Assembly (NCBI GenBank): GCA_964383705.1
Contig: CAYLHJ010000001.1
Span: 37,659 to 101,658, forward strand
DNA length: 64,000 nucleotides
Direction of reading: 5' to 3'
From: an uncultured Candidatus Saccharibacteria bacterium
GTDB taxonomy: Bacteria > Patescibacteriota > Minisyncoccia > Phycocordibacterales > Zambryskibacteraceae
Shown piece after piece: positions 1 to 64,000 of this stretch. The position numbers were made by a program, and so were the translations under genes. Within the stretch, counting starts at the first letter, position 1. The number at the start of each line of letters is the position of its first letter. Below the pieces are notes generated by a model. It made no database searches. It worked only from the letters and a program-made list of their open reading frames with translations, and had not been told where the DNA came from.

Positions 1-391
1 AGCCACTTCTTCCTAAGATTGTGCTGATTGCAATATACAGAAGGACGAAAAGGAAGCTCATATTGGCTAAATCACGAATGGTTGCCCACGCAATAGTAAT
101 ACCAGTTATGCCATCAATGTTAGATGACATATTTGTAACTGTATATTCCAAAACGGTATTTAACATGAGACCGGAAAACCACAGAATCCAAGAAGCAAGA
201 GCCATAGGTATTTTCAAAAGGGCCGCCGCTACAACGCCAATCGGGTCACAAAGAGCATCTGGTAGAATTGGACAGCCAACACTGTCTTCAGCGTTAGCGG
301 TTTGAAAATTAATTGGTATTACCACAAATACCAAAAGAATAAAAAGTAATCCAATTATTTTCTTATTTTTTTGTAAAAAATTTACAATCAT
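1..391 (-). CDS. Partial (C-terminus off window) small membrane protein: roughly 33 aa signal peptide, then two hydrophobic helices; resembles TrbC/VirB2-type pilin architecture
   Basis: Reverse-complement translation from ATG at 389-391 gives MIVNFLQKNKKIIGLLFILLVFVVIPINFQTANA|EDSVGCP...IGVVAAALLKIPMALASWILWFSGLML...MSFLFVLLYIAISTILG. It starts 1 nt after the stop of the upstream minus-strand gene. The provided plus-strand ORF 21..305 overlaps it and is judged spurious. Confidence 0.4.
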   Translation of the reverse strand, partial: MIVNFLQKNKKIIGLLFILLVFVVIPINFQTANAEDSVGCPILPDALCDPIGVVAAALLKIPMALASWILWFSGLMLNTVLEYTVTNMSSNIDGITGITIAWATIRDLANMSFLFVLLYIAISTILGRSG

Positions 392-392
392 T

Positions 393-1928
393 TTAGTAGA
401 CAATCACTGGATCACAATTTATTGTTCCTGGTTTTGTTGTTGTATCATTGTCAATTACTGTGACACTCAGTGACTGGCTTCCCAAGTGTGAGCCACCATA
501 GAGTCTCTTGAATGTCGGAATATTTGTTGTCTTTGGTAGCCAATCTGTGGTTGGGAAGAAATTACCAGTTGATGGATCAAAGAATCCTTGGGTTGTAGGA
601 CTACTTCCATCCCAGGTATAAGCTTTAAATGACCCAGAGCCTCCGGCAGGTATAACTGTCCAAGTAACATATTCATGGACTGCCACACTTGTTTTATCGG
701 GGAAACAGCTTCCGCCAATTGTTCCATAATTTGAAACATCAACAGCTTGATTGCATTGAATTCTAGAAGTTGTTTGTTGGGGAACTCCGTTTACGGTTTT
801 TGTGCTTGTTATATCAACAGCGGCCGTCTTTGCTCCTGGCGTCATGTAGGTAAAGATATTTGTCGCGGTAGTTCCAGATAAGCCATCCGTTCCACTCCAA
901 GAATAAGTAGGATTGTTTAGGTTCACAGTGGCTACTGTCCAAGTAACTGGAAATCCAACGATTGCTGTATCTGAATCAGGGTAACAGGCTGAAGTTGGAT
1001 TGCCTCCTCCCCCTCCATATCCACCTCCCGACCACGGAGGATTACTATTATTTATAATTCCAGTGGCATTAAATACTCTTCCAACAAGCTGGCCGACAAG
1101 TGCGCTTACAATTTCATCAAATTCATCGGCCAGCTCTAATTGGCTAATCTCTGATCCAAGTGTTTTTTGTAATTGACTTTCAATTACAACACCAGGCGTT
1201 TTTGTTGGTCCGCGCTCAACACATTTTCCATTTGCGTCTTTTCTTATGCAATCGGCGTACGAAAGAAATCCGCTACCCCAATCTAATCTGGCGATTTCAA
1301 TATTTTCCTGACCTTGGATACGAAGAACCAATTCATTTTGCGCAGCAGCTAATGCCCCGTAAGGATTATTTGTTGGTTCCTGGGTTAATGAATACCACCC
1401 AGACCATCCTCCCTGAGAAAAATCACCATCAAGAAATCCTTGAACATTTGAAACTATGTCAGTTAAAGTACATTGTGTGTTATATGGATCACGATCTCTT
1501 CTTAATTTTTGCAAATATAGACGCAAAGAGGCTTCAACATTTAGCTTGAATGGGCTACAGAGAGCGCTCCCCCCAATTGATTGTATGAAATCACCACCGA
1601 CATTGTTTGCGACATCAAGGAGGAAACTTTCTGGATCAGTTGCAAAAGCGGGGTTTCCTTCAAAGCCGTTGTTTATCCAGTCAACGACTTGGTCAGACAT
1701 ATTTTCTAATAGTTTTTTAACAATCATAATCATAACTGAGTCATAAGTAATCCCTTTCACGGTGTGTCCGAATACAGTTAACCCCACTTCTTTGTTTCTC
1801 ACTTCAGCATCAGAAACTGGTATTGGACCTAAGACAGCTTCTGTTTTTGTTGGTTGAAGCAAAAATGGGCCGAGAATTGTTACAACGAGGAACAGAGAGT
1901 ATAGTTTTTTGTTTTTGGCTAAAATCAT
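393..1928 (-). CDS. Secreted protein with signal peptide and a Gly-rich GGGYGGGGGNP segment; function unknown
   Basis: 511-515 aa ORF with N-terminal signal (LFLVVTILGPFLLQPTKTEA). The internal Met at 1926-1928 makes an ATGA overlap with the stop of the upstream gene, suggesting translational coupling. Confidence 0.6.
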   Translation of the reverse strand: MILAKNKKLYSLFLVVTILGPFLLQPTKTEAVLGPIPVSDAEVRNKEVGLTVFGHTVKGITYDSVMIMIVKKLLENMSDQVVDWINNGFEGNPAFATDPESFLLDVANNVGGDFIQSIGGSALCSPFKLNVEASLRLYLQKLRRDRDPYNTQCTLTDIVSNVQGFLDGDFSQGGWSGWYSLTQEPTNNPYGALAAAQNELVLRIQGQENIEIARLDWGSGFLSYADCIRKDANGKCVERGPTKTPGVVIESQLQKTLGSEISQLELADEFDEIVSALVGQLVGRVFNATGIINNSNPPWSGGGYGGGGGNPTSACYPDSDTAIVGFPVTWTVATVNLNNPTYSWSGTDGLSGTTATNIFTYMTPGAKTAAVDITSTKTVNGVPQQTTSRIQCNQAVDVSNYGTIGGSCFPDKTSVAVHEYVTWTVIPAGGSGSFKAYTWDGSSPTTQGFFDPSTGNFFPTTDWLPKTTNIPTFKRLYGGSHLGSQSLSVTVIDNDTTTKPGTINCDPVIVY

Positions 1929-2881
1929 ATTGAATTCCAAAATGCAAACCCGGCCTCGCCGTTTAGAAAAATTATACCATTTGTCGAAATGAAAATTTTT
2001 ATTTCTTGAAGTATTTCTGTTTCATTTACTGTTGCTGTTTCATGTTCTTTTATGCCTAGGGCAGAAATAAGGGGGTCTTCATTTATTAGCTCTATCTTTT
2101 TTAATCCTTGAGCACTTTGTCCGTAGTTATTTAGGAGTTTTAAATGAGTTTCTTTCAGGCCCTGCGGAGCGGGTATTTTTGATAGCTCATCTGCCATGTC
2201 GTGGTAAAGTTCTCCCGCTAAAATAAGATTTTCTATGAATGCAGGGTCATTAACGCCCAAAAAGCTAGAATCATTTATTTTTTGTCCATACATATCGTAG
2301 TATTTTTGGCGGATGAGGGCTATTGTATTTGCATATGATTTTATCCTTATTTTGTCCGAGTCTGGGAATGTTAGAATATCGTTGGCGAAATATAATGTCT
2401 CAGGACTCGATTCTGAAATTTCTATCGCAAGCCTTTCTGTCATTTGGTTTATTACATTTGCGTTTACTTTTCCAGACTGCTTTAAAGCAAGATACTCACT
2501 GAACAGCTGCTTTCCTAAGTTTCCTGTTTTATTGCCATCTTCAGCGAATGAGAAACCGGAGCCACTTTCCGTGTTGCCATTGTTATTTTTTATTGATTCT
2601 TCCTTCCTTTTTACAAAGTCGGCATCAGATTCGCCATCATTATCGCTGTCAGATTTTTGTGGATTTGTTTTCCATATAGTTTCTTCCCAATCTTTTAATC
2701 CGTCATTGTCAGTATCTTTTTCATTTATAATTTGATTTTCTACAGAAATCACCTGAGGTGACCCAGCCTTTAATTCAGAATTTTCTTCCTGCGCATTATT
2801 ATTTTTCAATAAAACAAAACCCCCCAATCCTATAATCACTGGAATAAAAAAGTAAAAGAGTTTTTTAGAAGGAAGGTTCAA
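1925..2881 (-). CDS. N-terminally anchored secreted protein with calcium-binding-type DxDxDG motifs (DTDNDGLKDWEE, DSDNDGESDAD)
   Basis: 318 aa ORF with an N-terminal TM/signal (LFYFFIPVIIGLGGFVLL). First gene of a three-gene minus-strand operon. Confidence 0.55.
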   Translation of the reverse strand: MNLPSKKLFYFFIPVIIGLGGFVLLKNNNAQEENSELKAGSPQVISVENQIINEKDTDNDGLKDWEETIWKTNPQKSDSDNDGESDADFVKRKEESIKNNNGNTESGSGFSFAEDGNKTGNLGKQLFSEYLALKQSGKVNANVINQMTERLAIEISESSPETLYFANDILTFPDSDKIRIKSYANTIALIRQKYYDMYGQKINDSSFLGVNDPAFIENLILAGELYHDMADELSKIPAPQGLKETHLKLLNNYGQSAQGLKKIELINEDPLISALGIKEHETATVNETEILQEIKIFISTNGIIFLNGEAGFAFWNSI

Positions 2882-2978
2882 GGTTGTTAGATGAATTATA
2901 TCAAAAAATATGCTTATTTTTCCTCTTAAAATAGAATATTAATGTGGATAAAAGTTTACCAAGGATTAAGGACTGACT

Positions 2979-4043
2979 TTGGTTGATTTCATATATAATG
3001 TCTTTATGAAAATACGATTTAGGAATTACGGATTCTTACTATTTTTTCTAACAAATATATTATTTTTTGCTCAATCTCCAATAATTAAGTCAGAAACGAT
3101 GCTTCTTAACAGGCATTTAGAATTAGGCGCAAAAGGCCCCGATGTTTTCATTTTGCAGACTATTTTGAATAAGAGTGAAGAAACAAAAATTGCAAATTCA
3201 GGCCCAGGATCTCCTGGGTTTGAGACAGATTATTTTGGTATTCTTACGAAAAAAGCTGTGGAACGATTCCAAAATATTTATAAATCAGAAATTCTTTTTC
3301 CATCGAACTTATTAAACCCAACTGGATATGTTGGAGAAGCGACATTAAGAAAATTAAATTCTGTATTTTTGTCAGACCCTACTAATGGGCATAATGAGGA
3401 TATTAAAATCATCAAGGAAGACAAAAATTTTGTTTCTAAAAATCCAGTACCTATAAATTTTGGGGAGAATAACTTTGTTCACGTTTTTTCAGTTTTTCCA
3501 TATAGGGCTACTCCAGGAGATTCAATTAAAATTACGGGTTCTGGTTTTGGTCTAGATGAAAATATTGTCACTTTTAATAACCTTTATCCTATTAGTAAGT
3601 TGAGAAGCGAAGATGGTTCTACCATCATTACCAAAATACCTGATAATATCCCTTTTGGGGCATATGATATTGCGGTTAGTAATAAATATAAAAAAAATGG
3701 AATAAGTTACGCTAAGGCCAAAGTTTTAGTTAGTGATAAATCATTGCCTCCGCCATCTATTAAGGAAGTTACTCCGAGTAGCAATTCTTTATCAGACACC
3801 ATTACTATTTATGGGAGCGGTTTTTTAAAGGAAGGGAATAATATCTTTTCAAGTCTTGGGGAGATCAAGAATCTTCCTTCCTCGGACGGTAAAACAATAA
3901 AGGTTTCAATTTCATCGTTTCCATTTGCTAACAAACTAAAAGGGCCAGTTGATGTTTCTGGTTTGGATGTGGCAGTGTATTTGTATGTTCAGAATGATAA
4001 CGGAGTCCAAAGTGAACCATCGGTATTTTATATTCGTCTATAA
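2979..4043 (+). CDS. Secreted protein with peptidoglycan-binding domain (PG_binding_1-like) followed by beta-sandwich (IPT/TIG-like) repeats
   Basis: Signal peptide, then RHLELGAKGPDVFILQTILNK...DYFGILTKKAVERFQ, which matches the PG-binding 3-helix motif. Repeated ITGSGFG / TIYGSGF segments follow. Confidence 0.55.
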   Translation: MVDFIYNVFMKIRFRNYGFLLFFLTNILFFAQSPIIKSETMLLNRHLELGAKGPDVFILQTILNKSEETKIANSGPGSPGFETDYFGILTKKAVERFQNIYKSEILFPSNLLNPTGYVGEATLRKLNSVFLSDPTNGHNEDIKIIKEDKNFVSKNPVPINFGENNFVHVFSVFPYRATPGDSIKITGSGFGLDENIVTFNNLYPISKLRSEDGSTIITKIPDNIPFGAYDIAVSNKYKKNGISYAKAKVLVSDKSLPPPSIKEVTPSSNSLSDTITIYGSGFLKEGNNIFSSLGEIKNLPSSDGKTIKVSISSFPFANKLKGPVDVSGLDVAVYLYVQNDNGVQSEPSVFYIRL

Positions 4044-4051
4044 TAAATTAT

Positions 4052-4432
4052 ATGACTTTTGATAAAAAAATTATACTCAGTTTTTGTTTGGTGTTTGTAT
4101 TTTTTTTCCTAATAATTTCTCCTGTCTACGCAATTCCATCAGGCTTGCCATTTGGTGGATTAGTTAACTTCACTCTTCCCTGCACTTGCACAGGTAGTCT
4201 CTATATTTGGTTTACTCCACTTTATTTTGGACCAACCCCAGTGACCGGTTCTCTTGTATTTACTCCTTTTGCTTCCGTCTTATACGAAAATTATCTTATA
4301 GGTGTTCCTAGTATGTGGCATTTGGGTGATTATAAACCAGGAATTCAAGCTTGTTTTATAATTACTCCAGTGGGGTGTATTCCCATACCGTCAGCAGGAG
4401 TTATTGGTCAGGTAGGGACAAGTGTCTACTAA
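4052..4432 (+). CDS. Small secreted Cys-containing hypothetical protein
   Basis: 126 aa ORF with signal peptide (LSFCLVFVFFFLIISPVYA) and no recognisable domain. Confidence 0.4.
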   Translation: MTFDKKIILSFCLVFVFFFLIISPVYAIPSGLPFGGLVNFTLPCTCTGSLYIWFTPLYFGPTPVTGSLVFTPFASVLYENYLIGVPSMWHLGDYKPGIQACFIITPVGCIPIPSAGVIGQVGTSVY

Positions 4433-5198
4433 GACACCACCACTCTTTTAGGGAGAGATTTTCTGGTCTTGATAATTTTGGAATCTTGCAGGTGGAAAGG
4501 ATACTTTCAATACTATCTGAATAGGAATTTAGTGTTTTTTTTAACATCTTTCTTTTTTGGCCAAACGCAGTTTTGACTACATTAAAGTATTTTTCTTCAG
4601 ATAAATTGGCAAAGAAATCTTTGGAAATGTTTTCGATAGACAAAATTGCAGAATCTACTTTTGGTTTTGGAGAGAATAATTCCTTTTTAACTGTTTGAAT
4701 ATATTTCGGGTTTCCATAGGATTTTACTGATATGGAAAGAATACTTTCTTTTCCATCATTCGCCACGATTCTTTTCGCTACCTCTTTTTGTAGTAAAAAA
4801 ACAATTTGTGTTGGTTGGCAATTGCCTCCGAGAAGTTTTTTAATTAGTGCGCCAGAAATATAATATGGGATATTTGCTATCGCTTTGTATGGTTGTTTTA
4901 AATTTGGAATGTTAGGAAAAATTTCTAGAATATCTCCATATATTAAAATTAATTTGCCTGATTGTATTTCTTTAGAAAAAATCTCCTTCAAATATTGAAT
5001 AAGACGGGCGTCTTTTTCTACAGCAATAACGGTGGCCCCCCTTATAAGAATTTGTTTAGTGAGAATCCCTTTTCCTGGTCCAATTTCAAGGATGAGATTG
5101 TCTTCTGCAATATTTCCAGCAGAAACGATGGTTTTTACTATTGCATTACTTTTTAAAAAATTTTGTCCGAGTGATTTTTTAGCGTACATAAATATCAA
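4401..5198 (-). CDS. rsmA: 16S rRNA (adenine1518/1519-N6) dimethyltransferase
   Basis: KsgA hallmark LGQNFL plus an SAM-binding EIGPGKGILT motif. Abuts the stop of the upstream helicase gene. Confidence 0.85.
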   Translation of the reverse strand: MIFMYAKKSLGQNFLKSNAIVKTIVSAGNIAEDNLILEIGPGKGILTKQILIRGATVIAVEKDARLIQYLKEIFSKEIQSGKLILIYGDILEIFPNIPNLKQPYKAIANIPYYISGALIKKLLGGNCQPTQIVFLLQKEVAKRIVANDGKESILSISVKSYGNPKYIQTVKKELFSPKPKVDSAILSIENISKDFFANLSEEKYFNVVKTAFGQKRKMLKKTLNSYSDSIESILSTCKIPKLSRPENLSLKEWWCLSRHLSLPDQ

Positions 5199-7168
5199 AA
5201 ATCAATACTAAAAATTGGTTTACGAAGCAAGCCAAAAGTCCCTTCCTCCCTGATTATTGAAGAGTCTGGTATATCAAAAACAAATTCCGAAGGTAGATTA
5301 ACTTGTTTTACGCCGAAGAGAGTTCTTGTTTGTGAGTGAGAAATAAATAGTTTTTTTCGTGCTCGAGTTATTGCAACATAAAACAATCTGCGTTCCTCCT
5401 CATCGTCTTCATTTTTAATAATTTTTTCATTGTCTCTTTTGTGTGGGAAAAGACCATCTTCGAGTCCCACAATGAATACGTAATCAAACTCAAGCCCTTT
5501 TGCGGCGTGGACGGTCATAAGCTTAACCCCCGCCTTATTGTTATCTAATTCATCCTGGTCACTCTGAAGACTTGCATTTGTTAAAAATTGCTCAATTCCC
5601 ACTGTGCCAATTGTCTGGTCATAGCGGGACGCTATCGTGGCAAGCTCCCTTATGTTTTCTAGGCGGTCTTCTTCACCACCCAACTTCCCTTCAAGCATTT
5701 CTCCAATCCCGCTTTTTTTTATAACAAATTTTACGGTCTCTGACGGTTTAGAAGTTTTTGCTATAGTCTGAATATCAATAAGTAGTTTCCTAAATTTTTC
5801 ATATTCAATACGGGCTTGTCGTGGTAGTTCTTCTATTTTTCCTTCTAATATTTTTAATAATGACACTTTGCCAATACCACGGGTTGGCACGTTTACGATT
5901 CTTTTTAAGTCAGAGATATTGTCTGGCTCCAATGCTAATCTAATGTAACAGAGGATGTCTTTCACCTCTTTTCTTTCAAAAAAGCGAGTGCCAATGAGCT
6001 GATACGATATTCCATAAGAAATAAATGCTTCTTCCAGCACTCTTGATTGGAAATTAGCTCTATAGAGGACTGCGATTTCTTCACTCGGTATTCCATTTGC
6101 GATTAATCCCCCCACTTTTGTTGCGACGAATTCTGATTCGCTGACCTCGTCAAAACCTTCAAAAATAGAAATCTGCTCTCCTGTTGGATTTTTCGTATAT
6201 AGATTTTTTTCTTTCCTAAATATGTTCTTTTTGATTATGGCATTGGCCGCTTCAAGGATTATTTTAGTTGATCTGTAATTCTCTTCGAGGATGACAACTT
6301 TTGTTCCTGGATAATCTTTTTCGAAATCTAGAATATTTTTTAATCTTGCCCCTCGCCAACTATAAATATTTTGATCAATATCGCCAACTGCGCATATGTT
6401 CGGATTTTCTCCGGCAATATGTTTGGCGATTTTATATTGAATAATGTTAGTGTCTTGATATTCGTCGATGTGAATATATTGCCATTTTGATTGATAGTAT
6501 TGTCTAATATCTTCTTTTTGGAGAAGTTTCTCGGTTTTGGTAAGTAGGTCATCAAAATCTAAAGCTTTTTCGGCTTTTAATTGAAGCTCGTATTCTTTCC
6601 AGATTTTTGCCACGATATTTCCCAAATAATCTTCTTCTGTCGCTTGTTCATAATCTTCTTGTGAAACTCCAGCGCATTTTTCTTTAGAAATTATTGAAAG
6701 CATTTTACCTGGCTCGAATTGTTTAGGATCAAGCCCGGCCTTTTTTAGGGCATTTTTTATTAGACTCTTGGAATCGTTTCGGTCAAATATAGTGAAATGT
6801 TTAGGTAAAGCCAAAATATTAGATTGTTCTCTTAATATGTGAACGCCAAGAGAGTGAAATGTGCTTACAAAAGGCGTTTCTTCTAAACTAATAGGCCTGT
6901 TAAGCTCAGGATCTTTGAGAGCAATGATTATGCGTTCTCGCATCTCACTTGCTGCTTTGTTGGTAAAAGTTATGGCTAATATTTTTGAAGGCGCCACCCC
7001 AGTTTTTATGAGATTTTTAACTCTCTCTACTATTGTTCTTGTCTTTCCTGCCCCAGCGCCAGCCAGTATAAGCACGGGCCCCGTCAAAGTACTCGAAGCT
7101 TCTTTTTGAGCAGCATTTAATCCTGACATTGTGACACTATAGCACAGTAAATAGCCGTTTTTTGACAA
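5195..7168 (-). CDS. pcrA: ATP-dependent DNA helicase, UvrD/PcrA family
   Basis: LNAAQKEA...LILAGAGAGKTRTIVERV Walker A and overall SF1 helicase motifs. True start may be the internal MSGLNAAQ (around 7129). Confidence 0.85.
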   Translation of the reverse strand: MSKNGYLLCYSVTMSGLNAAQKEASSTLTGPVLILAGAGAGKTRTIVERVKNLIKTGVAPSKILAITFTNKAASEMRERIIIALKDPELNRPISLEETPFVSTFHSLGVHILREQSNILALPKHFTIFDRNDSKSLIKNALKKAGLDPKQFEPGKMLSIISKEKCAGVSQEDYEQATEEDYLGNIVAKIWKEYELQLKAEKALDFDDLLTKTEKLLQKEDIRQYYQSKWQYIHIDEYQDTNIIQYKIAKHIAGENPNICAVGDIDQNIYSWRGARLKNILDFEKDYPGTKVVILEENYRSTKIILEAANAIIKKNIFRKEKNLYTKNPTGEQISIFEGFDEVSESEFVATKVGGLIANGIPSEEIAVLYRANFQSRVLEEAFISYGISYQLIGTRFFERKEVKDILCYIRLALEPDNISDLKRIVNVPTRGIGKVSLLKILEGKIEELPRQARIEYEKFRKLLIDIQTIAKTSKPSETVKFVIKKSGIGEMLEGKLGGEEDRLENIRELATIASRYDQTIGTVGIEQFLTNASLQSDQDELDNNKAGVKLMTVHAAKGLEFDYVFIVGLEDGLFPHKRDNEKIIKNEDDEEERRLFYVAITRARKKLFISHSQTRTLFGVKQVNLPSEFVFDIPDSSIIREEGTFGLLRKPIFSIDF

Positions 7169-7200
7169 AAAGTTATATCCACATGCTAGTGTTTTTTTGA

Positions 7201-7230
7201 TTGACTCGGTCTCTTATATGAAGATATAAT
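7201..7230 (+). promoter_or_regulatory. Sigma70-like promoter (TTGACT-18-TATAAT) upstream of the LysM/M23 gene
   Basis: TTGACT at 7201-7206 and TATAAT at 7225-7230, followed by a roughly 180 nt leader before the ATG at 7411. Confidence 0.35.
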
Positions 7231-7410
7231 GATTATGTTTTTAGATAAATACCAATTCACTTTTATGGCTCTGTTGAGCCATAAGTTGTTCAGGAAGACA
7301 GAATTATCATTATTTTTAGGCCTATATTACCTTTCCTTCGTTTCTTTAGATTTAGAAAAATTATATTTAAAGCTTCTCTTTGGGGGAAATTATCATTATT
7401 TTCCGGCATC

Positions 7411-8406
7411 TTGAGGCATAAATTAGTTGTAGCAATTCTTCTTTTTGCTATACCACTTGGTGTAAGTGCTGGACTACTTTCTTTATTCAATAGCTTATTT
7501 TCTCCTGCACCGAGAAGCAATACCTTCGCTCATAATTCACAGAATATTCCTCTTTTGCAGGCCGCACTAAATACTAATCCAAATCCTATCTCTGGTGGTG
7601 GTGATATTACGATAGTCGGTGGGACGGCTCTTTTCTCCGAAAGTGGCATGCTCGGTGGTTTGGCGGAAAACCAAAAAGATCAAGCAAGTTCTGATCAAAT
7701 AAGTATATATGTTGTTCGTGAAGGCGACACCTTAGGTGCTATAGCAAGAATGTTTGGTGTTTCAGTAAATACTATAAGGTGGAATAACGATATAAGTGGG
7801 TCGACAATCTCTCCCGGCCAAACTCTCACTATTCTTCCAGTTTCCGGTATTCGTCATACTGTAAAAAGCGGAGACACATTAAGCAGTATCGTCAAAAAGT
7901 ATAAGGGTGACATTGAGGATGTTAAAAAATATAACAACATAAATAGCTCAACTAAACTTGCTGTTGGCGATATTGTTATTATTCCTGACGGAGAAATAGG
8001 TTATGAAAATTCTGGCTCAGGAAGCCAATCAAGAATTAGATTTACTGAGGCAACAAAAGTCTATGAAGGTTACTATATGCGCCCAACTACTGGCCCAAAG
8101 ACACAAGGTGTTCATGGATATAACGGTGTAGATATCGCTCCTCAGCGAGGCACTCCAATTGTCGCATCAGCAAAAGGCAATGTCATCATTAGTAAGAATT
8201 CAGGATGGAATGGCGGTTATGGAAAATACGTGGTTATACAGCATTCAAACGGGACCCAAACTTTGTATGCACATATGGACGAAACATCTGTTACTCAGGG
8301 GGCAAGTGTTGCCCAAGGGGAGGTTATAGGTTATGTTGGCGCAACAGGCAAAGCAACAGGACCACATCTTCACTTTGAGATTCGTGGTGCAAAAAATCCG
8401 TTTTAA
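7411..8406 (+). CDS. Secreted cell-wall hydrolase: two LysM domains plus M23 (LytM) metallopeptidase domain
   Basis: Signal peptide. LysM repeats (YVVREGDTLGAIARMFGVSVNTIRWNN; HTVKSGDTLSSIVKKY). M23 motifs YAHMDE and GATGKATGPHLHFEIR. Confidence 0.85.
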   Translation: MRHKLVVAILLFAIPLGVSAGLLSLFNSLFSPAPRSNTFAHNSQNIPLLQAALNTNPNPISGGGDITIVGGTALFSESGMLGGLAENQKDQASSDQISIYVVREGDTLGAIARMFGVSVNTIRWNNDISGSTISPGQTLTILPVSGIRHTVKSGDTLSSIVKKYKGDIEDVKKYNNINSSTKLAVGDIVIIPDGEIGYENSGSGSQSRIRFTEATKVYEGYYMRPTTGPKTQGVHGYNGVDIAPQRGTPIVASAKGNVIISKNSGWNGGYGKYVVIQHSNGTQTLYAHMDETSVTQGASVAQGEVIGYVGATGKATGPHLHFEIRGAKNPF

Positions 8407-8469
8407 TCCGGATTTGCTTCTTCCCATTTATTGAAATGGGCGGAATCAAATCTAGATAATGTGCCAAGA

Positions 8470-8497
8470 AAAATCGAGAGCTTGCTCTCGATTTTTC
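8470..8497. terminator. Bidirectional intrinsic terminator hairpin
   Basis: aaaaatcgagagc ttgc tctcgattttt: GC stem flanked by A/T runs between convergent genes. Confidence 0.5.
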
Positions 8498-10023
8498 TAT
8501 TGTCTTTTTGGTCTATATTGTATAGCTTCCAATACATGTCTTGGTAAAACTTTCTCACTTTTTTCTAAATCAGCGATTGTTCTAGAGATTTTTATTATTT
8601 TATGATAGACGCGGGGAGAAAGTGATAACTGTAAAGCCGAAGAATTTAAGATTGCTCTAGTTTCTTCGTCCATTTCGACATGCGAAACAAGATCTCGCAC
8701 AGACATTTCTGCATTTGTTCTTAAATTAGCATTTTTGCCAAATCTTTTTTGTTGTAATTTGCGTGCAAGTATAATCCTTTCTCTAACTAATTCAGAGGAT
8801 TCTCCAATATTTTCTCCTGAAAGTTTTTCATGATCGATTCTTGGGACTTCAAGCCAAATATCAATACGTTCAATAATTGGCCCAGATATTTTTCTCTGGT
8901 ATCGCAATAATTGAATTGGTGAGCAAACACATTCTTTACCTCTAAATCCGTAATTACCACAAGGACAGGGATTCATGGCAGCCACCAATATAAAATTTGC
9001 TGGAAACTGGGCACTTCCTTTTGCCCGAGAAACCGAGACGACCCTGTCTTCCAATGGTTGTCTGAGGGCTTCTATTACTCTTCGTTCAAATTCTGCGAAT
9101 TCATCTAAAAAGAGAACGCCTTTGTGGGCGAGCGTTACTTCTCCTGGTTTTGGGGTCGCTCCTCCACCAACAATTGCGACGTAAGAGGCTGTATGATGAG
9201 GAGAACGAAAAGGAGACTCGGTTACAAGAGAATCATGTAGCGTCCCGGAGACGGAATGTATCCCAGTGACTTCCAAAATTTCTTCAAAAGAAAGTTCTGG
9301 TAATACTCCGGCAAAAGCTTTTGCAAGCATAGTCTTTCCTGTGCCTGGAGGCCCATATAAGGCCACGTTGTGGCCACCGGCAGCGGCTATTTCCAACCCT
9401 CGCTTTGCGGTTTCTTGTCCACGAATGTCTTTTAGGTCAACTGTTGGAGTATTTCTGCTTCTCATAATTTCAGTCTTTGGTTGGGGGTTTAATTTTTTTA
9501 CGTTATTATCGTTGAGATGGTCAATGATATCTGTAAGACTTTCTGCTCCATAAATTATTACCCCGTCAATAAGAGCCGCCTCAACTGCGTTTTCTTTTGG
9601 CACGAATATATGATCGAAACCTCTTTTTTGAGACTCTCGAACAAGAGGGAGAGTTCCGGTAATTGGTCGCAGTTTTCCATCTAGGGCTAATTCTCCAAGG
9701 AAAATCATTTTTTCTGGATGAAATTTAATTTCTTCTGTTGCAAGCAAATAGGCTATTGCCATAGCTAAATCAAATGCGGGGCCCTCTTTCTTGATATCTG
9801 CGGGAGCTAGCGATATAACAACTTTTTCGTTTTTGTTTTTTGGTGATTTGAATCCAGAATTTTTTATAGCAGCAGATATTCGATCACGGGATTCTTCCAC
9901 AGCTTTGTCTGGTAGTCCAACAATGGAAAAAGAGTGGAGACCTTTTGATAAATCAACTTCTACATCAATAATGTGCGCTTTGAGTAAGGATGTTTGTGCG
10001 CTATGAACTTTGGCGAAGCTCAT
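8497..10023 (-). CDS. comM: Mg-chelatase-like AAA+ ATPase YifB/ComM family
   Basis: N-terminal Lon-like domain, then VALYGPPGTGKTMLAKAFAGVLP Walker A, with a C-terminal ChlI-like region. Confidence 0.8.
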   Translation of the reverse strand: MSFAKVHSAQTSLLKAHIIDVEVDLSKGLHSFSIVGLPDKAVEESRDRISAAIKNSGFKSPKNKNEKVVISLAPADIKKEGPAFDLAMAIAYLLATEEIKFHPEKMIFLGELALDGKLRPITGTLPLVRESQKRGFDHIFVPKENAVEAALIDGVIIYGAESLTDIIDHLNDNNVKKLNPQPKTEIMRSRNTPTVDLKDIRGQETAKRGLEIAAAGGHNVALYGPPGTGKTMLAKAFAGVLPELSFEEILEVTGIHSVSGTLHDSLVTESPFRSPHHTASYVAIVGGGATPKPGEVTLAHKGVLFLDEFAEFERRVIEALRQPLEDRVVSVSRAKGSAQFPANFILVAAMNPCPCGNYGFRGKECVCSPIQLLRYQRKISGPIIERIDIWLEVPRIDHEKLSGENIGESSELVRERIILARKLQQKRFGKNANLRTNAEMSVRDLVSHVEMDEETRAILNSSALQLSLSPRVYHKIIKISRTIADLEKSEKVLPRHVLEAIQYRPKRQ

Positions 10024-10034
10024 AGATTTTTTTG

Positions 10035-10415
10035 TTACTGATTACCCCTGTTTTCGGCGGCATGTTTTTTGCTGGTTCGTGCGGCAGGATTTGCTTCTAA
10101 TCGGTCGATTTCAATTGGCTCGCCGGAGATTTCACATGTTCCGTATGTGCCATTATCTATTCTTTCAAGAGCATCTTTAACTTCATTAAAACGAATTTCA
10201 AGCTGCTTTAAGATTGCGGTGTTATTTTCAAATTCCTCAATGCTGTCAGCCACCTCATTTTCATCGGCATTCAAGATATCCATCTTGGCTGGCGTTGCTT
10301 GCCAGTCAGAAGCATTTTCTGGATTAATACGTCCGACAGATGAAAGCTCTTTCTCTAATAGAGACTTTTCTGCTTCAAGTTTTTCCTTAAAGTGTTGAAG
10401 TTGTCTTTCGTCCAT
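10035..10415 (-). CDS. DksA/TraR-family-like regulator (coiled coil plus C-terminal finger region lacking the canonical Cys4)
   Basis: 126 aa acidic coiled-coil protein ending ...DNGTYGTCEISGEPIEIDRLEANPAARTSKKH, which resembles the DksA C-terminus. Confidence 0.45.
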   Translation of the reverse strand: MDERQLQHFKEKLEAEKSLLEKELSSVGRINPENASDWQATPAKMDILNADENEVADSIEEFENNTAILKQLEIRFNEVKDALERIDNGTYGTCEISGEPIEIDRLEANPAARTSKKHAAENRGNQ

Positions 10416-10451
10416 ATAGTTAATGATAGCAGGAGGGATTTTTAAAGTAAA

Positions 10452-11624
10452 TTATCGGACCAATTTTTCTTCCGCCAGTCTATCTACCATTTCAAGCAAC
10501 ACAGTGCCGTTTGTGGTCAAGAGAAGCGTGTTTTTGTCTAGAAATGAATAAAGTAGCACCGTTTCTCCATTAATATTTTTTAATACTCGAGCATCTTTAT
10601 TTCGGTAGGTTTCATCTTCAAATTCTGAGTTTATATCTAAGTCGTAGTTCATTATTCTTGTTACATTTTCCGTGGTTGTTGCCGAGCTTGTTGCCATACC
10701 AGTGAAAGATGAATTTGTATCATCATTTTTTTCGGTTATGGCTATTGTTCTTTTTGAAAAAATTGACCCTACATCTTTGTTAATATTTTCTTCCCACTTA
10801 AACATTTCATTGTAAGCATTTTCAAATGATTCTATCTCTATGATTAAAAACGGCTCGTTACCTTCTAATTTATAAAATCCAAACATGAAATCTTTTCCAA
10901 AGGATCTTAAAAGAGCTGGTGGAGCTGAATGTTCAAGCAAAGCAAAAAATTCTTCAGTTGAGATAAATCGCGTTTGTCCCTCCATGAGATCTTCTATAAG
11001 TGCGGTATAAAGAATTTCATCTCGATTTATTGATTCATTACGACGCTCTTTATCAAAAAATTCAAGCAATTTTTCTTTCGAGAGTGAATTTATTGGTATA
11101 GCTATAATTTGATCGTAACCTATAATTGTCTGAACCTTATTTCTACGTTCTTCTTGGGAGGCGGGTGTTTTTTGGAAAAAATAGAACGCGAATATTGTAC
11201 CGAGGCCAAGTATAATAAATATTATACTTAAGACGATAGCCAGAGTATTATTTGTTTTAGATTTATTCTCTGTTGATTTTGGTTCTTTCTCCCTTTTTCT
11301 TTTTTGTTCAGCTACAGCAATTGTGATAACAGAAGTATTTTGTTTTTTTATTGCATCAGCCACATCACCTTGCAGGGTGCGCAGATTTTTAATTTGAATT
11401 TCTTTTTTTGCTGGTAGATTTTCTGGATTTATGACGACTTTTTCCGTTAGTTTTCTATCTGATTCGGCGTTATTAGGGGTATTTTTACTTGTCGAGTTGC
11501 CATTGATGCGGGCAAAAATCTCATCCTGCTTTTTTTGCTGGTTTGAGCTTTCGTCAGAGATTTTTTTTTGAATCTCTTCTATCTTATCGTCTGCTAATCC
11601 TCCGCTTAACGTTTCGTCAGGCAT
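10452..11624 (-). CDS. Hypothetical bitopic membrane protein
   Basis: 390 aa with a single TM (LAIVLSIIFIILGLGTIFAFYFF) after a charged N-terminal region. Confidence 0.5.
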   Translation of the reverse strand: MPDETLSGGLADDKIEEIQKKISDESSNQQKKQDEIFARINGNSTSKNTPNNAESDRKLTEKVVINPENLPAKKEIQIKNLRTLQGDVADAIKKQNTSVITIAVAEQKRKREKEPKSTENKSKTNNTLAIVLSIIFIILGLGTIFAFYFFQKTPASQEERRNKVQTIIGYDQIIAIPINSLSKEKLLEFFDKERRNESINRDEILYTALIEDLMEGQTRFISTEEFFALLEHSAPPALLRSFGKDFMFGFYKLEGNEPFLIIEIESFENAYNEMFKWEENINKDVGSIFSKRTIAITEKNDDTNSSFTGMATSSATTTENVTRIMNYDLDINSEFEDETYRNKDARVLKNINGETVLLYSFLDKNTLLLTTNGTVLLEMVDRLAEEKLVR

Positions 11625-11685
11625 TGATTTTGTGAATTATGCTTATTCTTTGGGTTATTGTACCACAATTGTTATTTTTGCTGAT

Positions 11686-11712
11686 TAAAAAACCCCAGAT
11701 CTGGGGTTTTTT
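11686..11712. terminator. Bidirectional intrinsic terminator
   Basis: aaaaaacccc agatct ggggtttttt. Confidence 0.55.
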
Positions 11713-12247
11713 AATCAGCTTGTTTGCCACGTTTTTGTCCTTTCATAATCAGATATTTTTTTGGATTCAAATCGAGATCTAAAAAATCGTCCACGCATTC
11801 AATAAGTCGACTAGATGCTGATTTCCCAAAGGCGGCAATCTCAACCTGACAGCCATAGGTATTTTTTAGGTATTCGACAAGCGGGACAAAGTCTCCGTCA
11901 CCAGAAAGTAGAATGACTGTATCTAATTTGTGGGCCATTTTTACTGCATCAATTGCAATACCAACGTCCCAGTCCCCCTTTTTTGCGCCACCAAAAAATA
12001 TTTGAAGATTTTTTGTTTTTGTTTCTATTCCTGCTTTTTCTAAAGCATCAAAAAAACTTTTTTCCTCTCCAGATTCAGTGGTTATAACATAAGCAATTGC
12101 TCGTATGAGAGATCTGCCTGCGAGCATGTCTTTAACAACCTGACCAAAGTTCACCTTTCCATGGTAGAGATTTTTTGCGCTGTGATAGAGATTTTGAGTA
12201 TCAATGAAAACTCCTACTCGCTGATCTTTTTGTTTAATTATTGCCAT
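11711..12247 (-). CDS. NYN/LabA-like (DUF88) domain protein
   Basis: VGVFIDTQNLYHSAKNLY...ILLSGDGDFVPLVEYLKNTYGCQVEIAAF, typical of NYN/LabA nuclease-fold proteins. Confidence 0.7.
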   Translation of the reverse strand: MAIIKQKDQRVGVFIDTQNLYHSAKNLYHGKVNFGQVVKDMLAGRSLIRAIAYVITTESGEEKSFFDALEKAGIETKTKNLQIFFGGAKKGDWDVGIAIDAVKMAHKLDTVILLSGDGDFVPLVEYLKNTYGCQVEIAAFGKSASSRLIECVDDFLDLDLNPKKYLIMKGQKRGKQAD

Positions 12248-12289
12248 AAATCAAGTCTTTTGAGGACTTAGTCAAGATAACGGTGCTTT

Positions 12290-12565
12290 CTATATAACTT
12301 TCTTTTTTAGATTAAGCTTTTTCATTAAAACCTCAAACCTTTTTGGGCTCTTTTTTTGAAGGTAATTCATGTGTGCCTGTCGATTTGAAACCATGCTCAA
12401 GAGCCCCTTGCGCGAATGGTTGTCTTTCTGATTCTTCTTTAAATGGTGGGCCAATTCCTCAATTTGTTTGCTCAATATTGAAATCTGGACCTCAGGTGAA
12501 CCAGTATCAGTATCGTGAATTTTAGCCTCCTTTATAATTTTTTGTTTTTTTGTCTTTGCTATCAT
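12290..12565 (-). CDS. rpsO: 30S ribosomal protein S15
   Basis: DTGSPEVQISILSKQIEELAHHLKKNQKDNHSRKGLLSMVSNRQAHMNYL matches S15. Internal start MIAKTKKQ is preferred over the longer provided ORF. Confidence 0.85.
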   Translation of the reverse strand: MIAKTKKQKIIKEAKIHDTDTGSPEVQISILSKQIEELAHHLKKNQKDNHSRKGLLSMVSNRQAHMNYLQKKSPKRFEVLMKKLNLKKKVI

Positions 12566-12664
12566 TAAGGCCAAGATTAACACAAAACCCTTATTTTTGC
12601 AAGTATTTCATCTCTTTGGAAAAAACACCCATAACTTGATATGATTATTGTGCGACATTAAATC

Positions 12665-13579
12665 ATGGACTTAAAAACCTTAAAACGCGAATTCTTTGAG
12701 CATCTTGAAATTGAGAAAGGCAGAAGTTTAAAGACTATTGAAAATTATGAGAGATATATTGATACCTTTCTTGCTTTTTCAAAGATAAATTTGCCAAAGC
12801 AGATAACAGATTCTCTTATTAGGGAGTATCGCTTGTGGCTTAATCGAAAAGATTTGGGGAATTTAAAGACAGGCAGTAAAGAAAATCTAAAAAAAAAGAC
12901 CCAAAATTATTATCTTATTGCCTTACGAGCTTTTCTTAAGTACTTGAGAAAAAGAGAGATTTCTTCCCTATCACCAGAGAGAATAGAGTTGGCAAAGATC
13001 CCCGAACGCTCTATTGATCTTATTACAACAGATGAATTATCTCGTCTTTTGATGGCAGCCAATGGCGATAATATTAAATCTTTGCGCGATAGAGCCATTT
13101 TAGAGCTATTTTTTTCTACTGGATTAAGAGTTTCTGAACTTTGTTCTCTTAATCGTGACATTGATTTAACTCGGAGTGAATTCTCAGTTCGAGGTAAGGG
13201 TGATAAGGTTCGAGTTGTATTCCTTTCTGATAAATCAAAAATATCACTTAGAAATTACTTAAATAAGCGCAAAGATATGGATGATGCTCTTTTTGTAAGC
13301 CTAAAAAAGGGGGGCGAAACCAAAAGGCTTACTTCGAGATCTATGGAGAGGATTGTAAAATATTATGCTATCAAGGCCGGTATATCTAAGAAAGTTACGC
13401 CACATGTTATTCGTCACAGTTTTGCAACTGATTTGTTGCAAAATGGGGCGGACGTTAGATCAGTCCAAATGTTATTGGGCCATGCAAATATAGGTACAAC
13501 TCAGATTTACACGCATTTAACTGATAAGCATTTACAGGATATTCACAAAAAGTTTCATAATCGCAGAAATTCAAATTAA
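12665..13579 (+). CDS. xerC: Tyrosine site-specific recombinase XerC/XerD family
   Basis: C-terminal catalytic motif HVIRHSFATDLLQNGADVRSVQMLLGHANIGTTQIYTH. Confidence 0.8.
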   Translation: MDLKTLKREFFEHLEIEKGRSLKTIENYERYIDTFLAFSKINLPKQITDSLIREYRLWLNRKDLGNLKTGSKENLKKKTQNYYLIALRAFLKYLRKREISSLSPERIELAKIPERSIDLITTDELSRLLMAANGDNIKSLRDRAILELFFSTGLRVSELCSLNRDIDLTRSEFSVRGKGDKVRVVFLSDKSKISLRNYLNKRKDMDDALFVSLKKGGETKRLTSRSMERIVKYYAIKAGISKKVTPHVIRHSFATDLLQNGADVRSVQMLLGHANIGTTQIYTHLTDKHLQDIHKKFHNRRNSN

Positions 13580-13581
13580 AA

Positions 13582-14346
13582 ATGAAAATTATTTCATGGA
13601 ACGTAAATGGGCTTCGTGCGGTTTATAAAAAGGGTAATTTTGAAGGCATTCTTTCTTCTGAAAATGACATAGTCTGTCTTCAGGAGACAAAATCATTACC
13701 AGATCAACTTCCTCAGGAGTTACAGAATCCAGTTGGCTTCTATGCTTATTTTAATTACCCTAAATTCAAGAAAGGATATAGTGGAGTTGCAATTTTTAGT
13801 AAATCGAAACCCATCGATGTGCTCTATGGAATGAAACGTGGAGAAAGAGATTTGGAAGGTAGGATTATTGGGGCTGAATTTCCAGATTTCTATCTTTTAA
13901 ACGTATACTTTCCCAATGGCGGTGGGGGCCCAGAACGCTTGGCTTATAAATTATCTTTTTATGATGAATTTATTTTTTTTATTGAAGATTTAAGAAAGAA
14001 AAAACCAGTGATATTTTGTGGAGATGTTAACACTGCTCATAAGGAGATTGACCTCGCTCGACCAAAAGAGAATGAAAAAAATACCGGTTTTTTACCTGAA
14101 GAGAGGGCTTGGATAGATAAACTGATAGGGCTTGGCTACGTAGATGTGTTCAGGTTTTTTAATCCAGACCTTATTGGGGCATATACTTATTGGGATATGA
14201 AAACATACGCCCGAGACAGAAATGTTGGTTGGAGAATTGACTATTTTTTTGCTTCAACTGAATTAATTTCACGCATCAATAACACCCTCATAAGAGATGA
14301 TATTTTTGGCTCTGATCACTGCCCAATTACGATGGATATCGTATAG
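13582..14346 (+). CDS. xth: Exodeoxyribonuclease III (AP endonuclease)
   Basis: MKIISWNVNGLRA...HCPITMDI, typical ExoIII/APE1. Confidence 0.85.
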   Translation: MKIISWNVNGLRAVYKKGNFEGILSSENDIVCLQETKSLPDQLPQELQNPVGFYAYFNYPKFKKGYSGVAIFSKSKPIDVLYGMKRGERDLEGRIIGAEFPDFYLLNVYFPNGGGGPERLAYKLSFYDEFIFFIEDLRKKKPVIFCGDVNTAHKEIDLARPKENEKNTGFLPEERAWIDKLIGLGYVDVFRFFNPDLIGAYTYWDMKTYARDRNVGWRIDYFFASTELISRINNTLIRDDIFGSDHCPITMDIV

Positions 14347-14599
14347 GTTAATGGCTTTTATATAATTTAATTATCCACAGATATTTTATTATGTCCTTTA
14401 TACATGCTATAATCTCTGAGGACGTAGTGGCAATTGTTCAAGGACAAGAACCATCACATTAGTTCTTTGTGAGAGCGCTCTCGAAAGGTTAGCTTGGTTT
14501 GGGTTCGTCTAGAGATACGATATATCACCAATCTTTTTTCTTCGGATATTCGTCTAGCGATGTCCTTTACTGAGTGACTCTTTCACCGTTTGTAGAAAC

Positions 14600-14636
14600 C
14601 ACGTAGTGACCGCAACCACTTCGTGGTTTTTTGTTT
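14600..14636 (+). terminator. Plus-strand intrinsic terminator closing an ORF-less transcribed unit
   Basis: accacgtagtgaccgcaaccacttcgtggttttttgttttt. Confidence 0.45.
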
Positions 14637-16109
14637 TTAATTAACTGAGTATTTTTTTCTTATTTGCTTTAAAGATCTTTCCTCCTCCTCCTCTTTTTTC
14701 CGCTTTCCTTTCTCCCCCATTTCTTTTAGTTTGTTTTCAGGGAGTATGGCAAGCTCGGCTGCTCTTTTTTTGAGAATATCTTTAGTGTTTAAAGCTGGAT
14801 TTTCGAGAGTTTCTTCAAGCAAAGCATGTAAGATATGGCCTATTTTTGGACTTGGGGGTAATTTCGTAGCTTCCATAATTCCTTTCCCATCAATCGCGAG
14901 CATTCCTACGGAAACAGGGTCACGTATAACTTCTTCTAGCATCGCTTTATACTTTCGAAGTCTGTAGGGGTTTTCTTTCGGTCTGCCTGTTCCTATTCGG
15001 TCACAGACTCTTATATTCATTAGATCCCAAACGAGCTCTTTTCCGACATTTCCCAATAGCCTTCTTACTGCAGAATGGCTAATTTGTTCGGTATCAGAGA
15101 AAAACATATGCCACCGTACTAATTTTTCCACATTTTCAGTTATTTCTTTAGGGAATCTTAATTCTTTCATTATTTTTTTTGTCATTTTCCCACCTATTAC
15201 TTCATGACCATAGAATGTCCACTCTTTTTTATCTTCTGACCAACGCCTTGTTGCCGGCTTAGCAATGTCGTGGAACAAGGCAGCTAGTCTTATATGCAAC
15301 GGCCAACTTTTATCACTTGCCGCTTGGAGAGATTTCAAAATATGCATCCAGACATCAAAAACGTGCGCTTTATTTTGTTTTACTCCAATGCCGTGTTCAA
15401 GTTCGGGTACAATAAATCTTAAAATGTTAAGCTTTTGAGCCATTATTAAACCATCCATAGGGTTTGGAGACATAATGATCTTTATAAATTCATCTCTTAT
15501 TCTTTCTTTAGCTATTTTGGTCAATAAGGTCGCAGAATCTTTAATGGCCTTCTCTGTATTCTTCTCTATAGAAAAGCCAAGTTCTGCTTGAAGCCGTACT
15601 GCTCGTATAATACGCAAAGCATCTTCCTTAAATCTTTCACTTGGCTCCCCTACCGCCCTAATAATTCCTTTCTGAATATCAGATCTTCCCTCAAATGGAT
15701 CAACAACATCATTTTCTTCAATATCAAGAGCAATTGCATTAATTGTGAAATCACGTCTTTTTAAATCTTCCTCAAGAGTGGCATTAAATGAGACAAAGTC
15801 TGGCCTTCTGTTGTCGGTGTACTTTCCTTCTGTTCTATATGGCGTAACCTCTATGATTTTTAAGGTATCATCATTAGTTTCTGGGCTCACAACCCCAACA
15901 GTTCCATAATCATTCTCATAAAAAGTTTTTTCAAACATGGATACTATCTCATCTGGCTTGGCATTGGTCGTTACGTCCCAATCTCTTGGTTTTTTGCCCA
16001 AAAACAAGTCTCTAACGCAACCACCGATAAGATAGGCCTGAAAACCTGACTTTTTTAGAGTTTTTGTTATTCGTGAAACATCATCTGGAATAGAAAAATG
16101 TTTATTCAT
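14637..16109 (-). CDS. cca: CCA-adding tRNA nucleotidyltransferase with HD domain
   Basis: GGCVRDLFLGKKPRDWDVTT polymerase-beta head; HD region LAALFHDIAKP. Confidence 0.85.
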   Translation of the reverse strand: MNKHFSIPDDVSRITKTLKKSGFQAYLIGGCVRDLFLGKKPRDWDVTTNAKPDEIVSMFEKTFYENDYGTVGVVSPETNDDTLKIIEVTPYRTEGKYTDNRRPDFVSFNATLEEDLKRRDFTINAIALDIEENDVVDPFEGRSDIQKGIIRAVGEPSERFKEDALRIIRAVRLQAELGFSIEKNTEKAIKDSATLLTKIAKERIRDEFIKIIMSPNPMDGLIMAQKLNILRFIVPELEHGIGVKQNKAHVFDVWMHILKSLQAASDKSWPLHIRLAALFHDIAKPATRRWSEDKKEWTFYGHEVIGGKMTKKIMKELRFPKEITENVEKLVRWHMFFSDTEQISHSAVRRLLGNVGKELVWDLMNIRVCDRIGTGRPKENPYRLRKYKAMLEEVIRDPVSVGMLAIDGKGIMEATKLPPSPKIGHILHALLEETLENPALNTKDILKKRAAELAILPENKLKEMGEKGKRKKEEEEERSLKQIRKKYSVN

Positions 16110-16200
16110 ATTTAACTATTCTATCATTCTTAACCATATCTCATAATTTATGGCTTATAATTTGAACAATTTTCATAACAGGGTATGATTGTGTATACTT

Positions 16201-16275
16201 GCACCCGTGGTGAAATGGATATCACAACGGTCTTCGGAACCGTTATTGTGGGTTCGAATCCTGCCGGGTGCACCA
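16201..16275 (+). tRNA. tRNA-Arg (anticodon TCG), CCA encoded
   Basis: Folded by hand. Acceptor gcacccg/cgggtgc, anticodon stem acggt/accgt with loop cTTCGga, T-loop ttcgaat. Confidence 0.7.
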
Positions 16276-16276
16276 T

Positions 16277-16347
16277 GCGGGTATGGTTTAGTGGTAGAAT
16301 GACTGCCTTCCAAGCAGTAGACGGGAGTTCGATTCTCCCTACCCGCA
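16277..16347 (+). tRNA. tRNA-Gly (anticodon TCC)
   Basis: gcgggta...actgc CTTCCAA gcagt...tacccgc a; classic Gly-tRNA sequence. Confidence 0.75.
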
Positions 16348-16585
16348 CAATAATAATAAATCTTCATTCTTATGACCTATGAAGGTCCTTTAAGAGTAAA
16401 AAACACGCTAACAGTATTTTGTAAAAAACGTTGTTAATAAAGGGGAATTTGACCATAAAAATACAAAAAGTTAAGAAAATGGGGATAATCCTGTGGAATA
16501 TGTGTATTAAAGACAGTCTTTTAGCCTATTTTATAGGACTAAAGCATCTTATTTTGGCTTAAAATAAGGATTCATTACATAGTGA

Positions 16586-16603
16586 ATGTTTCACGTGAAA
16601 CAT
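16586..16603. promoter_or_regulatory. Perfect 18-bp palindrome atgtttcacgtgaaacat upstream of yraN (possible operator)
   Basis: Seen directly in the sequence; self-complementary with a cacgtg core, 35 nt upstream of the yraN ATG. Confidence 0.3.
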
Positions 16604-16638
16604 AAACAAATTTGTTATTTATGAAACAATGAATATTA

Positions 16639-17031
16639 ATGAAAACTCTAAAAAGAGCTATTGGCGACTTGGGAGAGGAGATTTCCTGTAAGTTTCTCAT
16701 GAAACATGGTTTTACGATCCGTGAGAGGAATTATCTAAAACCGTGGGGTGAGATAGATATCATTTGCTCAAAAGATAATGTAATTCATTTTGTTGAGGTT
16801 AAATCTGTAGTTTGTGATGTAAATCAATTTGTTACTCATGAAACTAAAAAAGGATACAGGCCAGAGGAAAACATCCATCAGGCCAAATTAAAAAGACTCT
16901 CAAGAGTAATTCAGACTTATTTGATGGAAAAAAATGAGGAGAGTGATTGGCGATTTGATGTTTTAGCTGTATTTATTGAAAAAGACTTAAAAAGGGCAAA
17001 AGTCAGATTTATAAGTGATGTTGTCCTTTAG
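16639..17031 (+). CDS. yraN: YraN/UPF0102 family endonuclease
   Basis: LGEEISCKFLMKHGFTIRERNY...GEIDIICSKDNVIHFVEVK. Confidence 0.75.
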   Translation: MKTLKRAIGDLGEEISCKFLMKHGFTIRERNYLKPWGEIDIICSKDNVIHFVEVKSVVCDVNQFVTHETKKGYRPEENIHQAKLKRLSRVIQTYLMEKNEESDWRFDVLAVFIEKDLKRAKVRFISDVVL

Positions 17032-17083
17032 CCTCAGTATTCGCTGTTTTTTTTCACGCATGATAGTATGGGAAAGTTATATT

Positions 17084-17156
17084 CGGGGCGTGGTGTAACG
17101 GCTAACATGTCTGTTTTGGGAACAGATGACTCCGGGTTCGAATCCCGGCGCCCCGA
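17084..17156 (+). tRNA. tRNA-Pro (anticodon TGG)
   Basis: cggggcg...tctgt TTTGGGA acaga...cgccccg a. Confidence 0.75.
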
Positions 17157-17204
17157 CAATCATTACCTGATAGATTGCATTCAGGGCTATTTTAGAAGAT
17201 ATAT

Positions 17205-17528
17205 TTGATAACAGTAAATATGTTCAAAAAGAAGATTGAAGATTTTATCTGTGAATACTGTGGTAAAAAAAACACCGGATCAGGTTTTACTAACCATTGC
17301 TCACAGTGTTTGTGGAGTAAACACGTTGATATTGATCCTGGAGACAGGGAAGGGAATTGCGGTGGCTTGATGGAACCAATTGATGTGGAAAAACATGGAA
17401 ATGACTACAGAATAGTGCATAAATGTCTAAAATGTGGTTTTTTGAGACCAAATCCTGTTACAAAGCAAGATGATTTTAATGCCGTTCTTGCTGTATCTCA
17501 AAAGGCGGCTGAAAAAAAGGATGTTTAA
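17205..17528 (+). CDS. RNHCP-domain zinc-ribbon protein
   Basis: FICEYCGKKNTGSGFTNHCSQCLWSKHVDIDPGD...HKCLKCGF matches the RNHCP (PF12647) pattern. Confidence 0.6.
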   Translation: MITVNMFKKKIEDFICEYCGKKNTGSGFTNHCSQCLWSKHVDIDPGDREGNCGGLMEPIDVEKHGNDYRIVHKCLKCGFLRPNPVTKQDDFNAVLAVSQKAAEKKDV

Positions 17529-17580
17529 TTGCGATAGGGAGGTCAATTTGTTAGTATAATTTTCACTGCTTCATCGAATT

Positions 17581-17651
17581 GCGGCTATGGTTTAGTGGTA
17601 GAATGCGTCCTTGCCAAGGACGAGACGGGAGTTCGATTCTCCCTAGCCGCA
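17581..17651 (+). tRNA. tRNA-Gly (anticodon GCC)
   Basis: gcggcta...cgtcc TTGCCAA ggacg...tagccgc a. Confidence 0.75.
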
Positions 17652-17795
17652 CCGTTTAAATATATATAGTTGTATTGTTTTCGTGATTCCAGGCATTTGT
17701 AATAGAATAGGCGGATCCAGAAGATTATCTTCCTGATTGGACTGATGATCGCCCCCACGGCCGTGTGCCTGTCCGTTGGGTCTTTAAAACTAAAA

Positions 17796-17822
17796 CAAAA
17801 AACCGCATAAAGCGGTTTTTTG
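17796..17822. terminator. Bidirectional terminator
   Basis: aaaaaaccgc ataa agcggtttttt between the tRNA-Gly trailer and convergent hup. Confidence 0.55.
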
Positions 17823-17843
17823 TTAAGAAAAACAGAATTTCTC

Positions 17844-18116
17844 TTATTTTACAGCATCTTTTAATGCTTTTGCTGCTCGAAACTTCGGAACTCTCATTGA
17901 GCTAACCTGGATAGTTTCACCTGTTCTTGGATTTCGTGCTTGTCGTGCAGCACGGACCTTTGTTGAAAAGATGCCAAGGCCGGCAATTGAAACTTCTCCA
18001 CCTTTTTTTAGTGTAGAAACTAGGGTTTCAATCATGGTTTCAACTGCTTGCTCGGCCTGAACTTTTGTTCCGCCGATCTTTGCATGAACCGCTTCCACAA
18101 TTCCTTGTTTGTTCAT
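17844..18116 (-). CDS. hup: DNA-binding protein HU
   Basis: MNKQGIVEAV...GLGIFSTKVRAARQARNPRTGETIQV. Confidence 0.9.
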   Translation of the reverse strand: MNKQGIVEAVHAKIGGTKVQAEQAVETMIETLVSTLKKGGEVSIAGLGIFSTKVRAARQARNPRTGETIQVSSMRVPKFRAAKALKDAVK

Positions 18117-18282
18117 AATGTATGAATAAAATAATATGCGATGAATAATATCGACGCCTTTCGTTATTCCTTATCTAGCGAAACTACAGCTTCAGCTAGC
18201 TCAAAGGTATAGAAACATTATATAGTAAGCCATCTTTTCCGCAAGAAACATTTTTTTCTAAAAAATAGTAACACAAATCATT

Positions 18283-19812
18283 CTATCTGGCAAATTCGAT
18301 AATCCTAGATTCTCTTATTATGGTTACCTTTATTTCTCCAGGGTATTTTAATTCATTTTCTATCTTGGTTGCTATGTCTCGGGCTAGTTTTTTGGCTTCT
18401 AAATCAGAGACTTCATTTGGTGTAACGAACACTCTGACCTCTCTGCCGGCTTGCAAAGCATATGATTTTTCAACTCCAGGGAAGTCTGTGGCGATAGCTT
18501 CAAGTTCCTTGAGGCGTTTTAAGTAGTTTTCAACGGTATCTCTTCGCGCCCCCGGTCTGCCACCAGAGATTGCGTCGGCAGTTTGGACGATAATTGATTC
18601 AATCGTCTCATACGGATATTCTCCGTGGTGAGCCTGCATGCCCTTTATAATTTCTTCGCTTGCTCCAAATTTCTGAAGTATCCTTCTGCCAATTTCAACA
18701 TGAGTACCAACAACTTCGTGGTCCACAGCTTTACCAATGTCATGAAGCAGGGCGGCCGCTTTGGCAACAGATACATTGGCGCCAAGTTCCTCTGCGAGCA
18801 TTCTGGCAATATGTGCCATCTCAATTGAGTGTTGAAGTACATTTTGTCCATAACTTGTTCTGAAATGTAGCCTCCCCAGGATTGCAATAATTCTCGGGTC
18901 AAGATTATAGACTCCACACTCATAAACTGCTTGGTCACCCTTTTCTTTTATAATTTTGTTTATTTCAAGTTTTGCTTTTTCGACACTTTCTTCAATTTTG
19001 GCAGGTTGAATTCTGCCGTCGGCTATGAGGTTTTCAAGGGCAACCCTGGCAACTTGTCTTCTAACCGGGTCAAAAGACGATAGGGTGATAGATCCCGGGG
19101 TGTCATCGACAATTACTTCAACACCAGTGGTTCGTTCAAAAGCCTTGATATTTCTACCTTCTTTTCCTATGATCTTTCCTTTGACCTCGTCTGATGGAAT
19201 ATTGACTGTTGTTGTCATAATTTCAGAAGGAACGGCGCTAGCAAGGCGTTGAATTGTTAAAGCTAAAATATTTTTTGCTTTTTCTTCAATTTTTTCATTT
19301 CCCATCATTTCAAGCTTTTGTACACGCGCAATCAAATCTTCTTCCGATTGTTTCTCGACAATTTTCAAAAGTTCTTCACGGGCTTCTTCTTTGCCCATGT
19401 GAGATATCTTTTCGAGAGAGTTTTCTTTCTCAATTGCCAGAGCATCAACTTTTTCCTTAATTGTTTTTACTTCGGCGATGCGAGTCTTTAGTTCTTCGGC
19501 CTCTTTATCAATATCAAGTTGTCTAGTATCAAGAAAATCCTCCTTTTTTATCAGGCGCTCTTCTGTTTTTTTAATTTTTTCTTCCCTCTCTTTTATTTCT
19601 GCCCGTGCGGATTTTATTGTTTCCTCGGCTTTTTTCTCTGCTTCAGTTGTGACTCTTTTTGCTTCTTCTCTGGCCTCGAGCATCATCTGCTTGATATCAA
19701 GTTCCATAGAACCCTTTTTCCCAAGTGAAATAATCCAACGAAGGAAATAACCAAATGCAATGCCTGAAGACGCCGCAAGCGTTACTAAGAGTAGGACAAT
19801 CTTTAATGACAT
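18283..19812 (-). CDS. rny: Ribonuclease Y
   Basis: N-terminal TM, coiled coil, KH domain (KGKIIGKEGRNIKAFERTTG), HD domain (LLHDIGKA). Confidence 0.9.
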   Translation of the reverse strand: MSLKIVLLLVTLAASSGIAFGYFLRWIISLGKKGSMELDIKQMMLEAREEAKRVTTEAEKKAEETIKSARAEIKEREEKIKKTEERLIKKEDFLDTRQLDIDKEAEELKTRIAEVKTIKEKVDALAIEKENSLEKISHMGKEEAREELLKIVEKQSEEDLIARVQKLEMMGNEKIEEKAKNILALTIQRLASAVPSEIMTTTVNIPSDEVKGKIIGKEGRNIKAFERTTGVEVIVDDTPGSITLSSFDPVRRQVARVALENLIADGRIQPAKIEESVEKAKLEINKIIKEKGDQAVYECGVYNLDPRIIAILGRLHFRTSYGQNVLQHSIEMAHIARMLAEELGANVSVAKAAALLHDIGKAVDHEVVGTHVEIGRRILQKFGASEEIIKGMQAHHGEYPYETIESIIVQTADAISGGRPGARRDTVENYLKRLKELEAIATDFPGVEKSYALQAGREVRVFVTPNEVSDLEAKKLARDIATKIENELKYPGEIKVTIIRESRIIEFAR

Positions 19813-20029
19813 GTGGTGTGCGAAAAACTTCGCTTACCGATTTTTACTATAATTCTACGAAATATCTATTTTCCCAAAGAGTCATATAGTGATAGTGGTA
19901 GGAAATGAACTGAAGACGGGCGGTATTATCGTAAGCGGCAGGCGAAATTTTTAATTTAATTTTTAAAAAGTAACACTATGACTATATAAGATTTTTTCTT
20001 TGTTGTAAAGCTGTAGTTTAAATTCGGTT

Positions 20030-20614
20030 CTATGAGTTTTTTGGCTTTAGGATTTTATCTACAATACCGTATTTAACGCCTTCTTCTGCAGTCATAAAGT
20101 AATCTCTATCCACGTCTTTTTCTATTTGTTTTTCGGTCTTTCCTGTATTTTCAGCCATTATTTTATTTAATCGGGCGCGAAGTCGAAGAATGTTTTTCGC
20201 TCTAATTTCAATATCAGTTGCTTGCCCCTGAGCTCCTCCAAGTGGCTGGTGGATCATAATTTCAGAATTCGGAAGTGCAAAACGCTTACCCTTCTTTCCA
20301 GCTGACAAAAGCCATGCTCCTCCAGAAGCAGCCATACCAACACAAATCGTTGAGACATCTGGTTTGATGTGGTTTATTGTGTCTATCATTGCCAAAGTCG
20401 CACTTGCGGAGCCACCTGGAGAGTTTATATATAAATAGATATCTTTTTTTTGATCCTCTGATTCAAGAAATAAAAGTTGCGCAATTATTAGGTTGGCAGT
20501 GTAATCATCAATTTCTCCTCCCATAAAAACTATCCTATCTCGCAGAAGTCGAGAGTATATATCATAAGCTCTTTCACCAAATTGGGATTTCTCTATAACT
20601 GTTGGTATTAACAT
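20030..20614 (-). CDS. clpP: ATP-dependent Clp protease proteolytic subunit
   Basis: [18 protein letters not shown]...[11 protein letters not shown]...MIHQPLGG catalytic triad context. Confidence 0.9.
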
Positions 20615-20698
20615 AAATTATGGTTATTCAATGGTATGTGCGTATACTACTAGAACTATTTTTTTTTGCAAAATTAAATAAACTTTGCACATTTTTTT

Positions 20699-21415
20699 GT
20701 GGCGTATATAGTGAATTCCATGCGGTTACATCGTTTTTTCGTTAATCAAAAAATAGGTAACAATAAAACCATCTCTGTTGTGGACCCTTCTTTGTATAAT
20801 CAATTGAAAAACGTTTTCCGTTTCACTGTTGGTGGCCAAGTTATCCTTTTAGATAACAGCGGATTTGAGTTTCATGCAATGATATCGGATTTTTCTCATG
20901 GTGAGATCAGCTTTGCTGTTGTTTCAAAAAAAGAGAGCAAGAATGTCCCAAGTCGAGAGATGCATCTTTTTTTCTCCCTTCTCAAAAAGGATAATTTCGA
21001 ATGGGTGCTTGAAAAAGGGACAGAGCTTGGAGTAGCGATTTTTACTCCGATTCTTTCAGATAGAAGCGAGAAGAAAGCAATAAATATTGAACGTGCTCAA
21101 AAAATACTTAAGGAATCAAGCGAGCAATCTGAAAGATCTTCCATGCCGATACTAAAACCCCTAATTGATTTGGAAGATGTTTTAAACCAAGATTTTCCCT
21201 GTTTTGCTTTTCATCCAAAAGGGGATACGTTTACTATCGAGCACACTCAAAATTTTTCTCCGCTAGGAGTATTTATTGGGCCAGAAGGAGGTTGGACTGA
21301 TCGAGAAATATTTTTAATGAAAAAAAATAATATCAAGATTTATTCACTAGGGGATAAGGTCTTGAGGGCCGAAACAGCTTCTATCGCGGTCGCTTCTCTC
21401 ATACTTTTGCAATAA
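20699..21415 (+). CDS. rsmE: 16S rRNA (uracil1498-N3)-methyltransferase RsmE
   Basis: MRLHRFFV start motif (probable true start near 20720) plus a C-terminal SPOUT fold. Confidence 0.7.
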   Translation: MAYIVNSMRLHRFFVNQKIGNNKTISVVDPSLYNQLKNVFRFTVGGQVILLDNSGFEFHAMISDFSHGEISFAVVSKKESKNVPSREMHLFFSLLKKDNFEWVLEKGTELGVAIFTPILSDRSEKKAINIERAQKILKESSEQSERSSMPILKPLIDLEDVLNQDFPCFAFHPKGDTFTIEHTQNFSPLGVFIGPEGGWTDREIFLMKKNNIKIYSLGDKVLRAETASIAVASLILLQ

Positions 21416-21416
21416 A

Positions 21417-22478
21417 TTAACTTTGATTTTCTAGAAACTCAAAAACCTTTTCGTTTGTAAGTGCTGTTGCAACATATATCCGCACCTTAAGGGGGTCGGC
21501 GTCCCTATGAATCATGAGGATTTTTTCTGTTTGTCTCTTTATTTCATCACTATCTGGGGTGATTTTTTCTTTCTCAGATATTTTTGAGAGAATTAATTGT
21601 ATTTTAACTTTTTTGTCTGCGGTATTTTTCCATTCATTTCTTAAATCCTCAACTTTTTTATTTATTTTTTTTAAGTATTCATCTAGAGATAATCCAGATC
21701 TTGAAATATCTCCTTCAAATTCTGCTAGCATTTTGTCTAATTCGTTTTCAATAAGAATAGAAGGTATATCAATAGATACGTTTTTAATAATGTTTTCCAT
21801 TATTTCAAGCCGAACCTTTTCTTTCTCTTGGCGATTTTTTTCTTGTGTAAGATTTTCTTTTATCTTGTTTTTTAAATCAGTTATATCTTTAAAGTCACCA
21901 AATTCTTTTATCAATTCGTCCGTAAGGGGGGAGAGGTCTTTTTCTTCGATGGGTTTGTGGTCGTGATTGGTTATATTTTCTTTTTTGTGCAATTCCATGT
22001 GAGCATGGTGTTTCCTGATTTCTAACAAAACATCGTCAATTTCTTTTTCAGAAACCGAAACACTTTCTTTTTTTGGCAAGATTTCTTTGGCTGTTTTTTT
22101 ATAATCTGGAAGTGAAAACGTTGGCAATATTGCAATTACAATACGAAAACCAAGCGGGTTATTTCTTGCAATTTTTGTCAGAGTTATGCTCGGTGAGCCG
22201 ATGACTGCTAATTTATACTCTTCAATAATTTTTATATATTCTTCTTCAAGGGCAGATTTTGCGGCGCTTTCTAATATATGCATTTCTCCGACTTTCTGGA
22301 GAACAATATTTTCTGGTACATGCCCTTTTCTAAATCCCGGCATTTCGATCTCTGTTGCCGCTTTTTTAAGTGTTTCCTCGAATTTTTTATCAAAAAAAGA
22401 TGTTTCAATTTCTCCGATAATTTCTATCTCTGACTGGGGCAGATTGTTAATCTTTATATTACTGTAATTTTTCTTCAT
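21417..22478 (-). CDS. tig: Trigger factor (short form lacking the FKBP PPIase domain)
   Basis: N-terminal ribosome-binding motif MPGFRKGHVP. Only 353 aa, and no FKBP segment is recognisable. Confidence 0.75.
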   Translation of the reverse strand: MKKNYSNIKINNLPQSEIEIIGEIETSFFDKKFEETLKKAATEIEMPGFRKGHVPENIVLQKVGEMHILESAAKSALEEEYIKIIEEYKLAVIGSPSITLTKIARNNPLGFRIVIAILPTFSLPDYKKTAKEILPKKESVSVSEKEIDDVLLEIRKHHAHMELHKKENITNHDHKPIEEKDLSPLTDELIKEFGDFKDITDLKNKIKENLTQEKNRQEKEKVRLEIMENIIKNVSIDIPSILIENELDKMLAEFEGDISRSGLSLDEYLKKINKKVEDLRNEWKNTADKKVKIQLILSKISEKEKITPDSDEIKRQTEKILMIHRDADPLKVRIYVATALTNEKVFEFLENQS

Positions 22479-22569
22479 ATGGCTTTAGAGTCTATAGAAG
22501 ATGAAGTTTTAAATCAAGAATCCCGCAATAGCGGGATTCTTGATTTTCTTAGCTTTTTTATATGGTTCG

Positions 22570-22758
22570 CTAATTTAAAATCAACTCATCAGGATTTTTT
22601 GTTTCTCTGTCTACTCGTTGCCCCAAAAAATATAGTCCTCCTAGAATAATAATTAGGATTATTATAATTATTCCTATAGTAGAACCAATTGACTTCTCTT
22701 CTTCGGGTTTTGGATTGAAACTGTTTTGAGTCGTTGGAGTCTCTTTTTGTGGTTCCAT
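22570..22758 (-). CDS. Small single-TM protein
   Basis: 62 aa ORF with hydrophobic core GIIIIILIIILGGLYFLG. Confidence 0.35.
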   Translation of the reverse strand: MEPQKETPTTQNSFNPKPEEEKSIGSTIGIIIIILIIILGGLYFLGQRVDRETKNPDELILN

Positions 22759-22844
22759 ATGTTTTTATCAATAAATATTGCCACTCTCACTAATTATAGA
22801 TTAAGTCGGAGTATTTTCCATGACTTAATCCATAATTTCAATGT

Positions 22845-23375
22845 TTATTTATTCGTAAACTTTTCTTGATATAACTTCTGACTCTCTTTGAAAGCGTCTA
22901 ATGCTTCTTTTTTGCCGTGGAAACCAGTTATGAGAACTTCTTTGTGTTGGAGTTTCTTATATGTGCTGTAAAAGTGTTCAATCTCTTTTATGGTGTGTTT
23001 ATTGATATCTTTCAAATCTTCAACATGTTCCCATCTTGGGTCATCTATTGGTACGGCAATGATTTTGTCATCTTGAGAGCCAGAATCAATCATGTTCATA
23101 AGGGCGACTGGCCTAACTCGTACCAAAATGCCAGGAGCGAATGGATATGTTGAAAGAATTACGACATCAAGTGGATCGCTGTCATGCCAAAGTGTTTGAG
23201 GTACGAATCCATAATCAAAAGGGAAGTCTTGTGCGCTGTGCATCGCTCTATCAAGGGCGATCAGGCCGGTTTTCTTATCTATTTCGTATTTATTTTTTGA
23301 ACCTTTGCCAATTTCGACAATAACATTAATTTTCTCCTCTATTCCAGAGGAAATATCGTGCCACAAATTCGTCAT
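22845..23375 (-). CDS. ppa: Inorganic pyrophosphatase (family I)
   Basis: VIVEIGKGSKNKYEID...DPLDVVIL. Confidence 0.9.
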   Translation of the reverse strand: MTNLWHDISSGIEEKINVIVEIGKGSKNKYEIDKKTGLIALDRAMHSAQDFPFDYGFVPQTLWHDSDPLDVVILSTYPFAPGILVRVRPVALMNMIDSGSQDDKIIAVPIDDPRWEHVEDLKDINKHTIKEIEHFYSTYKKLQHKEVLITGFHGKKEALDAFKESQKLYQEKFTNK

Positions 23376-23400
23376 AGAAACTCAATATTAATTAAAACTT

Positions 23401-24573
23401 TTAATTCTTTTCACTCAAATTATTTTCGGATGAGGCAACTTCTGATTGAGCGTCGGCTTGTGCCAAGTTCTCTCCTTTTGTTGATTGAATATCAATTTTC
23501 CAACCAGTTAATTTTGCCGCGAGACGAACATTTTGCCCACCACGACCAATAGCTAGAGATTGCTGGTCTTCTGACACTTCAACTTTCGCTTCACTTGATT
23601 CTTCGTTTATTGTCACAGAAAGAATCTTTGCTGGAGAGAGCGCGTCTTCAATAAATTTCTTTGGATCAGCGGACCACTCAATGATATCAATCTTTTCTCC
23701 ACCCAATTCGCTCATAACTGTTGAGACTCTGACTCCACGTTGTCCAACCATTGATCCGACTGGATCAACATGATCATCTTTAGAGAATGCGGCTATTTTA
23801 GAACGATACCCCGCTTCTCTGGCAATTGCTTTAATTTCTACAACACCATTTGCAATTTCTGGTGTTTCTTGTTCAAAAAGTTTTTCTAATAGTTTTGGGT
23901 GTGAACGTGAAAGGCGAAGAAAGATACCTTTTGGACTTTCTTCTACCCTATAAAGATAAGCTCTAATTCGCTCACCTTGGCTATATCGCTCTCCCGGAAT
24001 CTGTTCTTCGTAAGGAAGAAGTCCTGTTGCTCTGCCCATATCCACGAAGATATTTCCTCTCTCAATTCTTTGGACGGTGCCAGAAACAATTTCTCCCTCA
24101 CGTTCTCCAAATTCTCCAAGCACTGAGACTTTTTCTGCTTCCCTTATTTTCTGCATAATGACCTGCTTTGCGGTTTGTGAAGCAATTCTTCCGAAATCAC
24201 TCTTATGTTCAAGGGGGAATATTATTTCTTCATCGAGCTCAACCCCTTTCTTAATTTTTTTTGCGTCTTCTATCCACATATGATGCTCAGGGTTGAAGAA
24301 TACTCTCAAATCATCCGCAGCCCTTTCTGATTCTTGGCCTTCAGGTACATCAATAACACGTGTGTCATCCACAACAATCTTTACTTGAAAGAAATCTGTC
24401 TTTCCAGAATTTATATCAAATTTTGCTCTTACAATTTGCCCGCGTTTCCCATATTCTTTTTTATACGCAGTTGCAAGGGCCATTTCTATAGCTTCAATGA
24501 TTTTTTCTTTTGGTATACCGCGCTCTTGCTCAAGCTGGTCGAGTACGGAATTAATAACTTTTAAATCAAACAT
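23401..24573 (-). CDS. nusA: Transcription termination/antitermination factor NusA
   Basis: N-terminal RNAP-binding domain followed by S1 and KH domains (GQRGVRVSTVMSELGGEKIDII). Confidence 0.9.
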   Translation of the reverse strand: MFDLKVINSVLDQLEQERGIPKEKIIEAIEMALATAYKKEYGKRGQIVRAKFDINSGKTDFFQVKIVVDDTRVIDVPEGQESERAADDLRVFFNPEHHMWIEDAKKIKKGVELDEEIIFPLEHKSDFGRIASQTAKQVIMQKIREAEKVSVLGEFGEREGEIVSGTVQRIERGNIFVDMGRATGLLPYEEQIPGERYSQGERIRAYLYRVEESPKGIFLRLSRSHPKLLEKLFEQETPEIANGVVEIKAIAREAGYRSKIAAFSKDDHVDPVGSMVGQRGVRVSTVMSELGGEKIDIIEWSADPKKFIEDALSPAKILSVTINEESSEAKVEVSEDQQSLAIGRGGQNVRLAAKLTGWKIDIQSTKGENLAQADAQSEVASSENNLSEKN

Positions 24574-24681
24574 AATTTTTATTTTTTAAAAAAATGAGCC
24601 CGCCTTTTGGGCGAACTTCTAAGCAATAAATAATAACAGGGTAAAGTATACACCTATTTTTACTTTTGTCAATTGTTTAAC

Positions 24682-24718
24682 AAAAACCCCGCAACAAGTT
24701 CTCACTCATTGCGGGGCT
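24682..24718 (-). terminator. Intrinsic terminator for the metalloprotease gene (minus strand)
   Basis: ccccgcaa ... ttgcgggg hairpin; on the minus strand it is followed by a T-run. Confidence 0.5.
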
Positions 24719-24779
24719 CGTAATACATATATTCCCAAGTCACAATCTGAAGCTCCGTCATCACCCGAGTTCATTCGGT

Positions 24780-26081
24780 TTATCTGAAGACGGTTGGGGT
24801 GCTATTGTTTTGCTCACCGAGTAGCGCATTGACGAAGCCAAATGTCGCACCATTTTCCATCTGGATTCGTCTTACTTGCTGGAAGAGTTGGATGTAAGCG
24901 ACGTCCTTCTTGGTGGTTGTTTGCGAGATATTGTAGTTGTACGGACTCCCCGCAGGACAACCAAACATCACAGTAAGCCATCCGCAGCTGTGACCAAAGC
25001 CCAGACCATGAATGAGCTCGTGCTGGATGATCGTGGAGTTGCGAAGGGCGAGAGTTCCTATGAGAGAGATCCCCCCAAAGTCGAAATAAAGATCGCCGTC
25101 GACGAGTTGAGCCGCGCCAAAGCCGGTCTTTGATTGACTTGGGTTGATTGTTGCAAGGAATCCTCTATCGGGGGCTAATTCCGTGATCATTGCTGGCCTA
25201 AAGAGATCAATCCCGAAACTTGCCTCCAGATCAGCAACCCCACCATTCCAAAAAGCAGAGGAGTCAGAGGCCGAGATCGAGTCTGGCCAGCTTCTTCGGT
25301 CAAAGGCAAGCGGTATTGGGAAGTCTTTCCAAATTCCACCACTCTGAAGATTGGGGATGAAGAGGAAACTATCCCAAGCCACTTGCGTTTCAGCTATCTG
25401 AATATCAACCTCTATGCCCGAGAACAGTCCAGCTTGGATTACCCATTTCTTGGGTATAGAGACGAAGGTTATCTTGGTAGTCAGGGCTGTTAGCCGAGGA
25501 ATGCTCGCCTCAGATCGATAGTACGAGTTGTTTGGGCTGATGACTACCACATCAAGGAAATTCCCCATCTTGTTTCTTACAGAGATTGGGGCGGAGATGT
25601 GTCCTAGGCCTGAATTGTCAAGCAGAAGGGAATCTCCCCATGAACCAGAGGACATGATTACCTTGAAGCCTGACACATTGTCATAGCCCTGGGGGCTGGC
25701 CCCGTAGACCTGAACCACCAAATTCGGCGGTGGAACAGCCCTCATTGTGGCTGTTGCGGACTTAACTCCTCCGTCACCGGTGCAGGTTACAGAGAAAGTT
25801 GAATCTTTGTTCAAGCTCGAGGTGAAATTGTAACTGCCAGACAGCGATATACTGTCTTTCCAAGAGCTTGTGCAAGACGAGGCGTTTTCAGAAGACCAAG
25901 ACACGGTCTTCAGAGCGGTGTCACCAATTTCAACTGAAGTAGGTGAGATGGAGACACTTACAGATGGCGCTACTGGCGGTGGTGGAGGGGGAGGAGGCGG
26001 GGGCGGTGATGGTCCGGTTCCGTCTTTGCCTGAACATGCAACAATACCAATCGCCAGGATAAGCATTCTGTGATAACGCAT
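24780..26081 (-). CDS. Lipoprotein zinc metalloprotease, metzincin-type (HExxHxxGxxH), with poly-proline linker
   Basis: Lipobox LILAIGIVAC|SG, then a PPPPPPPPPPPPV linker. C-terminal motif QHELIHGLGFGHS. The gene is visibly much GC-richer (about 50-55%) than its flanks. Confidence 0.65.
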   Translation of the reverse strand: MRYHRMLILAIGIVACSGKDGTGPSPPPPPPPPPPPVAPSVSVSISPTSVEIGDTALKTVSWSSENASSCTSSWKDSISLSGSYNFTSSLNKDSTFSVTCTGDGGVKSATATMRAVPPPNLVVQVYGASPQGYDNVSGFKVIMSSGSWGDSLLLDNSGLGHISAPISVRNKMGNFLDVVVISPNNSYYRSEASIPRLTALTTKITFVSIPKKWVIQAGLFSGIEVDIQIAETQVAWDSFLFIPNLQSGGIWKDFPIPLAFDRRSWPDSISASDSSAFWNGGVADLEASFGIDLFRPAMITELAPDRGFLATINPSQSKTGFGAAQLVDGDLYFDFGGISLIGTLALRNSTIIQHELIHGLGFGHSCGWLTVMFGCPAGSPYNYNISQTTTKKDVAYIQLFQQVRRIQMENGATFGFVNALLGEQNNSTPTVFR

Positions 26082-26252
26082 GGGAAACCTCTTTGGTTAA
26101 TATATGTATGTGTTAAAGAGCGGAGTAAGTTTGTCTAAAAAAATTATAAAATTTAAAACGGATGTATGTCAATGTTATCCACAACTTGTTTGGAATATTT
26201 TCATGAATTTGAGGATTATTTTATGTTATTATTAGGAGTCTAAAGGGGTTTA

Positions 26253-26792
26253 TTGTTCTTTTATCTTTATTTTATTTTTAATATGGAGCCACAAAATCAA
26301 ATTAAGTCAACACCTAAGGGCGTTTCTCTTATCATCATCGCCTTCATCGGTCTTTTGGTCATTGCCTATTTAATGAGCGTTTCTTTCAAGAATGATGAAG
26401 TTCGAGATGAGAAACAATATACGAAAGAAAATGTTGAGGTCAGCAAGGTAGATCTTGCTACAGCCCAAGGTGATGGAAAAATTCCAAGCGGTTTTCCTAA
26501 GGATATTCCTGTTGAAGTAAATGGTATTTTTGAGAGCCTTTCGAGTAATTATAAAGATAGAGGAGTAATTTTATATAAGCTCAGTTATTCCAGCGGACTT
26601 TCATTGGACGAAGCTTACGATTTATATGCTCAATATCTTTCTAAGGCCAAATACACTCTAGATGGTGGGACAAAGACAGAAAATACCAGATCTCTTTTTG
26701 GTAGAAGAGGAGATGATAGTTTTTCGGTAGTTATTGCAAAAGCTGTGGATGGATTAACAACGGTTCAAATTTCTTATACAGATAGACAATAA
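26253..26792 (+). CDS. Hypothetical N-terminally anchored protein
   Basis: TM segment VSLIIIAFIGLLVIAYLM; likely true start MEPQNQ at 26283. Confidence 0.45.
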   Translation: MFFYLYFIFNMEPQNQIKSTPKGVSLIIIAFIGLLVIAYLMSVSFKNDEVRDEKQYTKENVEVSKVDLATAQGDGKIPSGFPKDIPVEVNGIFESLSSNYKDRGVILYKLSYSSGLSLDEAYDLYAQYLSKAKYTLDGGTKTENTRSLFGRRGDDSFSVVIAKAVDGLTTVQISYTDRQ

Positions 26793-26805
26793 TTAAATAA
26801 ATTAC

Positions 26806-28602
26806 ATGTCAACCAATTTTAATTTCATGAGTATTAAAAAATTATTATTTTTTTCGGCCTTTTCTCTCTTTATCTTTTTTGTTGGAACTAATGGTTCTTT
26901 CGCAGCACAAAGCGGTGGTGGTACTCCTGGTGGTTGCGCCATTAACTTCTTTAATCAAGTTTCTGGTGTAACCCCGGGTGGGCAACAATTTGAAGGCAGA
27001 TATCTTCGATGGGATATGACTACTGGTTGCACCTATGCAACTATCACTGTTCCTGGTTCGAATGCTCCAATAAATAATGTAAGCAATATTGGCCAAGCGG
27101 TAATAGGTCTCCCAGGTAATATTTATAATGGGAACTATGTTTTGACGGCTCAAGACAGTTCGGGTAATCAAGTAACAGCAAGCGTATACTATGGAGCCAA
27201 ATCAATCGCAGCTTGTGATATTAGCTCTTGGAATGTTTTCACTGGCCAACCAAACCCTTCAGTTTCCGTTGTTCAGTGGACAGTTTCAGGTTGTGCTGGG
27301 GGATATGATATGTATTTGAATGGTGCCCCCGTATCTGGAGGTTCGGCCAACATGTCTTCTGGGGTTAATACTTTAACTCTTTATCAGAGGTCGGTTGGAC
27401 CATCATTTCTCACTGACACAGTAAGTTTTAATTTTAATCCAACATCTGGTGGTGGCGGTGCTGGTTATGGGAGTATAACAGTTGTACTTTCGGGAATTGC
27501 TGATCCTAGCGGTGTTGATTGGATTGTTGGGCCTGGTGGTTATACAGGAAATGGTAGCGCAAGTACTGTAATTAATATCCCAAATGCGGATATTTCTCCG
27601 ACTACTGGTACAACTTTTGATATATCTGGCCTAACCTATCCGGGTTGTTCTTACGTTGTTACTAATAGTGATGGTGGAGGTTCTTCACTTCTTATGTATC
27701 AATCAAACGATAAAGCTTTTTATGTTGATTATAGTAATTGTGGCGGGTCTTCTCTTACTGTAGATATAAAAGCGGACGGTCTAGACGGTCCAATGTCTAT
27801 TTCCTCAGGGCAATCAGTTAATTTAACTTGGGCTTCAACTGGCGCCACGTCGTGCTCTGGAAGCAATTTTTCAACTGGTGGTGCAACAAACAATATTACA
27901 GGAGTTTCATCTGGCGCACTGACGTCAACGAAAATTTTTCAGGTTGATTGTACAGACGGTGTTTCAACTGTCTCAGATAATGTAAAAGTTCTGGTTGCCT
28001 TCGGTTCATCTTTTGACTATTCATTATCAAATTCAGGTGATGTCTATGTAACCCAAGGTTCAAGTAATGTTCAAGTCCAATCAATTATTGATAAAAATCT
28101 CGTCACTGGTACTTCTCAACCAGTTACTTTATCTGCCTCTGGATTGCCGGCCGGTGTAACTTTGACTTATGCAAATCAAAATTGCTCTCCTACCTGTGCT
28201 TCGACTTTGACTTTTACAATTAGCCCAACCGCCCCAACAGGAACTCATAGCGTAACGATACAAGGTGATGGTGGTGGGGTTGTTAGAACTACATCTTTTG
28301 ATTTGATTATTAGCCCTGCTCCAACAATATCTGTTACCTGTACTCCATCTCCTTCTCCAGCTTCTGTTGGTCAATTGGTTACATGGGATGTAACAGTTTC
28401 TGGTGGAACTGCTCCGTATTCATATGCCTGGTCTGGAACTGATTTTGCTGGAACTCCAGCAACAGATCCGTATACCTTCACTTATCAAACTACGGGAGCA
28501 AAAGTCGCCACAGTTACTGTGACAGACAGTGTCGGAGTACAGGGATCTTGTGCGGCGACAGTTCTTCAGGTTAAGGTAAAACCAACATACGAAGAATTTT
28601 AA
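26806..28602 (+). CDS. Large secreted Gly/Thr/Ser-rich protein with multiple Cys pairs (adhesin-like beta-repeat protein)
   Basis: Sec signal (LFFSAFSLFIFFVGTNGSFA). Low-complexity G/T/S-rich sequence with a recurring Cys-containing repeat pattern. Immediately upstream of pilB. Confidence 0.55.
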   Translation: MSTNFNFMSIKKLLFFSAFSLFIFFVGTNGSFAAQSGGGTPGGCAINFFNQVSGVTPGGQQFEGRYLRWDMTTGCTYATITVPGSNAPINNVSNIGQAVIGLPGNIYNGNYVLTAQDSSGNQVTASVYYGAKSIAACDISSWNVFTGQPNPSVSVVQWTVSGCAGGYDMYLNGAPVSGGSANMSSGVNTLTLYQRSVGPSFLTDTVSFNFNPTSGGGGAGYGSITVVLSGIADPSGVDWIVGPGGYTGNGSASTVINIPNADISPTTGTTFDISGLTYPGCSYVVTNSDGGGSSLLMYQSNDKAFYVDYSNCGGSSLTVDIKADGLDGPMSISSGQSVNLTWASTGATSCSGSNFSTGGATNNITGVSSGALTSTKIFQVDCTDGVSTVSDNVKVLVAFGSSFDYSLSNSGDVYVTQGSSNVQVQSIIDKNLVTGTSQPVTLSASGLPAGVTLTYANQNCSPTCASTLTFTISPTAPTGTHSVTIQGDGGGVVRTTSFDLIISPAPTISVTCTPSPSPASVGQLVTWDVTVSGGTAPYSYAWSGTDFAGTPATDPYTFTYQTTGAKVATVTVTDSVGVQGSCAATVLQVKVKPTYEEF

Positions 28603-28627
28603 GAATATAGAAAATAATTACTAAAAT

Positions 28628-28658
28628 AAAAAATCCTCAATGCTGAGGATTTTTTATT
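28628..28658 (+). terminator. Intrinsic terminator
   Basis: aaaaaatcctca atgc tgaggatttttt. Confidence 0.55.
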
Positions 28659-28692
28659 TTGTCTTTGTTACAATAAAAGTAATAGAATTCTC

Positions 28693-30453
28693 ATGCACAT
28701 TGAAGAAAAACAACTTAAAGAATTCATTCTTGATTCGGGTTTAGTCTCTCGCGCAGATTTAACTAAGGCAGAAAAAGAATCAGCTGAAAGTGGGATTAGT
28801 GTTGGTAAAATTTTAGTTAATAAAGGATCTCTCACGGAAGATGACCTTCGTCGCATGCAAGCCTATATTCTGGGTATCCCATTTGTGGATTTGAAAGGTC
28901 TTAGAATTGATTTTGAAGTACTCTCTCTTATTCCAGAGCCGATTGCAAGAAATAATAATATTATTGCGTTTAGAAAAGTTGGTGACACATTGGAAGTTGC
29001 AATGCTTGATACCGAGGACCTTGCGGCAATTGATTTTATTCGTAAGAAAACCGGATTAAAAATACTCCCGCGCCTTACTGACACAGAATCGGTTAAAAGC
29101 GCTCTTTTGAATTATCAGAAAAGTCTTAAAGCAGAGTTCGGAGACATAATTCAAAAAGAAGCAAATACCCTTAAGTCAATATCTGACAAAGTAGGAGAGG
29201 ATATGGTGTCGGAAAGCGAACTTAAAAAACTCGCAGAAGATGTTCCAGTAGTAAGAATAGTCGACACTTTGTTGAAGCATGCAATTATTCAAAATGCCTC
29301 TGATATTCATATTGAACCAATGGAAAACCAGGTGCTCGTTAGATATCGTATCGACGGGCTTCTTCATGATGCCATGGTTTTACCAAAAAATGTTGCTAAT
29401 GGTATAACTGCTCGAATCAAGGTTCTGTCAAATCTTAAACTAGATGAAAAGAGAATTCCTCAAGATGGTCGCTTTAAGATAGATATGAATGAAGAGAAAG
29501 TTTCATTTCGTATCTCAACTCTTCCTGTCTATTACGGAGAAAAGATTGTGATGAGGCTTCTAAGAGAGGGGGCATCAGGATTTACTCTTGAAGGCCTGGG
29601 TTTCCATGGCGATGGATTAGAAAAACTTCATAAAGCGACACGTCTTACAACTGGAATGATTCTTACTACTGGCCCCACTGGTTCAGGTAAGACTACCACT
29701 CTTTATACAATGCTAGATATTGTAAACCAACCCGATGTTAATATTTCTACGATTGAAGACCCAATTGAGTATCAAATGAAGAGGGTCAATCAAACACAAG
29801 TAAAACCAGAAATTGGTTTTACTTTCGCTACGGGGCTTCGCACTTTAGTTCGACAAGATCCAGATATTATTATGGTTGGAGAAATCCGCGATACCGAGAC
29901 CGCCGCCCTTGCCGTGAATGCTGCATTGACTGGTCATCTTGTCTTATCAACCTTGCATACTAATTCTGCTGCTGGGACAATTGCTCGTCTTATCGATATG
30001 AAGATAGAGCCGTTTCTTCTCACCTCAACCCTTTCTGTGATTGTTGCTCAACGTCTCATTCGACGATTGGCCGATTCAAAGGAAAAATATTTTTTAACTA
30101 AGGAAGAGCTTGGTCAGTTGGAAAAGATTGTTGATCTTGACCTAATCTTAAGAACCCTAAAGGAGGAAAAAATTGTCGATAAAGGAGCGTCGTGGGAGAA
30201 AATGCCAATGTATAAACCAAAGCCCGGAGGAGATACAGAGGATGGATATAGAAGTCGTATTGGTATCCATGAAGTTTTACGTGTTACGCCAGCAATCAAA
30301 GATTTAATTATGAAAAACGCAACAACTCAAGAAGTAGAAGATTGTGCTAAAAAAGAAGGTATGCTCACAATGCTTGAAGACGGCGTCTTTAAGGCTGTAC
30401 AAGGTATTACTACGATTGAAGAGGTGTTGCGTGTGGTCTCATCCGACGAATAA
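28693..30453 (+). CDS. pilB: Type IV pilus assembly ATPase PilB (GspE family)
   Basis: N-terminal GSPII domain; Walker A LTTGPTGSGKTTTLYTML; Asp and His boxes. Confidence 0.9.
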   Translation: MHIEEKQLKEFILDSGLVSRADLTKAEKESAESGISVGKILVNKGSLTEDDLRRMQAYILGIPFVDLKGLRIDFEVLSLIPEPIARNNNIIAFRKVGDTLEVAMLDTEDLAAIDFIRKKTGLKILPRLTDTESVKSALLNYQKSLKAEFGDIIQKEANTLKSISDKVGEDMVSESELKKLAEDVPVVRIVDTLLKHAIIQNASDIHIEPMENQVLVRYRIDGLLHDAMVLPKNVANGITARIKVLSNLKLDEKRIPQDGRFKIDMNEEKVSFRISTLPVYYGEKIVMRLLREGASGFTLEGLGFHGDGLEKLHKATRLTTGMILTTGPTGSGKTTTLYTMLDIVNQPDVNISTIEDPIEYQMKRVNQTQVKPEIGFTFATGLRTLVRQDPDIIMVGEIRDTETAALAVNAALTGHLVLSTLHTNSAAGTIARLIDMKIEPFLLTSTLSVIVAQRLIRRLADSKEKYFLTKEELGQLEKIVDLDLILRTLKEEKIVDKGASWEKMPMYKPKPGGDTEDGYRSRIGIHEVLRVTPAIKDLIMKNATTQEVEDCAKKEGMLTMLEDGVFKAVQGITTIEEVLRVVSSDE

Positions 30454-30454
30454 C

Positions 30455-31672
30455 ATGACAATTTTCAGATATAAAACTTTAAATAAAGAAGGGGTGGTGA
30501 ACGAGGATACAATAGAAGCCCCAGATAGGTTTGCGGTATATCGAAAAATAAAAGAAACTGGGGACAGTGTTATTTATGTAAATGAAGTCCGGAAGCATTC
30601 TTTTTTTTCTTTTGAAAAATTTTCTAATTTTTTCTCTAGAGTAAAGATTCAAGAAAAAATTATATTTGCTAGAAACTTGGCTTCAATGATAGAGGCAGGT
30701 CTCTCTGTTACTCGAGCACTTGCTGTAATGGAAAAGCAGACAAAAAATAAGAAACTCAAAGTAGTTTTGGAGGAATTGAATGACGATATAAGCCGGGGCA
30801 AGAGTCTTTCAGAATCAATGAGAACTAAGAGTGATGTTTTTTCACCACTCTTTATTTCCATGGTTAAGGCGGGAGAAGAGAGTGGAAATCTGGCCGGATC
30901 TTTAAAAGTGGTTTCTATCCAAATGGAGAAAGCTTACACTTTAACAAAGAAGGTCCGTGGGGCGCTCATGTACCCAGCAGTTATCGTAAGCATAATGATT
31001 ATTATCGGGATTCTCATGCTTGTCTTTATGGTTCCAACACTTACAGCAACATTTGAAGGTTTAGGGGTAAAATTACCAGCAAGTACTCGCCTCGTTATCT
31101 CTGTTTCTGATTTTTTGAGGAATAATTATCTTTTGACGATTGTCGGCATAGTTATTTTGGTAATTTCTTTTATTTTTATCTATAGAAGCGCTCCAGGGAA
31201 AAAGTTTTTTAATTTTATTGCAATTCATTTTCCTATATTCGGAAGTATTGTCAGAGAGATTAATGCGGCTCGTACCGCGAGGACCCTTTCTTCTTTATTA
31301 TCTTCTGGTGTGGATATTATATATGCGATAGGAGTCACTCAAGAGGTTCTTCAAAATTTCTATTACAAAGAGGTTTTAGCAAAAGCTCAGAAGAATATTG
31401 AAAAAGGTGAAACAATGTCTCTTGCATTCATAGAGAATGAAAAATTATATCCAATTTTTGTTGGTGAGATGATGAGTGTTGGAGAGGAGACTGGTAAGAT
31501 GGCGGATATGTTGATGGGGGTGGCGACTTTTTATGAAGATGAAGTAGATCAAAAGACGAAAGATATGTCTACATTAATCGAACCTTTTCTTATGGTGATG
31601 ATGGGTCTTGCTGTTGGGTTTTTTGCAATTTCAATGTTGGCTCCTACGTATTCTTTGGTTGATGCGATATAA
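30455..31672 (+). CDS. pilC: Type IV pilus platform protein PilC (GspF family)
   Basis: Two GspF repeats with polytopic TM segments. Start ATG at 30455 directly after the pilB stop (the provided ORF 30344.. is an upstream in-frame extension). Confidence 0.85.
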   Translation: MTIFRYKTLNKEGVVNEDTIEAPDRFAVYRKIKETGDSVIYVNEVRKHSFFSFEKFSNFFSRVKIQEKIIFARNLASMIEAGLSVTRALAVMEKQTKNKKLKVVLEELNDDISRGKSLSESMRTKSDVFSPLFISMVKAGEESGNLAGSLKVVSIQMEKAYTLTKKVRGALMYPAVIVSIMIIIGILMLVFMVPTLTATFEGLGVKLPASTRLVISVSDFLRNNYLLTIVGIVILVISFIFIYRSAPGKKFFNFIAIHFPIFGSIVREINAARTARTLSSLLSSGVDIIYAIGVTQEVLQNFYYKEVLAKAQKNIEKGETMSLAFIENEKLYPIFVGEMMSVGEETGKMADMLMGVATFYEDEVDQKTKDMSTLIEPFLMVMMGLAVGFFAISMLAPTYSLVDAI

Positions 31673-31679
31673 TTCCTGC

Positions 31680-33518
31680 ATGAGGAGAATTTTTGTTTCT
31701 CTTTTTTCACTTTCACGTTCTATAAAAAAACAGGACGGTTTTAGTTTAATAGAAATTATAGTTGGAGCAGCAATTTTTGCTATTATCGCGGTATCTGTCT
31801 ACCAGAGTTACGCTAGTCTCATTGCTCTAGTTTCTGCTTCTCGAGTAAAAATCACAGCAACAGATCTAATTAATGAGCAATTTGAACTTATACGAAACTT
31901 ACCTTATGACAAGGTTGGCATTGCGGGGGGAATTCCTGATGGGGTTTTGGAGAATAGTGAGATTTTTGTTCGCGATAATGGCACTTTTACTATCGTAAGG
32001 ACTGTGCGAAATATCGATGACCCGTTTGACGGCGTTATAGGGGGTTCTCCAAATGATTTATCTCCAGCTGATTACAAATTAGTGGAGATTGAGGTTAATT
32101 GTGATGTATGTAAAAACTTTGTTGAAATGTCGGTGACGAGTCGTGTTTCCCCAAAAAATTTAGAAACTGCATCAACAAATGGTGCGCTTTTTATTCGTGT
32201 TTTTGATGCAAATGGTAATCCAGTCCCGAATGCGAATGTTCACGTCGAAAATAATCTTGCAACTACATCAATCGTTATAGATGACGTCACCGATAACCAA
32301 GGAATGCTTCAGATTGTTGACGCTCCGCCAGGAATAAATGCATATGAAATCACAGTCTCAAAATCAGGGTATACAACTGATGAGACATACACCGCTTCTG
32401 TGGGTAATCCAAATCCAACAAAACCGCATGCGACGGTATTACTTCAGCAAGTAACACAAGTCTCTTTTGTCATAGATAAGGTAAGTACGGTAAATGTTTC
32501 AACTCTTACTGACGATTGTACTGCGGTAGGGAGTATCCCTTTTTCGATGACTGGTGCAAAACTTATTGGTGCTAATCCTGATGTCTATAAATACAGTGCA
32601 AATCATTTGACTAATTCAGGCGGATTAAAAACACTTTCTCAAGTTGAATGGGACACATATAATCTTACGGTAAGTGATCCAACATACCATTTGGCTGGTG
32701 TGAATCCACTTTTACCAGTTTCTATTCTTCCCGATGCTGTACAAGACATACAACTAATTCTTACTACCAAAAACCCATCCCACTTATTAGTAACGGTTAA
32801 AGACAATAGCAACGGCCTCCCACTTTCTGGTGCAGATGTCACTCTTACCAAGACGGGCTATACAGATGTGCTTATAACTGGGCGGGGGTTTTTAAAACAA
32901 AGTGATTGGTCTGGTGGACCGGGTCAAGATGACTTTGTTGATAAAACTCGATATAACAGCTCTGATGGGAATATAGATATAAATAATCCTGTTGGTGAAA
33001 TAAAACTGACAAATATTTTCGGTGACTATGCTCCAAGTGGAGTCCTATCCTCTTCTATATTTGATACTGGGACAACTACGAATTTCAACCAAATTATTTG
33101 GAATCCGGCAAGCCAGCCTCAGGCGACTGGCCCAGACTCGGTCCTTTTCCAATTCGCAAGTGATCCGCTAAATAATGCAAGCACTACATGGGAGTTTCTT
33201 GGTCCAGATGGAACGGGTTTAACTTTTTATACTATTGCTGATACGAACATTAATAGTATTCACAATGGAGACAGATATTTCCGCTACAAGTCTTATCTTG
33301 CGACGGCGAGTTCGACTTTGACGCCAAATATCGCTGAAGTTGCTTTCACCTTTACTTCAGAATGTACTCCGCCAGGTCAGGTCTTATTTTCTGGTCTTTC
33401 TGGCGGGACATATACACTTTCTGTCGATAAGTCGGGGTATGGTAGTTATCAAAATCAAATTATCATCCCTAATGATGTTTCTTTTCTTCAGCATGAGGTG
33501 GATTTAGTTACCCAATAA
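31680..33518 (+). CDS. Giant prepilin-like protein (class III signal, N-terminal methylation motif) of about 612 aa
   Basis: RSIKKQDG|FSLIEIIVGAAIFAIIAVSV matches the prepilin cleavage/methylation consensus (G|FxxxE). A long beta-rich C-terminal domain follows. Confidence 0.7.
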   Translation: MRRIFVSLFSLSRSIKKQDGFSLIEIIVGAAIFAIIAVSVYQSYASLIALVSASRVKITATDLINEQFELIRNLPYDKVGIAGGIPDGVLENSEIFVRDNGTFTIVRTVRNIDDPFDGVIGGSPNDLSPADYKLVEIEVNCDVCKNFVEMSVTSRVSPKNLETASTNGALFIRVFDANGNPVPNANVHVENNLATTSIVIDDVTDNQGMLQIVDAPPGINAYEITVSKSGYTTDETYTASVGNPNPTKPHATVLLQQVTQVSFVIDKVSTVNVSTLTDDCTAVGSIPFSMTGAKLIGANPDVYKYSANHLTNSGGLKTLSQVEWDTYNLTVSDPTYHLAGVNPLLPVSILPDAVQDIQLILTTKNPSHLLVTVKDNSNGLPLSGADVTLTKTGYTDVLITGRGFLKQSDWSGGPGQDDFVDKTRYNSSDGNIDINNPVGEIKLTNIFGDYAPSGVLSSSIFDTGTTTNFNQIIWNPASQPQATGPDSVLFQFASDPLNNASTTWEFLGPDGTGLTFYTIADTNINSIHNGDRYFRYKSYLATASSTLTPNIAEVAFTFTSECTPPGQVLFSGLSGGTYTLSVDKSGYGSYQNQIIIPNDVSFLQHEVDLVTQ

Positions 33519-33519
33519 G

Positions 33520-34155
33520 ATGAATCTAGAAAAAAATAAATTTGAAAAGGAATCAGCTAATTACGGTTTTAGCATTCTGGAAATGCTTGTTAGCGTCGCT
33601 ATTATTAGTCTAATTGGTTTGGCAGTTGCCAACTTTCAGAAAGATATTTTTTCTTTAAATACTCATTTACAAGATAGTCTAAGCGCTCAGCTAGATGCCA
33701 GAAAAGTTCTTCGAAGTTTTATTGCTGAAGTTCGAAGTGCTTCGCCGTCAAGTCTGGGTGGATATGCGATTGAGTCTGCGGGGACATCATCAATTACTTT
33801 CTACAGTAATATAGATAATGATTTATACAAAGAGCGTTTAAGATATTTTTTGCAGGGGAGCGATCTTAAACGTGGAGTGATAAAGCCTGGTGGAAATCCA
33901 CTGGTATACAATCCATCAGATGAGGAATTTGATATTATTGCTCGTGATGTAGTAAACGGTACAAATACTCCGATATTTGATTATTTTGATAAAAATTTTT
34001 ATGGAACGACTACACCACTTACAAGTCCTGTTGATCCGATTCTTGTTAGATTAATTCGCATGACTCTCGTAATTGATCGTGACCCAAATAAAAGTCCGGA
34101 GCCAATCAACGTCTCTTCGCAAGGGACACTTCGTAATTTGAAAGATAATTTATGA
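33520..34155 (+). CDS. Prepilin-type pseudopilin
   Basis: ANYG|FSILEMLVSVAIISLIGLAV. Confidence 0.7.
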   Translation: MNLEKNKFEKESANYGFSILEMLVSVAIISLIGLAVANFQKDIFSLNTHLQDSLSAQLDARKVLRSFIAEVRSASPSSLGGYAIESAGTSSITFYSNIDNDLYKERLRYFLQGSDLKRGVIKPGGNPLVYNPSDEEFDIIARDVVNGTNTPIFDYFDKNFYGTTTPLTSPVDPILVRLIRMTLVIDRDPNKSPEPINVSSQGTLRNLKDNL

Positions 34156-35624
34156 GAATAAAATCTGGTCAAAGTGGGCAAATACTTCTTCAAGTAATTG
34201 TCTTCTCAACAATCGCAGCTCTTCTCATCGGCGGTCTTATTGGTTGGTCTGGTGTAAATATAAAAGCATCCAGACAGTCAGCTGATAGGGAGAGAGCGAT
34301 TCAGCTGGCGGAAGCAGGAATCGATTACTACCGGTGGCATTTGGCACATGCTCCGACTGATTATCAGGATGGAACTGGTGGCCCAGGGCCATACATTCAC
34401 TCTGTTCCTGATAAAAATGGAGACATAATTGGGGAATTTAGTTTAAGTATCACCCCCCCAATTGTTGGTTCAACGAAAGTTCAGGTTGAATCAACGGGTA
34501 TTCCAATAAGTAACCCCGCAATAAGTAGGACGATTAGAGTTGAAATGGCCATTCCTTCTCTGGCCAAATATGCTGTAGTAGCAAATGATAATATGCGTTT
34601 TGGTGCTGGGACAGAAGTTTTTGGTCCAATTCATTCAAATGGGGGGATACGTTTTGATGGTTTAGCACATAATGTTATCACTAGCGCACTTTCTTCATAT
34701 GATGATCCTGATCATACGGGAAATGTTGAATTTGCCGTTCATACTCACGTTAACCCCCCACCAGGTTCAGGTGTTAATGACACTTTTCGCCCGCTCGAAG
34801 CGCCGCCAAGTGCGGTCTCATCTCGTCCGGATATTTTTTTGGTTGGCAGACAATTCCCAGTCCCAGCCGCTGATTTTACAGGATTAACAAATGATCTTTC
34901 GCAAATCAAAGCGAACGCTCAATCGGATGGAAGATATTTTGCATCTTCAGGTGCTCAAGGATATCAAATTCTTCTAAAGACGGATGACACTTTTGATATT
35001 TATAGAGTTGATTCCCAAATTTCAGCTCCATCAAATTGTACAAACGTAGCAAACCAGACTGGATGGGGCACATGGAGCGTAAATGGAAGAACGCTTATTG
35101 GTAATTATCAAATACCGAGCAATGGTTTAATTTTTATTGAAGATAATGTTTGGGTAGAAGGCCAAATAGATGGAGCGCGTGTGACTATTGCGGCAGGGAG
35201 GTTTCCTGACAATCCATCTACAAGGCCAAACATCATAGTAAACAACGATCTTCTTTATACGAACTTTGATGGGAGTGATGTAATAGCTTTAATATCTCAA
35301 GGTCACATACATGTGGGTATGGTTTCGCTCACTAATTTACGTATTGATGCCGCATTGGTTGCTCAAAATGGCAGAGTTGGCAGATTCTACTATCGCCCAC
35401 CGGGAAGTGGTCAAAATAGGTGTTCTCCATACCACACAAGAACAAGCCTTACTTTATATGGAATGATTGCAACCAATGTTCGTTATGGTTTTGCTTATAC
35501 TGATGGCAATGGTTATGGTATAAGGAATATTAACTACGATGCTAACCTTCTTTATGGCCCACCGCCAAGCTTTCCCCTAACATCAGACCAGTACGAAGTC
35601 TTATCTTGGGAAGAGGTTCATTAG
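34152..35624 (+). CDS. PilX/GspK-like minor pilin-associated protein (N-terminal pilin-like helix lacking Glu5)
   Basis: SGQSGQILLQVIVFSTIAALLIGGL hydrophobic N-terminus. Overlaps the upstream gene by 4 nt. Confidence 0.5.
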   Translation: MRIKSGQSGQILLQVIVFSTIAALLIGGLIGWSGVNIKASRQSADRERAIQLAEAGIDYYRWHLAHAPTDYQDGTGGPGPYIHSVPDKNGDIIGEFSLSITPPIVGSTKVQVESTGIPISNPAISRTIRVEMAIPSLAKYAVVANDNMRFGAGTEVFGPIHSNGGIRFDGLAHNVITSALSSYDDPDHTGNVEFAVHTHVNPPPGSGVNDTFRPLEAPPSAVSSRPDIFLVGRQFPVPAADFTGLTNDLSQIKANAQSDGRYFASSGAQGYQILLKTDDTFDIYRVDSQISAPSNCTNVANQTGWGTWSVNGRTLIGNYQIPSNGLIFIEDNVWVEGQIDGARVTIAAGRFPDNPSTRPNIIVNNDLLYTNFDGSDVIALISQGHIHVGMVSLTNLRIDAALVAQNGRVGRFYYRPPGSGQNRCSPYHTRTSLTLYGMIATNVRYGFAYTDGNGYGIRNINYDANLLYGPPPSFPLTSDQYEVLSWEEVH

Positions 35625-35643
35625 TTCGTGATATAATTTTTGG

Positions 35644-36408
35644 ATGGTGAAAAAGTTTGTTATTGCGAATTGGAAGATGAATCCAGAGACTACTGCCGAA
35701 TCAAGGAAATTATTTCAGGATGTGGCAAAGGTTGCGTCAACTCTTAAAAAGATAAATGTCATTATCTCGCCTCCCGCAATATTTCTTTCTGATTTATTAA
35801 GAAAACAGAAAAAAAATGTTTTCCTCTGTTCGCAAGATTTATTTTGGGGTAGAACAGGGCCATTCACTGGACAATTTAGTGCTTCAATGCTTCGAGCATT
35901 AGGTGTTAAATCAAGTATTATTGGCCACTCGGAGAAAAGAGTATTAGGTGAAACTGATGCGATTGTTTCAAAGAAAGTTATTGCCGCTCTCAAAGAATCT
36001 TTAACCCCAATTATTTGTATTGGTGAACGTGAACGAGACCGTGGGGGAGAATATCTAAAATTTCTTGCAGATCAGTTAAAAACATCAATTTCCGGAGTTT
36101 CAAGGAAAGATGTTTCTAAAATTATTATTGCTTACGAACCGATTTGGGCTATTGGCAAGACTGCATCTGATGCGATGAATGCGCACAAACTCCATGAGGT
36201 GGTAATTTTTATTCGCAAGGTCCTAACAACAGTTTTCGGTAGAGAGTTTGCTCAAAAAGTAACTATTATTTATGGTGGATCAGTAGAGCCAAAAAATGCT
36301 TCAGATTTAATAAAAAATGGAAATGTCTCAGGTTTTCTAGTTGGTCATGCAAGCCTCGATTCAAAGAAATTTAAGGAAATATTACTTGCTGTTGAAGCTT
36401 CAAAATGA
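35644..36408 (+). CDS. tpiA: Triosephosphate isomerase
   Basis: FVIANWKMN...IGHSEKR...ICIGE...AYEPIWAIG. Confidence 0.9.
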   Translation: MVKKFVIANWKMNPETTAESRKLFQDVAKVASTLKKINVIISPPAIFLSDLLRKQKKNVFLCSQDLFWGRTGPFTGQFSASMLRALGVKSSIIGHSEKRVLGETDAIVSKKVIAALKESLTPIICIGERERDRGGEYLKFLADQLKTSISGVSRKDVSKIIIAYEPIWAIGKTASDAMNAHKLHEVVIFIRKVLTTVFGREFAQKVTIIYGGSVEPKNASDLIKNGNVSGFLVGHASLDSKKFKEILLAVEASK

Positions 36409-37523
36409 AAAGTGTAAGAGATATAGGGAATATAGAAGGCAAAACCATCTTTCTTCGGGCTGATTTCAATGTACCAGTAAAAGACTCTGTTATTACGGAT
36501 GATTTTCGTATTAAAAAAACACTGCCTCTTATAGATTTTATTCAAAAAAATGGCGGTAGATTGGTTATTGGTAGTCATTTTGAAGGTGAGGGTGGCAGTT
36601 TAAAGCCGGTTTTTGAATATTTAAAGAAAGATTATCAAATTGTTTTTTTAGAGGATTTTTATCCTGAGGGGCTCTCTGTTATAAAAGAGGCTCTTGATAG
36701 TGGAAATATTGTATTACTTGATAATTTAAGAAAGTATAAAGAAGAAAAAGAAAATAGTGATGAGTATGCAAAACATCTTTCAAGTTTTGCCGATTTTTTT
36801 GTAAACGAAGCTTTTTCTTCCGCCCACCGAAGACATGCCTCTGTTATTGGAATACCAAAATATATTCCAGGTTTTTCAGGTTTTGTTTTTGAAGAAGAAA
36901 TTAAGGAACTTTCTCGCGTTTTAAAACCAACTCACCCTTTTTTATTTATTCTTGGTGGCGCAAAGTTTGAAACGAAACTCCCACTTGTAAGAAAAATATT
37001 TAATATTGCCGATTACGTGTTTATTGGAGGCGCTCTCGCAAATGATTTTATAAAAGCTCAAGGCTTAAGTGTTGGTTCATCACTTTTATCATCTGATGGT
37101 GCTGATGTTAGAGATTTTTTAACCCCTAAACTTATTCTACCGTCAGATGTTTTAGTAAGAGACGAATCAGGGGCGATAACAAAAAAGAAAATTACGGATA
37201 TTAACATTACTGATTATATTGTCGATGTTGGTCCAGAAACCATGGAGCGTGTTGATTCGTGTATCCAATCAGTAAAGAGTATTCTTTGGAACGGTCCACT
37301 AGGGAATTATGAACTTGGTTTCAAGGAAGCGACTCTATCTTTGGCAAAGAGTATTGCGGGAAGTGATACTGTGTCTGTTGTTGGAGGGGGAGATACTATT
37401 GCATCAATAGCCGAACTTAATCTTTCAGATAAATTTACTTTTATTTCTACAGGAGGCGGGGCAATGCTAGATTTTCTCGCAAATGAAACTCTGCCTGGTA
37501 TAGAGGCATTAAATCAACATTAA
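36405..37523 (+). CDS. pgk: Phosphoglycerate kinase
   Basis: IFLRADFNVPVKD...VIGSHFEGE...GGGA C-terminal motif. Confidence 0.85.
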   Translation: MKSVRDIGNIEGKTIFLRADFNVPVKDSVITDDFRIKKTLPLIDFIQKNGGRLVIGSHFEGEGGSLKPVFEYLKKDYQIVFLEDFYPEGLSVIKEALDSGNIVLLDNLRKYKEEKENSDEYAKHLSSFADFFVNEAFSSAHRRHASVIGIPKYIPGFSGFVFEEEIKELSRVLKPTHPFLFILGGAKFETKLPLVRKIFNIADYVFIGGALANDFIKAQGLSVGSSLLSSDGADVRDFLTPKLILPSDVLVRDESGAITKKKITDINITDYIVDVGPETMERVDSCIQSVKSILWNGPLGNYELGFKEATLSLAKSIAGSDTVSVVGGGDTIASIAELNLSDKFTFISTGGGAMLDFLANETLPGIEALNQH

Positions 37524-37530
37524 TACAGCT

Positions 37531-37941
37531 CTAATTAATCTCTTTTCTTATTTTATTTCCCGTTGAAGTCATTTCTTCAGGATTTCGTTTCTTGCCAAGC
37601 CAATGCTCGTAGCCGTCTCCTTTATATCTAGGAATAATGTGTGTATGCGTATGAAAAACTATTTGTCCTGCTGCTGGTTCATTATTACTTATGATATTGA
37701 TTCCCTCTGCTTGAACTGCCTTTTTTACTGCAATAGATATTTTTTTTGTTATGACTGCTAGGTTTGAAATAACCTCATCTGGGGTCTCATAAATATTTTC
37801 AAAATGATCTTTGGGTATTACCAGAGTATGACCCAAACTATTTGGTAGAATATTTAAAAAAGCCAAGGTTTTTTCATCCTCATAGACTTTTTCGGTTGGC
37901 ACCTCTCCACGAATAATCTTACAAAATACGCAATCGTCCAT
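37531..37941 (-). CDS. HIT-family nucleotide hydrolase
   Basis: CVFCKII...HTHTHIIPR histidine triad. Confidence 0.85.
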   Translation of the reverse strand: MDDCVFCKIIRGEVPTEKVYEDEKTLAFLNILPNSLGHTLVIPKDHFENIYETPDEVISNLAVITKKISIAVKKAVQAEGINIISNNEPAAGQIVFHTHTHIIPRYKGDGYEHWLGKKRNPEEMTSTGNKIRKEIN

Positions 37942-37961
37942 ACTCTAAGTATAATGGTAGA

Positions 37962-39677
37962 ATGTCCGCTATGAAAGCCTATACGGTACGAGAGTTTAAT
38001 TCCAAAGAATGTAATGACCTTGCTTCATACCCAGAATTGATTCAAATACTTCTTACTTCGCGAGGAATAAAGAATGAAGCTGAGGCGGAGAGATTTTTTG
38101 CTCCCAATTACGAATTAGATCTTCATGACCCATATCTTTTAAAAGATATGGAAAAAGCTGTCGCTCGGATTCTCGAGGCCATTAAAGAAAATCAAAAAAT
38201 CCTTATTTATAGTGATTATGATGCCGATGGTATACCTGGCGGGGTAATGCTCAAAACATTTTTTGATAAGATTGGATATCAAAATGTAGAAAACTACATA
38301 CCGCACCGTCATGATGAAGGGTATGGTCTTCATTTAGATGCTGTAGAAACATTTTTACCGCTTGATGTGAAGCTCATTGTCACTGTTGATTGTGGGATAG
38401 TAGATGTTGATCAAGTTAAGCGCGCCCAAGAGCTTGGTATGGATGTCATCATTACAGATCATCATGAACCAAATGGCGTTTTGCCAAATGCATATGCCGT
38501 TATTAATCCAAAACAATCTGATTGTATTTATCCCGAGAAAGGTCTCTGTGGTTCGGGTGTCGCCTTTAAATTAATTCAAGCTTTGCTTTTAAAAAACCGT
38601 TTTGGTTTGAAAGAGGGTCAAGAGAAATGGTTTCTTGATCTTGTTGGCATAGCCACTCTTTCTGATATGGTGCCGTTGGTTGGGGAAAATCGCGCACTTG
38701 CTCATTATGGACTGAAGGTTATTCGTAGATCGCCTCGTCCGGGATTGGTAAAATTTTGGAAAAAACTTCGAGTTGATCAGAGAAATATTACCGAAGACGA
38801 TATCGGCTTTTCTCTTGCTCCACGCATCAATGCCGCCTCTCGAATGGGTGAACCAATGGATGCCTTTAAGCTTCTTAAGACAGAAGATCATATAGAAGCA
38901 GATCTTTTAAGTGATCACTTAAACAAAATTAATGATGAGAGAAAAGGGGTTGTCGCTTCTTTGGTTAAAGGGATTAAAAAACATCTTCATGAAAAAATTG
39001 TAGACAATTCACTCGGCAAAGTCATAGTTATGGGGAGCCCTGAGTGGAAGCCAGCACTTCTGGGTTTAGTGGCGAATAGCATAATTGATGACTTTAAACG
39101 CCCTGTATTTCTTTGGGGGCGAAATGGTGACTCAATTATAAAGGGCTCATGTCGTTCGGACGGGAGTGTAAACTTGGTCGCTCTTATGGAGGAAGCTAGG
39201 GGTAATTTTTTACAATTTGGTGGACATAAACTTGCTGGAGGATTTGCTGTATCAAATGAAACCATCCACACTCTTGAAGATGAGCTTAATAGGGCATATG
39301 AAAAAGTAAAAGATAATAATGAGAAAGAGGCAATTTGGATAGATAAAAAGATTTCTATTGATGATATTAACTCTAGTCTTTATGAAAAGATAGAAAAGTT
39401 CTCTCCTTTTGGTATTGGTAATCCAAAGCCACTATTTCTTTTTGAGGGAGTTGAAATTTCTGGATCAAAACAATTTGGTAAAGAAAAAAATCACTTAGAG
39501 CTCTCTTTTCTAAAAAATAATGGTGAGAAACTTAAGGCAATTTCTTTTTTCTCAAAACCAGATTCATTCTCAAATATTCCTGAATCAGGTAAAAAAATTA
39601 ACCTTATCGCAACACTTGAAAAATCTACTTTTGGTAAGTATCCAGAACTTCGTCTACGAATTGTTGACATCATTTGA
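37962..39677 (+). CDS. recJ: Single-stranded-DNA-specific exonuclease RecJ
   Basis: DHH motifs (DYDADGI, DHHEP), DHHA1 domain and OB-fold C-terminus. Confidence 0.85.
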   Translation: MSAMKAYTVREFNSKECNDLASYPELIQILLTSRGIKNEAEAERFFAPNYELDLHDPYLLKDMEKAVARILEAIKENQKILIYSDYDADGIPGGVMLKTFFDKIGYQNVENYIPHRHDEGYGLHLDAVETFLPLDVKLIVTVDCGIVDVDQVKRAQELGMDVIITDHHEPNGVLPNAYAVINPKQSDCIYPEKGLCGSGVAFKLIQALLLKNRFGLKEGQEKWFLDLVGIATLSDMVPLVGENRALAHYGLKVIRRSPRPGLVKFWKKLRVDQRNITEDDIGFSLAPRINAASRMGEPMDAFKLLKTEDHIEADLLSDHLNKINDERKGVVASLVKGIKKHLHEKIVDNSLGKVIVMGSPEWKPALLGLVANSIIDDFKRPVFLWGRNGDSIIKGSCRSDGSVNLVALMEEARGNFLQFGGHKLAGGFAVSNETIHTLEDELNRAYEKVKDNNEKEAIWIDKKISIDDINSSLYEKIEKFSPFGIGNPKPLFLFEGVEISGSKQFGKEKNHLELSFLKNNGEKLKAISFFSKPDSFSNIPESGKKINLIATLEKSTFGKYPELRLRIVDII

Positions 39678-39720
39678 TATTCGGAGTATTTTTTGATCAG
39701 ACCACTTCAAGGAGAATAAG

Positions 39721-39954
39721 GTGAATATCTGGATATTGAATTATCGAAAGATCCCACCAGAAACAAGGGTTGGGAAGTTCATCGTTTTTCTAATTCTTTT
39801 TCTCTATCTTCTCTCAGCGCTCTTCATTGCCATTTCGTACTTGAGTGAAGAGTGGTTGTTCGTTCTTTTGTCGATTCTCTTCTTTGCGCTCGGGTATTTT
39901 ACTGATTTGATTGTTTACCCAATCGCATATCTCTGTGAATATAAAGACCCGTGA
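39721..39954 (+). CDS. Small two-TM membrane protein (GTG start)
   Basis: RBS AAGGAG 8 nt upstream of GTG; hydrophobic FIVFLILFLYLLSALFIAISYL. Confidence 0.45.
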   Translation: MNIWILNYRKIPPETRVGKFIVFLILFLYLLSALFIAISYLSEEWLFVLLSILFFALGYFTDLIVYPIAYLCEYKDP

Positions 39955-39984
39955 ACCGAAAGGTTCGCGGGTTTTGTTTTTTGC
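39947..39984 (+). terminator. Intrinsic terminator
   Basis: cccgtgaacc gaaa ggttcgcggg ttttgtttttt. Confidence 0.6.
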
Positions 39985-39996
39985 TATACTTCTAAA

Positions 39997-40716
39997 GTGA
40001 AATCAATTTCTATATTTACTGATGGCGCTTCAAGAGGAAACCCAGGTCCTGGCGGGTGGGGGGCAATCATTGTTCTTACAGAAACTGTAAAAGAGTTGGG
40101 AGGAGGAGAAAAAAGAACAACAAATAACCGAATGGAACTTACGGCGGTTATTGAAGCGCTAGCATTTTTGTCCAAATTAAAAATTAAAGAAAAAGAATTG
40201 GTCGTTAATGTTTTTACTGATTCAAGTTATGTCTTAAAAGGGGCAATGTCCTGGGTATATGGGTGGGAGAGAAATGGGTGGAAGACAAAACAAAAAGACG
40301 AAGTTTTAAATAAAGATCTTTGGGTGAAATTATTGAAACTGATTTCTATTTCTAAAATTAACTGGCAACTTCTTCCAGGGCATTCTGGGATACCAGGAAA
40401 TGAGCGTTGCGACATTATTGCTACCACTTTTGCTGATGGTTTAAAAATACAACTTTATTCTGGAAACAAGAGTGGTTATAAAATTGATGTTTCTTCGGTT
40501 ATTCAAACAAAGGCAAAAAAAAGAAAATCTTCTAAATCAAAAGTAAAACCATATTCATATGTGAGTAGTGTAAATGGGGCGGTAAAAACACATAGAACTT
40601 GGGCAGAATGTGAATCAAGAACAAAAGGGAAAAGTGGTGCGCTCTTTAAAAAATCCTTCTCTAAGGAAGATGAAAAAGCAATAATAGCTTTATGGAAAAG
40701 AGCATCTCATTTTTAA
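39997..40716 (+). CDS. rnhA: Ribonuclease HI with C-terminal hybrid-binding (Cauli_VI-like) domain
   Basis: RNase H fold ISIFTDGASRGNPGPGGWGAII...MELTAVIEAL...VFTDSSYV. C-terminal PYSYVSSVNGAVKTHRTWAECESRTKGKSGALFKKSFSKEDEKA resembles the HBD consensus. Confidence 0.8.
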   Translation: MKSISIFTDGASRGNPGPGGWGAIIVLTETVKELGGGEKRTTNNRMELTAVIEALAFLSKLKIKEKELVVNVFTDSSYVLKGAMSWVYGWERNGWKTKQKDEVLNKDLWVKLLKLISISKINWQLLPGHSGIPGNERCDIIATTFADGLKIQLYSGNKSGYKIDVSSVIQTKAKKRKSSKSKVKPYSYVSSVNGAVKTHRTWAECESRTKGKSGALFKKSFSKEDEKAIIALWKRASHF

Positions 40717-42194
40717 ATCGTAATCGTATCCCTTTTTTAATTTCAGGTTTTATTTTTGGTGTTTTAATCTCTTCATTTATTAGTATTGGGCAGAGGGTTG
40801 GCTACGGGTTATTTTTTGTCCATCTTTTTATCTTAGTTTTCTTGTTTTTTGCAAGAAATGTTTCTGTTAATCAACCGATTGCTGTTGTTTTATTGTTTCT
40901 CATGACCTTTTCTATGGGGATTATTCGTTTTGCAAAATATAATGAGGTGAATCTCGATCCAATTTTCGAATCTGCTGTTGGTAAAGAAATCACCCTTCAG
41001 TCTATTGTCTTAAAAGAACCAGAAGAAAAAGTTTCTTACAGACAATACATTGTTAAGGCACCAAAAGGCGATGCCAAGGTTCTTGTTAGGGGGGAAATTT
41101 ATCCAGTATTTAATTACGGAGATGAAGTTAAATTTACAGGAAGATTAGAAAAACCAAAAAACTTCGAAACTGATCAAGGAAAAGATTTTGATTACACTTC
41201 TTATTTAAAGAAAGACAAAGTTTATTACATTATTTCCTTTGCTAAAGGGGAGCTTGTTTCAGAAGGTAGTGGTAATTGGTTTAGAGAAAAACTTTTTACT
41301 CTAAAAAATAATTTTGTTAAGAATATAAATAATTTAATACCAGACCCTGAATCTTCTTTACTTGCGGGTATTTTACTTGGGTTAGAAGACTCTCTTGGGA
41401 ATGATTTAGAGGATGCTTTTATAAAAACTGGTGTAGTGCATATTGTTGTTTTGTCTGGTTACAACATTACTATCGTTGCTGAATCGCTTATAAAGTTTTT
41501 TTCTTTTGTTCCTAAGAATTTTGCTTTGGCAGGTGGTGCTTTTGGTATTATTTTATTTTCCCTAATGGTTGGCGGGTCTCCATCTGTAGTGCGCGCATCA
41601 CTTATGGCGATTCTTGTTCTTTTGGCGCGTGGTACAGGGCGAAAATATGATATTGGTCGAGCTTTGCTTATTGTTGGATTTGTAATGATTTTTTTGAATC
41701 CAAATATTCTTATCTTTGATATATCATTTCAACTCTCGTTTCTTTCTACCATCGCGCTTATTTGGATTTCTCCCATTATTAAAAATAAATTTAAAATAAT
41801 TCCAGAGCGTTTTGCTATTAGAGAAATTTTTTCTGCTACACTTGCCACTCAGTTTTTCGTCTTGCCACTACTTCTTTATAAGATGGGAGAATTTTCTTTA
41901 GTCGGACTTCCGGTAAATTTACTCATTCTTGGTTTTATCCCCGCGATTATGTTTTTTGGTTTTGTCGCGGGGTCAATAGGATTTGTTTCTTTATTAATCG
42001 CTACACCTTTTGCATTTCTCTCATACTTACTACTTGCTTATATATTAAAAATCGTTGATATTTTTTCAGCATTTTCTTTTGCTTCATTTCATATACCACA
42101 TTTTTCTCTTTCACTTATGATTGTATTTTATCTTTCTTATGGGTATTTATTTTTTAGATATTTTAAAAATAGAAAAGGCGCGTTACAAGAGTAA
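40692..42194 (+). CDS. comEC: ComEC/Rec2 competence channel, N-terminal (DUF4131 plus competence domain) part
   Basis: Polytopic membrane protein with GGSPSVVRASLMAILVLLARGTGRKYD competence-domain signature. Confidence 0.8.
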   Translation: MEKSISFLNRNRIPFLISGFIFGVLISSFISIGQRVGYGLFFVHLFILVFLFFARNVSVNQPIAVVLLFLMTFSMGIIRFAKYNEVNLDPIFESAVGKEITLQSIVLKEPEEKVSYRQYIVKAPKGDAKVLVRGEIYPVFNYGDEVKFTGRLEKPKNFETDQGKDFDYTSYLKKDKVYYIISFAKGELVSEGSGNWFREKLFTLKNNFVKNINNLIPDPESSLLAGILLGLEDSLGNDLEDAFIKTGVVHIVVLSGYNITIVAESLIKFFSFVPKNFALAGGAFGIILFSLMVGGSPSVVRASLMAILVLLARGTGRKYDIGRALLIVGFVMIFLNPNILIFDISFQLSFLSTIALIWISPIIKNKFKIIPERFAIREIFSATLATQFFVLPLLLYKMGEFSLVGLPVNLLILGFIPAIMFFGFVAGSIGFVSLLIATPFAFLSYLLLAYILKIVDIFSAFSFASFHIPHFSLSLMIVFYLSYGYLFFRYFKNRKGALQE

Positions 42195-42207
42195 CGCGCC
42201 TTGTCAT
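42177..42207. terminator. Hairpin at the comEC 3' end / junction with the higher-GC block
   Basis: aggcgcgttac aagag taacgcgcct inverted repeat. Confidence 0.4.
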
Positions 42208-42211
42208 GATT

Positions 42212-42499
42212 CTACGAGCTGCCAGATGGGCCGTAGGGGAATCCGTCTTCGTGACGGAGCCTTTGCCTCCCTGTGACATGGCCACAGTCCAAACAACACT
42301 CTTGAAAACTGGCGGCCCCCTCCTCCGCCAGAATGTTTCTCTTATGGTCGGGGTAGCGACGCTTCTTTCCTCTGCTCCCGCACTGGGGGCACTGAGGGAA
42401 AAAGTACTCAATGATCAGGATAAAGGCCGTCACATTGATCATAATCGCCACCATAAGTAGGGACAATTCCCATTCCTCAAGACTGGCTAGCCAATTCAT
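42212..42499 (-). CDS. Small TM plus zinc-ribbon protein (higher GC)
   Basis: N-terminal TM (LLMVAIMINVTAFILII), then CPQC...CLDC. The overlapping plus-strand ORF 42206..42460 is judged less likely. Confidence 0.4.
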   Translation of the reverse strand: MNWLASLEEWELSLLMVAIMINVTAFILIIEYFFPQCPQCGSRGKKRRYPDHKRNILAEEGAASFQECCLDCGHVTGRQRLRHEDGFPYGPSGSS

Positions 42500-42542
42500 A
42501 AATCCCTCCGTTCAAGGTTTTGTTTGGTTGGGTGGCGATAAC

Positions 42543-43226
42543 CTAGATGAGCCCCTTGTATAAGAAGAACAGTCGAGTCAGAAATTCATATGGATATGCG
42601 GTGATTGCCCATCGCCAACGCTTCTGACTGAACTTGTGTTCGAATTTCATCTTCGGGAGATCTGGTGGAATGATAACCTCGAGGCCAAGGCGCTCATAAA
42701 TCCACCGAGCTCGCCATGCGTGTGGGTAAGTGGCAATTAGAATTACTCTTGACCAACCCATCTCATCGCACAACTCCTTTTGAAGTCTGGCCACGCCATC
42801 ACTGCCACTATATTTACTAGAGAAGATACTTGTGTTGCTATCGAACGGGGTATTTCCCAGAATGTGGATGCCTCGTTGCTTGATGATTCTTCCAACCTCG
42901 GCTTGAGGAAAGATGGGGATACCAAGCATTTTGTGATAATGCTGGGCGCAATCAGCAAGCCCCATGTTTGATTTACTGGGCAACCCACCTTCCAAATCAG
43001 ACGCGGCTTGAGTAACAATTAGCTGGGCGTCTTGTAGACGTCCTTCTCCGGGCGGTTTTCTCCAATTGAAGATACATTGGAATAGGCGGAAAAGAGTTGA
43101 ACTGGGCTCCTTGCGGAGTCTAGCCAAGAAACCGAACATCGATCTCTCCTCGATAGGAATTCTGCGTACCTTACAACGGGCAATATTTCCAGAAGTTATA
43201 TAATCATAACTACAGCCACATGTCAA
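42543..43226 (-). CDS. DUF218 (YdcF/ElyC-like) domain protein, higher GC
   Basis: GWSRVILIATYPHAWRARWIYERLGLEVI resembles the DUF218 core. GC about 50%. Confidence 0.5.
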   Translation of the reverse strand: MTCGCSYDYITSGNIARCKVRRIPIEERSMFGFLARLRKEPSSTLFRLFQCIFNWRKPPGEGRLQDAQLIVTQAASDLEGGLPSKSNMGLADCAQHYHKMLGIPIFPQAEVGRIIKQRGIHILGNTPFDSNTSIFSSKYSGSDGVARLQKELCDEMGWSRVILIATYPHAWRARWIYERLGLEVIIPPDLPKMKFEHKFSQKRWRWAITAYPYEFLTRLFFLYKGLI

Positions 43227-43250
43227 ATGTAGATTAGAAGAAGTTTTTGT

Positions 43251-43844
43251 TTATAGTGCTTTTTTAAAATTTTCTTCAATTACATTCCAATTAAGGTTTG
43301 CAAAAAAATCTTCAATGTAATTTTTCTTTCCGCTTGGTTGGTAATCTGCTACGAATGCATGCTCCCACATATCAATACCTAATACCCATGGAAGGCCGGT
43401 TAAATGTCCTAAGTGCTGTTCGTCTACCCATTGAGTGAGTAATCTTTTTGTAAGAGGGTCATAGTAAAGGACTGCCCATCCTACTCCGCGAGTAAGGGCG
43501 ATGGCCTTAAAAATGTTTAAAAATCCATCAAAGGAACTCCATTCTTCCTCAATCGCCTTTTTTAGAAGTGAATCACTACTTATTAAAGATGCGCCACCTT
43601 CTAAACTTTTGAAATAGTATTCGTGGTTTCGCATACCATCAAATTCGAATGCAAATCTTCTTTGAAGTTCTCCTAAAGCATAGGCATTTTTCTCACTATC
43701 TTTTCTGTATTCTTCAATTGTTTCAAGAATAGTATTCGCGTTCTTTACATAGCCCGAATAAAGCTTTAAATGTTCCTCAATATTCTTTGTCGTTATTCCC
43801 TTAAGTTCTGGGATAGTAAATTTTTGTTCTTCAAATTTTTTCAT
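43251..43844 (-). CDS. sodA: Fe/Mn superoxide dismutase
   Basis: HHxKHH-type N-terminus, DMWEHAF and QWVDEQH motifs. Host-like low GC. Confidence 0.85.
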   Translation of the reverse strand: MKKFEEQKFTIPELKGITTKNIEEHLKLYSGYVKNANTILETIEEYRKDSEKNAYALGELQRRFAFEFDGMRNHEYYFKSLEGGASLISSDSLLKKAIEEEWSSFDGFLNIFKAIALTRGVGWAVLYYDPLTKRLLTQWVDEQHLGHLTGLPWVLGIDMWEHAFVADYQPSGKKNYIEDFFANLNWNVIEENFKKAL

Positions 43845-43933
43845 ACTTATTATTGTATCATTTTACCCTTTTTCATTTCCGTGCTAGAAATTAGTATAGT
43901 CACTGCTCATTCTTACTATCTTCTGGAGGCAAT

Positions 43934-44389
43934 ATGCCTGGCGTAATGAATTCCAAGCCACATATTCAAGATCTTATTGGCCAAGATCTCTCTGGCTTCA
44001 AGCTTGCAATTGGGTTCACCGCTCGTCTCAAACGAGGCCATGTGGGGTACTTCCCGCTAGTTTACAATAGGTTAAGAAGAACTGTGCGACAGGACATTTC
44101 CTCTTACCAGGACATCGTAGTCACCTTAGAGAAATCAACAATAGCCAAAGTGGCTAATCTTCTTGAATATCGACCCCATGAGATCGAGAGGGTGGTTGTC
44201 TTGGTCAACGAATCTCAAGAACTTGGGTTCTTTATTGAGGGTGTAAACATTTCAACCGTCATTCGATACTCAGACGCCTTACCTGCTTGTATTTCCGGAC
44301 AGCTCTTTCATCTTCTTACTGAAGATCGGTTAACTGTCCTGGCCCGACAAAGTGAAGAACCTTTCAAGTGGGCATACGGTCTTCTGTAA
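43934..44389 (+). CDS. Hypothetical protein, higher GC
   Basis: GGAGG RBS 5 nt upstream of the ATG. About 50% GC, no recognisable domain. Confidence 0.45.
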   Translation: MPGVMNSKPHIQDLIGQDLSGFKLAIGFTARLKRGHVGYFPLVYNRLRRTVRQDISSYQDIVVTLEKSTIAKVANLLEYRPHEIERVVVLVNESQELGFFIEGVNISTVIRYSDALPACISGQLFHLLTEDRLTVLARQSEEPFKWAYGLL

Positions 44390-44396
44390 AAGATGC

Positions 44397-44430
44397 TCTG
44401 CCGCGCGCCACATGGCGCGCGGCTTCTTTT
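44397..44430 (+). terminator. Intrinsic terminator (near-perfect GC palindrome)
   Basis: ctgccgcgcgcca catg gcgcgcggcttctttt. Confidence 0.55.
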
Positions 44431-44443
44431 ATATAATAAATAT

Positions 44444-45301
44444 ATGGATTATTTGCGGAAAAACCGGAAAGAGTTTATTGTCGGCACGCTTTTTATTTTT
44501 AATCTTTTAATCTGGCTTCGAGTCTATTCTATTCAACCTAGGGATTATGTTTCCGTATCTTTTTTTGATGTCGGTCAGGGTGATGGGGCCCTTATAGAGT
44601 CTACAAATCGCAATCGGATTTTAATTGACGGAGGTAAAGACAAATTTGTTTTGCGAGAAATTTCAAAAGCTCTGCCATTTTTTGATAGACACATTGATGT
44701 GGTCATAGAATCTCATCCCGATAAAGATCATATTGGTGGCTTGCCAGAAGTTGTGAGCCGTTTGAGTGTCGGAGCATTTATGGAACCGGGGGTGGAATCA
44801 GAGAATAGTGTGGATGATGAACTGAGGAAAAGAGTTTTAGGAAAAAATATTCCAATTTTTCTTGCTCGCGCGGGGCAGATTATAGATATGGGAGATGGTT
44901 CGTATTTTAAGATACTTTTTCCTGATAGAGATGTCTCTGGTGTAGATACCAACGATGCTTCAATAGTCCTTCAATACATTTATGGTGACACCTGTTTTCT
45001 TTTTACTGGAGACTCTCCGGTAAAAATTGAAGAATATCTAATTGGTGTTTATAAAGAGGAATTAAATTGCGAAGTTTTAAAGGTGGGGCATCATGGCTCA
45101 CGCACTTCAACAAGCGAAGAATATTTATATTTTGTAAAACCAAAGTTTGCTGTCATTTCAGCCGGCAAAGAAAATTCATACGGACATCCGCATCAAGAGG
45201 TCTTGGATAACTTAAATAAGTTTAAAGTAAAAATTTTAAGCACGATTGAGGATGGGACTATTAAATTTATTTCAAACGGTTTAGAGATAAGAAAAAAGTA
45301 A
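44444..45301 (+). CDS. ComEC C-terminal-type metallo-beta-lactamase domain protein with N-terminal TM
   Basis: DVGQGDGALIE...HPDKDHIGG...LKVGHHGSRTS MBL motifs. Start at 44444 preferred; the upstream ATG at 44393 lies inside the terminator hairpin. Own TATAAT element upstream. Confidence 0.75.
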   Translation: MDYLRKNRKEFIVGTLFIFNLLIWLRVYSIQPRDYVSVSFFDVGQGDGALIESTNRNRILIDGGKDKFVLREISKALPFFDRHIDVVIESHPDKDHIGGLPEVVSRLSVGAFMEPGVESENSVDDELRKRVLGKNIPIFLARAGQIIDMGDGSYFKILFPDRDVSGVDTNDASIVLQYIYGDTCFLFTGDSPVKIEEYLIGVYKEELNCEVLKVGHHGSRTSTSEEYLYFVKPKFAVISAGKENSYGHPHQEVLDNLNKFKVKILSTIEDGTIKFISNGLEIRKK

Positions 45302-45302
45302 A

Positions 45303-45345
45303 ACCGCTACCTATATGCTAGCAGGGTAGCGGTCTACCGCCTCAA
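45303..45345. terminator. Bidirectional terminator hairpin
   Basis: ccgctacc tatatgctagca gggtagcgg. Confidence 0.4.
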
Positions 45346-45631
45346 CCACCTTTTCCTTGATTTGGTTGAGATCGAAGTTGGGTAGAGCTCTGACGTGGAT
45401 GAATCCGTACTTGAATGTGACGAACTCAATGCCCTCTATCCTCAAGATGTCGGAGAGAAGCGCGCGCGCTTCGCACCAAGATCTCATGGATGAAAGAACC
45501 CCATTTACATATTCTGGGCTGTTTACGATAGGAGAGATCGTAAGGCGACAGCACATGTAAAAGTGGGGCTTGAACACCATCTCTCTCGGATGTATTTCCG
45601 AGGCCGGTTCGGGACAAACCCCGATAGTCAT
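45311..45631 (-). CDS. Hypothetical protein, higher GC
   Basis: AAGGAG RBS upstream of the ATG; 106 aa; about 50% GC. Confidence 0.45.
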   Translation of the reverse strand: MTIGVCPEPASEIHPREMVFKPHFYMCCRLTISPIVNSPEYVNGVLSSMRSWCEARALLSDILRIEGIEFVTFKYGFIHVRALPNFDLNQIKEKVVEAVDRYPASI

Positions 45632-45692
45632 GACTTCTCCTTGAAAGAGCGACTTTGACTATTCTATCAAAGAAGAATATAAAGACCTGTGA

Positions 45693-46121
45693 TTAGCTTT
45701 TCTCCTCAATACTTTTATAACCAAGTAAAGCAAGCACTAATATATATACGATGTGGTCATCAAGAAGGGGGTTATTTTCAGGTGGGAAAACCGCCAAATA
45801 CATGAGCAAAAGCATTAATGAGCCAGCTATAGCGCCCCACTTAACATATCTATTAAATACGAGTGTAACGCCGACAAATAGAAGACCTAACATAAATATC
45901 CAGTCTACAGCCTCAATTCCTGCAAGGCTTTTAAAAAATGGAGCAAAGGGTCCCTTTGTAGCAAATGATAGAAAGCCATATGTTGGCGATCCGCCGTTAA
46001 TCCAAGCTTTTTCAGCTGTTGTTGCAAAACCTAAACCAATTAATTTATCAAAAAAAGCCCAAAGGAAAATCAAACCCATTACTATACGCAATTTTATGTA
46101 TAACAATTTTTGTATTTTCAT
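45693..46121 (-). CDS. DoxX-family membrane protein
   Basis: Four hydrophobic helices; VMGLIFLWAFFDKL...GSLMLLLMYLAVFP. Confidence 0.65.
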   Translation of the reverse strand: MKIQKLLYIKLRIVMGLIFLWAFFDKLIGLGFATTAEKAWINGGSPTYGFLSFATKGPFAPFFKSLAGIEAVDWIFMLGLLFVGVTLVFNRYVKWGAIAGSLMLLLMYLAVFPPENNPLLDDHIVYILVLALLGYKSIEEKS

Positions 46122-46186
46122 ATAAATGAAATTATAGCACTTTCATTTTTGTGGATATTTTGCACATGTTATTAACTTTCAGACAA

Positions 46187-46225
46187 ACAAAACGGCCGAC
46201 AATTTATGTCGGCCGTTTTGTTTAT
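46187..46225. terminator. Bidirectional terminator
   Basis: aaacggccgaca atttat gtcggccgtttt. Confidence 0.55.
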
Positions 46226-46235
46226 TAATAAAAAT

Positions 46236-46346
46236 TTATCTCTTCCTTTTCAAAGCGAGTTTAGCTCTTTTTGCTGCCAAACGCTTCTTTGTTTTTCTTG
46301 AACGCGATGTTTTATTTTTTGTATTTACACTTGCTCTTTTTGCCAT
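46236..46346 (-). CDS. Tiny (36 aa) extremely basic protein, possibly a small ribosomal-type protein
   Basis: MAKRASVNTKNKTSRSRKTKKRLAAKRAKLALKRKR, read by hand. It is not in the supplied ORF list (below the length cutoff). Confidence 0.35.
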   Translation of the reverse strand: MAKRASVNTKNKTSRSRKTKKRLAAKRAKLALKRKR

Positions 46347-46409
46347 GCGTTAATTATATATTAGAAAGTTGATATTTCTCAAAATAAAAACACACCGAAG
46401 AGGATGTTT

Positions 46410-46652
46410 TTATATAACTCCAGCTTTTTTGAGAGTTCGATAAGCTCCGTTTTTCTGTATTGTTTTGATTGCTTTGGTGGAGAGGGTGATGACGACAGTC
46501 TTTTTAAGCTCAGGAACATAAATCCTCTTTTTTTGGAGATTTATATATTTTCGGACCATTCCTGTAGGGTTAAATTGGGTAGCACGAGTCCGGTTGCTGT
46601 ATCCGCCACCCATTCGAGAGCCCTTTTTTGTAACTGCGCAAACTTTAGCCAT
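46410..46652 (-). CDS. rpmB: 50S ribosomal protein L28
   Basis: MAKVCAVTKKGSRMGGGYSNRTRATQFNPTG...VPELKKTVVITLSTKAIKTIQKNG. Confidence 0.8.
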   Translation of the reverse strand: MAKVCAVTKKGSRMGGGYSNRTRATQFNPTGMVRKYINLQKKRIYVPELKKTVVITLSTKAIKTIQKNGAYRTLKKAGVI

Positions 46653-46663
46653 ATATTTTAGAA

Positions 46664-47317
46664 GTGGCATTATGCTATCATAAAAATCTTAAGACGCAAG
46701 GATTTATGGAATCTTTAGATTTTATCTTCAGCATCATCATACTTATCATGTCCGTGGTTATCCATGAAGTTTCTCATGGATACGCAGCGTATTTTCAGGG
46801 AGACAAGACTGCCGAATATCAAGGTCGTCTGACTTTAAATCCCATAAAGCACCTTGATCCCGTCGGCTCTCTCCTTGTGCCTCTCATTTCATACAATATA
46901 GGTGGATTTATAATTGGCTGGGCAAAACCGGTTCCGTATAATCCTTATAATTTGGTTAATAAAAAGTGGGGAGAGGCGCTTGTTGCAGTAGCAGGTCCAG
47001 TTTCTAACTTAGTAATAGCTCTATTTTTCGGTCTTATTTTGAGATTTTTTGCTTTTCTTTTTCCTGCGTCTTTCATCAGTATTTGTGTTTTAGTAGTCTA
47101 TATAAACATATTATTAGCCATTTTTAACCTTATGCCTGTTCCGCCTCTCGATGGCTCAAAGATTCTATTTGCTTTTTTGCCAGTTTATTCAAAAGCTAGA
47201 GCTTTTCTAGAGCAAAATGGCCTTATTCTCACCCTTCTTGTAATTTTCTTCTTTTGGCAATATGTGAGCCCTCTTATTGGTATTATATTTAGCTTAATTA
47301 CAGGCATCTCTCTTTAA
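46664..47317 (+). CDS. M50-family (site-2-protease-like) membrane zinc metalloprotease
   Basis: VIHEVSHG HExxH in a TM helix, then [16 protein letters not shown]. True start may be MESLDF at 46706. Confidence 0.7.
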
Positions 47318-47388
47318 GTCTCTCTTGCAAAATATCAAGGCCTGTATTAAAGTATCTCCTACTTGCTTGGTTCAAGCATTTTTTAATT

Positions 47389-47802
47389 ATGGCGACCATA
47401 AATCAGCTAGTAAAAAGAAAAAGGAAGGTCCTTCACCGAAAGTCAAAATCGGTGGCTCTTACTCGTGGATTTAACACTATTAAAAATCGTCCAGTTCCAT
47501 TTTTCTCTCCTTTTAAGCGCGGCGTTTGCACTAAAGTTACTACTAAAACCCCAAAGAAACCAAACTCGGCTATTAGAAAGATTGCTCGTGTTCGTCTTAC
47601 TAATGGCATGGAGGTAACGGCATATATTCCAGGTATGGGCCACAACCTACAGGAGCACTCAGTTGTCGTGCTTAAGGGTGGCCGTGTAAAGGATGTTGGA
47701 CTTCGATATTCAATAGTGCGTGGCGTGCTTGATGCTGGAGGGGTTGAGAGCCGAAGAAAAGGACGAAGCCAATACGGAACAAAGTTACCAAAGAAACAGT
47801 AA
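47389..47802 (+). CDS. rpsL: 30S ribosomal protein S12
   Basis: [48 protein letters not shown]. Confidence 0.95.
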
Positions 47803-47806
47803 TCCT

Positions 47807-48274
47807 ATGCGAAGAAAAGTCAGCAATAGAAATATAGTTACTCCTGATTCTACTTACGAATCTATAAAAGTTGGAAAACTCATTAATTATGTGATGGATC
47901 ACGGCAAGAAAAATACTGCTCGCTCTATTGTCTATGATGCATTTGAGATTATAAAAGAGAAAACAAAAACCGACCCTATCGAAGTATTTGATACAGCTCT
48001 TAAAAACACTGGCCCGACTATGGAAGTTCGTTCTCGCCGAGTGGGAGGTGCAAACTATCAGATTCCTCGCGAGGTTCGACCAGAGCGTCGCCTTTATCTT
48101 TCTTTAAAATGGCTTATTGATTCTGCTCGAGCAAAAAAGGGTATGCCAATGCATATGAAACTTGCCGATGAAATTATCTTAGCTTCAAAAAATGAAGGTG
48201 AAGCGGTAAAGAAGCGAGAAAATACTCACAAAATGGCAGAAGCAAACAAAGCATTCGCGCATTTCGCTTGGTAA
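47807..48274 (+). CDS. rpsG: 30S ribosomal protein S7
   Basis: Start at MRRKVSNRN; KKNTARSIVYDAFEII...VRSRRVGGANYQIP. Confidence 0.9.
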   Translation: MRRKVSNRNIVTPDSTYESIKVGKLINYVMDHGKKNTARSIVYDAFEIIKEKTKTDPIEVFDTALKNTGPTMEVRSRRVGGANYQIPREVRPERRLYLSLKWLIDSARAKKGMPMHMKLADEIILASKNEGEAVKKRENTHKMAEANKAFAHFAW

Positions 48275-48312
48275 TTCATTACATCAATACAAAGTTCAAT
48301 TACATATAATTT

Positions 48313-50466
48313 ATGGAAAGAGATTATCCGCTAGAGAGAGTTAGAAATTTTGGAATTATTGCTCACATTGATGCTGGGAAAACTACTACTTCTGAGCGAG
48401 TACTTTATTACACTGGTTCTCAGCATAAAATTGGAGAAGTTCATGAGGGAGAAACCACCACTGACTGGATGGAGCAAGAGCGCGAGCGCGGCATTACTAT
48501 CACAGCAGCAGCTGTTACTTGTTTTTGGAGTCAGACATATCTACCAGTAGAAGAAAGAAAGAAAAAAGAGAATAAATATCGTTTTAATATTATTGACACT
48601 CCGGGTCATATTGATTTTACTGTTGAAGTAAAGCGCTCTCTTCGTGTTCTTGACGGTGCTGTTGTCGTTTTTGATGGTGTTGCCGGTGTTGAACCACAAT
48701 CTGAGACGAACTGGCGTTATGCAGAAGATGCTAATGTGCCAAGAATCTGTTTTATAAACAAACTTGATAGAACAGGAGCCTCTTTTGAACGGTCTTATAA
48801 ATCTATTCTTGATCGACTTTCAAAAAAAGCAGTCCGTATGCAAATTCCTGTCGGCGAAGAGGGAAATCACGAGGGAGTGGTTGATCTTTTGAAGATGAAA
48901 ATGTATGCCTTTGAAGGAGAAATGGGTAATCAGGTTGTTGAAAAGGAAATTCCAGAAAATTTAAAAGCAGATGCAGAAAAATATCGCCATGATTTGATTG
49001 AGCGCATTGTTGAAAACGATGAGTCTCTTATGAACGACTATCTTGAAGGGAAAGAAATCCCACTTGAAACTTTAAAGAAGGTTCTTCGCAAAGCAGTTAT
49101 CGAAAATAAAGTATTTCCAGTTTTCACTGGTTCGGCTTTGAAAAATAAGGGGGTTCAGCTTGTTCTTGATTCTGTTGTCGATTATCTCCCATCACCGCTC
49201 GATATTCCTCCAGTAAAAGGTATTGATCCTCGCAATGGTGAAGAGGTTACTCGTCACGCATCAGACACAGAACCTTTTTCTGCTTTGGCATTTAAACTTC
49301 AAGCCGATCCGTTTGTAGGCCAACTTACATTCTTCCGCGTATACTCTGGAACGGTTGAATCGGGAACATATCTATACAACTCAACGACAGGGGAGAAAGA
49401 AAGACTCGGACGAATAGTGCGCTTGCAAGCAAATCAAAGAGAAGAAGTAAAAAAAGTTTTTGCTGGAGAAATTGCCGCTGCGGTAGGTCTTAAAAATGCA
49501 AAAACTTCTCATACATTTTCTGATGAGAATAGCCCAATCATTCTAGACCAGATTAAATTCCCAGAGCCGGTTATCTCACTTCGTATTGAACCCAAAACAA
49601 AAGCTGACCAAGAAAAAATGGGTATTGCGCTCAAGCGTCTTTCAGATGAAGACCCAACATTTAGAATTAAAAGTGATGCTGATACGGGAGAAACTGTCAT
49701 TATGGGTATGGGCGAACTTCACTTGGAAATCATTGTTGATAGGATGAAACGCGAATTTAGCGTGGAAGCAAATGTCGGCAAACCTCAGGTTGCATACAAA
49801 GAAACTATTACAGGAACTGCAGAAGTGGAAAATAAATATATCAAGCAATCAGGAGGAAAAGGCCAGTATGGTCATGTGAAAATAAATATCAAACCACTTC
49901 CTCAGTATGATCCAGAAGAAAAAGTTCCAAAGAATGCTACTCGAGAGCCAGGATTTGAATTCATTGATTCAATTAAGGGTGGAGTTATTCCTCAAGAGTT
50001 TATTCCTGCGGTTGAAAAAGGAATTCGTGAGGGAATGGAGCGTGGTGTCGTAGCCGGATTTAAGATGACGGATATTTCAGTCGAATTAACTTATGGTTCT
50101 TATCACGATGTGGACTCATCTGAAATTGCATACAAAATTGCGGCATCGCAAGCATTTCAAGAAGCTGCTCGTAAAGCAAAGCCGGTTATTCTAGAGCCGA
50201 TTATGAAAGTGGAAGTTGTTGTCCCAGAGAAATTTATGGGCGATATTACTGGAAACCTCTCTTCAAAGCGTGGCCAAGTGGAAGGTATGGAAGATAGAGG
50301 AGAGCTTAAGGTTATCAAAGCCAAAGTTCCTCTTTCAGAAATGTTTGGTTATGTTACGAACCTACGGTCTATGACAGAGGGAAGAGGAAGCTCAACGATG
50401 GAGTTTGACCACTATGCTATAGTGCCTCAAAATGTCGCTACTTCTATCATCGAAGCAAGACAGTAA
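48313..50466 (+). CDS. fusA: Elongation factor G
   Basis: RNFGIIAHIDAGKTTTSERVLYYTG G-domain and the full five-domain length. Confidence 0.95.
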   Translation: MERDYPLERVRNFGIIAHIDAGKTTTSERVLYYTGSQHKIGEVHEGETTTDWMEQERERGITITAAAVTCFWSQTYLPVEERKKKENKYRFNIIDTPGHIDFTVEVKRSLRVLDGAVVVFDGVAGVEPQSETNWRYAEDANVPRICFINKLDRTGASFERSYKSILDRLSKKAVRMQIPVGEEGNHEGVVDLLKMKMYAFEGEMGNQVVEKEIPENLKADAEKYRHDLIERIVENDESLMNDYLEGKEIPLETLKKVLRKAVIENKVFPVFTGSALKNKGVQLVLDSVVDYLPSPLDIPPVKGIDPRNGEEVTRHASDTEPFSALAFKLQADPFVGQLTFFRVYSGTVESGTYLYNSTTGEKERLGRIVRLQANQREEVKKVFAGEIAAAVGLKNAKTSHTFSDENSPIILDQIKFPEPVISLRIEPKTKADQEKMGIALKRLSDEDPTFRIKSDADTGETVIMGMGELHLEIIVDRMKREFSVEANVGKPQVAYKETITGTAEVENKYIKQSGGKGQYGHVKINIKPLPQYDPEEKVPKNATREPGFEFIDSIKGGVIPQEFIPAVEKGIREGMERGVVAGFKMTDISVELTYGSYHDVDSSEIAYKIAASQAFQEAARKAKPVILEPIMKVEVVVPEKFMGDITGNLSSKRGQVEGMEDRGELKVIKAKVPLSEMFGYVTNLRSMTEGRGSSTMEFDHYAIVPQNVATSIIEARQ

Positions 50467-50493
50467 TTTTCTCTAAGGTTTGTTAAATAATAT

Positions 50494-50520
50494 CAAAAAC
50501 CCCTCAGTCGAGGGGTTTTT
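50494..50520 (+). terminator. fusA intrinsic terminator
   Basis: aaaaacccctc agtc gaggggtttttg. Confidence 0.6.
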
Positions 50521-50526
50521 GATATA

Positions 50527-50556
50527 TTGACTATTTGGTTATATTTGTGTTATGAT
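50527..50556 (+). promoter_or_regulatory. Cassette A promoter TTGACT-18-TATGAT
   Basis: Begins immediately at the terminator tail. Confidence 0.35.
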
Positions 50557-50601
50557 TAAGTTAGATTCGGTTAAGTCCACAGGCCTTTTCAGGAGAGAAA
50601 A

Positions 50602-50985
50602 ATGAATCGTCAATGGATTCGTGCATTATCCGTACTTTTTGTGCTTCTCCTATGCTACTTGTTTCTTAACTGGGCAGTCGGAGGAAAGTGTTCGGAGTTT
50701 CAGAGAGGGCCATCATCCCAAATTGAAGCCGATTCTTTCGGAACTTGGGGTGAGGACCTCGGGGTGATGAGGGGGCAATTCTTTTTGTTGAATGACAGCA
50801 CCCTTGCCATGGTGCTGGAAGAAGTGGTGGCAAAGGGGCAACCATATAAGATCGAAGGTATCCTTTGCGTTGAGTGTCCGCGTCAGGACCTAGGGTTAAT
50901 CCTTATGGGTGATATCGCCAAGTTCATTTACCCAGGGGACAGTGACTACAATCATTACGCCGCTAAGTTTCTCCTGCAGAAATAG
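50602..50985 (+). CDS. Cassette paralog A: small signal-anchored protein with CxxC and conserved C-terminal tail DSDYNHYAAKFLLQK (higher GC)
   Basis: N-terminal RALSVLFVLLLCYLFLNWAVG TM, 127 aa, GGAG RBS. C-terminal tail shared with the two downstream ORFs. Confidence 0.6.
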   Translation: MNRQWIRALSVLFVLLLCYLFLNWAVGGKCSEFQRGPSSQIEADSFGTWGEDLGVMRGQFFLLNDSTLAMVLEEVVAKGQPYKIEGILCVECPRQDLGLILMGDIAKFIYPGDSDYNHYAAKFLLQK

Positions 50986-50988
50986 CTT

Positions 50989-51026
50989 CCCCACGAAAAC
51001 CTCACGGTGTTTCGTGGGGTTTTTGT
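50989..51026 (+). terminator. Cassette terminator copy 1
   Basis: ccccacgaaaac ctcacggt gtttcgtgggg ttttt; near-identical to copy 2. Confidence 0.6.
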
Positions 51027-51080
51027 TTGATGTATTTTAATTTATGGCGAGTTCCAAAGGTCAGGATACTTTACGATTAT

Positions 51081-51109
51081 TTGACAAAGCTATAGTTAAT
51101 TGTCATAAT
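51081..51109 (+). promoter_or_regulatory. Cassette B promoter TTGACA-17-CATAAT
   Basis: Consensus -35 with 17-nt spacing. Confidence 0.4.
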
Positions 51110-51157
51110 GCTGATCAGAGTGGCAAAACCACACACAGACCTTTTCAGGGGAGAATA

Positions 51158-51508
51158 ATGCCCAGTCCTTCTCGCAGGTTTCCCAGACTCCTGGATTATT
51201 TTGTCATGGGGGCTCTTTTGATTGCGCTGCTGGCTGCGGTAATTTTCGGACGGGGCCCCGAAAAGAGACATATTCCGGTGAAGACGGTGGTGGATAAGCT
51301 TCAGCTTCTCGGGGGTGGAGAGATCATCAATACCGGTGAACGGCTCTATTTCACCACGCAGGATGGCCAGAGCATGGTTGCCTGCATCAAATGTGAGGAG
51401 ATCTCAGTCTACTGGCTTAAGTCTCCACGCTTCGAGACGATCGAAGTTGTTAACCCCTTCGACTCAAGCTACGAGCACTACGCAGCCAAGTTTCTCCTGC
51501 AGAGATAA
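51158..51508 (+). CDS. Cassette paralog B: small signal-anchored protein with CxxC and C-terminal tail DSSYEHYAAKFLLQR (higher GC)
   Basis: Start MPSPSRRFPRLLDYFVMGALLIALLAAVIF after GGGGAG RBS (the provided ORF 51044.. is a 5' in-frame extension). 116 aa. Confidence 0.6.
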   Translation: MPSPSRRFPRLLDYFVMGALLIALLAAVIFGRGPEKRHIPVKTVVDKLQLLGGGEIINTGERLYFTTQDGQSMVACIKCEEISVYWLKSPRFETIEVVNPFDSSYEHYAAKFLLQR

Positions 51509-51511
51509 CTT

Positions 51512-51548
51512 CCCCACGAAAACCCCACAGTGTTTCGTGGGGTTTTTG
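51512..51548 (+). terminator. Cassette terminator copy 2
   Basis: ccccacgaaaac cccacagt gtttcgtgggg ttttt. Confidence 0.6.
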
Positions 51549-51549
51549 T

Positions 51550-51577
51550 TTGACATTTTTATTTTTGATGATATAGT
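51550..51577 (+). promoter_or_regulatory. Cassette C promoter TTGACA-16-TATAGT
   Basis: The -35 overlaps the terminator tail exactly as in cassette B. Confidence 0.35.
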
Positions 51578-51617
51578 TTATTTGGATTCGGAACAATCAC
51601 ATTCTCGGAGAATAACA

Positions 51618-52007
51618 ATGTTTGAATACATTCGGCGTCATCGGATAGGATTCTGGGCCACAATGTACGTGATCATGTTTTACTCGGTCTTTTATGGCTG
51701 GTTCTACCTGGATGACAAGAAGTTCCAGGAGAGTCTAACCTCTGCCGACCGTGAACACATCGTCTCTATCCGTGAGAGAGCCCAAACTCTTGAAGGAGGA
51801 GAGTTTCTTCTCATGCGCGATGGTTCGGTGAAGCAGGTTGTTCCTCCAGGACACTCCTCTGGCGACATACCTACCAGATCTTCACAGGGGACTGATCGCT
51901 GGTTACTTAACAACGACAGGTTTATCTGGAGTATTGTAAAGATCGTCACCCCCGATGATTCTGTCGAATACAGTGACCTGGGCCGGAAGTTCGTTCTCCA
52001 GAAGTGA
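51618..52007 (+). CDS. Cassette paralog C: small signal-anchored protein with C-terminal tail DDSVEYSDLGRKFVLQK (higher GC)
   Basis: Start MFEYIRRHRIGFWATMYVIMFYSVFYGWF. 129 aa. The provided ORF 51315..52007 is an out-of-context extension overlapping paralog B. Confidence 0.55.
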   Translation: MFEYIRRHRIGFWATMYVIMFYSVFYGWFYLDDKKFQESLTSADREHIVSIRERAQTLEGGEFLLMRDGSVKQVVPPGHSSGDIPTRSSQGTDRWLLNNDRFIWSIVKIVTPDDSVEYSDLGRKFVLQK

Positions 52008-52025
52008 TTGGATTGATGAATGATA

Positions 52026-52067
52026 GCCCCCATTTCTTGCAAGACTCAAGAAACGGGGGCTTTTTTC
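52026..52067 (+). terminator. Terminator of cassette C
   Basis: gcccccatttcttg caagact caagaaacgggggc tttttt. Confidence 0.6.
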
Positions 52068-52098
52068 TTGACTATTCAAACTCTTTTGTTATTATAAT
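52068..52098 (+). promoter_or_regulatory. tuf promoter TTGACT-(17-19)-TATAAT, same terminator-abutting layout as the cassettes
   Basis: ttttttcTTGACTattcaaactcttttgttatTATAATgc. Confidence 0.4.
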
Positions 52099-52224
52099 GC
52101 TCACGCTTTTTGCGCCTTTTTCTTTTGGTTCGCAAAAAAGTTAAGCATTATTAATCATTTTAGTTGTGTGAGTTTGCCAAACTCTCGCGCGGCGGCCCCA
52201 CACAAGTAAACAATTTATAAAATT

Positions 52225-53415
52225 ATGGCAAATTTTGACCGTTCAAAGCCTCACGTCAACGTTGGAACCATTGGTCACGTTGACCACGGCAAAACAACTC
52301 TTACGGCTGCTATCCTAAACGTGCTAAATCGCGCGGGAAAGACAGCAACAATTAAGGGGGTTGATCAGATTGACAAAGCTCCTGAGGAAAAAGCTCGTGG
52401 TATTACGATTTCTCTATCACACAATGAGTATGAGACAGATGCGCGACACTATGCGCACATTGATGCTCCTGGTCACGCTGACTACATCAAGAACATGATT
52501 ACGGGTGCCGCTCAAATGGACGGCGCCATCTTGGTTGTTGCTGCAACAGACGGTGTGATGCCTCAAACAAGAGAGCACGTATTGCTTGCAAAGCAGGTTG
52601 GTGTTCCAAAAATTATTGTTTTCCTAAACAAGGTAGATATGGTTCCAGATAAGGAGCTTATTGATCTTGTTGAAGAAGAGGTTCGTGAGCTTTTGACAAA
52701 ACAAGGTTTTGACGGGGCTGGCGCACCAGTTATTCGTGGTTCAGGTCTTAAGGCCTTGGAAGCATCAGGAATTGATGATGAATGGTCAAAGGCAGTTCTT
52801 GCTTTGGCTGATGCCTTAGATACATACATTCCTGTTCCAGTTCGAGAAATTGATAAGCCATTTCTCATGCCAGTTGAAGACATCTTCTCAATTGAAGGCC
52901 GAGGAACTGTTGTTACTGGAAGAATAGAGAGAGGACAAATAAAAGTTGGTGAAGAAGTTGAAGTTGTTGGTCTTAAACCAACAGCAAAGACTGTTGTCAC
53001 TGGAATTGAAATGTTTAACAAGTCTCTTGACTCAGGTATGGCTGGAGACAATGCCGGAATTCTTGTTCGAGGATTAAAGAAGGAAGATATCACTCGTGGA
53101 CAAGTTCTTGCAAAGCCAGGATCAGTTAACCCTCATACAGATTTTGAAGCGGAAGTTTATATCCTTAAAAAGGAAGAAGGAGGACGACACACCCCATTTT
53201 TCACAGGGTACAAGCCACAATTCTATATCCGAACGACTGATGTTACGGGGGAAGTTACTCTTGCAGAGAAAGTAGAAATGGTTATGCCTGGAGACACTGT
53301 TACATTTAAAGTAAAACTCGTTGCTCCGGTAGCCCTTGAAGATCAGATGCGCTTCGCTATTCGAGAAGGAGGAAAGACTGTTGGAGCTGGTGTTGTAACT
53401 AAGATTAACGCCTAA
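52225..53415 (+). CDS. tuf: Elongation factor Tu
   Basis: [21 protein letters not shown]; full length 396 aa. Confidence 0.95.
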
Positions 53416-53448
53416 CAAAAAAGTTTTTACTTTTTAGCAAAAATTAGA

Positions 53449-53832
53449 ATGGCAACGAAAGCGACAACTAAAAAAACTCCAAAGACGGCAAAAGCTCCTT
53501 CAAAAGTTAGTCAGAAAGAGGGTGGAATATCTAAGCTTCGAATCAGAGTGCGAGCCTATGAGTATAAGATACTTGATGTATCAGTAAAACAAATTATAGA
53601 CACGGCGCTTAGATACGATGCGGAAGTCTTAGGTCCAATACCGCTTCCTACAGAGATAAAAAAATATACAGTTAATCGTGCTTCCTTTGTTTTCAAAAAT
53701 GCGCGAGAACAATTTGAAATGAGGATTCACAAGAGGTTAATTGATATTATAAATCCAACTCCGAAGCTTATTGAGTCGCTTACCAATCTCTCACTTCCAT
53801 CTGGAGTCAATATAGACGTAAAGATAATGTAG
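53449..53832 (+). CDS. rpsJ: 30S ribosomal protein S10 with roughly 25 aa Lys/Thr/Ala-rich N-terminal extension
   Basis: [13 protein letters not shown]...GPIPLPT...[17 protein letters not shown]. Confidence 0.9.
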
Positions 53833-53860
53833 TGTTGGCTATCGGTGTTTAGGTAATACA

Positions 53861-53892
53861 GATAAAGTTGCCCGGAGACGGGCAACTTTATC
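53861..53892 (+). promoter_or_regulatory. Perfect 14-bp stem with GAGA tetraloop between rpsJ and rplC
   Basis: gataaagttgcccg gaga cgggcaactttatc. Confidence 0.4.
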
Positions 53893-53971
53893 TCAAAGAA
53901 AGTGGTTCGATTGTTTCTAGACAATGAGCAAAAAATCAGTAGTATTGGTTTCCGATCGGAACCTGGCTTCA

Positions 53972-54583
53972 ATGAAATTCATTCTCGGCAAAAAAGAAAA
54001 TATGACTCAGGTCTTCACAGAAGAAGGCAAGCTTATTCCTGTTACGAAACTTTCCGTTGGCCCCGTTGTTGTTACCCAGGTGAAAGACTTACAAAGAGAT
54101 GGATATAAGTCTGTCCAGATTGGATATGGTGCTAAAAAAGAAAAAAGAGTAAATAAGGCACTAAAGGGTCATTTTAAAAACCTCGGCCTTTTTTCTTATC
54201 TCAAAGAATTTCCAGTTGATGATAAAGACTCTTTTTCGGTGGGCGACACCATTAATGTTTCATCTTTTGCTCCAGGAGACTCCATTGTTATTTCTGGTAT
54301 ATCAAAAGGAAAAGGATTTCAAAGTGTCATCAAGCGACACGGATTTAAAGGTGGACCTAGAAGCCATGGACAGAAACATTCAGAGCGAGAACCGGGTTCT
54401 ATTGGAGGAGGTCTTCGTAACAAAGTCCCAAAGGGCATGAGAATGGCAGGCCGAACAGGTAATGACAGAGTCACTTTGAAAAGTTCGAAAGTCATTGCGG
54501 TTAATCCAGAAACAAATGAAATTCTGGTTTCAGGGCCAATTCCTGGACGACGGGGCACGATAATTGAAATTAGCGCTAAGTAA
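53972..54583 (+). CDS. rplC: 50S ribosomal protein L3
   Basis: MKFILGKKENMTQVFTEEGKLIPVT...; an alternative upstream start at 53924 would add 16 aa. Confidence 0.85.
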   Translation: MKFILGKKENMTQVFTEEGKLIPVTKLSVGPVVVTQVKDLQRDGYKSVQIGYGAKKEKRVNKALKGHFKNLGLFSYLKEFPVDDKDSFSVGDTINVSSFAPGDSIVISGISKGKGFQSVIKRHGFKGGPRSHGQKHSEREPGSIGGGLRNKVPKGMRMAGRTGNDRVTLKSSKVIAVNPETNEILVSGPIPGRRGTIIEISAK

Positions 54584-54584
54584 T

Positions 54585-55346
54585 ATGGATACTAATCTTT
54601 ACAGCCAAGATGGAAAATCATTAGGGAAGTTAACGCTACCTTCTAGGATTTTTTCTTTGCCATGGAATGCTGATTTGGTTCACCAGGTGGTTGTTTCAAT
54701 GCAATCAAGCGCTCGCAATTCTATTGCTCATACAAAAACTCGCGGAGAAGTTCGTGGTGGAGGTAAAAAGCCATGGAAACAGAAAGGAACTGGTCGTGCT
54801 CGACATGGTTCTACTCGTTCTCCAATTTGGGTTGGTGGAGGTGTAACTCACGGACCTCGTAGTGATAAGAATTATGATAAAAAAGTGAATCGAAAGATGA
54901 AAACAAAAGCGCTTTTCACCATTCTTTCTAAGAAATATAAAGATGGGGAAATAACCTTCATTGATGATTTAACTCTTAAAGAGCCTAAGACCAAGGAAGC
55001 GCTAGCTTCTTTGAAGGGTTTTTCTAATATTCCAGCACTTAAGACTGCGATTGCAAAAAAATCGAATGCTCTTTTTATCGCAGTTCCAGAAAAAAAAGAT
55101 TTTGTATCGAGAGGATTCAATAATATTGGAAATGTGTCTCTTGAAGAGACCAGAAATATAAATCCTGTTTCAATTCTTTCCTATAAGCATTTAGTCTTTA
55201 TTTATCCAGAAGAGACTTTTAGGATTTTAGAATCAAAATTAGGTGGCGATAGTGAAGTAAAAGATAAACCAACAAAACCCGCTAGAGAAAAGAAAGTGAA
55301 AAAAGAAATGGTTAAGGTTAAGAAAATCGCAAAGGCAAAGAAATAA
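54585..55346 (+). CDS. rplD: 50S ribosomal protein L4 with Lys-rich C-terminal extension
   Basis: GGGKKPWKQKGTGRARHGSTRSPIWVGGGVTHGP. Confidence 0.9.
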   Translation: MDTNLYSQDGKSLGKLTLPSRIFSLPWNADLVHQVVVSMQSSARNSIAHTKTRGEVRGGGKKPWKQKGTGRARHGSTRSPIWVGGGVTHGPRSDKNYDKKVNRKMKTKALFTILSKKYKDGEITFIDDLTLKEPKTKEALASLKGFSNIPALKTAIAKKSNALFIAVPEKKDFVSRGFNNIGNVSLEETRNINPVSILSYKHLVFIYPEETFRILESKLGGDSEVKDKPTKPAREKKVKKEMVKVKKIAKAKK

Positions 55347-55352
55347 AATTTT

Positions 55353-55712
55353 ATGGCTCTTCTTTCACGAAAAAAGAAAACAGAAGAAAAAAATGATGGA
55401 GCATCAAAAGCTTTGTCATTAAGCGTAGCCAAATCAAGCAATGCGCATGTGCTTTTGCGCCCGAGAATAACGGAAAAAGCTAGTATGCAAGCAAGCGAGG
55501 GGAATGTTTATGTCTTTGAGGTTGATATGATGGCGACCAAAAAAGATGTAAAAAACGAGGTTGTGCGATTATACAAAGTTACTCCGTTAAAAGTGGCAGT
55601 GGTTCCTATAAAGAGGAAACAGGTTATTGTGCGAGGTAAGTATGGCCAAACTTCTGGTGGCAAAAAAGCTTATGTCTATTTGAAAAAGGGAGATAAGATT
55701 GAATTTATATAA
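55353..55712 (+). CDS. rplW: 50S ribosomal protein L23
   Basis: LLRPRITEKASMQASEGNVYVFEVDMMATKKDVKNEV. Confidence 0.9.
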   Translation: MALLSRKKKTEEKNDGASKALSLSVAKSSNAHVLLRPRITEKASMQASEGNVYVFEVDMMATKKDVKNEVVRLYKVTPLKVAVVPIKRKQVIVRGKYGQTSGGKKAYVYLKKGDKIEFI

Positions 55713-55714
55713 TT

Positions 55715-56557
55715 ATGAAAAAGTATAGACCAACAACTCCGTCTCGACGAGAGACCTCATCAATCCATTTTGCAAAGATCTTAACTGCAAAAAGTCCGGT
55801 AAAGTCTTTGACCTATGGTTTTCGTAGAGCTGTCGGAAGGAATCATCACGGCAGGGTTACTACGCGCCATAAAGGGGGAGGACATAAGAGACTTTATCGT
55901 CTCGTTGATTTTTCTTATAACAAACCAAATATTCCTTTTACTGTAAAAACCATTGAATACGACCCAAATCGATCAGGTTTTATCGGTCTTGCGCATTATG
56001 GAGATGGTGAGCGTCGATATGTTCTTCTTCCTAAAGGTGCAAAGGTGGGCGATTCATATATTGTTTCAGAAAATGCACCAGAAACTCCTGGGAATAGACT
56101 TCCACTTAAGAAAATTACTGTCGGGACATTTATTTATAATGTTGAAGTAAAACCAAAAGGTGGGGCAAAGCTTGGCCGTTCGGCTGGTAACTATATTGAG
56201 GTTGTCGCCAAAGACGGTGGATATGTTGATATCAAAATGCCTTCTACTGAGGTCAGGAAAGTTTCCGAGAATTGCTGGGCTACGATAGGCGAGGTTTCAA
56301 ATGACGAGAATAGGCTTGTTAATCTTGGAAAAGCGGGCAGAAGTCGTTGGCTAGGAATTAGACCAACGGTCCGTGGATCTGCTATGAACCCGGTTGATCA
56401 TCCATATGGAGGTGGAGAAGGTCGTGCTGGTCGGGGTACTAGAAGGGCAAAAAGCTTTACCGGTAAGCCTACTGGTAAGGGTCAAAAGTCTCGTCGAGCA
56501 AAGAAATACTCAAATAAGTTCATAGTCAGGAGAAGAAAGGTTGGAAAAGCCAAGTAA
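55715..56557 (+). CDS. rplB: 50S ribosomal protein L2
   Basis: GRNHHGRVTTRHKGGGHKRLYRLVDF...MNPVDHPYGGGEGR. Confidence 0.95.
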   Translation: MKKYRPTTPSRRETSSIHFAKILTAKSPVKSLTYGFRRAVGRNHHGRVTTRHKGGGHKRLYRLVDFSYNKPNIPFTVKTIEYDPNRSGFIGLAHYGDGERRYVLLPKGAKVGDSYIVSENAPETPGNRLPLKKITVGTFIYNVEVKPKGGAKLGRSAGNYIEVVAKDGGYVDIKMPSTEVRKVSENCWATIGEVSNDENRLVNLGKAGRSRWLGIRPTVRGSAMNPVDHPYGGGEGRAGRGTRRAKSFTGKPTGKGQKSRRAKKYSNKFIVRRRKVGKAK

Positions 56558-56658
56558 TTTCCTTTTTCACCATATTCTTCAAGGTAATATTTGACAGTGG
56601 TGAGCTCTTTCTATAGTATACTTTGCAAGCTCTTCTCAGAGCTTCTTTCATTTAAGTT

Positions 56659-57006
56659 ATGACACGGTCATCAAAAAAAGGTCCATACGTATACGAAAAA
56701 CTTCTCAAGAAAATTGAGGGGAAGAAACCGGGAGAAACTGGCTCTATTAAGACTTGGGCACGAGATAGCCAAATTGCTCCAGAAATGGTTGGATTCTCCT
56801 TCGCAGTTCATAATGGCAAAGATCATATTGATGTCTTTGTTACTGAGGACATGGTCGGGCATCGATTGGGTGAGTTCTCTCCGACACGAAAGTTCGTCAA
56901 ACATGGAGGAAAGATGCAGAAGGAACTTGAACAGAAAAAGAAAGAAGCAGAAATCTCAGCAGCTCAAGCTGCAAAACCGGCTGCGACAACGGCTCCGGCT
57001 AAATAA
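56659..57006 (+). CDS. rpsS: 30S ribosomal protein S19 with Ala/Lys-rich C-terminal extension
   Basis: SSKKGPYV...[30 protein letters not shown]. Confidence 0.9.
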
Positions 57007-57011
57007 TTTTT

Positions 57012-57389
57012 ATGGCAATTGTATCGGCACAACTTTCAGATTATCGTCAGTCACCTCGCAAAGTGAGAGTGGTAGCAACTCTTGTCCGTGGGAAAAGTGT
57101 TCCAGATGCTCTTTCAGGATTGCAATTTTTAGGGAAGAAGGCATCACTTCCTATTGCAAAGCTTATTAAATCAGCAGTTGCAAATGCTGAATTTCAGAAA
57201 TTAGATAAAGAAAATCTTTTTGTAAAAGAACTTCGAGTTGATGCTGGTAGCATTCTTTACCGCAGACAGCCAGCTTCACGTGGCAGATCCTCGACCATTC
57301 GCAAACGCAGTAGTCATGTAAAAGTTGTGCTTGAAGAACGAGCTCCGAAAATGAAGAAAACTAAAATAAATAAAGAAAGTAAATCTTAA
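57012..57389 (+). CDS. rplV: 50S ribosomal protein L22
   Basis: SPRKVRVVATLVRGKSVPDALSGLQF. Confidence 0.9.
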   Translation: MAIVSAQLSDYRQSPRKVRVVATLVRGKSVPDALSGLQFLGKKASLPIAKLIKSAVANAEFQKLDKENLFVKELRVDAGSILYRRQPASRGRSSTIRKRSSHVKVVLEERAPKMKKTKINKESKS

Positions 57390-57393
57390 TTTT

Positions 57394-58062
57394 ATGTCTC
57401 ATACAGTCCACCCATATTCTCATAGATTAGGAATTATACGCGATTGGAAATCGAGATGGTTTGGGCCTAAGACAAAATATAAAGATTTTTTGCGTGGAGA
57501 TTTGGTGATTCGTGCATTTTTAGAAAAAAAATTAAAAGGGTTATTTGTTAGTTTGATAGAAATAGAGAGGAATGAAAAGGTTCTTCGCATTATTGTTGAA
57601 ACCTCTCGTCCAGGAATGATTCTTGGTAGGGGTGGGGACGGAGCCGTTAAACTTCGAGATGAAATAATTAGCACCCTAAAGAAGCGAGGTCTTTTGAATC
57701 AAAAAGAAGAAGTTCGCCTCGACATTAAAGAAATAAAATCTCCAGAATCAAATGCTTCTATTGTTGCTCAAATGATTGCGGAAGGTCTTGAAAAAAGAAT
57801 GCCATATCGTCGTGTTGTAAAGCAGATTGTAGAAAAGGTTATGGCTAACCGAGATGTTCTCGGTGTTAAAGTTACTGTTGCAGGCCGATTGGGCGGGGCT
57901 TCTATCGCTCGCTCAGAAACAAAAAAGTTAGGAAGAATTCCACTACAAACATTTAGAGCTGATGTTGATTTCGCTCGTCATGAAGCTAAATTGCCTTATG
58001 GTAATCTTGGAATTAAAGTTTGGATTTACCGAGGCGAGATTTTTGCAAAAAAACCTGAATAA
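57394..58062 (+). CDS. rpsC: 30S ribosomal protein S3
   Basis: HPYSHRLGIIRDWKSRWF; KH and S3-C domains. Confidence 0.95.
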   Translation: MSHTVHPYSHRLGIIRDWKSRWFGPKTKYKDFLRGDLVIRAFLEKKLKGLFVSLIEIERNEKVLRIIVETSRPGMILGRGGDGAVKLRDEIISTLKKRGLLNQKEEVRLDIKEIKSPESNASIVAQMIAEGLEKRMPYRRVVKQIVEKVMANRDVLGVKVTVAGRLGGASIARSETKKLGRIPLQTFRADVDFARHEAKLPYGNLGIKVWIYRGEIFAKKPE

Positions 58063-58073
58063 TAAAAAATACT

Positions 58074-58490
58074 ATGTTGCTTCCTAAGAAAGTAAAATTT
58101 AGAAAATGGCACACGATGCGAAAAAACCCATCAAAGATTGGTGTGGCAACTCGTGGTGTAACGGTTGCTTTCGGGTCTTATGGCTTGAAAGCAGTTAGTG
58201 CCGCACGAATCAAATCTAATCAAATTGAGGCGGCAAGAAAGGTGCTTTCTCGCTCAATAGGTAAAACGGGAAAGCTCTGGATTCGTATTTTTCCTGATAT
58301 GCCGTATACTGCAAAGCCGGCTGAAGTTAAGCTTGGAAAAGGAAAGGGAGACCTACAAGGTTATGTCGCTCCAGTTAAGCCAGGGAGAATCCTTTTTGAA
58401 GTCGACGGTATTTTAGATGTGGAAGCTAAGGAAGCCCTTCGTAAGGCTGGCACTAAGCTTCCATTAAAAACAAAAATTGTTTCCCGATAA
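58074..58490 (+). CDS. rplP: 50S ribosomal protein L16
   Basis: MLLPKKVKFRKWH...GKLWIRIFPDMPYTAKPAEVKLGKGKG. Confidence 0.95.
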   Translation: MLLPKKVKFRKWHTMRKNPSKIGVATRGVTVAFGSYGLKAVSAARIKSNQIEAARKVLSRSIGKTGKLWIRIFPDMPYTAKPAEVKLGKGKGDLQGYVAPVKPGRILFEVDGILDVEAKEALRKAGTKLPLKTKIVSR

Positions 58491-58495
58491 ATTTT

Positions 58496-58681
58496 ATGAA
58501 AGATATTGTTCAAAAAGATGATGCGGATTTAAATAAAATGATTCTTGAAAAAGGAGATGAGCTCCGCAATTTTCGTTTTGCTATTTCTGGCAGTAAAACT
58601 AGAAATGTTCGTGAAGGACGTGCTCTCCGAAAAGTTATCGCACAAGTTAAGACGGAATTGTCTCGCAGAGCCAAATCATAA
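58496..58681 (+). CDS. rpmC: 50S ribosomal protein L29
   Basis: 61 aa, position between L16 and S17; LRNFRFAISGSKTRNVREGRALRK. Confidence 0.85.
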   Translation: MKDIVQKDDADLNKMILEKGDELRNFRFAISGSKTRNVREGRALRKVIAQVKTELSRRAKS

Positions 58682-58686
58682 ATAGT

Positions 58687-58944
58687 ATGGATAACAAACT
58701 AACCGAAAACAAAATATCTCAAGGTAAGACTTTTAAGGGTCGAGTTGTTTCGAACAAAATGAAAGACACCGTAGTGGTCGCCGTTGAAAAGATTACAAAA
58801 CACCCACAGTATGGAAAGTTTGTAAAACACAAGATTCGAATGAAGGCGCATGACGCTGGAAATACATTAAACGTTGGCGATGTTGTCACAATTCAAGAAA
58901 CAAAACCGATTTCACGAGATAAGAATTTTATAGTTGTAAAATAA
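58687..58944 (+). CDS. rpsQ: 30S ribosomal protein S17
   Basis: FKGRVVSNKMKDTVVVAVEKITKHPQYGKF. Confidence 0.9.
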   Translation: MDNKLTENKISQGKTFKGRVVSNKMKDTVVVAVEKITKHPQYGKFVKHKIRMKAHDAGNTLNVGDVVTIQETKPISRDKNFIVVK

Positions 58945-58945
58945 T

Positions 58946-59317
58946 ATGATACAACCTCGCTCTATTGTAAAAATTGCAGATAACTCCGGTGCTAAAATCG
59001 GACGCATATTTAAAGTGCTCGGAGGGTCAAAGAAGCGTTACGCTCAGTTGGGGGATATGGTCGTACTCTCGGTCCAAACCGCTCAACCAAGAAAATCTAT
59101 AAAGAAAAAAGATGTTTTGTATGCGGTAGTCGCTCGTCAAAAGTTTCCATTTCGCCGAACCGACGGTTCTTATATCCGATTCGATGAAAATGCCGTAGTT
59201 ATTGTTGATAAAGCAAAACACGAACCGCTTGCTGGTCGTGTATTCGGTCCGATACCTCGTGAGTTGGGAGAAAAAGGGTTTCAGAAAATTATTTCTCTTG
59301 CTCCAGAAGTTGTATAA
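58946..59317 (+). CDS. rplN: 50S ribosomal protein L14
   Basis: MIQPRSIVKIADNSGAK. Confidence 0.95.
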   Translation: MIQPRSIVKIADNSGAKIGRIFKVLGGSKKRYAQLGDMVVLSVQTAQPRKSIKKKDVLYAVVARQKFPFRRTDGSYIRFDENAVVIVDKAKHEPLAGRVFGPIPRELGEKGFQKIISLAPEVV

Positions 59318-59322
59318 AAATC

Positions 59323-59634
59323 ATGAAAATCAAGAAAGAAGATAATGTCATAGTTATTGCCGGCAAGGATAAAGGGAAAACAGGGAAAGTTGTCCGCGCT
59401 TTTCCTCGCAAAAATCTCATTGTTATTTCTGGAATAAATTTGCGCAAAGTCCATAAACGACCGACCAAGAGTGGTCAGAAAGGCCAGATTATTGATCAGG
59501 CAGTACCAATGCATGTTTCAAATGTTCTTTTAGTTGACCCAAAAAATAATAAAGGAACTCGAGTCGGTTACAAAAACGTTGATGGAAATAAAGTAAGAAT
59601 TGCAAAGAAAAGCGGATCTACGATTGGTAAATAA
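59323..59634 (+). CDS. rplX: 50S ribosomal protein L24
   Basis: MKIKKEDNVIVIAGKDKGKTGKV KOW motif. Confidence 0.9.
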   Translation: MKIKKEDNVIVIAGKDKGKTGKVVRAFPRKNLIVISGINLRKVHKRPTKSGQKGQIIDQAVPMHVSNVLLVDPKNNKGTRVGYKNVDGNKVRIAKKSGSTIGK

Positions 59635-59640
59635 TATTTT

Positions 59641-60186
59641 ATGAAGTCAATTCAGGAAAAAACAAAACATAGTTACGAAAGCCTCAAGGGAGATTTGGGT
59701 TATAAAAATCGTATGCAAGCGCCAAAGTTTTTAAAGGTGGTTATTAATGTGGGGACTGGTTCTTTTAAGGATAAGAAAAAAATTGAACTCGCCATTGATA
59801 GACTTTCAAAGATAACGGGCCAAAAACCATCTACAAGGGGAGCAAAACAATCAATTGCAGCTTTCAAGGTGAGACAGGGGGATCCGGTCGGTCTACAAGT
59901 TACTCTTCGTGGTAAGAGGATGTATGATTTTCTGGATAAACTCATAAATGTAGCCTTGCCTAGAACCAAGGATTTCCGTGGTATAGCAACTTCGGGTATT
60001 GATGAAATGGGTAATTATAGCCTTGGAATCAAAGAGCATTCCATCTTTCCAGAGACGACAGATGAAGAATTAAAGGATATTTTTGGCCTTTCTGTCACTA
60101 TGGTTACAACAGCAAAGAATAAAAAGGAGTTAGATTCGTTCTTGAAATCGTTAGATTTTCCCTTTAAAAAGGAAAAGGCTAAATAA
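59641..60186 (+). CDS. rplE: 50S ribosomal protein L5
   Basis: YKNRMQAPKFLKVVINVG...DFRGIATSGIDEMGNYSLGIKEHSIFPE. Confidence 0.95.
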   Translation: MKSIQEKTKHSYESLKGDLGYKNRMQAPKFLKVVINVGTGSFKDKKKIELAIDRLSKITGQKPSTRGAKQSIAAFKVRQGDPVGLQVTLRGKRMYDFLDKLINVALPRTKDFRGIATSGIDEMGNYSLGIKEHSIFPETTDEELKDIFGLSVTMVTTAKNKKELDSFLKSLDFPFKKEKAK

Positions 60187-60254
60187 TCCTTTGATTTTCC
60201 AATAAAGCCTTTGTTTTATTGACAATAGGGTACTCGCTTGATAGGATGGAACCC

Positions 60255-60285
60255 AAGCTTTTTATCAAAAGCTTTTCATTTTTTT
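60255..60285 (+). promoter_or_regulatory. Hairpin plus T-run (terminator/attenuator-like) just upstream of rpsZ inside the spc cluster
   Basis: aagctttt tatc aaaagctt ttcatttttttt. Confidence 0.35.
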
Positions 60286-60291
60286 TATAAA

Positions 60292-60477
60292 ATGGCCAAA
60301 AAATCGGTTATTGCAAGATCACTTAAGACTCCGAAATTCTCATCGAGGATAGTTCGTCGTTGTTTTCGATGTGGTAGAAAGAGGGCTTATATGAGAGATT
60401 TTGATCTTTGCAGAATCTGCTTCCGTGAATTAGCTAATGAGGGTAAGGTTCCTGGTGTAAAGAAATCTTCTTGGTAA
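60292..60477 (+). CDS. rpsZ: 30S ribosomal protein S14 type Z (zinc-binding, 61 aa)
   Basis: [12 protein letters not shown]...[38 protein letters not shown] with CxxC...CxxC. Internal start preferred over the provided 79 aa ORF. Confidence 0.85.
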
Positions 60478-60481
60478 TTTT

Positions 60482-60871
60482 ATGACAGACCCAATTTCAG
60501 ACATGATAATTCGAATAAAAAATGCTGGCATCTCTCATAAGGAGACTGTCACTTTTCCATATTCAAATCTTAAATTTGAGATCTGCTCTATCCTTGAAAA
60601 ACAGGGATTTATTAAGTCTCACGCAAAGAAAGGTAAAAAAGTGGCTAAGTCTATAGAAGTCGGTTTGCTTTATGATGGTCCACATTCTCACATTCAGGGC
60701 GTGAAGAGAGTTTCTAAGCCATCCCGTCGTATTTATAAAAAAGTTTCAGATATTCGTCCTATAAGGAACGGTTATGGCAATATCATAATCTCAACCCCAA
60801 AGGGGCTTAAGACAGATGTAGAAGCTCGAAAGGAAAAACTTGGTGGTGAGGTTTTGTTTCAGATTTGGTAA
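60482..60871 (+). CDS. rpsH: 30S ribosomal protein S8
   Basis: MTDPISDMIIRIKNAG. Confidence 0.95.
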   Translation: MTDPISDMIIRIKNAGISHKETVTFPYSNLKFEICSILEKQGFIKSHAKKGKKVAKSIEVGLLYDGPHSHIQGVKRVSKPSRRIYKKVSDIRPIRNGYGNIIISTPKGLKTDVEARKEKLGGEVLFQIW

Positions 60872-60881
60872 TTTTAAATTT

Positions 60882-61415
60882 ATGTCTCGTATAGGAAAAA
60901 AAATAATTGAATTACCTGAGAAGACCGAAGTCTCTATTGCAGATGGTGTAATTAGTGTTAAAGGCCCCCTTGGAGAATTATCTCGAACAATTGGAAATAA
61001 TTTCCAAGTATCTTTAACTCCAAAAGATGTTACTATCGTGCCAAGTATTTCAGGGACGGAAGAAAAAGCTTTATGGGGGACTTACGCTTCCCATATAACA
61101 AATATGATTCTGGGGGTTAATAAAGCATTTGAGAAGAAACTAGTCTTAGAAGGTATAGGTTTTCGAGTTGAGGTAAAGGGTCAAGATCTTGTCCTCGCTC
61201 TAGGTTTTTCTCACCCAGTAACTGTTAGAATTCCGGAGGGGCTTAAGGTTTCAGTCGAAAAAAATGTTATTACAATTTCAGGTATAAATAAGGAAGAAGT
61301 CGGCAGTTTCACAGCCCTTCTCCGTGACCTTAAAAAACCAGAGCCTTACAAGGGTAAGGGTTTGAGATATGAAGGAGAAGTTGTGAAGATAAAGCAAGGA
61401 AAGAAATCTGCATAA
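60882..61415 (+). CDS. rplF: 50S ribosomal protein L6
   Basis: MSRIGKKIIELPEKTEV...; start trimmed from the provided ORF. Confidence 0.9.
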   Translation: MSRIGKKIIELPEKTEVSIADGVISVKGPLGELSRTIGNNFQVSLTPKDVTIVPSISGTEEKALWGTYASHITNMILGVNKAFEKKLVLEGIGFRVEVKGQDLVLALGFSHPVTVRIPEGLKVSVEKNVITISGINKEEVGSFTALLRDLKKPEPYKGKGLRYEGEVVKIKQGKKSA

Positions 61416-61420
61416 AGTTT

Positions 61421-61774
61421 ATGAGAAATATTAATCAAACAAGTCGAACAAAAAGAATACGCAGAAAAGCTCGTATTCGTTCAAAAGTGAAGGGGACAGA
61501 AATTCGCCCGCGACTTTCTATTTTCAAGTCTAACAAGTATATGAGTGCTCAAATTATAAATGATGATTTGGGAGCAACTCTTGTATCTGGAACCACAAAA
61601 ACTATCTCTGGTAAAAGCGAGCTTGAGAAGGCTCGGGCTTTGGGCAAAGTGATAGCAGAAAAGGCTTTAAAACAAAATATTTCTAAAGTTGTTTTTGATC
61701 GTGGTGGTTATATATATACAGGCAAAGTGAGTGCAATTGCTGAGGGTGCACGCGATGGCGGTCTAGAATTTTAA
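61421..61774 (+). CDS. rplR: 50S ribosomal protein L18
   Basis: RPRLSIFKSNKYMSAQIIND...VVFDRGGYIYTGKVSAIAEGARDGGLEF. Confidence 0.9.
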   Translation: MRNINQTSRTKRIRRKARIRSKVKGTEIRPRLSIFKSNKYMSAQIINDDLGATLVSGTTKTISGKSELEKARALGKVIAEKALKQNISKVVFDRGGYIYTGKVSAIAEGARDGGLEF

Positions 61775-61779
61775 ATATT

Positions 61780-62445
61780 ATGAATACTGATGAAAAAAAT
61801 AACGATGTAATAGATGAAGCAGCACCTCTTGAGAATAAAGAGGGGTCTATTGAGGGGAATGTTGATATTCAACATGAAGAATTGGTTCCGTCTCAAGAAA
61901 ATCTTTCTGTTGAAGTAAAGAAAGCTGATTTTCGGGCAAAAAATCCGCGAGACCATAAAAAAAATACTCGTCGTTCGACTAAAAAAGAAACACGAGCTAG
62001 ACCAGAATTTGATCACAAAACCGTGAGTATTCGCAGGGTAACTAGAGTTGTCGCTGGAGGCCGCAGGTTTAGTTTCTCCGTGACTCTTGTCGCTGGCAAT
62101 CACAAAGGTCAGGTTGGTGTTGGTCAAGGCAAAGCCGGTGACACCCCTCTTGCTATAGATAAGGCTCTACGTGATGCTAAGAAAAATATGATTAAAGTGA
62201 ATGCTACAAAAGAAATGTCTATACCTCATGAGGTTTATGCGAAGTATGGAAGTTCCAAGGTTGTTATTATGCCGGCGCCTGGGAAAGGTGTTCTTGCAGG
62301 AAGTTCGGTAAGGACGGTTTTAGAATTAGCGGGGTTGTCTTCTGTTAATGCTAAAATACTTTCTGGTTCAAAAAATCGCGCTAATATTGCCAAAGTGGCT
62401 GTTAAGGCTTTAGAGTCTCTTTCCCGAACAATTCATAAAGAATAA
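61780..62445 (+). CDS. rpsE: 30S ribosomal protein S5 with roughly 60 aa acidic/basic N-terminal extension
   Basis: VSIRRVTRVVAGGRRFSFSVTLVAGNHKGQVGVGQGKA. Confidence 0.9.
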   Translation: MNTDEKNNDVIDEAAPLENKEGSIEGNVDIQHEELVPSQENLSVEVKKADFRAKNPRDHKKNTRRSTKKETRARPEFDHKTVSIRRVTRVVAGGRRFSFSVTLVAGNHKGQVGVGQGKAGDTPLAIDKALRDAKKNMIKVNATKEMSIPHEVYAKYGSSKVVIMPAPGKGVLAGSSVRTVLELAGLSSVNAKILSGSKNRANIAKVAVKALESLSRTIHKE

Positions 62446-62449
62446 AAGC

Positions 62450-62890
62450 ATGCAGATACACAATTTAAAAAGAAAAAATAAAAATAAAACTTCCTCCCAA
62501 GTAGGAAGAGGAGGAAAGCGTGGTAAAACATCTGGCAAAGGTACGAAGGGTCAAAATGCAAGAGCCGGTCGCAAGAAGCGCCCTGAAATCAGAGACGTAA
62601 TCAAGAGACTTCCGAAATTAAGGGGACGCGGGGTTTCTTCTTTGAAGAGCATTGTCCCAGCATTTTTTGCAGTAAATCTTCAAACTCTAAATAACGTTTT
62701 TTCTTCTGGTGATATTGTTTCACCTGCATCGTTGGTCTCAAAAGGGTTAGTCTCAAAATCATTAGGAAAGAATGTTAAAATTAAAATTCTAGGGAAGGAT
62801 GGTCTTGATAAGAAAGTTATTATTCGAGGGTGTGCGGTTTCTTCTACTGCAAAAGAAAAAATAATCTCACTTGGTGGCAGTGTATCATAG
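62450..62890 (+). CDS. rplO: 50S ribosomal protein L15
   Basis: NLKRKNKNKTSSQVGRGGKRGKTSGKGTKGQNARAG. Directly follows rpsE, with no L30 gene between them. Confidence 0.9.
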   Translation: MQIHNLKRKNKNKTSSQVGRGGKRGKTSGKGTKGQNARAGRKKRPEIRDVIKRLPKLRGRGVSSLKSIVPAFFAVNLQTLNNVFSSGDIVSPASLVSKGLVSKSLGKNVKIKILGKDGLDKKVIIRGCAVSSTAKEKIISLGGSVS

Positions 62891-62894
62891 CCAT

Positions 62895-64000
62895 ATGAAA
62901 ATCATTTTTGAAAAGATAAGAACAGTGTGGACTGATAGAATGCTTCGCCGACGTGTTTTGTTTGTTCTGGGCGCGCTTGCTCTTACTCGAATACTTTCAA
63001 TTATCCCAATTCCTGGGATTGATGTCTCTAGGCTTCAAAGTTTTTTTTCTGGAAGTGAATTTCTCGGTCTTTTAAACCTTTTTTCTGGTGGTGGTTTATC
63101 TAATCTATCGATAATTATGCTTGGTGTTGGTCCATATATTACCGCCTCAATAGTCATGCAACTTATGACTATCATTTTTCCTAAATTGAAAGAGCTTTAT
63201 CAAGAGGAGGGTGATGCTGGGCGAAAGCGATTTTCTCAATACAGTAGAATGCTCACGGTTCCACTAGCCGTTGTTCAAGGTTTTAGTTTCTTGACTCTTC
63301 TTATTCGTCAAAACGTGATTTCACCATTATCTCCATTTGAGATGGCGACGAATCTTTTAATTATTACTGCAGGCTCTCTTCTTTTGATGTGGATTGGTGA
63401 GCTTATTACTGAATATGGTATTGGAAATGGCGTTTCTATTATTATTTTTGCTGGAATAGTCGCTAGCCTTCCTCAAGCATTAAGCCAACTTCTTTTCACC
63501 TTTGAACCTTCTCAAATTCCACTATATATTGCTTTTATCGTAGCGGCCATAGCAATTATTTTTGGGGTAGTTGTTATTACTGAAGCGGAGAGACCAATAC
63601 CGGTAACATATGCTAAAAGGGTAAGGGGGTCAAAAACCTATGGCGGGGTTTCGACTTATTTACCACTTAGAGTTAATCAAGCCGGTGTAATCCCCATTAT
63701 TTTTGCTCTTTCTATCTTACTTTTTCCTCAACTTTTATTTAATTTTCTTTCAAATGTAGATAATGCTCTTTTGAAAACTATTTCGACATTTATACTCGGT
63801 ATTATTGCTAATCAGTGGTTTTATGCAGTTGCATATTTTTTCCTTGTGTTTGTGTTTACATATTTTTATACCGCAGTGACTTTTGATCCAAATCAAATTG
63901 CAACCAATCTTCAAAAAAATGGTGCTTTTATACCTGGGGTTCGTCCCGGCCAATCAACATCTGATTATATTGCGAAGATTTTAACCAGACTTACTTTGGT
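62895..64000 (+). CDS. secY: Protein translocase subunit SecY (partial, continues past window end)
   Basis: Translated by hand: MKIIFEKIRTVWTDRMLRRRVLFVLGALALTRILSIIPIPGID...GVGPYITASIVMQLM. Confidence 0.85.
   Translation, partial: MKIIFEKIRTVWTDRMLRRRVLFVLGALALTRILSIIPIPGIDVSRLQSFFSGSEFLGLLNLFSGGGLSNLSIIMLGVGPYITASIVMQLMTIIFPKLKELYQEEGDAGRKRFSQYSRMLTVPLAVVQGFSFLTLLIRQNVISPLSPFEMATNLLIITAGSLLLMWIGELITEYGIGNGVSIIIFAGIVASLPQALSQLLFTFEPSQIPLYIAFIVAAIAIIFGVVVITEAERPIPVTYAKRVRGSKTYGGVSTYLPLRVNQAGVIPIIFALSILLFPQLLFNFLSNVDNALLKTISTFILGIIANQWFYAVAYFFLVFVFTYFYTAVTFDPNQIATNLQKNGAFIPGVRPGQSTSDYIAKILTRLTL

Follow-up and report, generated by a model that had tools for sequence, protein, structure and literature searches.

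The competence protein ComEC of Paceibacteria (Parcubacteria, CPR/Patescibacteria) is probably an old two-gene system, composed of a channel gene and a nuclease gene, and in the lineage studied here foreign GC-rich genes would have been added to it later. According to this proposal, the product of comEC-N would supply the membrane channel and, as an OB fold, the domain that binds DNA, and that of comEC-C would be a ComEC-type Mn-dependent metallo-β-lactamase (MBL) nuclease domain, carried on its own N-in/C-out signal-anchor helix. Both proteins would assemble in the membrane into a non-covalent equivalent of single-chain ComEC, in which the nuclease, on the outer face, would degrade the non-transported strand and the channel would import the other one. 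The fission of comEC would be old and vertically inherited; in about half of the surveyed species the spacer holds a gene for Fe/Mn superoxide dismutase (SOD) in antisense orientation. Small genes of foreign composition would later have entered intergenic junctions: zn95 together with a DUF218-like gene, followed by p151 and by p106, which lies outside the block. The locus lies in a 64,000-nucleotide stretch of contig CAYLHJ010000001.1 (the window), and its features, in window positions, are as follows.

40692-42194, plus strand: comEC-N, 500 aa, OB fold (DUF4131) and Competence channel domain
42175-42202: GC-rich, terminator-like hairpin where comEC-N and zn95 converge, overlapping the comEC-N stop codon
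42212-42499, minus strand: zn95, 95-aa ORF, zinc-ribbon-like (CPQC...CLDC)
42543-43139, minus strand: p198, divergent DUF218/YdcF-like protein of 198 aa
43251-43844, minus strand: Fe/Mn SOD, Pfam match, host-like composition
43934-44389, plus strand: p151, lineage-specific small protein of 151 aa
44400-44423, plus strand: intrinsic-terminator-like hairpin 3' of p151, 10 G-C pairs then TTCTTTT
44432-44437, plus strand: TATAAT box, candidate promoter, 6 nt upstream of the MBL ATG
44444-45301, plus strand: comEC-C, stand-alone ComEC-type MBL nuclease gene, 285 aa
45311-45631, minus strand: p106, high-GC ORF directly beyond the MBL gene and outside the region delimited in the first-pass annotation

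That annotation had described comEC as two separate genes about 2.25 kb apart, and the ORFs were found at the positions it gave, with 2,249 bp between the comEC-N stop codon and the MBL ATG, occupied by three minus-strand genes and one plus-strand gene. The GC hairpins it had noticed near 42.2 kb and after p151 are also present (in a terminator scan the first shows 12 pairs and then, on the minus strand, a T-run), and pilB, pilC, comM and recJ, together with a pilin-like gene, lie within the window as claimed. Each of the two halves has transcription signals of its own, and most relatives carry an antisense gene in the gap between comEC-N and the MBL gene.

comEC-N begins with N-terminal TM helices and matches the Pfam families Competence (1.2e-43) and DUF4131 (1.6e-13), the MBL domain being absent, and its third-position GC content (GC3 = 0.23) is host-like. 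It aligns to residues 42-498 of the full-length ComEC 9vc6_A, and its residues 138-455 align to 141-461 of 30bt_A, so that its 45 further residues reach approximately position 506. In turn, residues 12-279 of the MBL half align to 513-788 of 30bt_A (2.4e-29), residue 1 falling at about 502, and a similar match was obtained with 9ic4_A (1.6e-29), the TM helix being included in both cases. Against NCBIfam TIGR00361 the two halves span positions 77-365 and 412-663 (the latter with 131.8 bits) of 663. The comparison with full-length ComEC proposed in the first-pass annotation thus shows that the halves abut without loss or duplication of sequence, since, relative to single-chain ComEC, the break falls in the loop immediately ahead of the final TM helix.

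The longest ORF of the MBL gene starts at 44393, within the preceding terminator hairpin, and for this reason, and because the resulting length agrees with that of the relatives (280-297 aa), the ATG at 44444, which gives 285 aa, was preferred. The protein, whose gene is host-like in composition (GC3 = 0.31), has a basic N-terminus, one TM helix (residues 10-30), which aligns to the helix that full-length ComEC has ahead of its MBL domain, and then the MBL domain, with the motifs DVGQGD, HPDKDH, TGD and HHGS. Among 51 stand-alone MBL sequences, D93, D95, H96, H216 and H217 are invariant and DVGQGD, TGD and HHGS are conserved, the first His of HxDxDH being replaced by N in 17 of them. HxDxDH is the ComEC variant, reported as H598-x-D600-x-D602-H603 (PMC12455585), and with this and the remaining conserved motifs the nuclease looks active. 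No Shine-Dalgarno motif precedes the MBL ATG, and a Shine-Dalgarno-like one was found in only 2 of 50 relatives; a strict TA[A/T/C]AAT ending at most 16 nt from the ATG occurs in 10 of the 50. Both the TATAAT element and the TM helix that the MBL half had been said to possess were seen, and the former may be the promoter of a leaderless comEC-C transcript. Looser -10-like boxes near the MBL ATG were noted by eye in several further relatives.

Single-chain ComEC/Rec2 (such as that of Bacillus subtilis, and that of Moorella/Neomoorella, solved as PDB 30bt, 9vc6 and 9ic4) has the same three domains, and neither their order nor their boundaries differ. However, it carries DUF4131, Competence and Lactamase_B on one polypeptide, whereas the window holds two genes with separate transcription signals, 2.25 kb apart and with four unrelated genes between them, the first one encoding the OB fold and the channel, and the second one the final TM helix together with the MBL domain, which keeps the ComEC-specific HxDxDH, DVGQGD, TGD and HHGS.

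The arrangement in relatives was surveyed in 80 species-level Paceibacteria loci, 72 of them informative and 8 uninformative. A separate MBL gene, downstream of comEC-N and on the same strand, is present in 64 of the 72. The order comEC-N, SOD (minus strand), MBL was found in 40 of the 80 loci (median gap 722 bp), adjacent or overlapping halves in 15, another spacer in 9 and a rearrangement in 2; in the remaining 6, no MBL gene was found for at least 3 kb downstream, as far as the retrieved sequence extends (3.3-10 kb). A reading-frame check placed the halves of 14 of the 15 adjacent pairs in different frames or separated them by stop codons, often with an overlap of 3-25 nt; in the fifteenth, L078, the check was unreliable, and an in-frame stop lies upstream of the MBL start. 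With that reservation for L078, no single-frame fused comEC appeared in the 72 informative loci. Moreover, the best 120 ComEC-N homologues, all of 463-539 aa, contain DUF4131 and Competence only, without Lactamase_B. The native split suggested as one option in the first-pass annotation is therefore right, and general.

Its other option, an ancestral gene interrupted by inserted DNA, holds only in that foreign DNA later entered the spacers, and is wrong as an explanation of how the gene came to be split. Among named loci the best matches are Zambryskibacteria, and the closest long-contig relatives (L092, L093/94) show the compact order ComEC-N, SOD (minus strand), MBL without GC-rich ORFs, from which it follows that the fission is older than the inserts. 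A recent cut of a single comEC in this lineage by a 2.25-kb mosaic block is thus highly improbable and already refuted by the survey, despite the exact abutment of the halves and the foreign composition and lineage specificity of the GC-rich ORFs between them: all relatives examined are already two-gene, the ancestral spacer is the host-like SOD, conserved in position in 40 loci, and no direct repeats, suggested in the first-pass annotation as possible insertion scars, were seen to flank the GC-rich genes. As for the combination of uniformly two-gene relatives and no compositional shift raised in the first-pass annotation, the former was observed, but the shift is real in this lineage.

ComEC proteins lacking the C-terminal MBL domain have been described as having a "DC-profile" (Pimentel & Zhang 2018, PMC6299819), and in the CPR ComEC family fusion to MBL has been found to occur essentially never (Meheust et al. 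2019, PMC6744442). The comEC-N product, made up of DUF4131 and Competence, is exactly like these DC-profile proteins. However, both studies score domains per protein, and the MBL is thus counted as absent, whereas Paceibacteria have a syntenic stand-alone MBL gene in those 64 of 72 informative species. No paper describing such a gene as the "missing" ComEC domain was found in the searchable literature.

EndA, an endonuclease that acts on DNA and RNA non-specifically and whose fold is unrelated to that of MBL, offers a partial parallel. In Streptococcus pneumoniae this membrane-bound nuclease, which breaks down the non-transforming strand, is encoded apart from ComEC and anchored on the outside of the membrane (as cited in PMC8579336). 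Unlike EndA, the separate nuclease of the window is ComEC's own C-terminal domain, which fission of the gene has set free.

The same-strand downstream linkage, kept across a deep class, the start/stop overlaps among the 15 adjacent-gene species, as in translationally coupled pairs, and the retention of a TM helix whose homologue in full-length ComEC links the nuclease domain to the channel all argue that both proteins act together, as does the fact that, in a solved-structure study, the OB fold on the same chain enhances ComEC nuclease activity (PMC12455585). It is unlikely, then, that the MBL protein is independent of the channel, a membrane-anchored extracellular nuclease (e.g., for nucleotide scavenging) whose position is a historical remnant, although CPR bacteria are unable to synthesise nucleotides, and scavenging of DNA is expected of them (PMC6744442), and the separate transcription signals, the intervening antisense gene in most species and the six loci with no MBL gene nearby would fit such a role. 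The co-evolution signal is also modest: pairwise distances of the N and MBL halves correlate with r = 0.90, and each with RecJ at about 0.92, in line with vertical co-inheritance, but controlling for RecJ leaves a partial correlation of 0.34 only, not decisive for co-evolution. Furthermore, in the sister contig L087 comEC-N has been cleanly deleted and its neighbourhood kept, including the hairpin at 42175-42202; thus, the linkage and co-dependence of the halves are not absolute.

The SOD matches Sod_Fe_C (8.8e-21) and Sod_Fe_N (28 bits), and its best solved match is 1COJ (5.7e-27), with the ligands H25, H74, D158 and H162 aligned. It was correctly described as host-like in GC (GC3 of 0.28 against a median of 0.30), but it is not unusual for a CPR-like genome, as had been supposed: it is the usual spacer occupant, and SOD is present in 66-83% of groundwater Patescibacteria MAGs (PMC8672522). 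SOD distances follow the species signal poorly (r 0.36-0.47), and, although the position of the gene is conserved, simple vertical descent may not fully account for the history of its sequence.

Across 69 ORFs the host GC3 median is 0.30 (MAD 0.028), and zn95 (0.65), p227, the mechanical ORF of p198 at 42543-43226 (0.48), p151 (0.43) and p106 (0.62) depart from it far beyond chance. The higher-GC block reported between the halves is therefore confirmed, and p106 (GC 0.50) adjoins it. zn95, p198, p151 and p106 are the only lineage-specific ORFs here; they are foreign and were added after the split, which they did not cause. The first three are absent from all 80 surveyed species loci, and among the related contigs only the near-identical L087 has zn95 and p198; these two were already present before the window lineage and this sister diverged. 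The homologues of p198 and p151 sit on contigs of about 48-50% GC, and the donors were likely organisms of about 50% GC; neither mobility genes nor insertion scars were seen with the inserts.

That these ORFs are instead native (fast-evolving, newly born, or structured non-coding DNA with chance open frames) is very unlikely. Higher GC means fewer stop codons and longer chance ORFs, and none of them was assigned to a family at threshold, but the islands match no Rfam family, and their composition is native on the contigs of their homologues. p198 (GC 0.47) is a member of a conserved family of 198-aa proteins that share invariant residues, it has a confident fold, and its dN/dS of 0.14 indicates a maintained gene. 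Its naming as a DUF218 protein stands as a probable fold-level likeness to DUF218/YdcF, but it misses the Pfam gathering threshold (12 vs 27.6 bits), shares only 15% identity with E. coli YdcF (PDB 3CA8), and gave nothing significant with Foldseek against PDB; its start is also moved from 43226 to 43139, the one used by gene callers and all homologues. p151 (GC 0.45) lacks a close homologue, but 16 distant relatives were found, which are close to it in length and show conserved motifs, and it has its own ribosome-binding site (GGAGG at 43925-43929, 5 nt upstream) and palindromic terminator, both as previously noted. zn95 (GC 0.535), with one hydrophobic TM-like helix, matched no family profile at threshold, its only relative found being that of L087 (70% amino-acid identity over residues 25-92).

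The abrupt GC steps at 42.15, 43.2, 43.9 and 45.3 kb could recall a chimeric assembly, with DNA of a higher-GC organism joined to a CPR contig. This concern, raised in the first-pass annotation, has a negligible probability: three independent per-run Logan assemblies (SRR12822863, SRR12816583, SRR12822862) are 100% identical to the window, excluding a chimera, and one of their contigs corresponds to 42000-45300, crossing both junctions. In addition, the sister lineage (94% flank identity) has zn95 and p198 at the same place, with 83% identity, and each GC-rich piece is a complete gene bearing its own signals, set among host genes whose order is conserved. Beyond the MBL gene, p106 matched no family at threshold and has as its only relative found one in L064 (37% identity); its stop codon is overlapped by an inverted repeat, which spans 45303-45333.

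ComEC is predicted to be encoded in the window by two separate genes on the same strand, one for the OB fold and channel half (comEC-N) and another for the metallo-beta-lactamase nuclease half (the MBL gene, or comEC-C), with 2,249 bp between them. The gene layout drawn by the first-pass annotation agrees with the ORF map and with Pfam and NCBIfam scans, and the hairpins and TATAAT element that it reported are found in the sequence. Moreover, pilB, pilC, a pilin-like gene, comM and recJ also lie inside the window, giving contextual support for a role in DNA uptake.

Features of the comEC locus (positions counted from the start of the window)
40692-42194, plus strand: comEC-N, 500 aa, with DUF4131 and Competence domains; TIGR00361 positions 77-365 of 663
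42175-42202: hairpin
42212-42499, minus strand: zn95, 95 aa, with a hydrophobic helix and CPQC...CLDC
42543-43226, minus strand: p198 in its longer ORF form (p227); conserved form 42543-43139, 198 aa
43251-43844, minus strand: Fe/Mn superoxide dismutase (SOD), with Sod_Fe_N and Sod_Fe_C domains
43934-44389, plus strand: p151, 151 aa, with GGAGG upstream
44400-44423: hairpin
44432-44437: TATAAT before the MBL ATG
44444-45301, plus strand: MBL gene, 285 aa; TIGR00361 positions 412-663
45311-45631, just beyond the MBL gene: p106, a further GC-rich ORF

The start of the MBL gene chosen by the gene caller (44393, giving 302 aa) was dropped in favour of the ATG at 44444, since the 17 extra codons correspond to the p151 terminator hairpin and the proteins of relatives have 280-297 aa. 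Between p106 and the L28 gene, a 142-aa multi-pass membrane protein of host composition is encoded (45693-46121, minus strand), for which Pfam and NCBIfam gave no match. The content of the MBL-to-L28 spacer varies among relatives, with ClpP and NADAR in L092 and a 133-aa ORF and DUF2914 in L093, both among the closest long contigs.

The possibility of a chimeric assembly, raised in the first-pass annotation, is ruled out by Logan assemblies made separately for each of three sequencing runs and reached through exact-protein look-ups, whose contigs are all 100% identical to the window. The contigs of SRR12822863 cover 38835-42750 and 42808-46226, that of SRR12822862 covers 42918-44742, and that of SRR12816583 equals 42000-45300, thereby spanning both junctions.

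Profile and chain alignments show that the two predicted proteins would together carry every ComEC domain. The comEC-N product matches DUF4131 (PF13567, the N-terminal OB fold) at residues 40-188 (E = 1.6e-13) and Competence (PF03772) at residues 228-488 (E = 1.2e-43), and also aligns to solved ComEC chains; the MBL product matches the solved full-length chains 9ic4_A and 30bt_A at about 1e-29. Neither is a single-polypeptide ComEC, with scores of 84 bits (N) and 131.8 bits (MBL) against TIGR00361, an equivalog whose trusted cut-off is 190 bits. On 30bt_A (801 aa), residues 138-455 of the N half align to 141-461, its remaining 45 residues reaching about 506, and residues 12-279 of the MBL protein align to 513-788, its own residue 1 corresponding to about 502. 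The only hydrophobic segment of the MBL protein spans residues 10-30, follows a basic stretch and corresponds to the final TM helix of single-chain ComEC. Since the alignments of both halves meet there, the fission point is the loop before this helix. Thus, the alignment to full-length ComEC, suggested in the first-pass annotation as a check, shows that the halves abut, with no sequence lost or duplicated.

The nuclease motifs DVGQGD, HPDKDH, TGD and HHGS are intact in the MBL protein of the window, HPDKDH corresponding to HxDxDH, the variant described for ComEC (PMC12455585). Among 51 stand-alone MBL proteins from the species-level relative loci (L007-L086), D93, D95, H96, H216 and H217 are invariant, and the first His of HxDxDH is replaced by Asn (TNPDxDH) in 17, the other motif residues being invariant. 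By eye, and not tabulated, these Asn variants come mostly from Nomurabacteria-labelled loci.

Two explanations of the split had been offered, a native two-gene ComEC or an ancestral gene interrupted by inserted DNA, and the comparison with relatives decides between them. All of the best 120 ComEC-N homologues (463-539 aa) carry DUF4131 and Competence alone. A synteny survey with the window's proteins, using one genome per species, covered 80 loci, those named belonging to Zambryski-, Nomura-, Taylor-, Kaiser-, Campbell-, Lloyd- and Wolfebacteria or being labelled Paceibacterota. It returned a two-gene ComEC in a conserved order: recJ, rnhA, comEC-N (plus), SOD (minus), MBL (plus), L28 (minus), M50 peptidase and S12. 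A minus-strand SOD separates the two comEC genes in 40 of the 80 loci, with a median gap of 722 bp, that is, the SOD gene alone; the genes are adjacent in 15 (gap of -24 to +135 bp), have other spacer content in nine, and show the MBL gene upstream of comEC-N in two. Six loci are without an MBL gene within at least 3 kb downstream, and eight are uninformative, the contig ending too soon. The pair is therefore kept linked on the same strand in 64 of the 72 informative species.

No fused gene was found among the 120 best homologues or the 15 adjacent pairs; 14 of these pairs lie in different frames or are separated by a stop, often with an overlap of a few bases, and the frame check is unreliable for the other one (L078). 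The closest long contigs, L092 (58% ComEC-N identity) and L093/94 (55%), have a compact N-SOD-MBL arrangement, with MBL proteins of 285-287 aa and none of the GC-rich ORFs, so the inserted block did not break comEC. The native split therefore stands, as the norm of the clade, and insertion as its cause is discarded, relatives being split without inserts. The observation of the first-pass annotation is confirmed, and its interpretation is supported in part. The window has the two-gene ComEC that is normal in Paceibacteria, with SOD as the usual spacer, and the locus offers little out of the ordinary: the split is what the clade generally has, an SOD is to be expected there and the assembly holds up. 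As a clade-wide architecture, the two-gene ComEC is a variant worth recording.

With respect to the SOD, both domains pass their Pfam cut-offs, Sod_Fe_C with 74.3 bits (cut-off 20.9) and Sod_Fe_N with 28.0 bits (cut-off 27), and the best alignment is to the Aquifex Fe-SOD 1COJ (5.7e-27). In this alignment, three His and one Asp (H25, H74, D158 and H162) fall at the metal-ligand positions of the family. The gene has host-like composition and is the usual spacer gene, present in half of the species surveyed. In groundwater, 66-83% of Patescibacteria MAGs have also been reported to carry an SOD (PMC8672522). Taking both facts into account, the gene itself is confirmed, but the idea that an SOD is unusual in a CPR-like genome does not hold. 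Over the 23 loci of the survey in which ComEC-N, MBL, RecJ and SOD were all recovered, SOD distances correlate with those of the other three at r of 0.36-0.47, against about 0.9 among those three. SOD identity to the window ranges from 42% to 78%, by eye in a lower and a higher group. Since its distances track the other genes poorly and its position is conserved, the history of the SOD sequence may include exchange or in-place allele replacement.

The compositional mosaic described in the first-pass annotation is real. The window has 38.5% GC, and its 69 ORFs have a median GC3 of 0.30 (MAD 0.028). GC3 is host-like in ComEC-N (0.23), SOD (0.28) and MBL (0.31), and high in zn95 (0.65), p227/p198 (0.48), p151 (0.43) and p106 (0.62). 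It is deduced from composition and distribution that these GC-rich small genes are lineage-specific, horizontally acquired and added at intergenic junctions. None of zn95, p198 and p151 occurs in any of the 80 species loci, and p106 has one match among them (L064, 37% identity). The p198 family comprises 15 homologues (51-86% identity, 179-199 aa), which lie on contigs of 49-50% GC, where their composition is native, one of them being the terminal gene of a glycosyltransferase/methyltransferase cluster. Among the contigs with homologues of the GC-rich genes, L088 and L096 are of roughly 50% GC. A dN/dS of 0.14 for p198, versus 0.04-0.09 in core genes, indicates purifying selection. The earlier assignment of p198 to DUF218 (PF02698) holds only at the level of fold, of the YdcF alpha/beta type, and fails at the Pfam gathering threshold (best score 12.1 bits, threshold 27.6); weak DUF218 matches appear in nine of 16 family members (best E = 0.012). 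For p151, no close homologue was found, only 16 distant ones with shared motifs, and there was no Pfam, PDB-sequence or fold match.

As for how these genes arrived, no sign was found that an IS, a transposon or an integrative element had inserted there. Direct-repeat scars, to be looked for at 42.2 and 44.4 kb according to the first-pass annotation, did not appear in a repeat search over 41900-45800, which returned short chance matches only, and Pfam and NCBIfam scans of the block's ORFs revealed no transposase, integrase or other mobility domain. A phage origin of p198 was also set aside, a family-alignment scan of viral contigs having found nothing, as were structured RNAs in the GC-rich islands, a Rfam gathering scan of the whole window giving four tRNAs only.

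A near-identical sister contig from Logan run SRR33452760 (L087), with 94% nucleotide identity over window 31125-40717, has zn95 and p198 in the same place, at 83% identity; their acquisition thus predates the divergence of the two sequences. In this contig the alignment jumps from 40717 to 42149, with a 9-nt overlap of alignments at the junction, so that window 40718-42148 is absent and only the last ~45 nt of comEC-N (the final 15 codons and stop) remain, plus the hairpin. Still present in it are rnhA, zn95, p198 and SOD, at which the contig ends, short of the MBL gene. Since comEC-N occupies this site across the class, the gap is a clean deletion, a loss on the side of L087. The dS between window and sister contig (34152-43844) climbs toward comEC, from 0.12 in p490 and 0.15 in TIM to 0.25 in PGK, 0.47 in recJ and 0.67 in SOD, and a recombination tract around the locus could be involved.

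The comEC-N and MBL genes are co-inherited vertically. Their pairwise distances correlate at r = 0.90, a raw mirror-tree value that is not above the correlations with RecJ (about 0.92 for each half), the partial r given RecJ being 0.34. Transcription of the two genes appears independent. Among 50 relatives, a Shine-Dalgarno-like motif precedes the MBL gene in two, and ten show a strict match to TA[A/T/C]AAT no more than 16 nt from its ATG; in several, a -10-like box ends 5-8 nt before the ATG, as in the window (44432-44446). The rarity of the former and the closeness of these boxes suggest that MBL transcripts are leaderless. In some relatives the divergent SOD gene has its start codon some 17 nt upstream of the MBL start, and these are candidates for leaderless divergent transcription.

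Most likely, the two proteins come together in the membrane in the architecture of single-chain ComEC, in which the anchored nuclease, on the outside, would degrade the non-transported strand, and the OB fold and channel would deal with the imported one. On a bolder reading, ComEC of Paceibacteria, and perhaps of CPR generally, would be modular and consist of two subunits, one forming the channel and the other a ComEC nuclease encoded in trans and anchored in the membrane, a proposal that we regard as tentative and rather less probable than not. Within this same speculative scheme, lineages may lose the channel (as in L087, at this locus) or the nuclease separately and may switch between transformation and simply degrading extracellular DNA to scavenge nucleotides, and the spacer between the two genes might be a place where acquired genes can settle without harm.

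Surveys have counted about half of ComEC proteins as lacking the nuclease domain (PMC8579336, PMC6744442). Pimentel and Zhang, scoring ComEC domain profiles per protein, inferred repeated gains and losses of Lactamase_B (PMC6299819), and Meheust et al. found the ComEC-MBL fusion essentially absent from CPR (PMC6744442). However, whereas in such per-protein counts the MBL domain is missing, at least in Paceibacteria it is encoded next to comEC-N by a gene of its own, whose product carries a membrane anchor (this locus and 64 related species), and these counts therefore under-estimate complete ComEC systems. No description of a separately encoded, syntenic ComEC-type MBL gene was found in the literature searched, whose coverage was incomplete. 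Silale et al. called the handling of the non-transforming strand by ComEC without the C-terminal domain an open question (PMC8579336), and the two-subunit arrangement, if true, would be one concrete answer to it. The locus also provides a natural split ComEC for testing the cooperation of nuclease and channel, and its GC-rich inserts are a small, clean case in which foreign genes became fixed, and have been kept, in a streamlined CPR genome with a DNA-uptake apparatus.

Other GC-rich sequences occur elsewhere in the window. One gene (24780-26081, minus strand; GC 0.505, GC3 0.52) encodes a 433-aa protein for which Pfam gave nothing at threshold; its N-terminus resembles that of a signal peptide or lipoprotein, and it also contains a poly-proline linker and a metzincin-like zinc-protease motif (HELIHGLGFGH). 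A second island (50602-52007), between EF-G (48313-50466) and EF-Tu (52225-53415), holds ORFs of 127, 154 and 230 aa with no Pfam match, whose GC3 is 0.52-0.54 in the two measured. The C-terminal (D/S)Y(N/E)HYAAKFLLQ(K/R) common to all three makes them look like paralogues inserted in the str operon.

Follow-up and report, generated by a model that had tools for sequence, protein, structure and literature searches.

Phage morons are defined (PMC3594210) as promoter-gene-terminator units whose base composition is unlike that of their neighbours. Small multigene insertions between translation-apparatus operons have been reported from Proteobacteria, at the rrnB-tufB and str-S10 boundaries (Brandis, Cao & Hughes 2019, PMC6735719). 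The locus described here lies in a 64-kb stretch, hereafter the window, of the genome of a tiny, uncultured Patescibacteria (CPR) bacterium and shares features with both. Between fusA and tuf it holds three units (A, B and C), each with a predicted sigma-70-like promoter and intrinsic terminator of its own. As in phage morons, they stand between genes that are adjacent in other genomes, differ from their neighbours in base composition and encode small accessory products. Unlike phage morons, they are located in a cellular chromosome between housekeeping genes and not in a phage or prophage, they have no phage or PHROG similarity, and they form a tandem of three paralogous units. Like the proteobacterial insertions, the DNA occupies exactly the neutral slot between the end of an operon and the next promoter, and lacks mobility genes. 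Unlike in Proteobacteria, where fusA and tufA are co-transcribed (PMC6735719), the slot is the fusA|tuf junction, an inter-unit boundary in Patescibacteria. The order of the canonical str operon (rpsL-rpsG-fusA-tufA) was retained as rpsL-rpsG-fusA ... tuf-rpsJ-rplC. However, fusA ends in a strong predicted terminator, and tuf is provided with a predicted promoter and a ~125-nt leader of its own. With a spacer of 1758 bp and four predicted terminators between the two genes, the arrangement is not that of a co-transcribed str operon. We consider it fairly probable that A-C are recently acquired, moron-like autonomous cassettes for an orphan family of envelope proteins, placed in a permissive inter-operon spacer.

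The left flank of the array is fusA (EF-G, 717 aa, 48313..50466; all features are on the + strand unless stated otherwise), which has host composition (GC3 0.29) and Pfam EF-G domains on the identical gene in Logan assemblies. The right flank is tuf (EF-Tu, 396 aa, 52225..53415), also of host composition (GC3 0.31). Over ~45.7-55.3 kb the genes read were an S2P-like peptidase, rpsL, rpsG, fusA, tuf, rpsJ, rplC and rplD. The spacer contains three ORFs and their signals. ORF A (127 aa, 50602..50985, GC3 0.54) has an anchor helix at residues 8-26, an ectodomain with CVEC and the tail PGDSDYNHYAAKFLLQK. ORF B (116 aa, 51158..51508, GC3 0.62) has its anchor helix at 11-29, the motif CIKC and the tail PFDSSYEHYAAKFLLQR, and ORF C (129 aa, 51618..52007, GC3 0.57) has an anchor helix at ~10-31 and the tail PDDSVEYSDLGRKFVLQK. 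The start of B was taken as the ATG at 51158, which is preceded by a Shine-Dalgarno (SD) site; the alternative start at 51044, used by the mechanical ORF list and the NCBI call (154 aa), lies upstream of the B promoter. The units were of similar length (500, 523 and 518 bp), and the ORFs had SD sites and a GC1>GC2<GC3 pattern. A 112-aa antisense ORF at 51704-52042 exemplifies the long chance ORFs of GC-rich DNA. A preliminary description had recognised three paralogous ORFs of 127, 116 and 129 aa in the ~1.75 kb between fusA and tuf, arranged as tandem promoter-ORF-terminator units whose products carry an N-terminal anchor helix. ORF calls, profile matches and pairwise BLASTP (A/B 2e-7, A/C 3e-4, B/C 0.004) agreed with this, and the paralogues were ~25% identical. 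The CxxC motifs that it noted in A and B were present, and there were none in C or in the two homologues found outside the locus.

The signals of A-C are predicted to be near-consensus extended -10 promoters and strong hairpin terminators. The four best promoter matches in a 7-kb scan (10-11/12, all with TG) were those upstream of A, B, C and tuf. Across both strands of the whole window 23 sites scored at least 10/12; five of these had TG, four of which were the same promoters. The predicted promoters of A-C lie 34-42 nt 5' of each start codon, so that every unit would have its own, as morons do. By energy prediction, all the terminators had a dG of -20.1 to -24.6 kcal/mol, z-scores of -4.2 to -8.1 and T-runs after the hairpins, and each unit ended in a putative factor-independent terminator of its own (-20 to -21 kcal/mol, z about -4.2 to -4.5).

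The fusA terminator (50490..50525) has a perfect 16-bp stem between A- and T-runs (dG -24.6, z -8.1), and the consensus-predicted promoter of A (TTGACT-18-TATGAT with TG, 50527..50556) begins 2 nt past this hairpin. It is followed by the 5'UTR/SD block ccttttcaggagagaaaa (50578..50601), 89% identical to that of B. The terminator of A (50989..51026; dG -20.4, z -4.2) consists of a 31-nt hairpin element and TTTTTGT. The promoter of B, also a consensus prediction (TTGACA-17-CATAAT with TG, 51081..51109), precedes a gene whose terminator (51512..51549; dG -20.1, z -4.2) is near-identical to that of A. The promoter of C (TTGACA-16-TATAGT with TG, 51550..51577) adjoins the T-run of the B terminator and is ~73% similar to the A promoter region. 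The terminator of C (52025..52067; dG -21.3, z -4.5) is a hairpin with CTTTTTTC and shows no sequence relationship to those of A and B. A putative promoter of the same layout (TTGACT-16-TATTAT with TG, 52068..52095) then precedes tuf, its TTGACT -35 adjoining the C terminator.

The likeness of the tuf promoter to the cassette promoters, the relatedness of the 5'UTRs (27 nt at 89% between A and B) and the near-identity between the terminators of A and B had all been remarked on before, and all held. The terminators are part of a 92-nt tract at 87% identity that comprises the last 13 codons and the terminator; the 3' half of the fusA terminator is similar to both as well. The further claim that each -35 begins at the tail of the preceding terminator was correct for A, C and tuf but not for B. 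At B that position, homologous to the TTGACA of the C promoter, is occupied only by a decayed TTGATG (51027..51032), the A/B-type repeat reaching 51037, and the promoter that scored lies 55 nt on, at 51081. An Rfam scan of the spacer returned nothing beyond sub-threshold matches on the terminators. The tuf leader (52096..52224) contains blocks that are conserved in relatives, namely a mini-hairpin with a U-run, CATTATTAAT and TCTCGCGC. Folded as a single sequence it showed no significant overall fold (z -0.68), and the alignment yielded no consensus structure, the mini-hairpin having been misaligned by MAFFT.

The junction had been presented as one of the most conserved in bacteria, a statement that fails in this clade. 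In 35 Patescibacteria-like loci the fusA-tuf spacer had a median length of 794 bp (117-5264), exceeded 400 bp in 28 and had unrelated contents; for 17 loci of other phyla the median was 116 bp. Since the site is variable in this bacterial group, the location of the array is less surprising than it first appeared. In relatives fusA is usually closed by a terminator, and a separate, conserved promoter and leader precede tuf. The array is thus better placed between two transcription units than inside the str operon, where it had been put before. Homology with the related genomes begins exactly at the tuf promoter, which therefore forms the right edge of the variable spacer. On these sequence comparisons the fusA-tuf spacer is a permissive, lineage-variable site in the clade, with the conserved -35 hexamer of tuf as its right-hand limit.

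The foreign composition proposed for the array was supported. The GC3 of A-C was 0.54-0.62 versus 0.286±0.035 in the host, a z of 7-9 against 34 host ORFs, among them such highly expressed genes as fusA, tuf and those of ribosomal proteins. The GC content first given, about 50% for the ORFs against 35-38% for the flanking genes, was right in its contrast (GC3 0.54-0.62 versus 0.29-0.31) but not in its values for fusA and tuf, which are 40% and 44% as whole genes; the difference from A-C resides mainly at third codon positions. The spacers between the three ORFs had 33-40% GC. The window contained three GC-rich islands with near-consensus promoters, the array and two others, and a terminator adjoining the next promoter occurred in the array units and in one other island. 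We suggest that three self-contained units, each with a small ORF behind an extended -10 promoter of sigma-70 type and a short SD leader, and with an intrinsic terminator at its end, were acquired horizontally and now sit between the fusA-terminated and tuf-initiated units. The copies would be old paralogues that probably arrived together, as one block, from a donor of higher GC, and whose composition may not yet have drifted to that of the host. A and B would since have exchanged or retained the 5'UTR and the 3' end with its terminator. All three genes are predicted to be expressed constitutively and independently of fusA and tuf.

A profile of A-C, run over 1.84 billion representatives of ~15 billion proteins, retrieved two more proteins (P0004 and P0005; E 7e-5 and 2e-4) with the same motifs. 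They came from two other metagenomic organisms and shared LL[IL]MRD[GS] and the tail with A-C, encoded by different codons. Neither was at fusA-tuf. Both stood alone as predicted promoter-ORF-terminator genes, one flanked by RNase J and an MFS transporter and the other following tRNA-Leu. No partner gene was common to the three genomic contexts, none of which tied the family to a pathway. The family thus has five known members in three organisms among ~15 billion proteins. A word-indexed homologue search with B returned B alone, and one with the five-sequence profile returned known members only. Run against the 12,046 ORFs of the window and of every locus retrieved, the family profile found no additional member; neither the 80 tuf loci from relatives nor the remainder of the window yielded a homologue of A-C. 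Of 11 matches in a degenerate motif scan of metagenomes, 10 were chance matches and one was a longer contig of P0005. Pfam, NCBIfam, PADLOC and the PDB sequence profile search gave zero matches for A-C at E up to 10, and the best PHROG match had an E of only 0.035, so the earlier opinion that no known family fits was borne out. By these searches, A-C constitute an extremely rare orphan family.

The cassettes might instead be true phage-derived morons, for example superinfection-exclusion genes from a CPR phage that block phage entry at the membrane. Their promoter-gene-terminator layout and deviant base composition do fit the definition in PMC3594210, and small membrane-anchored products and diversified paralogues would be in keeping with such a role. 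We nevertheless regard this origin as unlikely. Phage and plasmid sequence searches with the family gave no match, including no DNA or protein similarity to 50,697 phage records; fold matches in BFVD had E-values of at least 4e-3, and PHROGs and PADLOC gave the results reported above. There were no phage genes nearby, and both outside homologues are found among housekeeping genes.

A-C are predicted to be single-pass, N-in/C-out membrane-anchored proteins. Each had one strong 19-aa hydropathy window, at the N-terminus. The N-flank of the anchor was basic (+1 to +4) in all five family members and the C-flank acidic in three. The topology of B is less certain because its helix has a basic flank at either end. 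The AF2 model of C, made from a five-sequence alignment, had a pLDDT of 81 and showed a helix at 42-55, five strands and a C-terminal helix at 115-127, while the model of A, from three sequences, was poor (pLDDT 49). The extracytoplasmic part of ~90-100 aa is accordingly predicted, from the model of C, to consist of a helix, then a generic SH3/Sm-like small beta-barrel of five strands, and at the C-terminus an amphipathic helix with a cap. Identity to SH3/Sm-like barrels (FeoA 6e55, Hfq 5dy9 and XC5848 2e12), a fold of five strongly bent antiparallel strands, was 10-20% with no shared motifs, and the scores were too low for homology or function to be read from them. The N-terminal membrane anchor and the conserved C-terminal helix are additions of the A-C family relative to these barrels. 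The proteins would most likely act at the cell surface or in the envelope, as modules for binding or shielding, e.g. in host-cell contact or phage exclusion.

The tail at the extreme C-terminus had been described as conserved and read as a sorting, tail-anchoring or degron signal. The conservation is real in that a core, P-x-D-x(2,3)-Y-x(4)-[KR]-F-[LIV]-L-Q, was present in all five members, at the C-terminus or two residues from it. However, the near-identity of the A and B tails is due largely to the 92-nt DNA tract, which runs on through the non-coding terminator. A search for other proteins with this ending, as had been advised, was made in the six-frame translation of the window, where [KR]F[LV]LQ[KR]-stop occurred three times, always as the ends of A-C. 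That the tail is a functional sorting, tail-anchoring or degradation signal, and the array a set of substrates of one dedicated machinery, would fit the core being the best-conserved part of the family, written in different codons in C, P0004 and P0005, and its position so close to the end. We find this improbable, since the tail is amphipathic and charged, has no C-terminal TM segment (the next-best hydropathy windows scored at most 1.05 and lay elsewhere) and shows neither LPXTG nor another known C-terminal sorting architecture. P0004 has two extra residues after LQ, and the lack of a co-occurring partner gene speaks against a dedicated machinery. In the model of C the tail block is a confident helix (pLDDT 81-88); its N-cap is P-x-D-S and its hydrophobic face has i/i+3/i+7 spacing, as would be expected of a structural element. 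Judged by this model, the tail appears to be the final helix of the domain fold, not a sorting signal.

It seems rather doubtful that A-C are native, lineage-specific genes, derived by in situ tandem duplication of an ancestral spacer gene and kept GC-rich by selection. The similar unit lengths, the promoter, UTR and terminator sequences common to the units, a fusA terminator whose 3' half is like the terminators of A and B, and promoters resembling host-type promoters elsewhere in the window all speak for it. Against it, GC3 lies 7-9 standard deviations above that of host ORFs that include fusA, tuf and ribosomal protein genes, and neither the 80 tuf loci nor the rest of the window held a homologue. 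Moreover, paralogues diverging in place to 25% identity would have had time to acquire host composition, and the two other GC-rich islands share the autonomous layout.

Integron cassettes carry attC sites with R''/L''/L'/R' cores, have an integrase nearby and normally lack promoters. A site-specific, integron-like array, in which the hairpins were recombination sites and not terminators, would agree with 31-nt imperfect hairpins recurring 3' of successive ORFs and with cassettes of ~0.5 kb, but is very unlikely: no integrase was found in the spacer or the adjacent genes read, every unit has its own predicted promoter, the C hairpin is unrelated to those of A and B, and the hairpins are followed by T-runs. 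Direct inspection ruled out attC identity, as the hairpins had no RYYYAAC/GTTRRRY cores. That the locus is an artefact of assembly or binning, or that its ORFs are spurious frames of GC-rich spacer DNA, is hardly credible despite the MAG-derived source and chance ORFs such as the antisense one, because independent assemblies gave identical fusA-A-B-C-tuf junctions and because the ORFs have a codon-position GC pattern, SD sites, protein-level homologues and, for C, a confident fold.

If the reading of A-C as acquired autonomous cassettes is right, a textbook conserved junction is a flexible accessory-gene slot in CPR with its right edge precisely at the tuf -35 hexamer, and very small genomes may take up foreign genes as ready-made transcription units. 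It would also define an orphan family of membrane-anchored small-barrel proteins, testable in episymbiont-host contact or phage resistance, although the practical value is modest. A bolder and speculative version, to which we give little credence, would have the fusA-tuf boundary of Patescibacteria as a recurrent capture site for autonomous promoter-gene-terminator modules, or 'chromosomal morons'. The surface-exposed small-barrel family would then be amplified and diversified in an arms race, for host-cell recognition or exclusion of CPR phages, with gene conversion keeping the regulatory ends uniform as the ectodomains diverge.

The locus is known from one genotype. Look-ups with tuf, fusA and rpsJ found no relative with an empty site; the exact tuf protein had no record, and protein clusters held no variant fusA. 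Those with fusA and rpsJ recovered the same strain and one relative at 97.2% identity (SRR33452760), whose contig begins inside tuf. Separate Logan assemblies showed the junctions of the array again, at 99.9-100% identity. Of these, SRR12816583 extends from fusA through to tuf, SRR12822862 includes fusA with A and B, and SRR12822863 runs from fusA into A. One nonsynonymous V/I variant was seen in B.

The source is an uncultured CPR bacterium (about 38% GC), since its EF-Tu is closest, at a best identity of 85%, to proteins of Patescibacteria MAGs labelled Kaiserbacteria, Paceibacterota or 'Saccharibacteria'. Its rpsL (47389-47802), rpsG and fusA (48313-50466) are followed by a spacer of 1758 bp and then by tuf (52225-53415), rpsJ, rplC and rplD. 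The spacer holds three ORFs on the same strand, A (50602-50985, 127 aa), B (51158-51508, 116 aa) and C (51618-52007, 129 aa). At its longest, B would have 154 aa, from 51044, the start called in the NCBI record. This start was rejected, as it lies 5' of B's own promoter and lacks an SD sequence. The 116-aa start, which one Logan gene call also uses, has an SD sequence, and its leader is homologous to A's. A chimeric assembly is excluded because separate Logan assemblies carry the same junctions with 99.9-100% identity (fusA through tuf in SRR12816583; fusA, A and B in SRR12822862; fusA and part of A in SRR12822863). The sole difference from the window at the array was a nonsynonymous V-to-I change in the B ectodomain of SRR12822862 (…QSMVACIKC… to …QSMIACIKC…; locus L082, P0001 against P0007). 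A relative with 97.2% nucleotide identity, from an unrelated run (L098, Logan SRR33452760), matches window positions 52536-59832; its contig starts inside tuf, so the match does not reach the array position.

The preliminary description of the three ORFs as paralogues was borne out by BLASTP (A/B 2e-7, A/C 3e-4, B/C 0.004). The ORFs have SD sequences and a coding-type GC1>GC2<GC3 pattern. Their GC3 (A 0.54, B 0.62, C 0.57) lies 7-9 standard deviations (z) above that of 34 host ORFs (0.286±0.035), and the stretches between them have 33-40% GC. Their higher GC thus stood, though fusA and tuf have 40% and 44% GC, not the 35-38% first given. The four top promoter-like sites within 47-54 kb lie 5' of A, B, C and tuf. 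On both strands of the whole window 23 promoter-like sites reached 10/12; five had a TG extension, four of them being the A, B, C and tuf sites. Four terminator hairpins were predicted (-20.1 to -24.6 kcal/mol, z -4.2 to -8.1), each with a T-run 3' of it. The -35 box, thought to begin at the tail of the previous terminator in every unit, directly adjoins it in three cases (A, C and tuf); B instead has a decayed TTGATG (51027) at the homologous position and a scoring promoter 55 nt downstream.

The near-identical terminators noticed after A and B lie within a 92-nt tract of 87% identity, which runs from the tail codons through the terminator into non-coding DNA. Their related 5'-UTRs were likewise recovered, as a 27-nt block with 89% identity. 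Between these shared ends the A and B ORF bodies have essentially no DNA-level alignment, while A and C are alike (about 73%) in the promoter region, which makes the units mosaics. Two folding registers are possible for the terminators of A and B (50985-51030 and 51508-51553). One pairs CCCCACGAAAC with GTTTCGTGGGG and leaves the U-run free; the other, ACGAAAACC(C/U)C.../...GGGGUUUUUGU, pairs the U-run with the upstream A-run. Since the latter is the minimum-free-energy fold, these terminators look bidirectional-type.

The proteins form an undescribed family that is extraordinarily rare. When 1.84 billion representatives were searched exhaustively with a HMMER profile, the matches were A, B and C themselves and two proteins from other metagenomic organisms, P0004 (122 aa, E 7e-5) and P0005 (E 2e-4). 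The five-sequence profile detected no further member in a word-indexed search of 5.8 billion clusters, and scanning JGI metagenomes with a degenerate DNA motif yielded nothing new except a longer P0005 contig. As first supposed, no known family was matched in Pfam, NCBIfam, PADLOC or PDB sequences, and the best PHROG match had an E of 0.035. The P0004 gene has an RNase J-like gene on one side and an MFS transporter on the other, and that of P0005 lies 3' of tRNA-Leu(caa) and is convergent with purN and leuS. The family is thus not bound to the fusA-tuf site, and no partner gene is conserved. Both genes have their own predicted TTGAC-type promoter and terminator.

All five members share an N-terminal hydrophobic helix, an LL[IL]MRD[GS]-type strand motif (which A and B carry in degenerate form) and the tail core P-x-D-x(2,3)-Y-x(4)-[KR]-F-[LIV]-L-Q. 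The anchor helix first proposed corresponds to one strong 19-aa hydrophobic window close to each N-terminus. All five have a basic N-flank (+1 to +4) beside it, and C, P0004 and P0005 an acidic C-flank, which predicts an N-in/C-out signal anchor. Neither a lipobox nor an AXA cleavage site was evident in the family members. A peptidase role is unlikely, because no Cys or His is conserved in the family.

The tail had been taken for a sorting, tail-anchoring or degron signal. Six-frame translation of the window placed [KR]F[LV]LQ[KR]-stop only at the ends of the three array ORFs. The core is kept at the protein level, since C, P0004 and P0005 use different codons there; the near-identity of the A and B tails derives partly from recently shared DNA (gene conversion or partial duplication) and not from peptide selection. 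The AF2 model of C from the five-sequence alignment (pLDDT 81.3, pTM 0.60) has three helices (2-39, 42-55 and the C-terminal 115-127) and five short strands. The P-x-D-S segment resembles a helix N-cap, and Y, L and F line one hydrophobic face. From this we infer that the tail is a structural element, the helix that ends the domain, and neither a sorting signal nor a degron. Fold searches with the model returned only generic small beta-barrels (Hfq at Foldseek E ~0.03), and the viral fold library gave nothing better than E 4e-3.

The supposed invasion of a conserved operon is no longer surprising within the clade. Among 35 Patescibacteria-like loci holding both genes, the fusA-tuf distance was 117-5264 bp (median 794 bp), exceeding 400 bp in 28 and 1 kb in 15; the median was 116 bp in 17 loci of other phyla. 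Spacer contents vary by genome and include giant proteins (1111-1547 aa), a recurrent ~95-aa protein, another recurrent one that is acidic and Phd/YefM-like (below the Pfam threshold) and assorted membrane or secreted proteins. In the fetched loci none of these genes is related to A, B or C, and they match their own genomes in composition, whereas the window's array does not. Most relatives have a hairpin and T-run 3' of fusA, and homology 5' of tuf has its precise edge at a conserved TTGACT -35 box, some 160-180 nt from the start codon, and extends from there through the leader. In this clade, therefore, fusA closes one transcription unit and tuf opens another, and the array appears to fill a neutral slot between terminator and next promoter. 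Neutral insertions between translation operons have been proposed to occur at sites of this kind (PMC6735719). A flexible fusA-tuf slot in CPR genomes was not found in the literature searched.

Two other GC-rich islands lie on the reverse strand. The first (24780-26081, GC3 0.52) has a promoter at 26172, a perfect 12/12 TTGACA-18-TATAAT, and a terminator near 24690 that adjoins the next gene's TTGACA, like the array layout. Its 433-aa ORF is lipoprotein-like, with a 12-residue poly-Pro linker and HELIHGLGFGH (HExxHxxGxxH, metzincin-type), and had no match in Pfam. Neither had the ORF of the second (42543-43226, GC3 0.48), whose true start is likely the SD-preceded ATG near 43139; TTGACA lies just 5' of this ATG, and a small same-strand ORF follows. 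Together with the array, these layouts suggest that foreign genes in this genome tend to arrive as autonomous promoter-ORF-terminator units. This layout fits the definition of a phage moron (PMC3594210), but nothing phage-related was found here. The locus can be described as an accessory cassette of moron-like type that sits in a slot between operons.

CPR genomes commonly contain foreign islands and orphan membrane proteins. Because all three paralogues keep foreign GC3 at only ~25% identity, their divergence most likely took place in a donor, before a joint arrival; recombination would later have shared the ends of A and B. Transcription of each unit is probably independent and constitutive, driven by a strong promoter and insulated by the unit's terminator. 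The products would be abundant small-barrel proteins, anchored N-in/C-out and exposed on the membrane's outer face. Architecture, topology and acquisition taken jointly, we consider this account somewhat better than even. Topology, rarity, paralogue divergence and the moron-like layout would be consistent with an envelope or surface module for binding or shielding, in host contact or phage exclusion, though any specific biological role is improbable as stated.

Many Parcubacteria carry between fusA and tuf the small acidic protein (67-124 aa, often ending in EDLPF/EDLPL), immediately 5' of tuf in L020, L024, L027, L032, L033, L035, L037, L044, L047 and L054. Its N-terminus resembles Phd/YefM antitoxins below threshold (E 2.6e-5 to 2.7e-3), and no toxin gene was apparent beside it; it is a clade-specific spacer resident. 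In the closest relatives the ~95-aa uncharacterised protein (…EWGL…EEQI.MV…LYQAIL…) is directly 5' of tuf (L001 5543-5833, L007 5542-5829, L012 4006-4287); before it comes either a giant protein (1547 and 1111 aa) or one of 368 aa, and it belongs to no Pfam family. The tuf promoter and leader (~125-165 nt) are conserved across related Patescibacteria (window 52068-52224; L001, L002, L007, L011, L013, L014, L019 and L042). This leader had no match in Rfam and may be an undescribed leader or attenuator element. Right after the -10 is a mini-hairpin, CGCA-N(3-5)-TGCG, then a U-run, with the conserved blocks CATTATTAAT and TCTCGCGC 3' of the hairpin. Its variants are seemingly compensatory (CTGCA/TGCAG in L019, GCGA/TCGC in L001).
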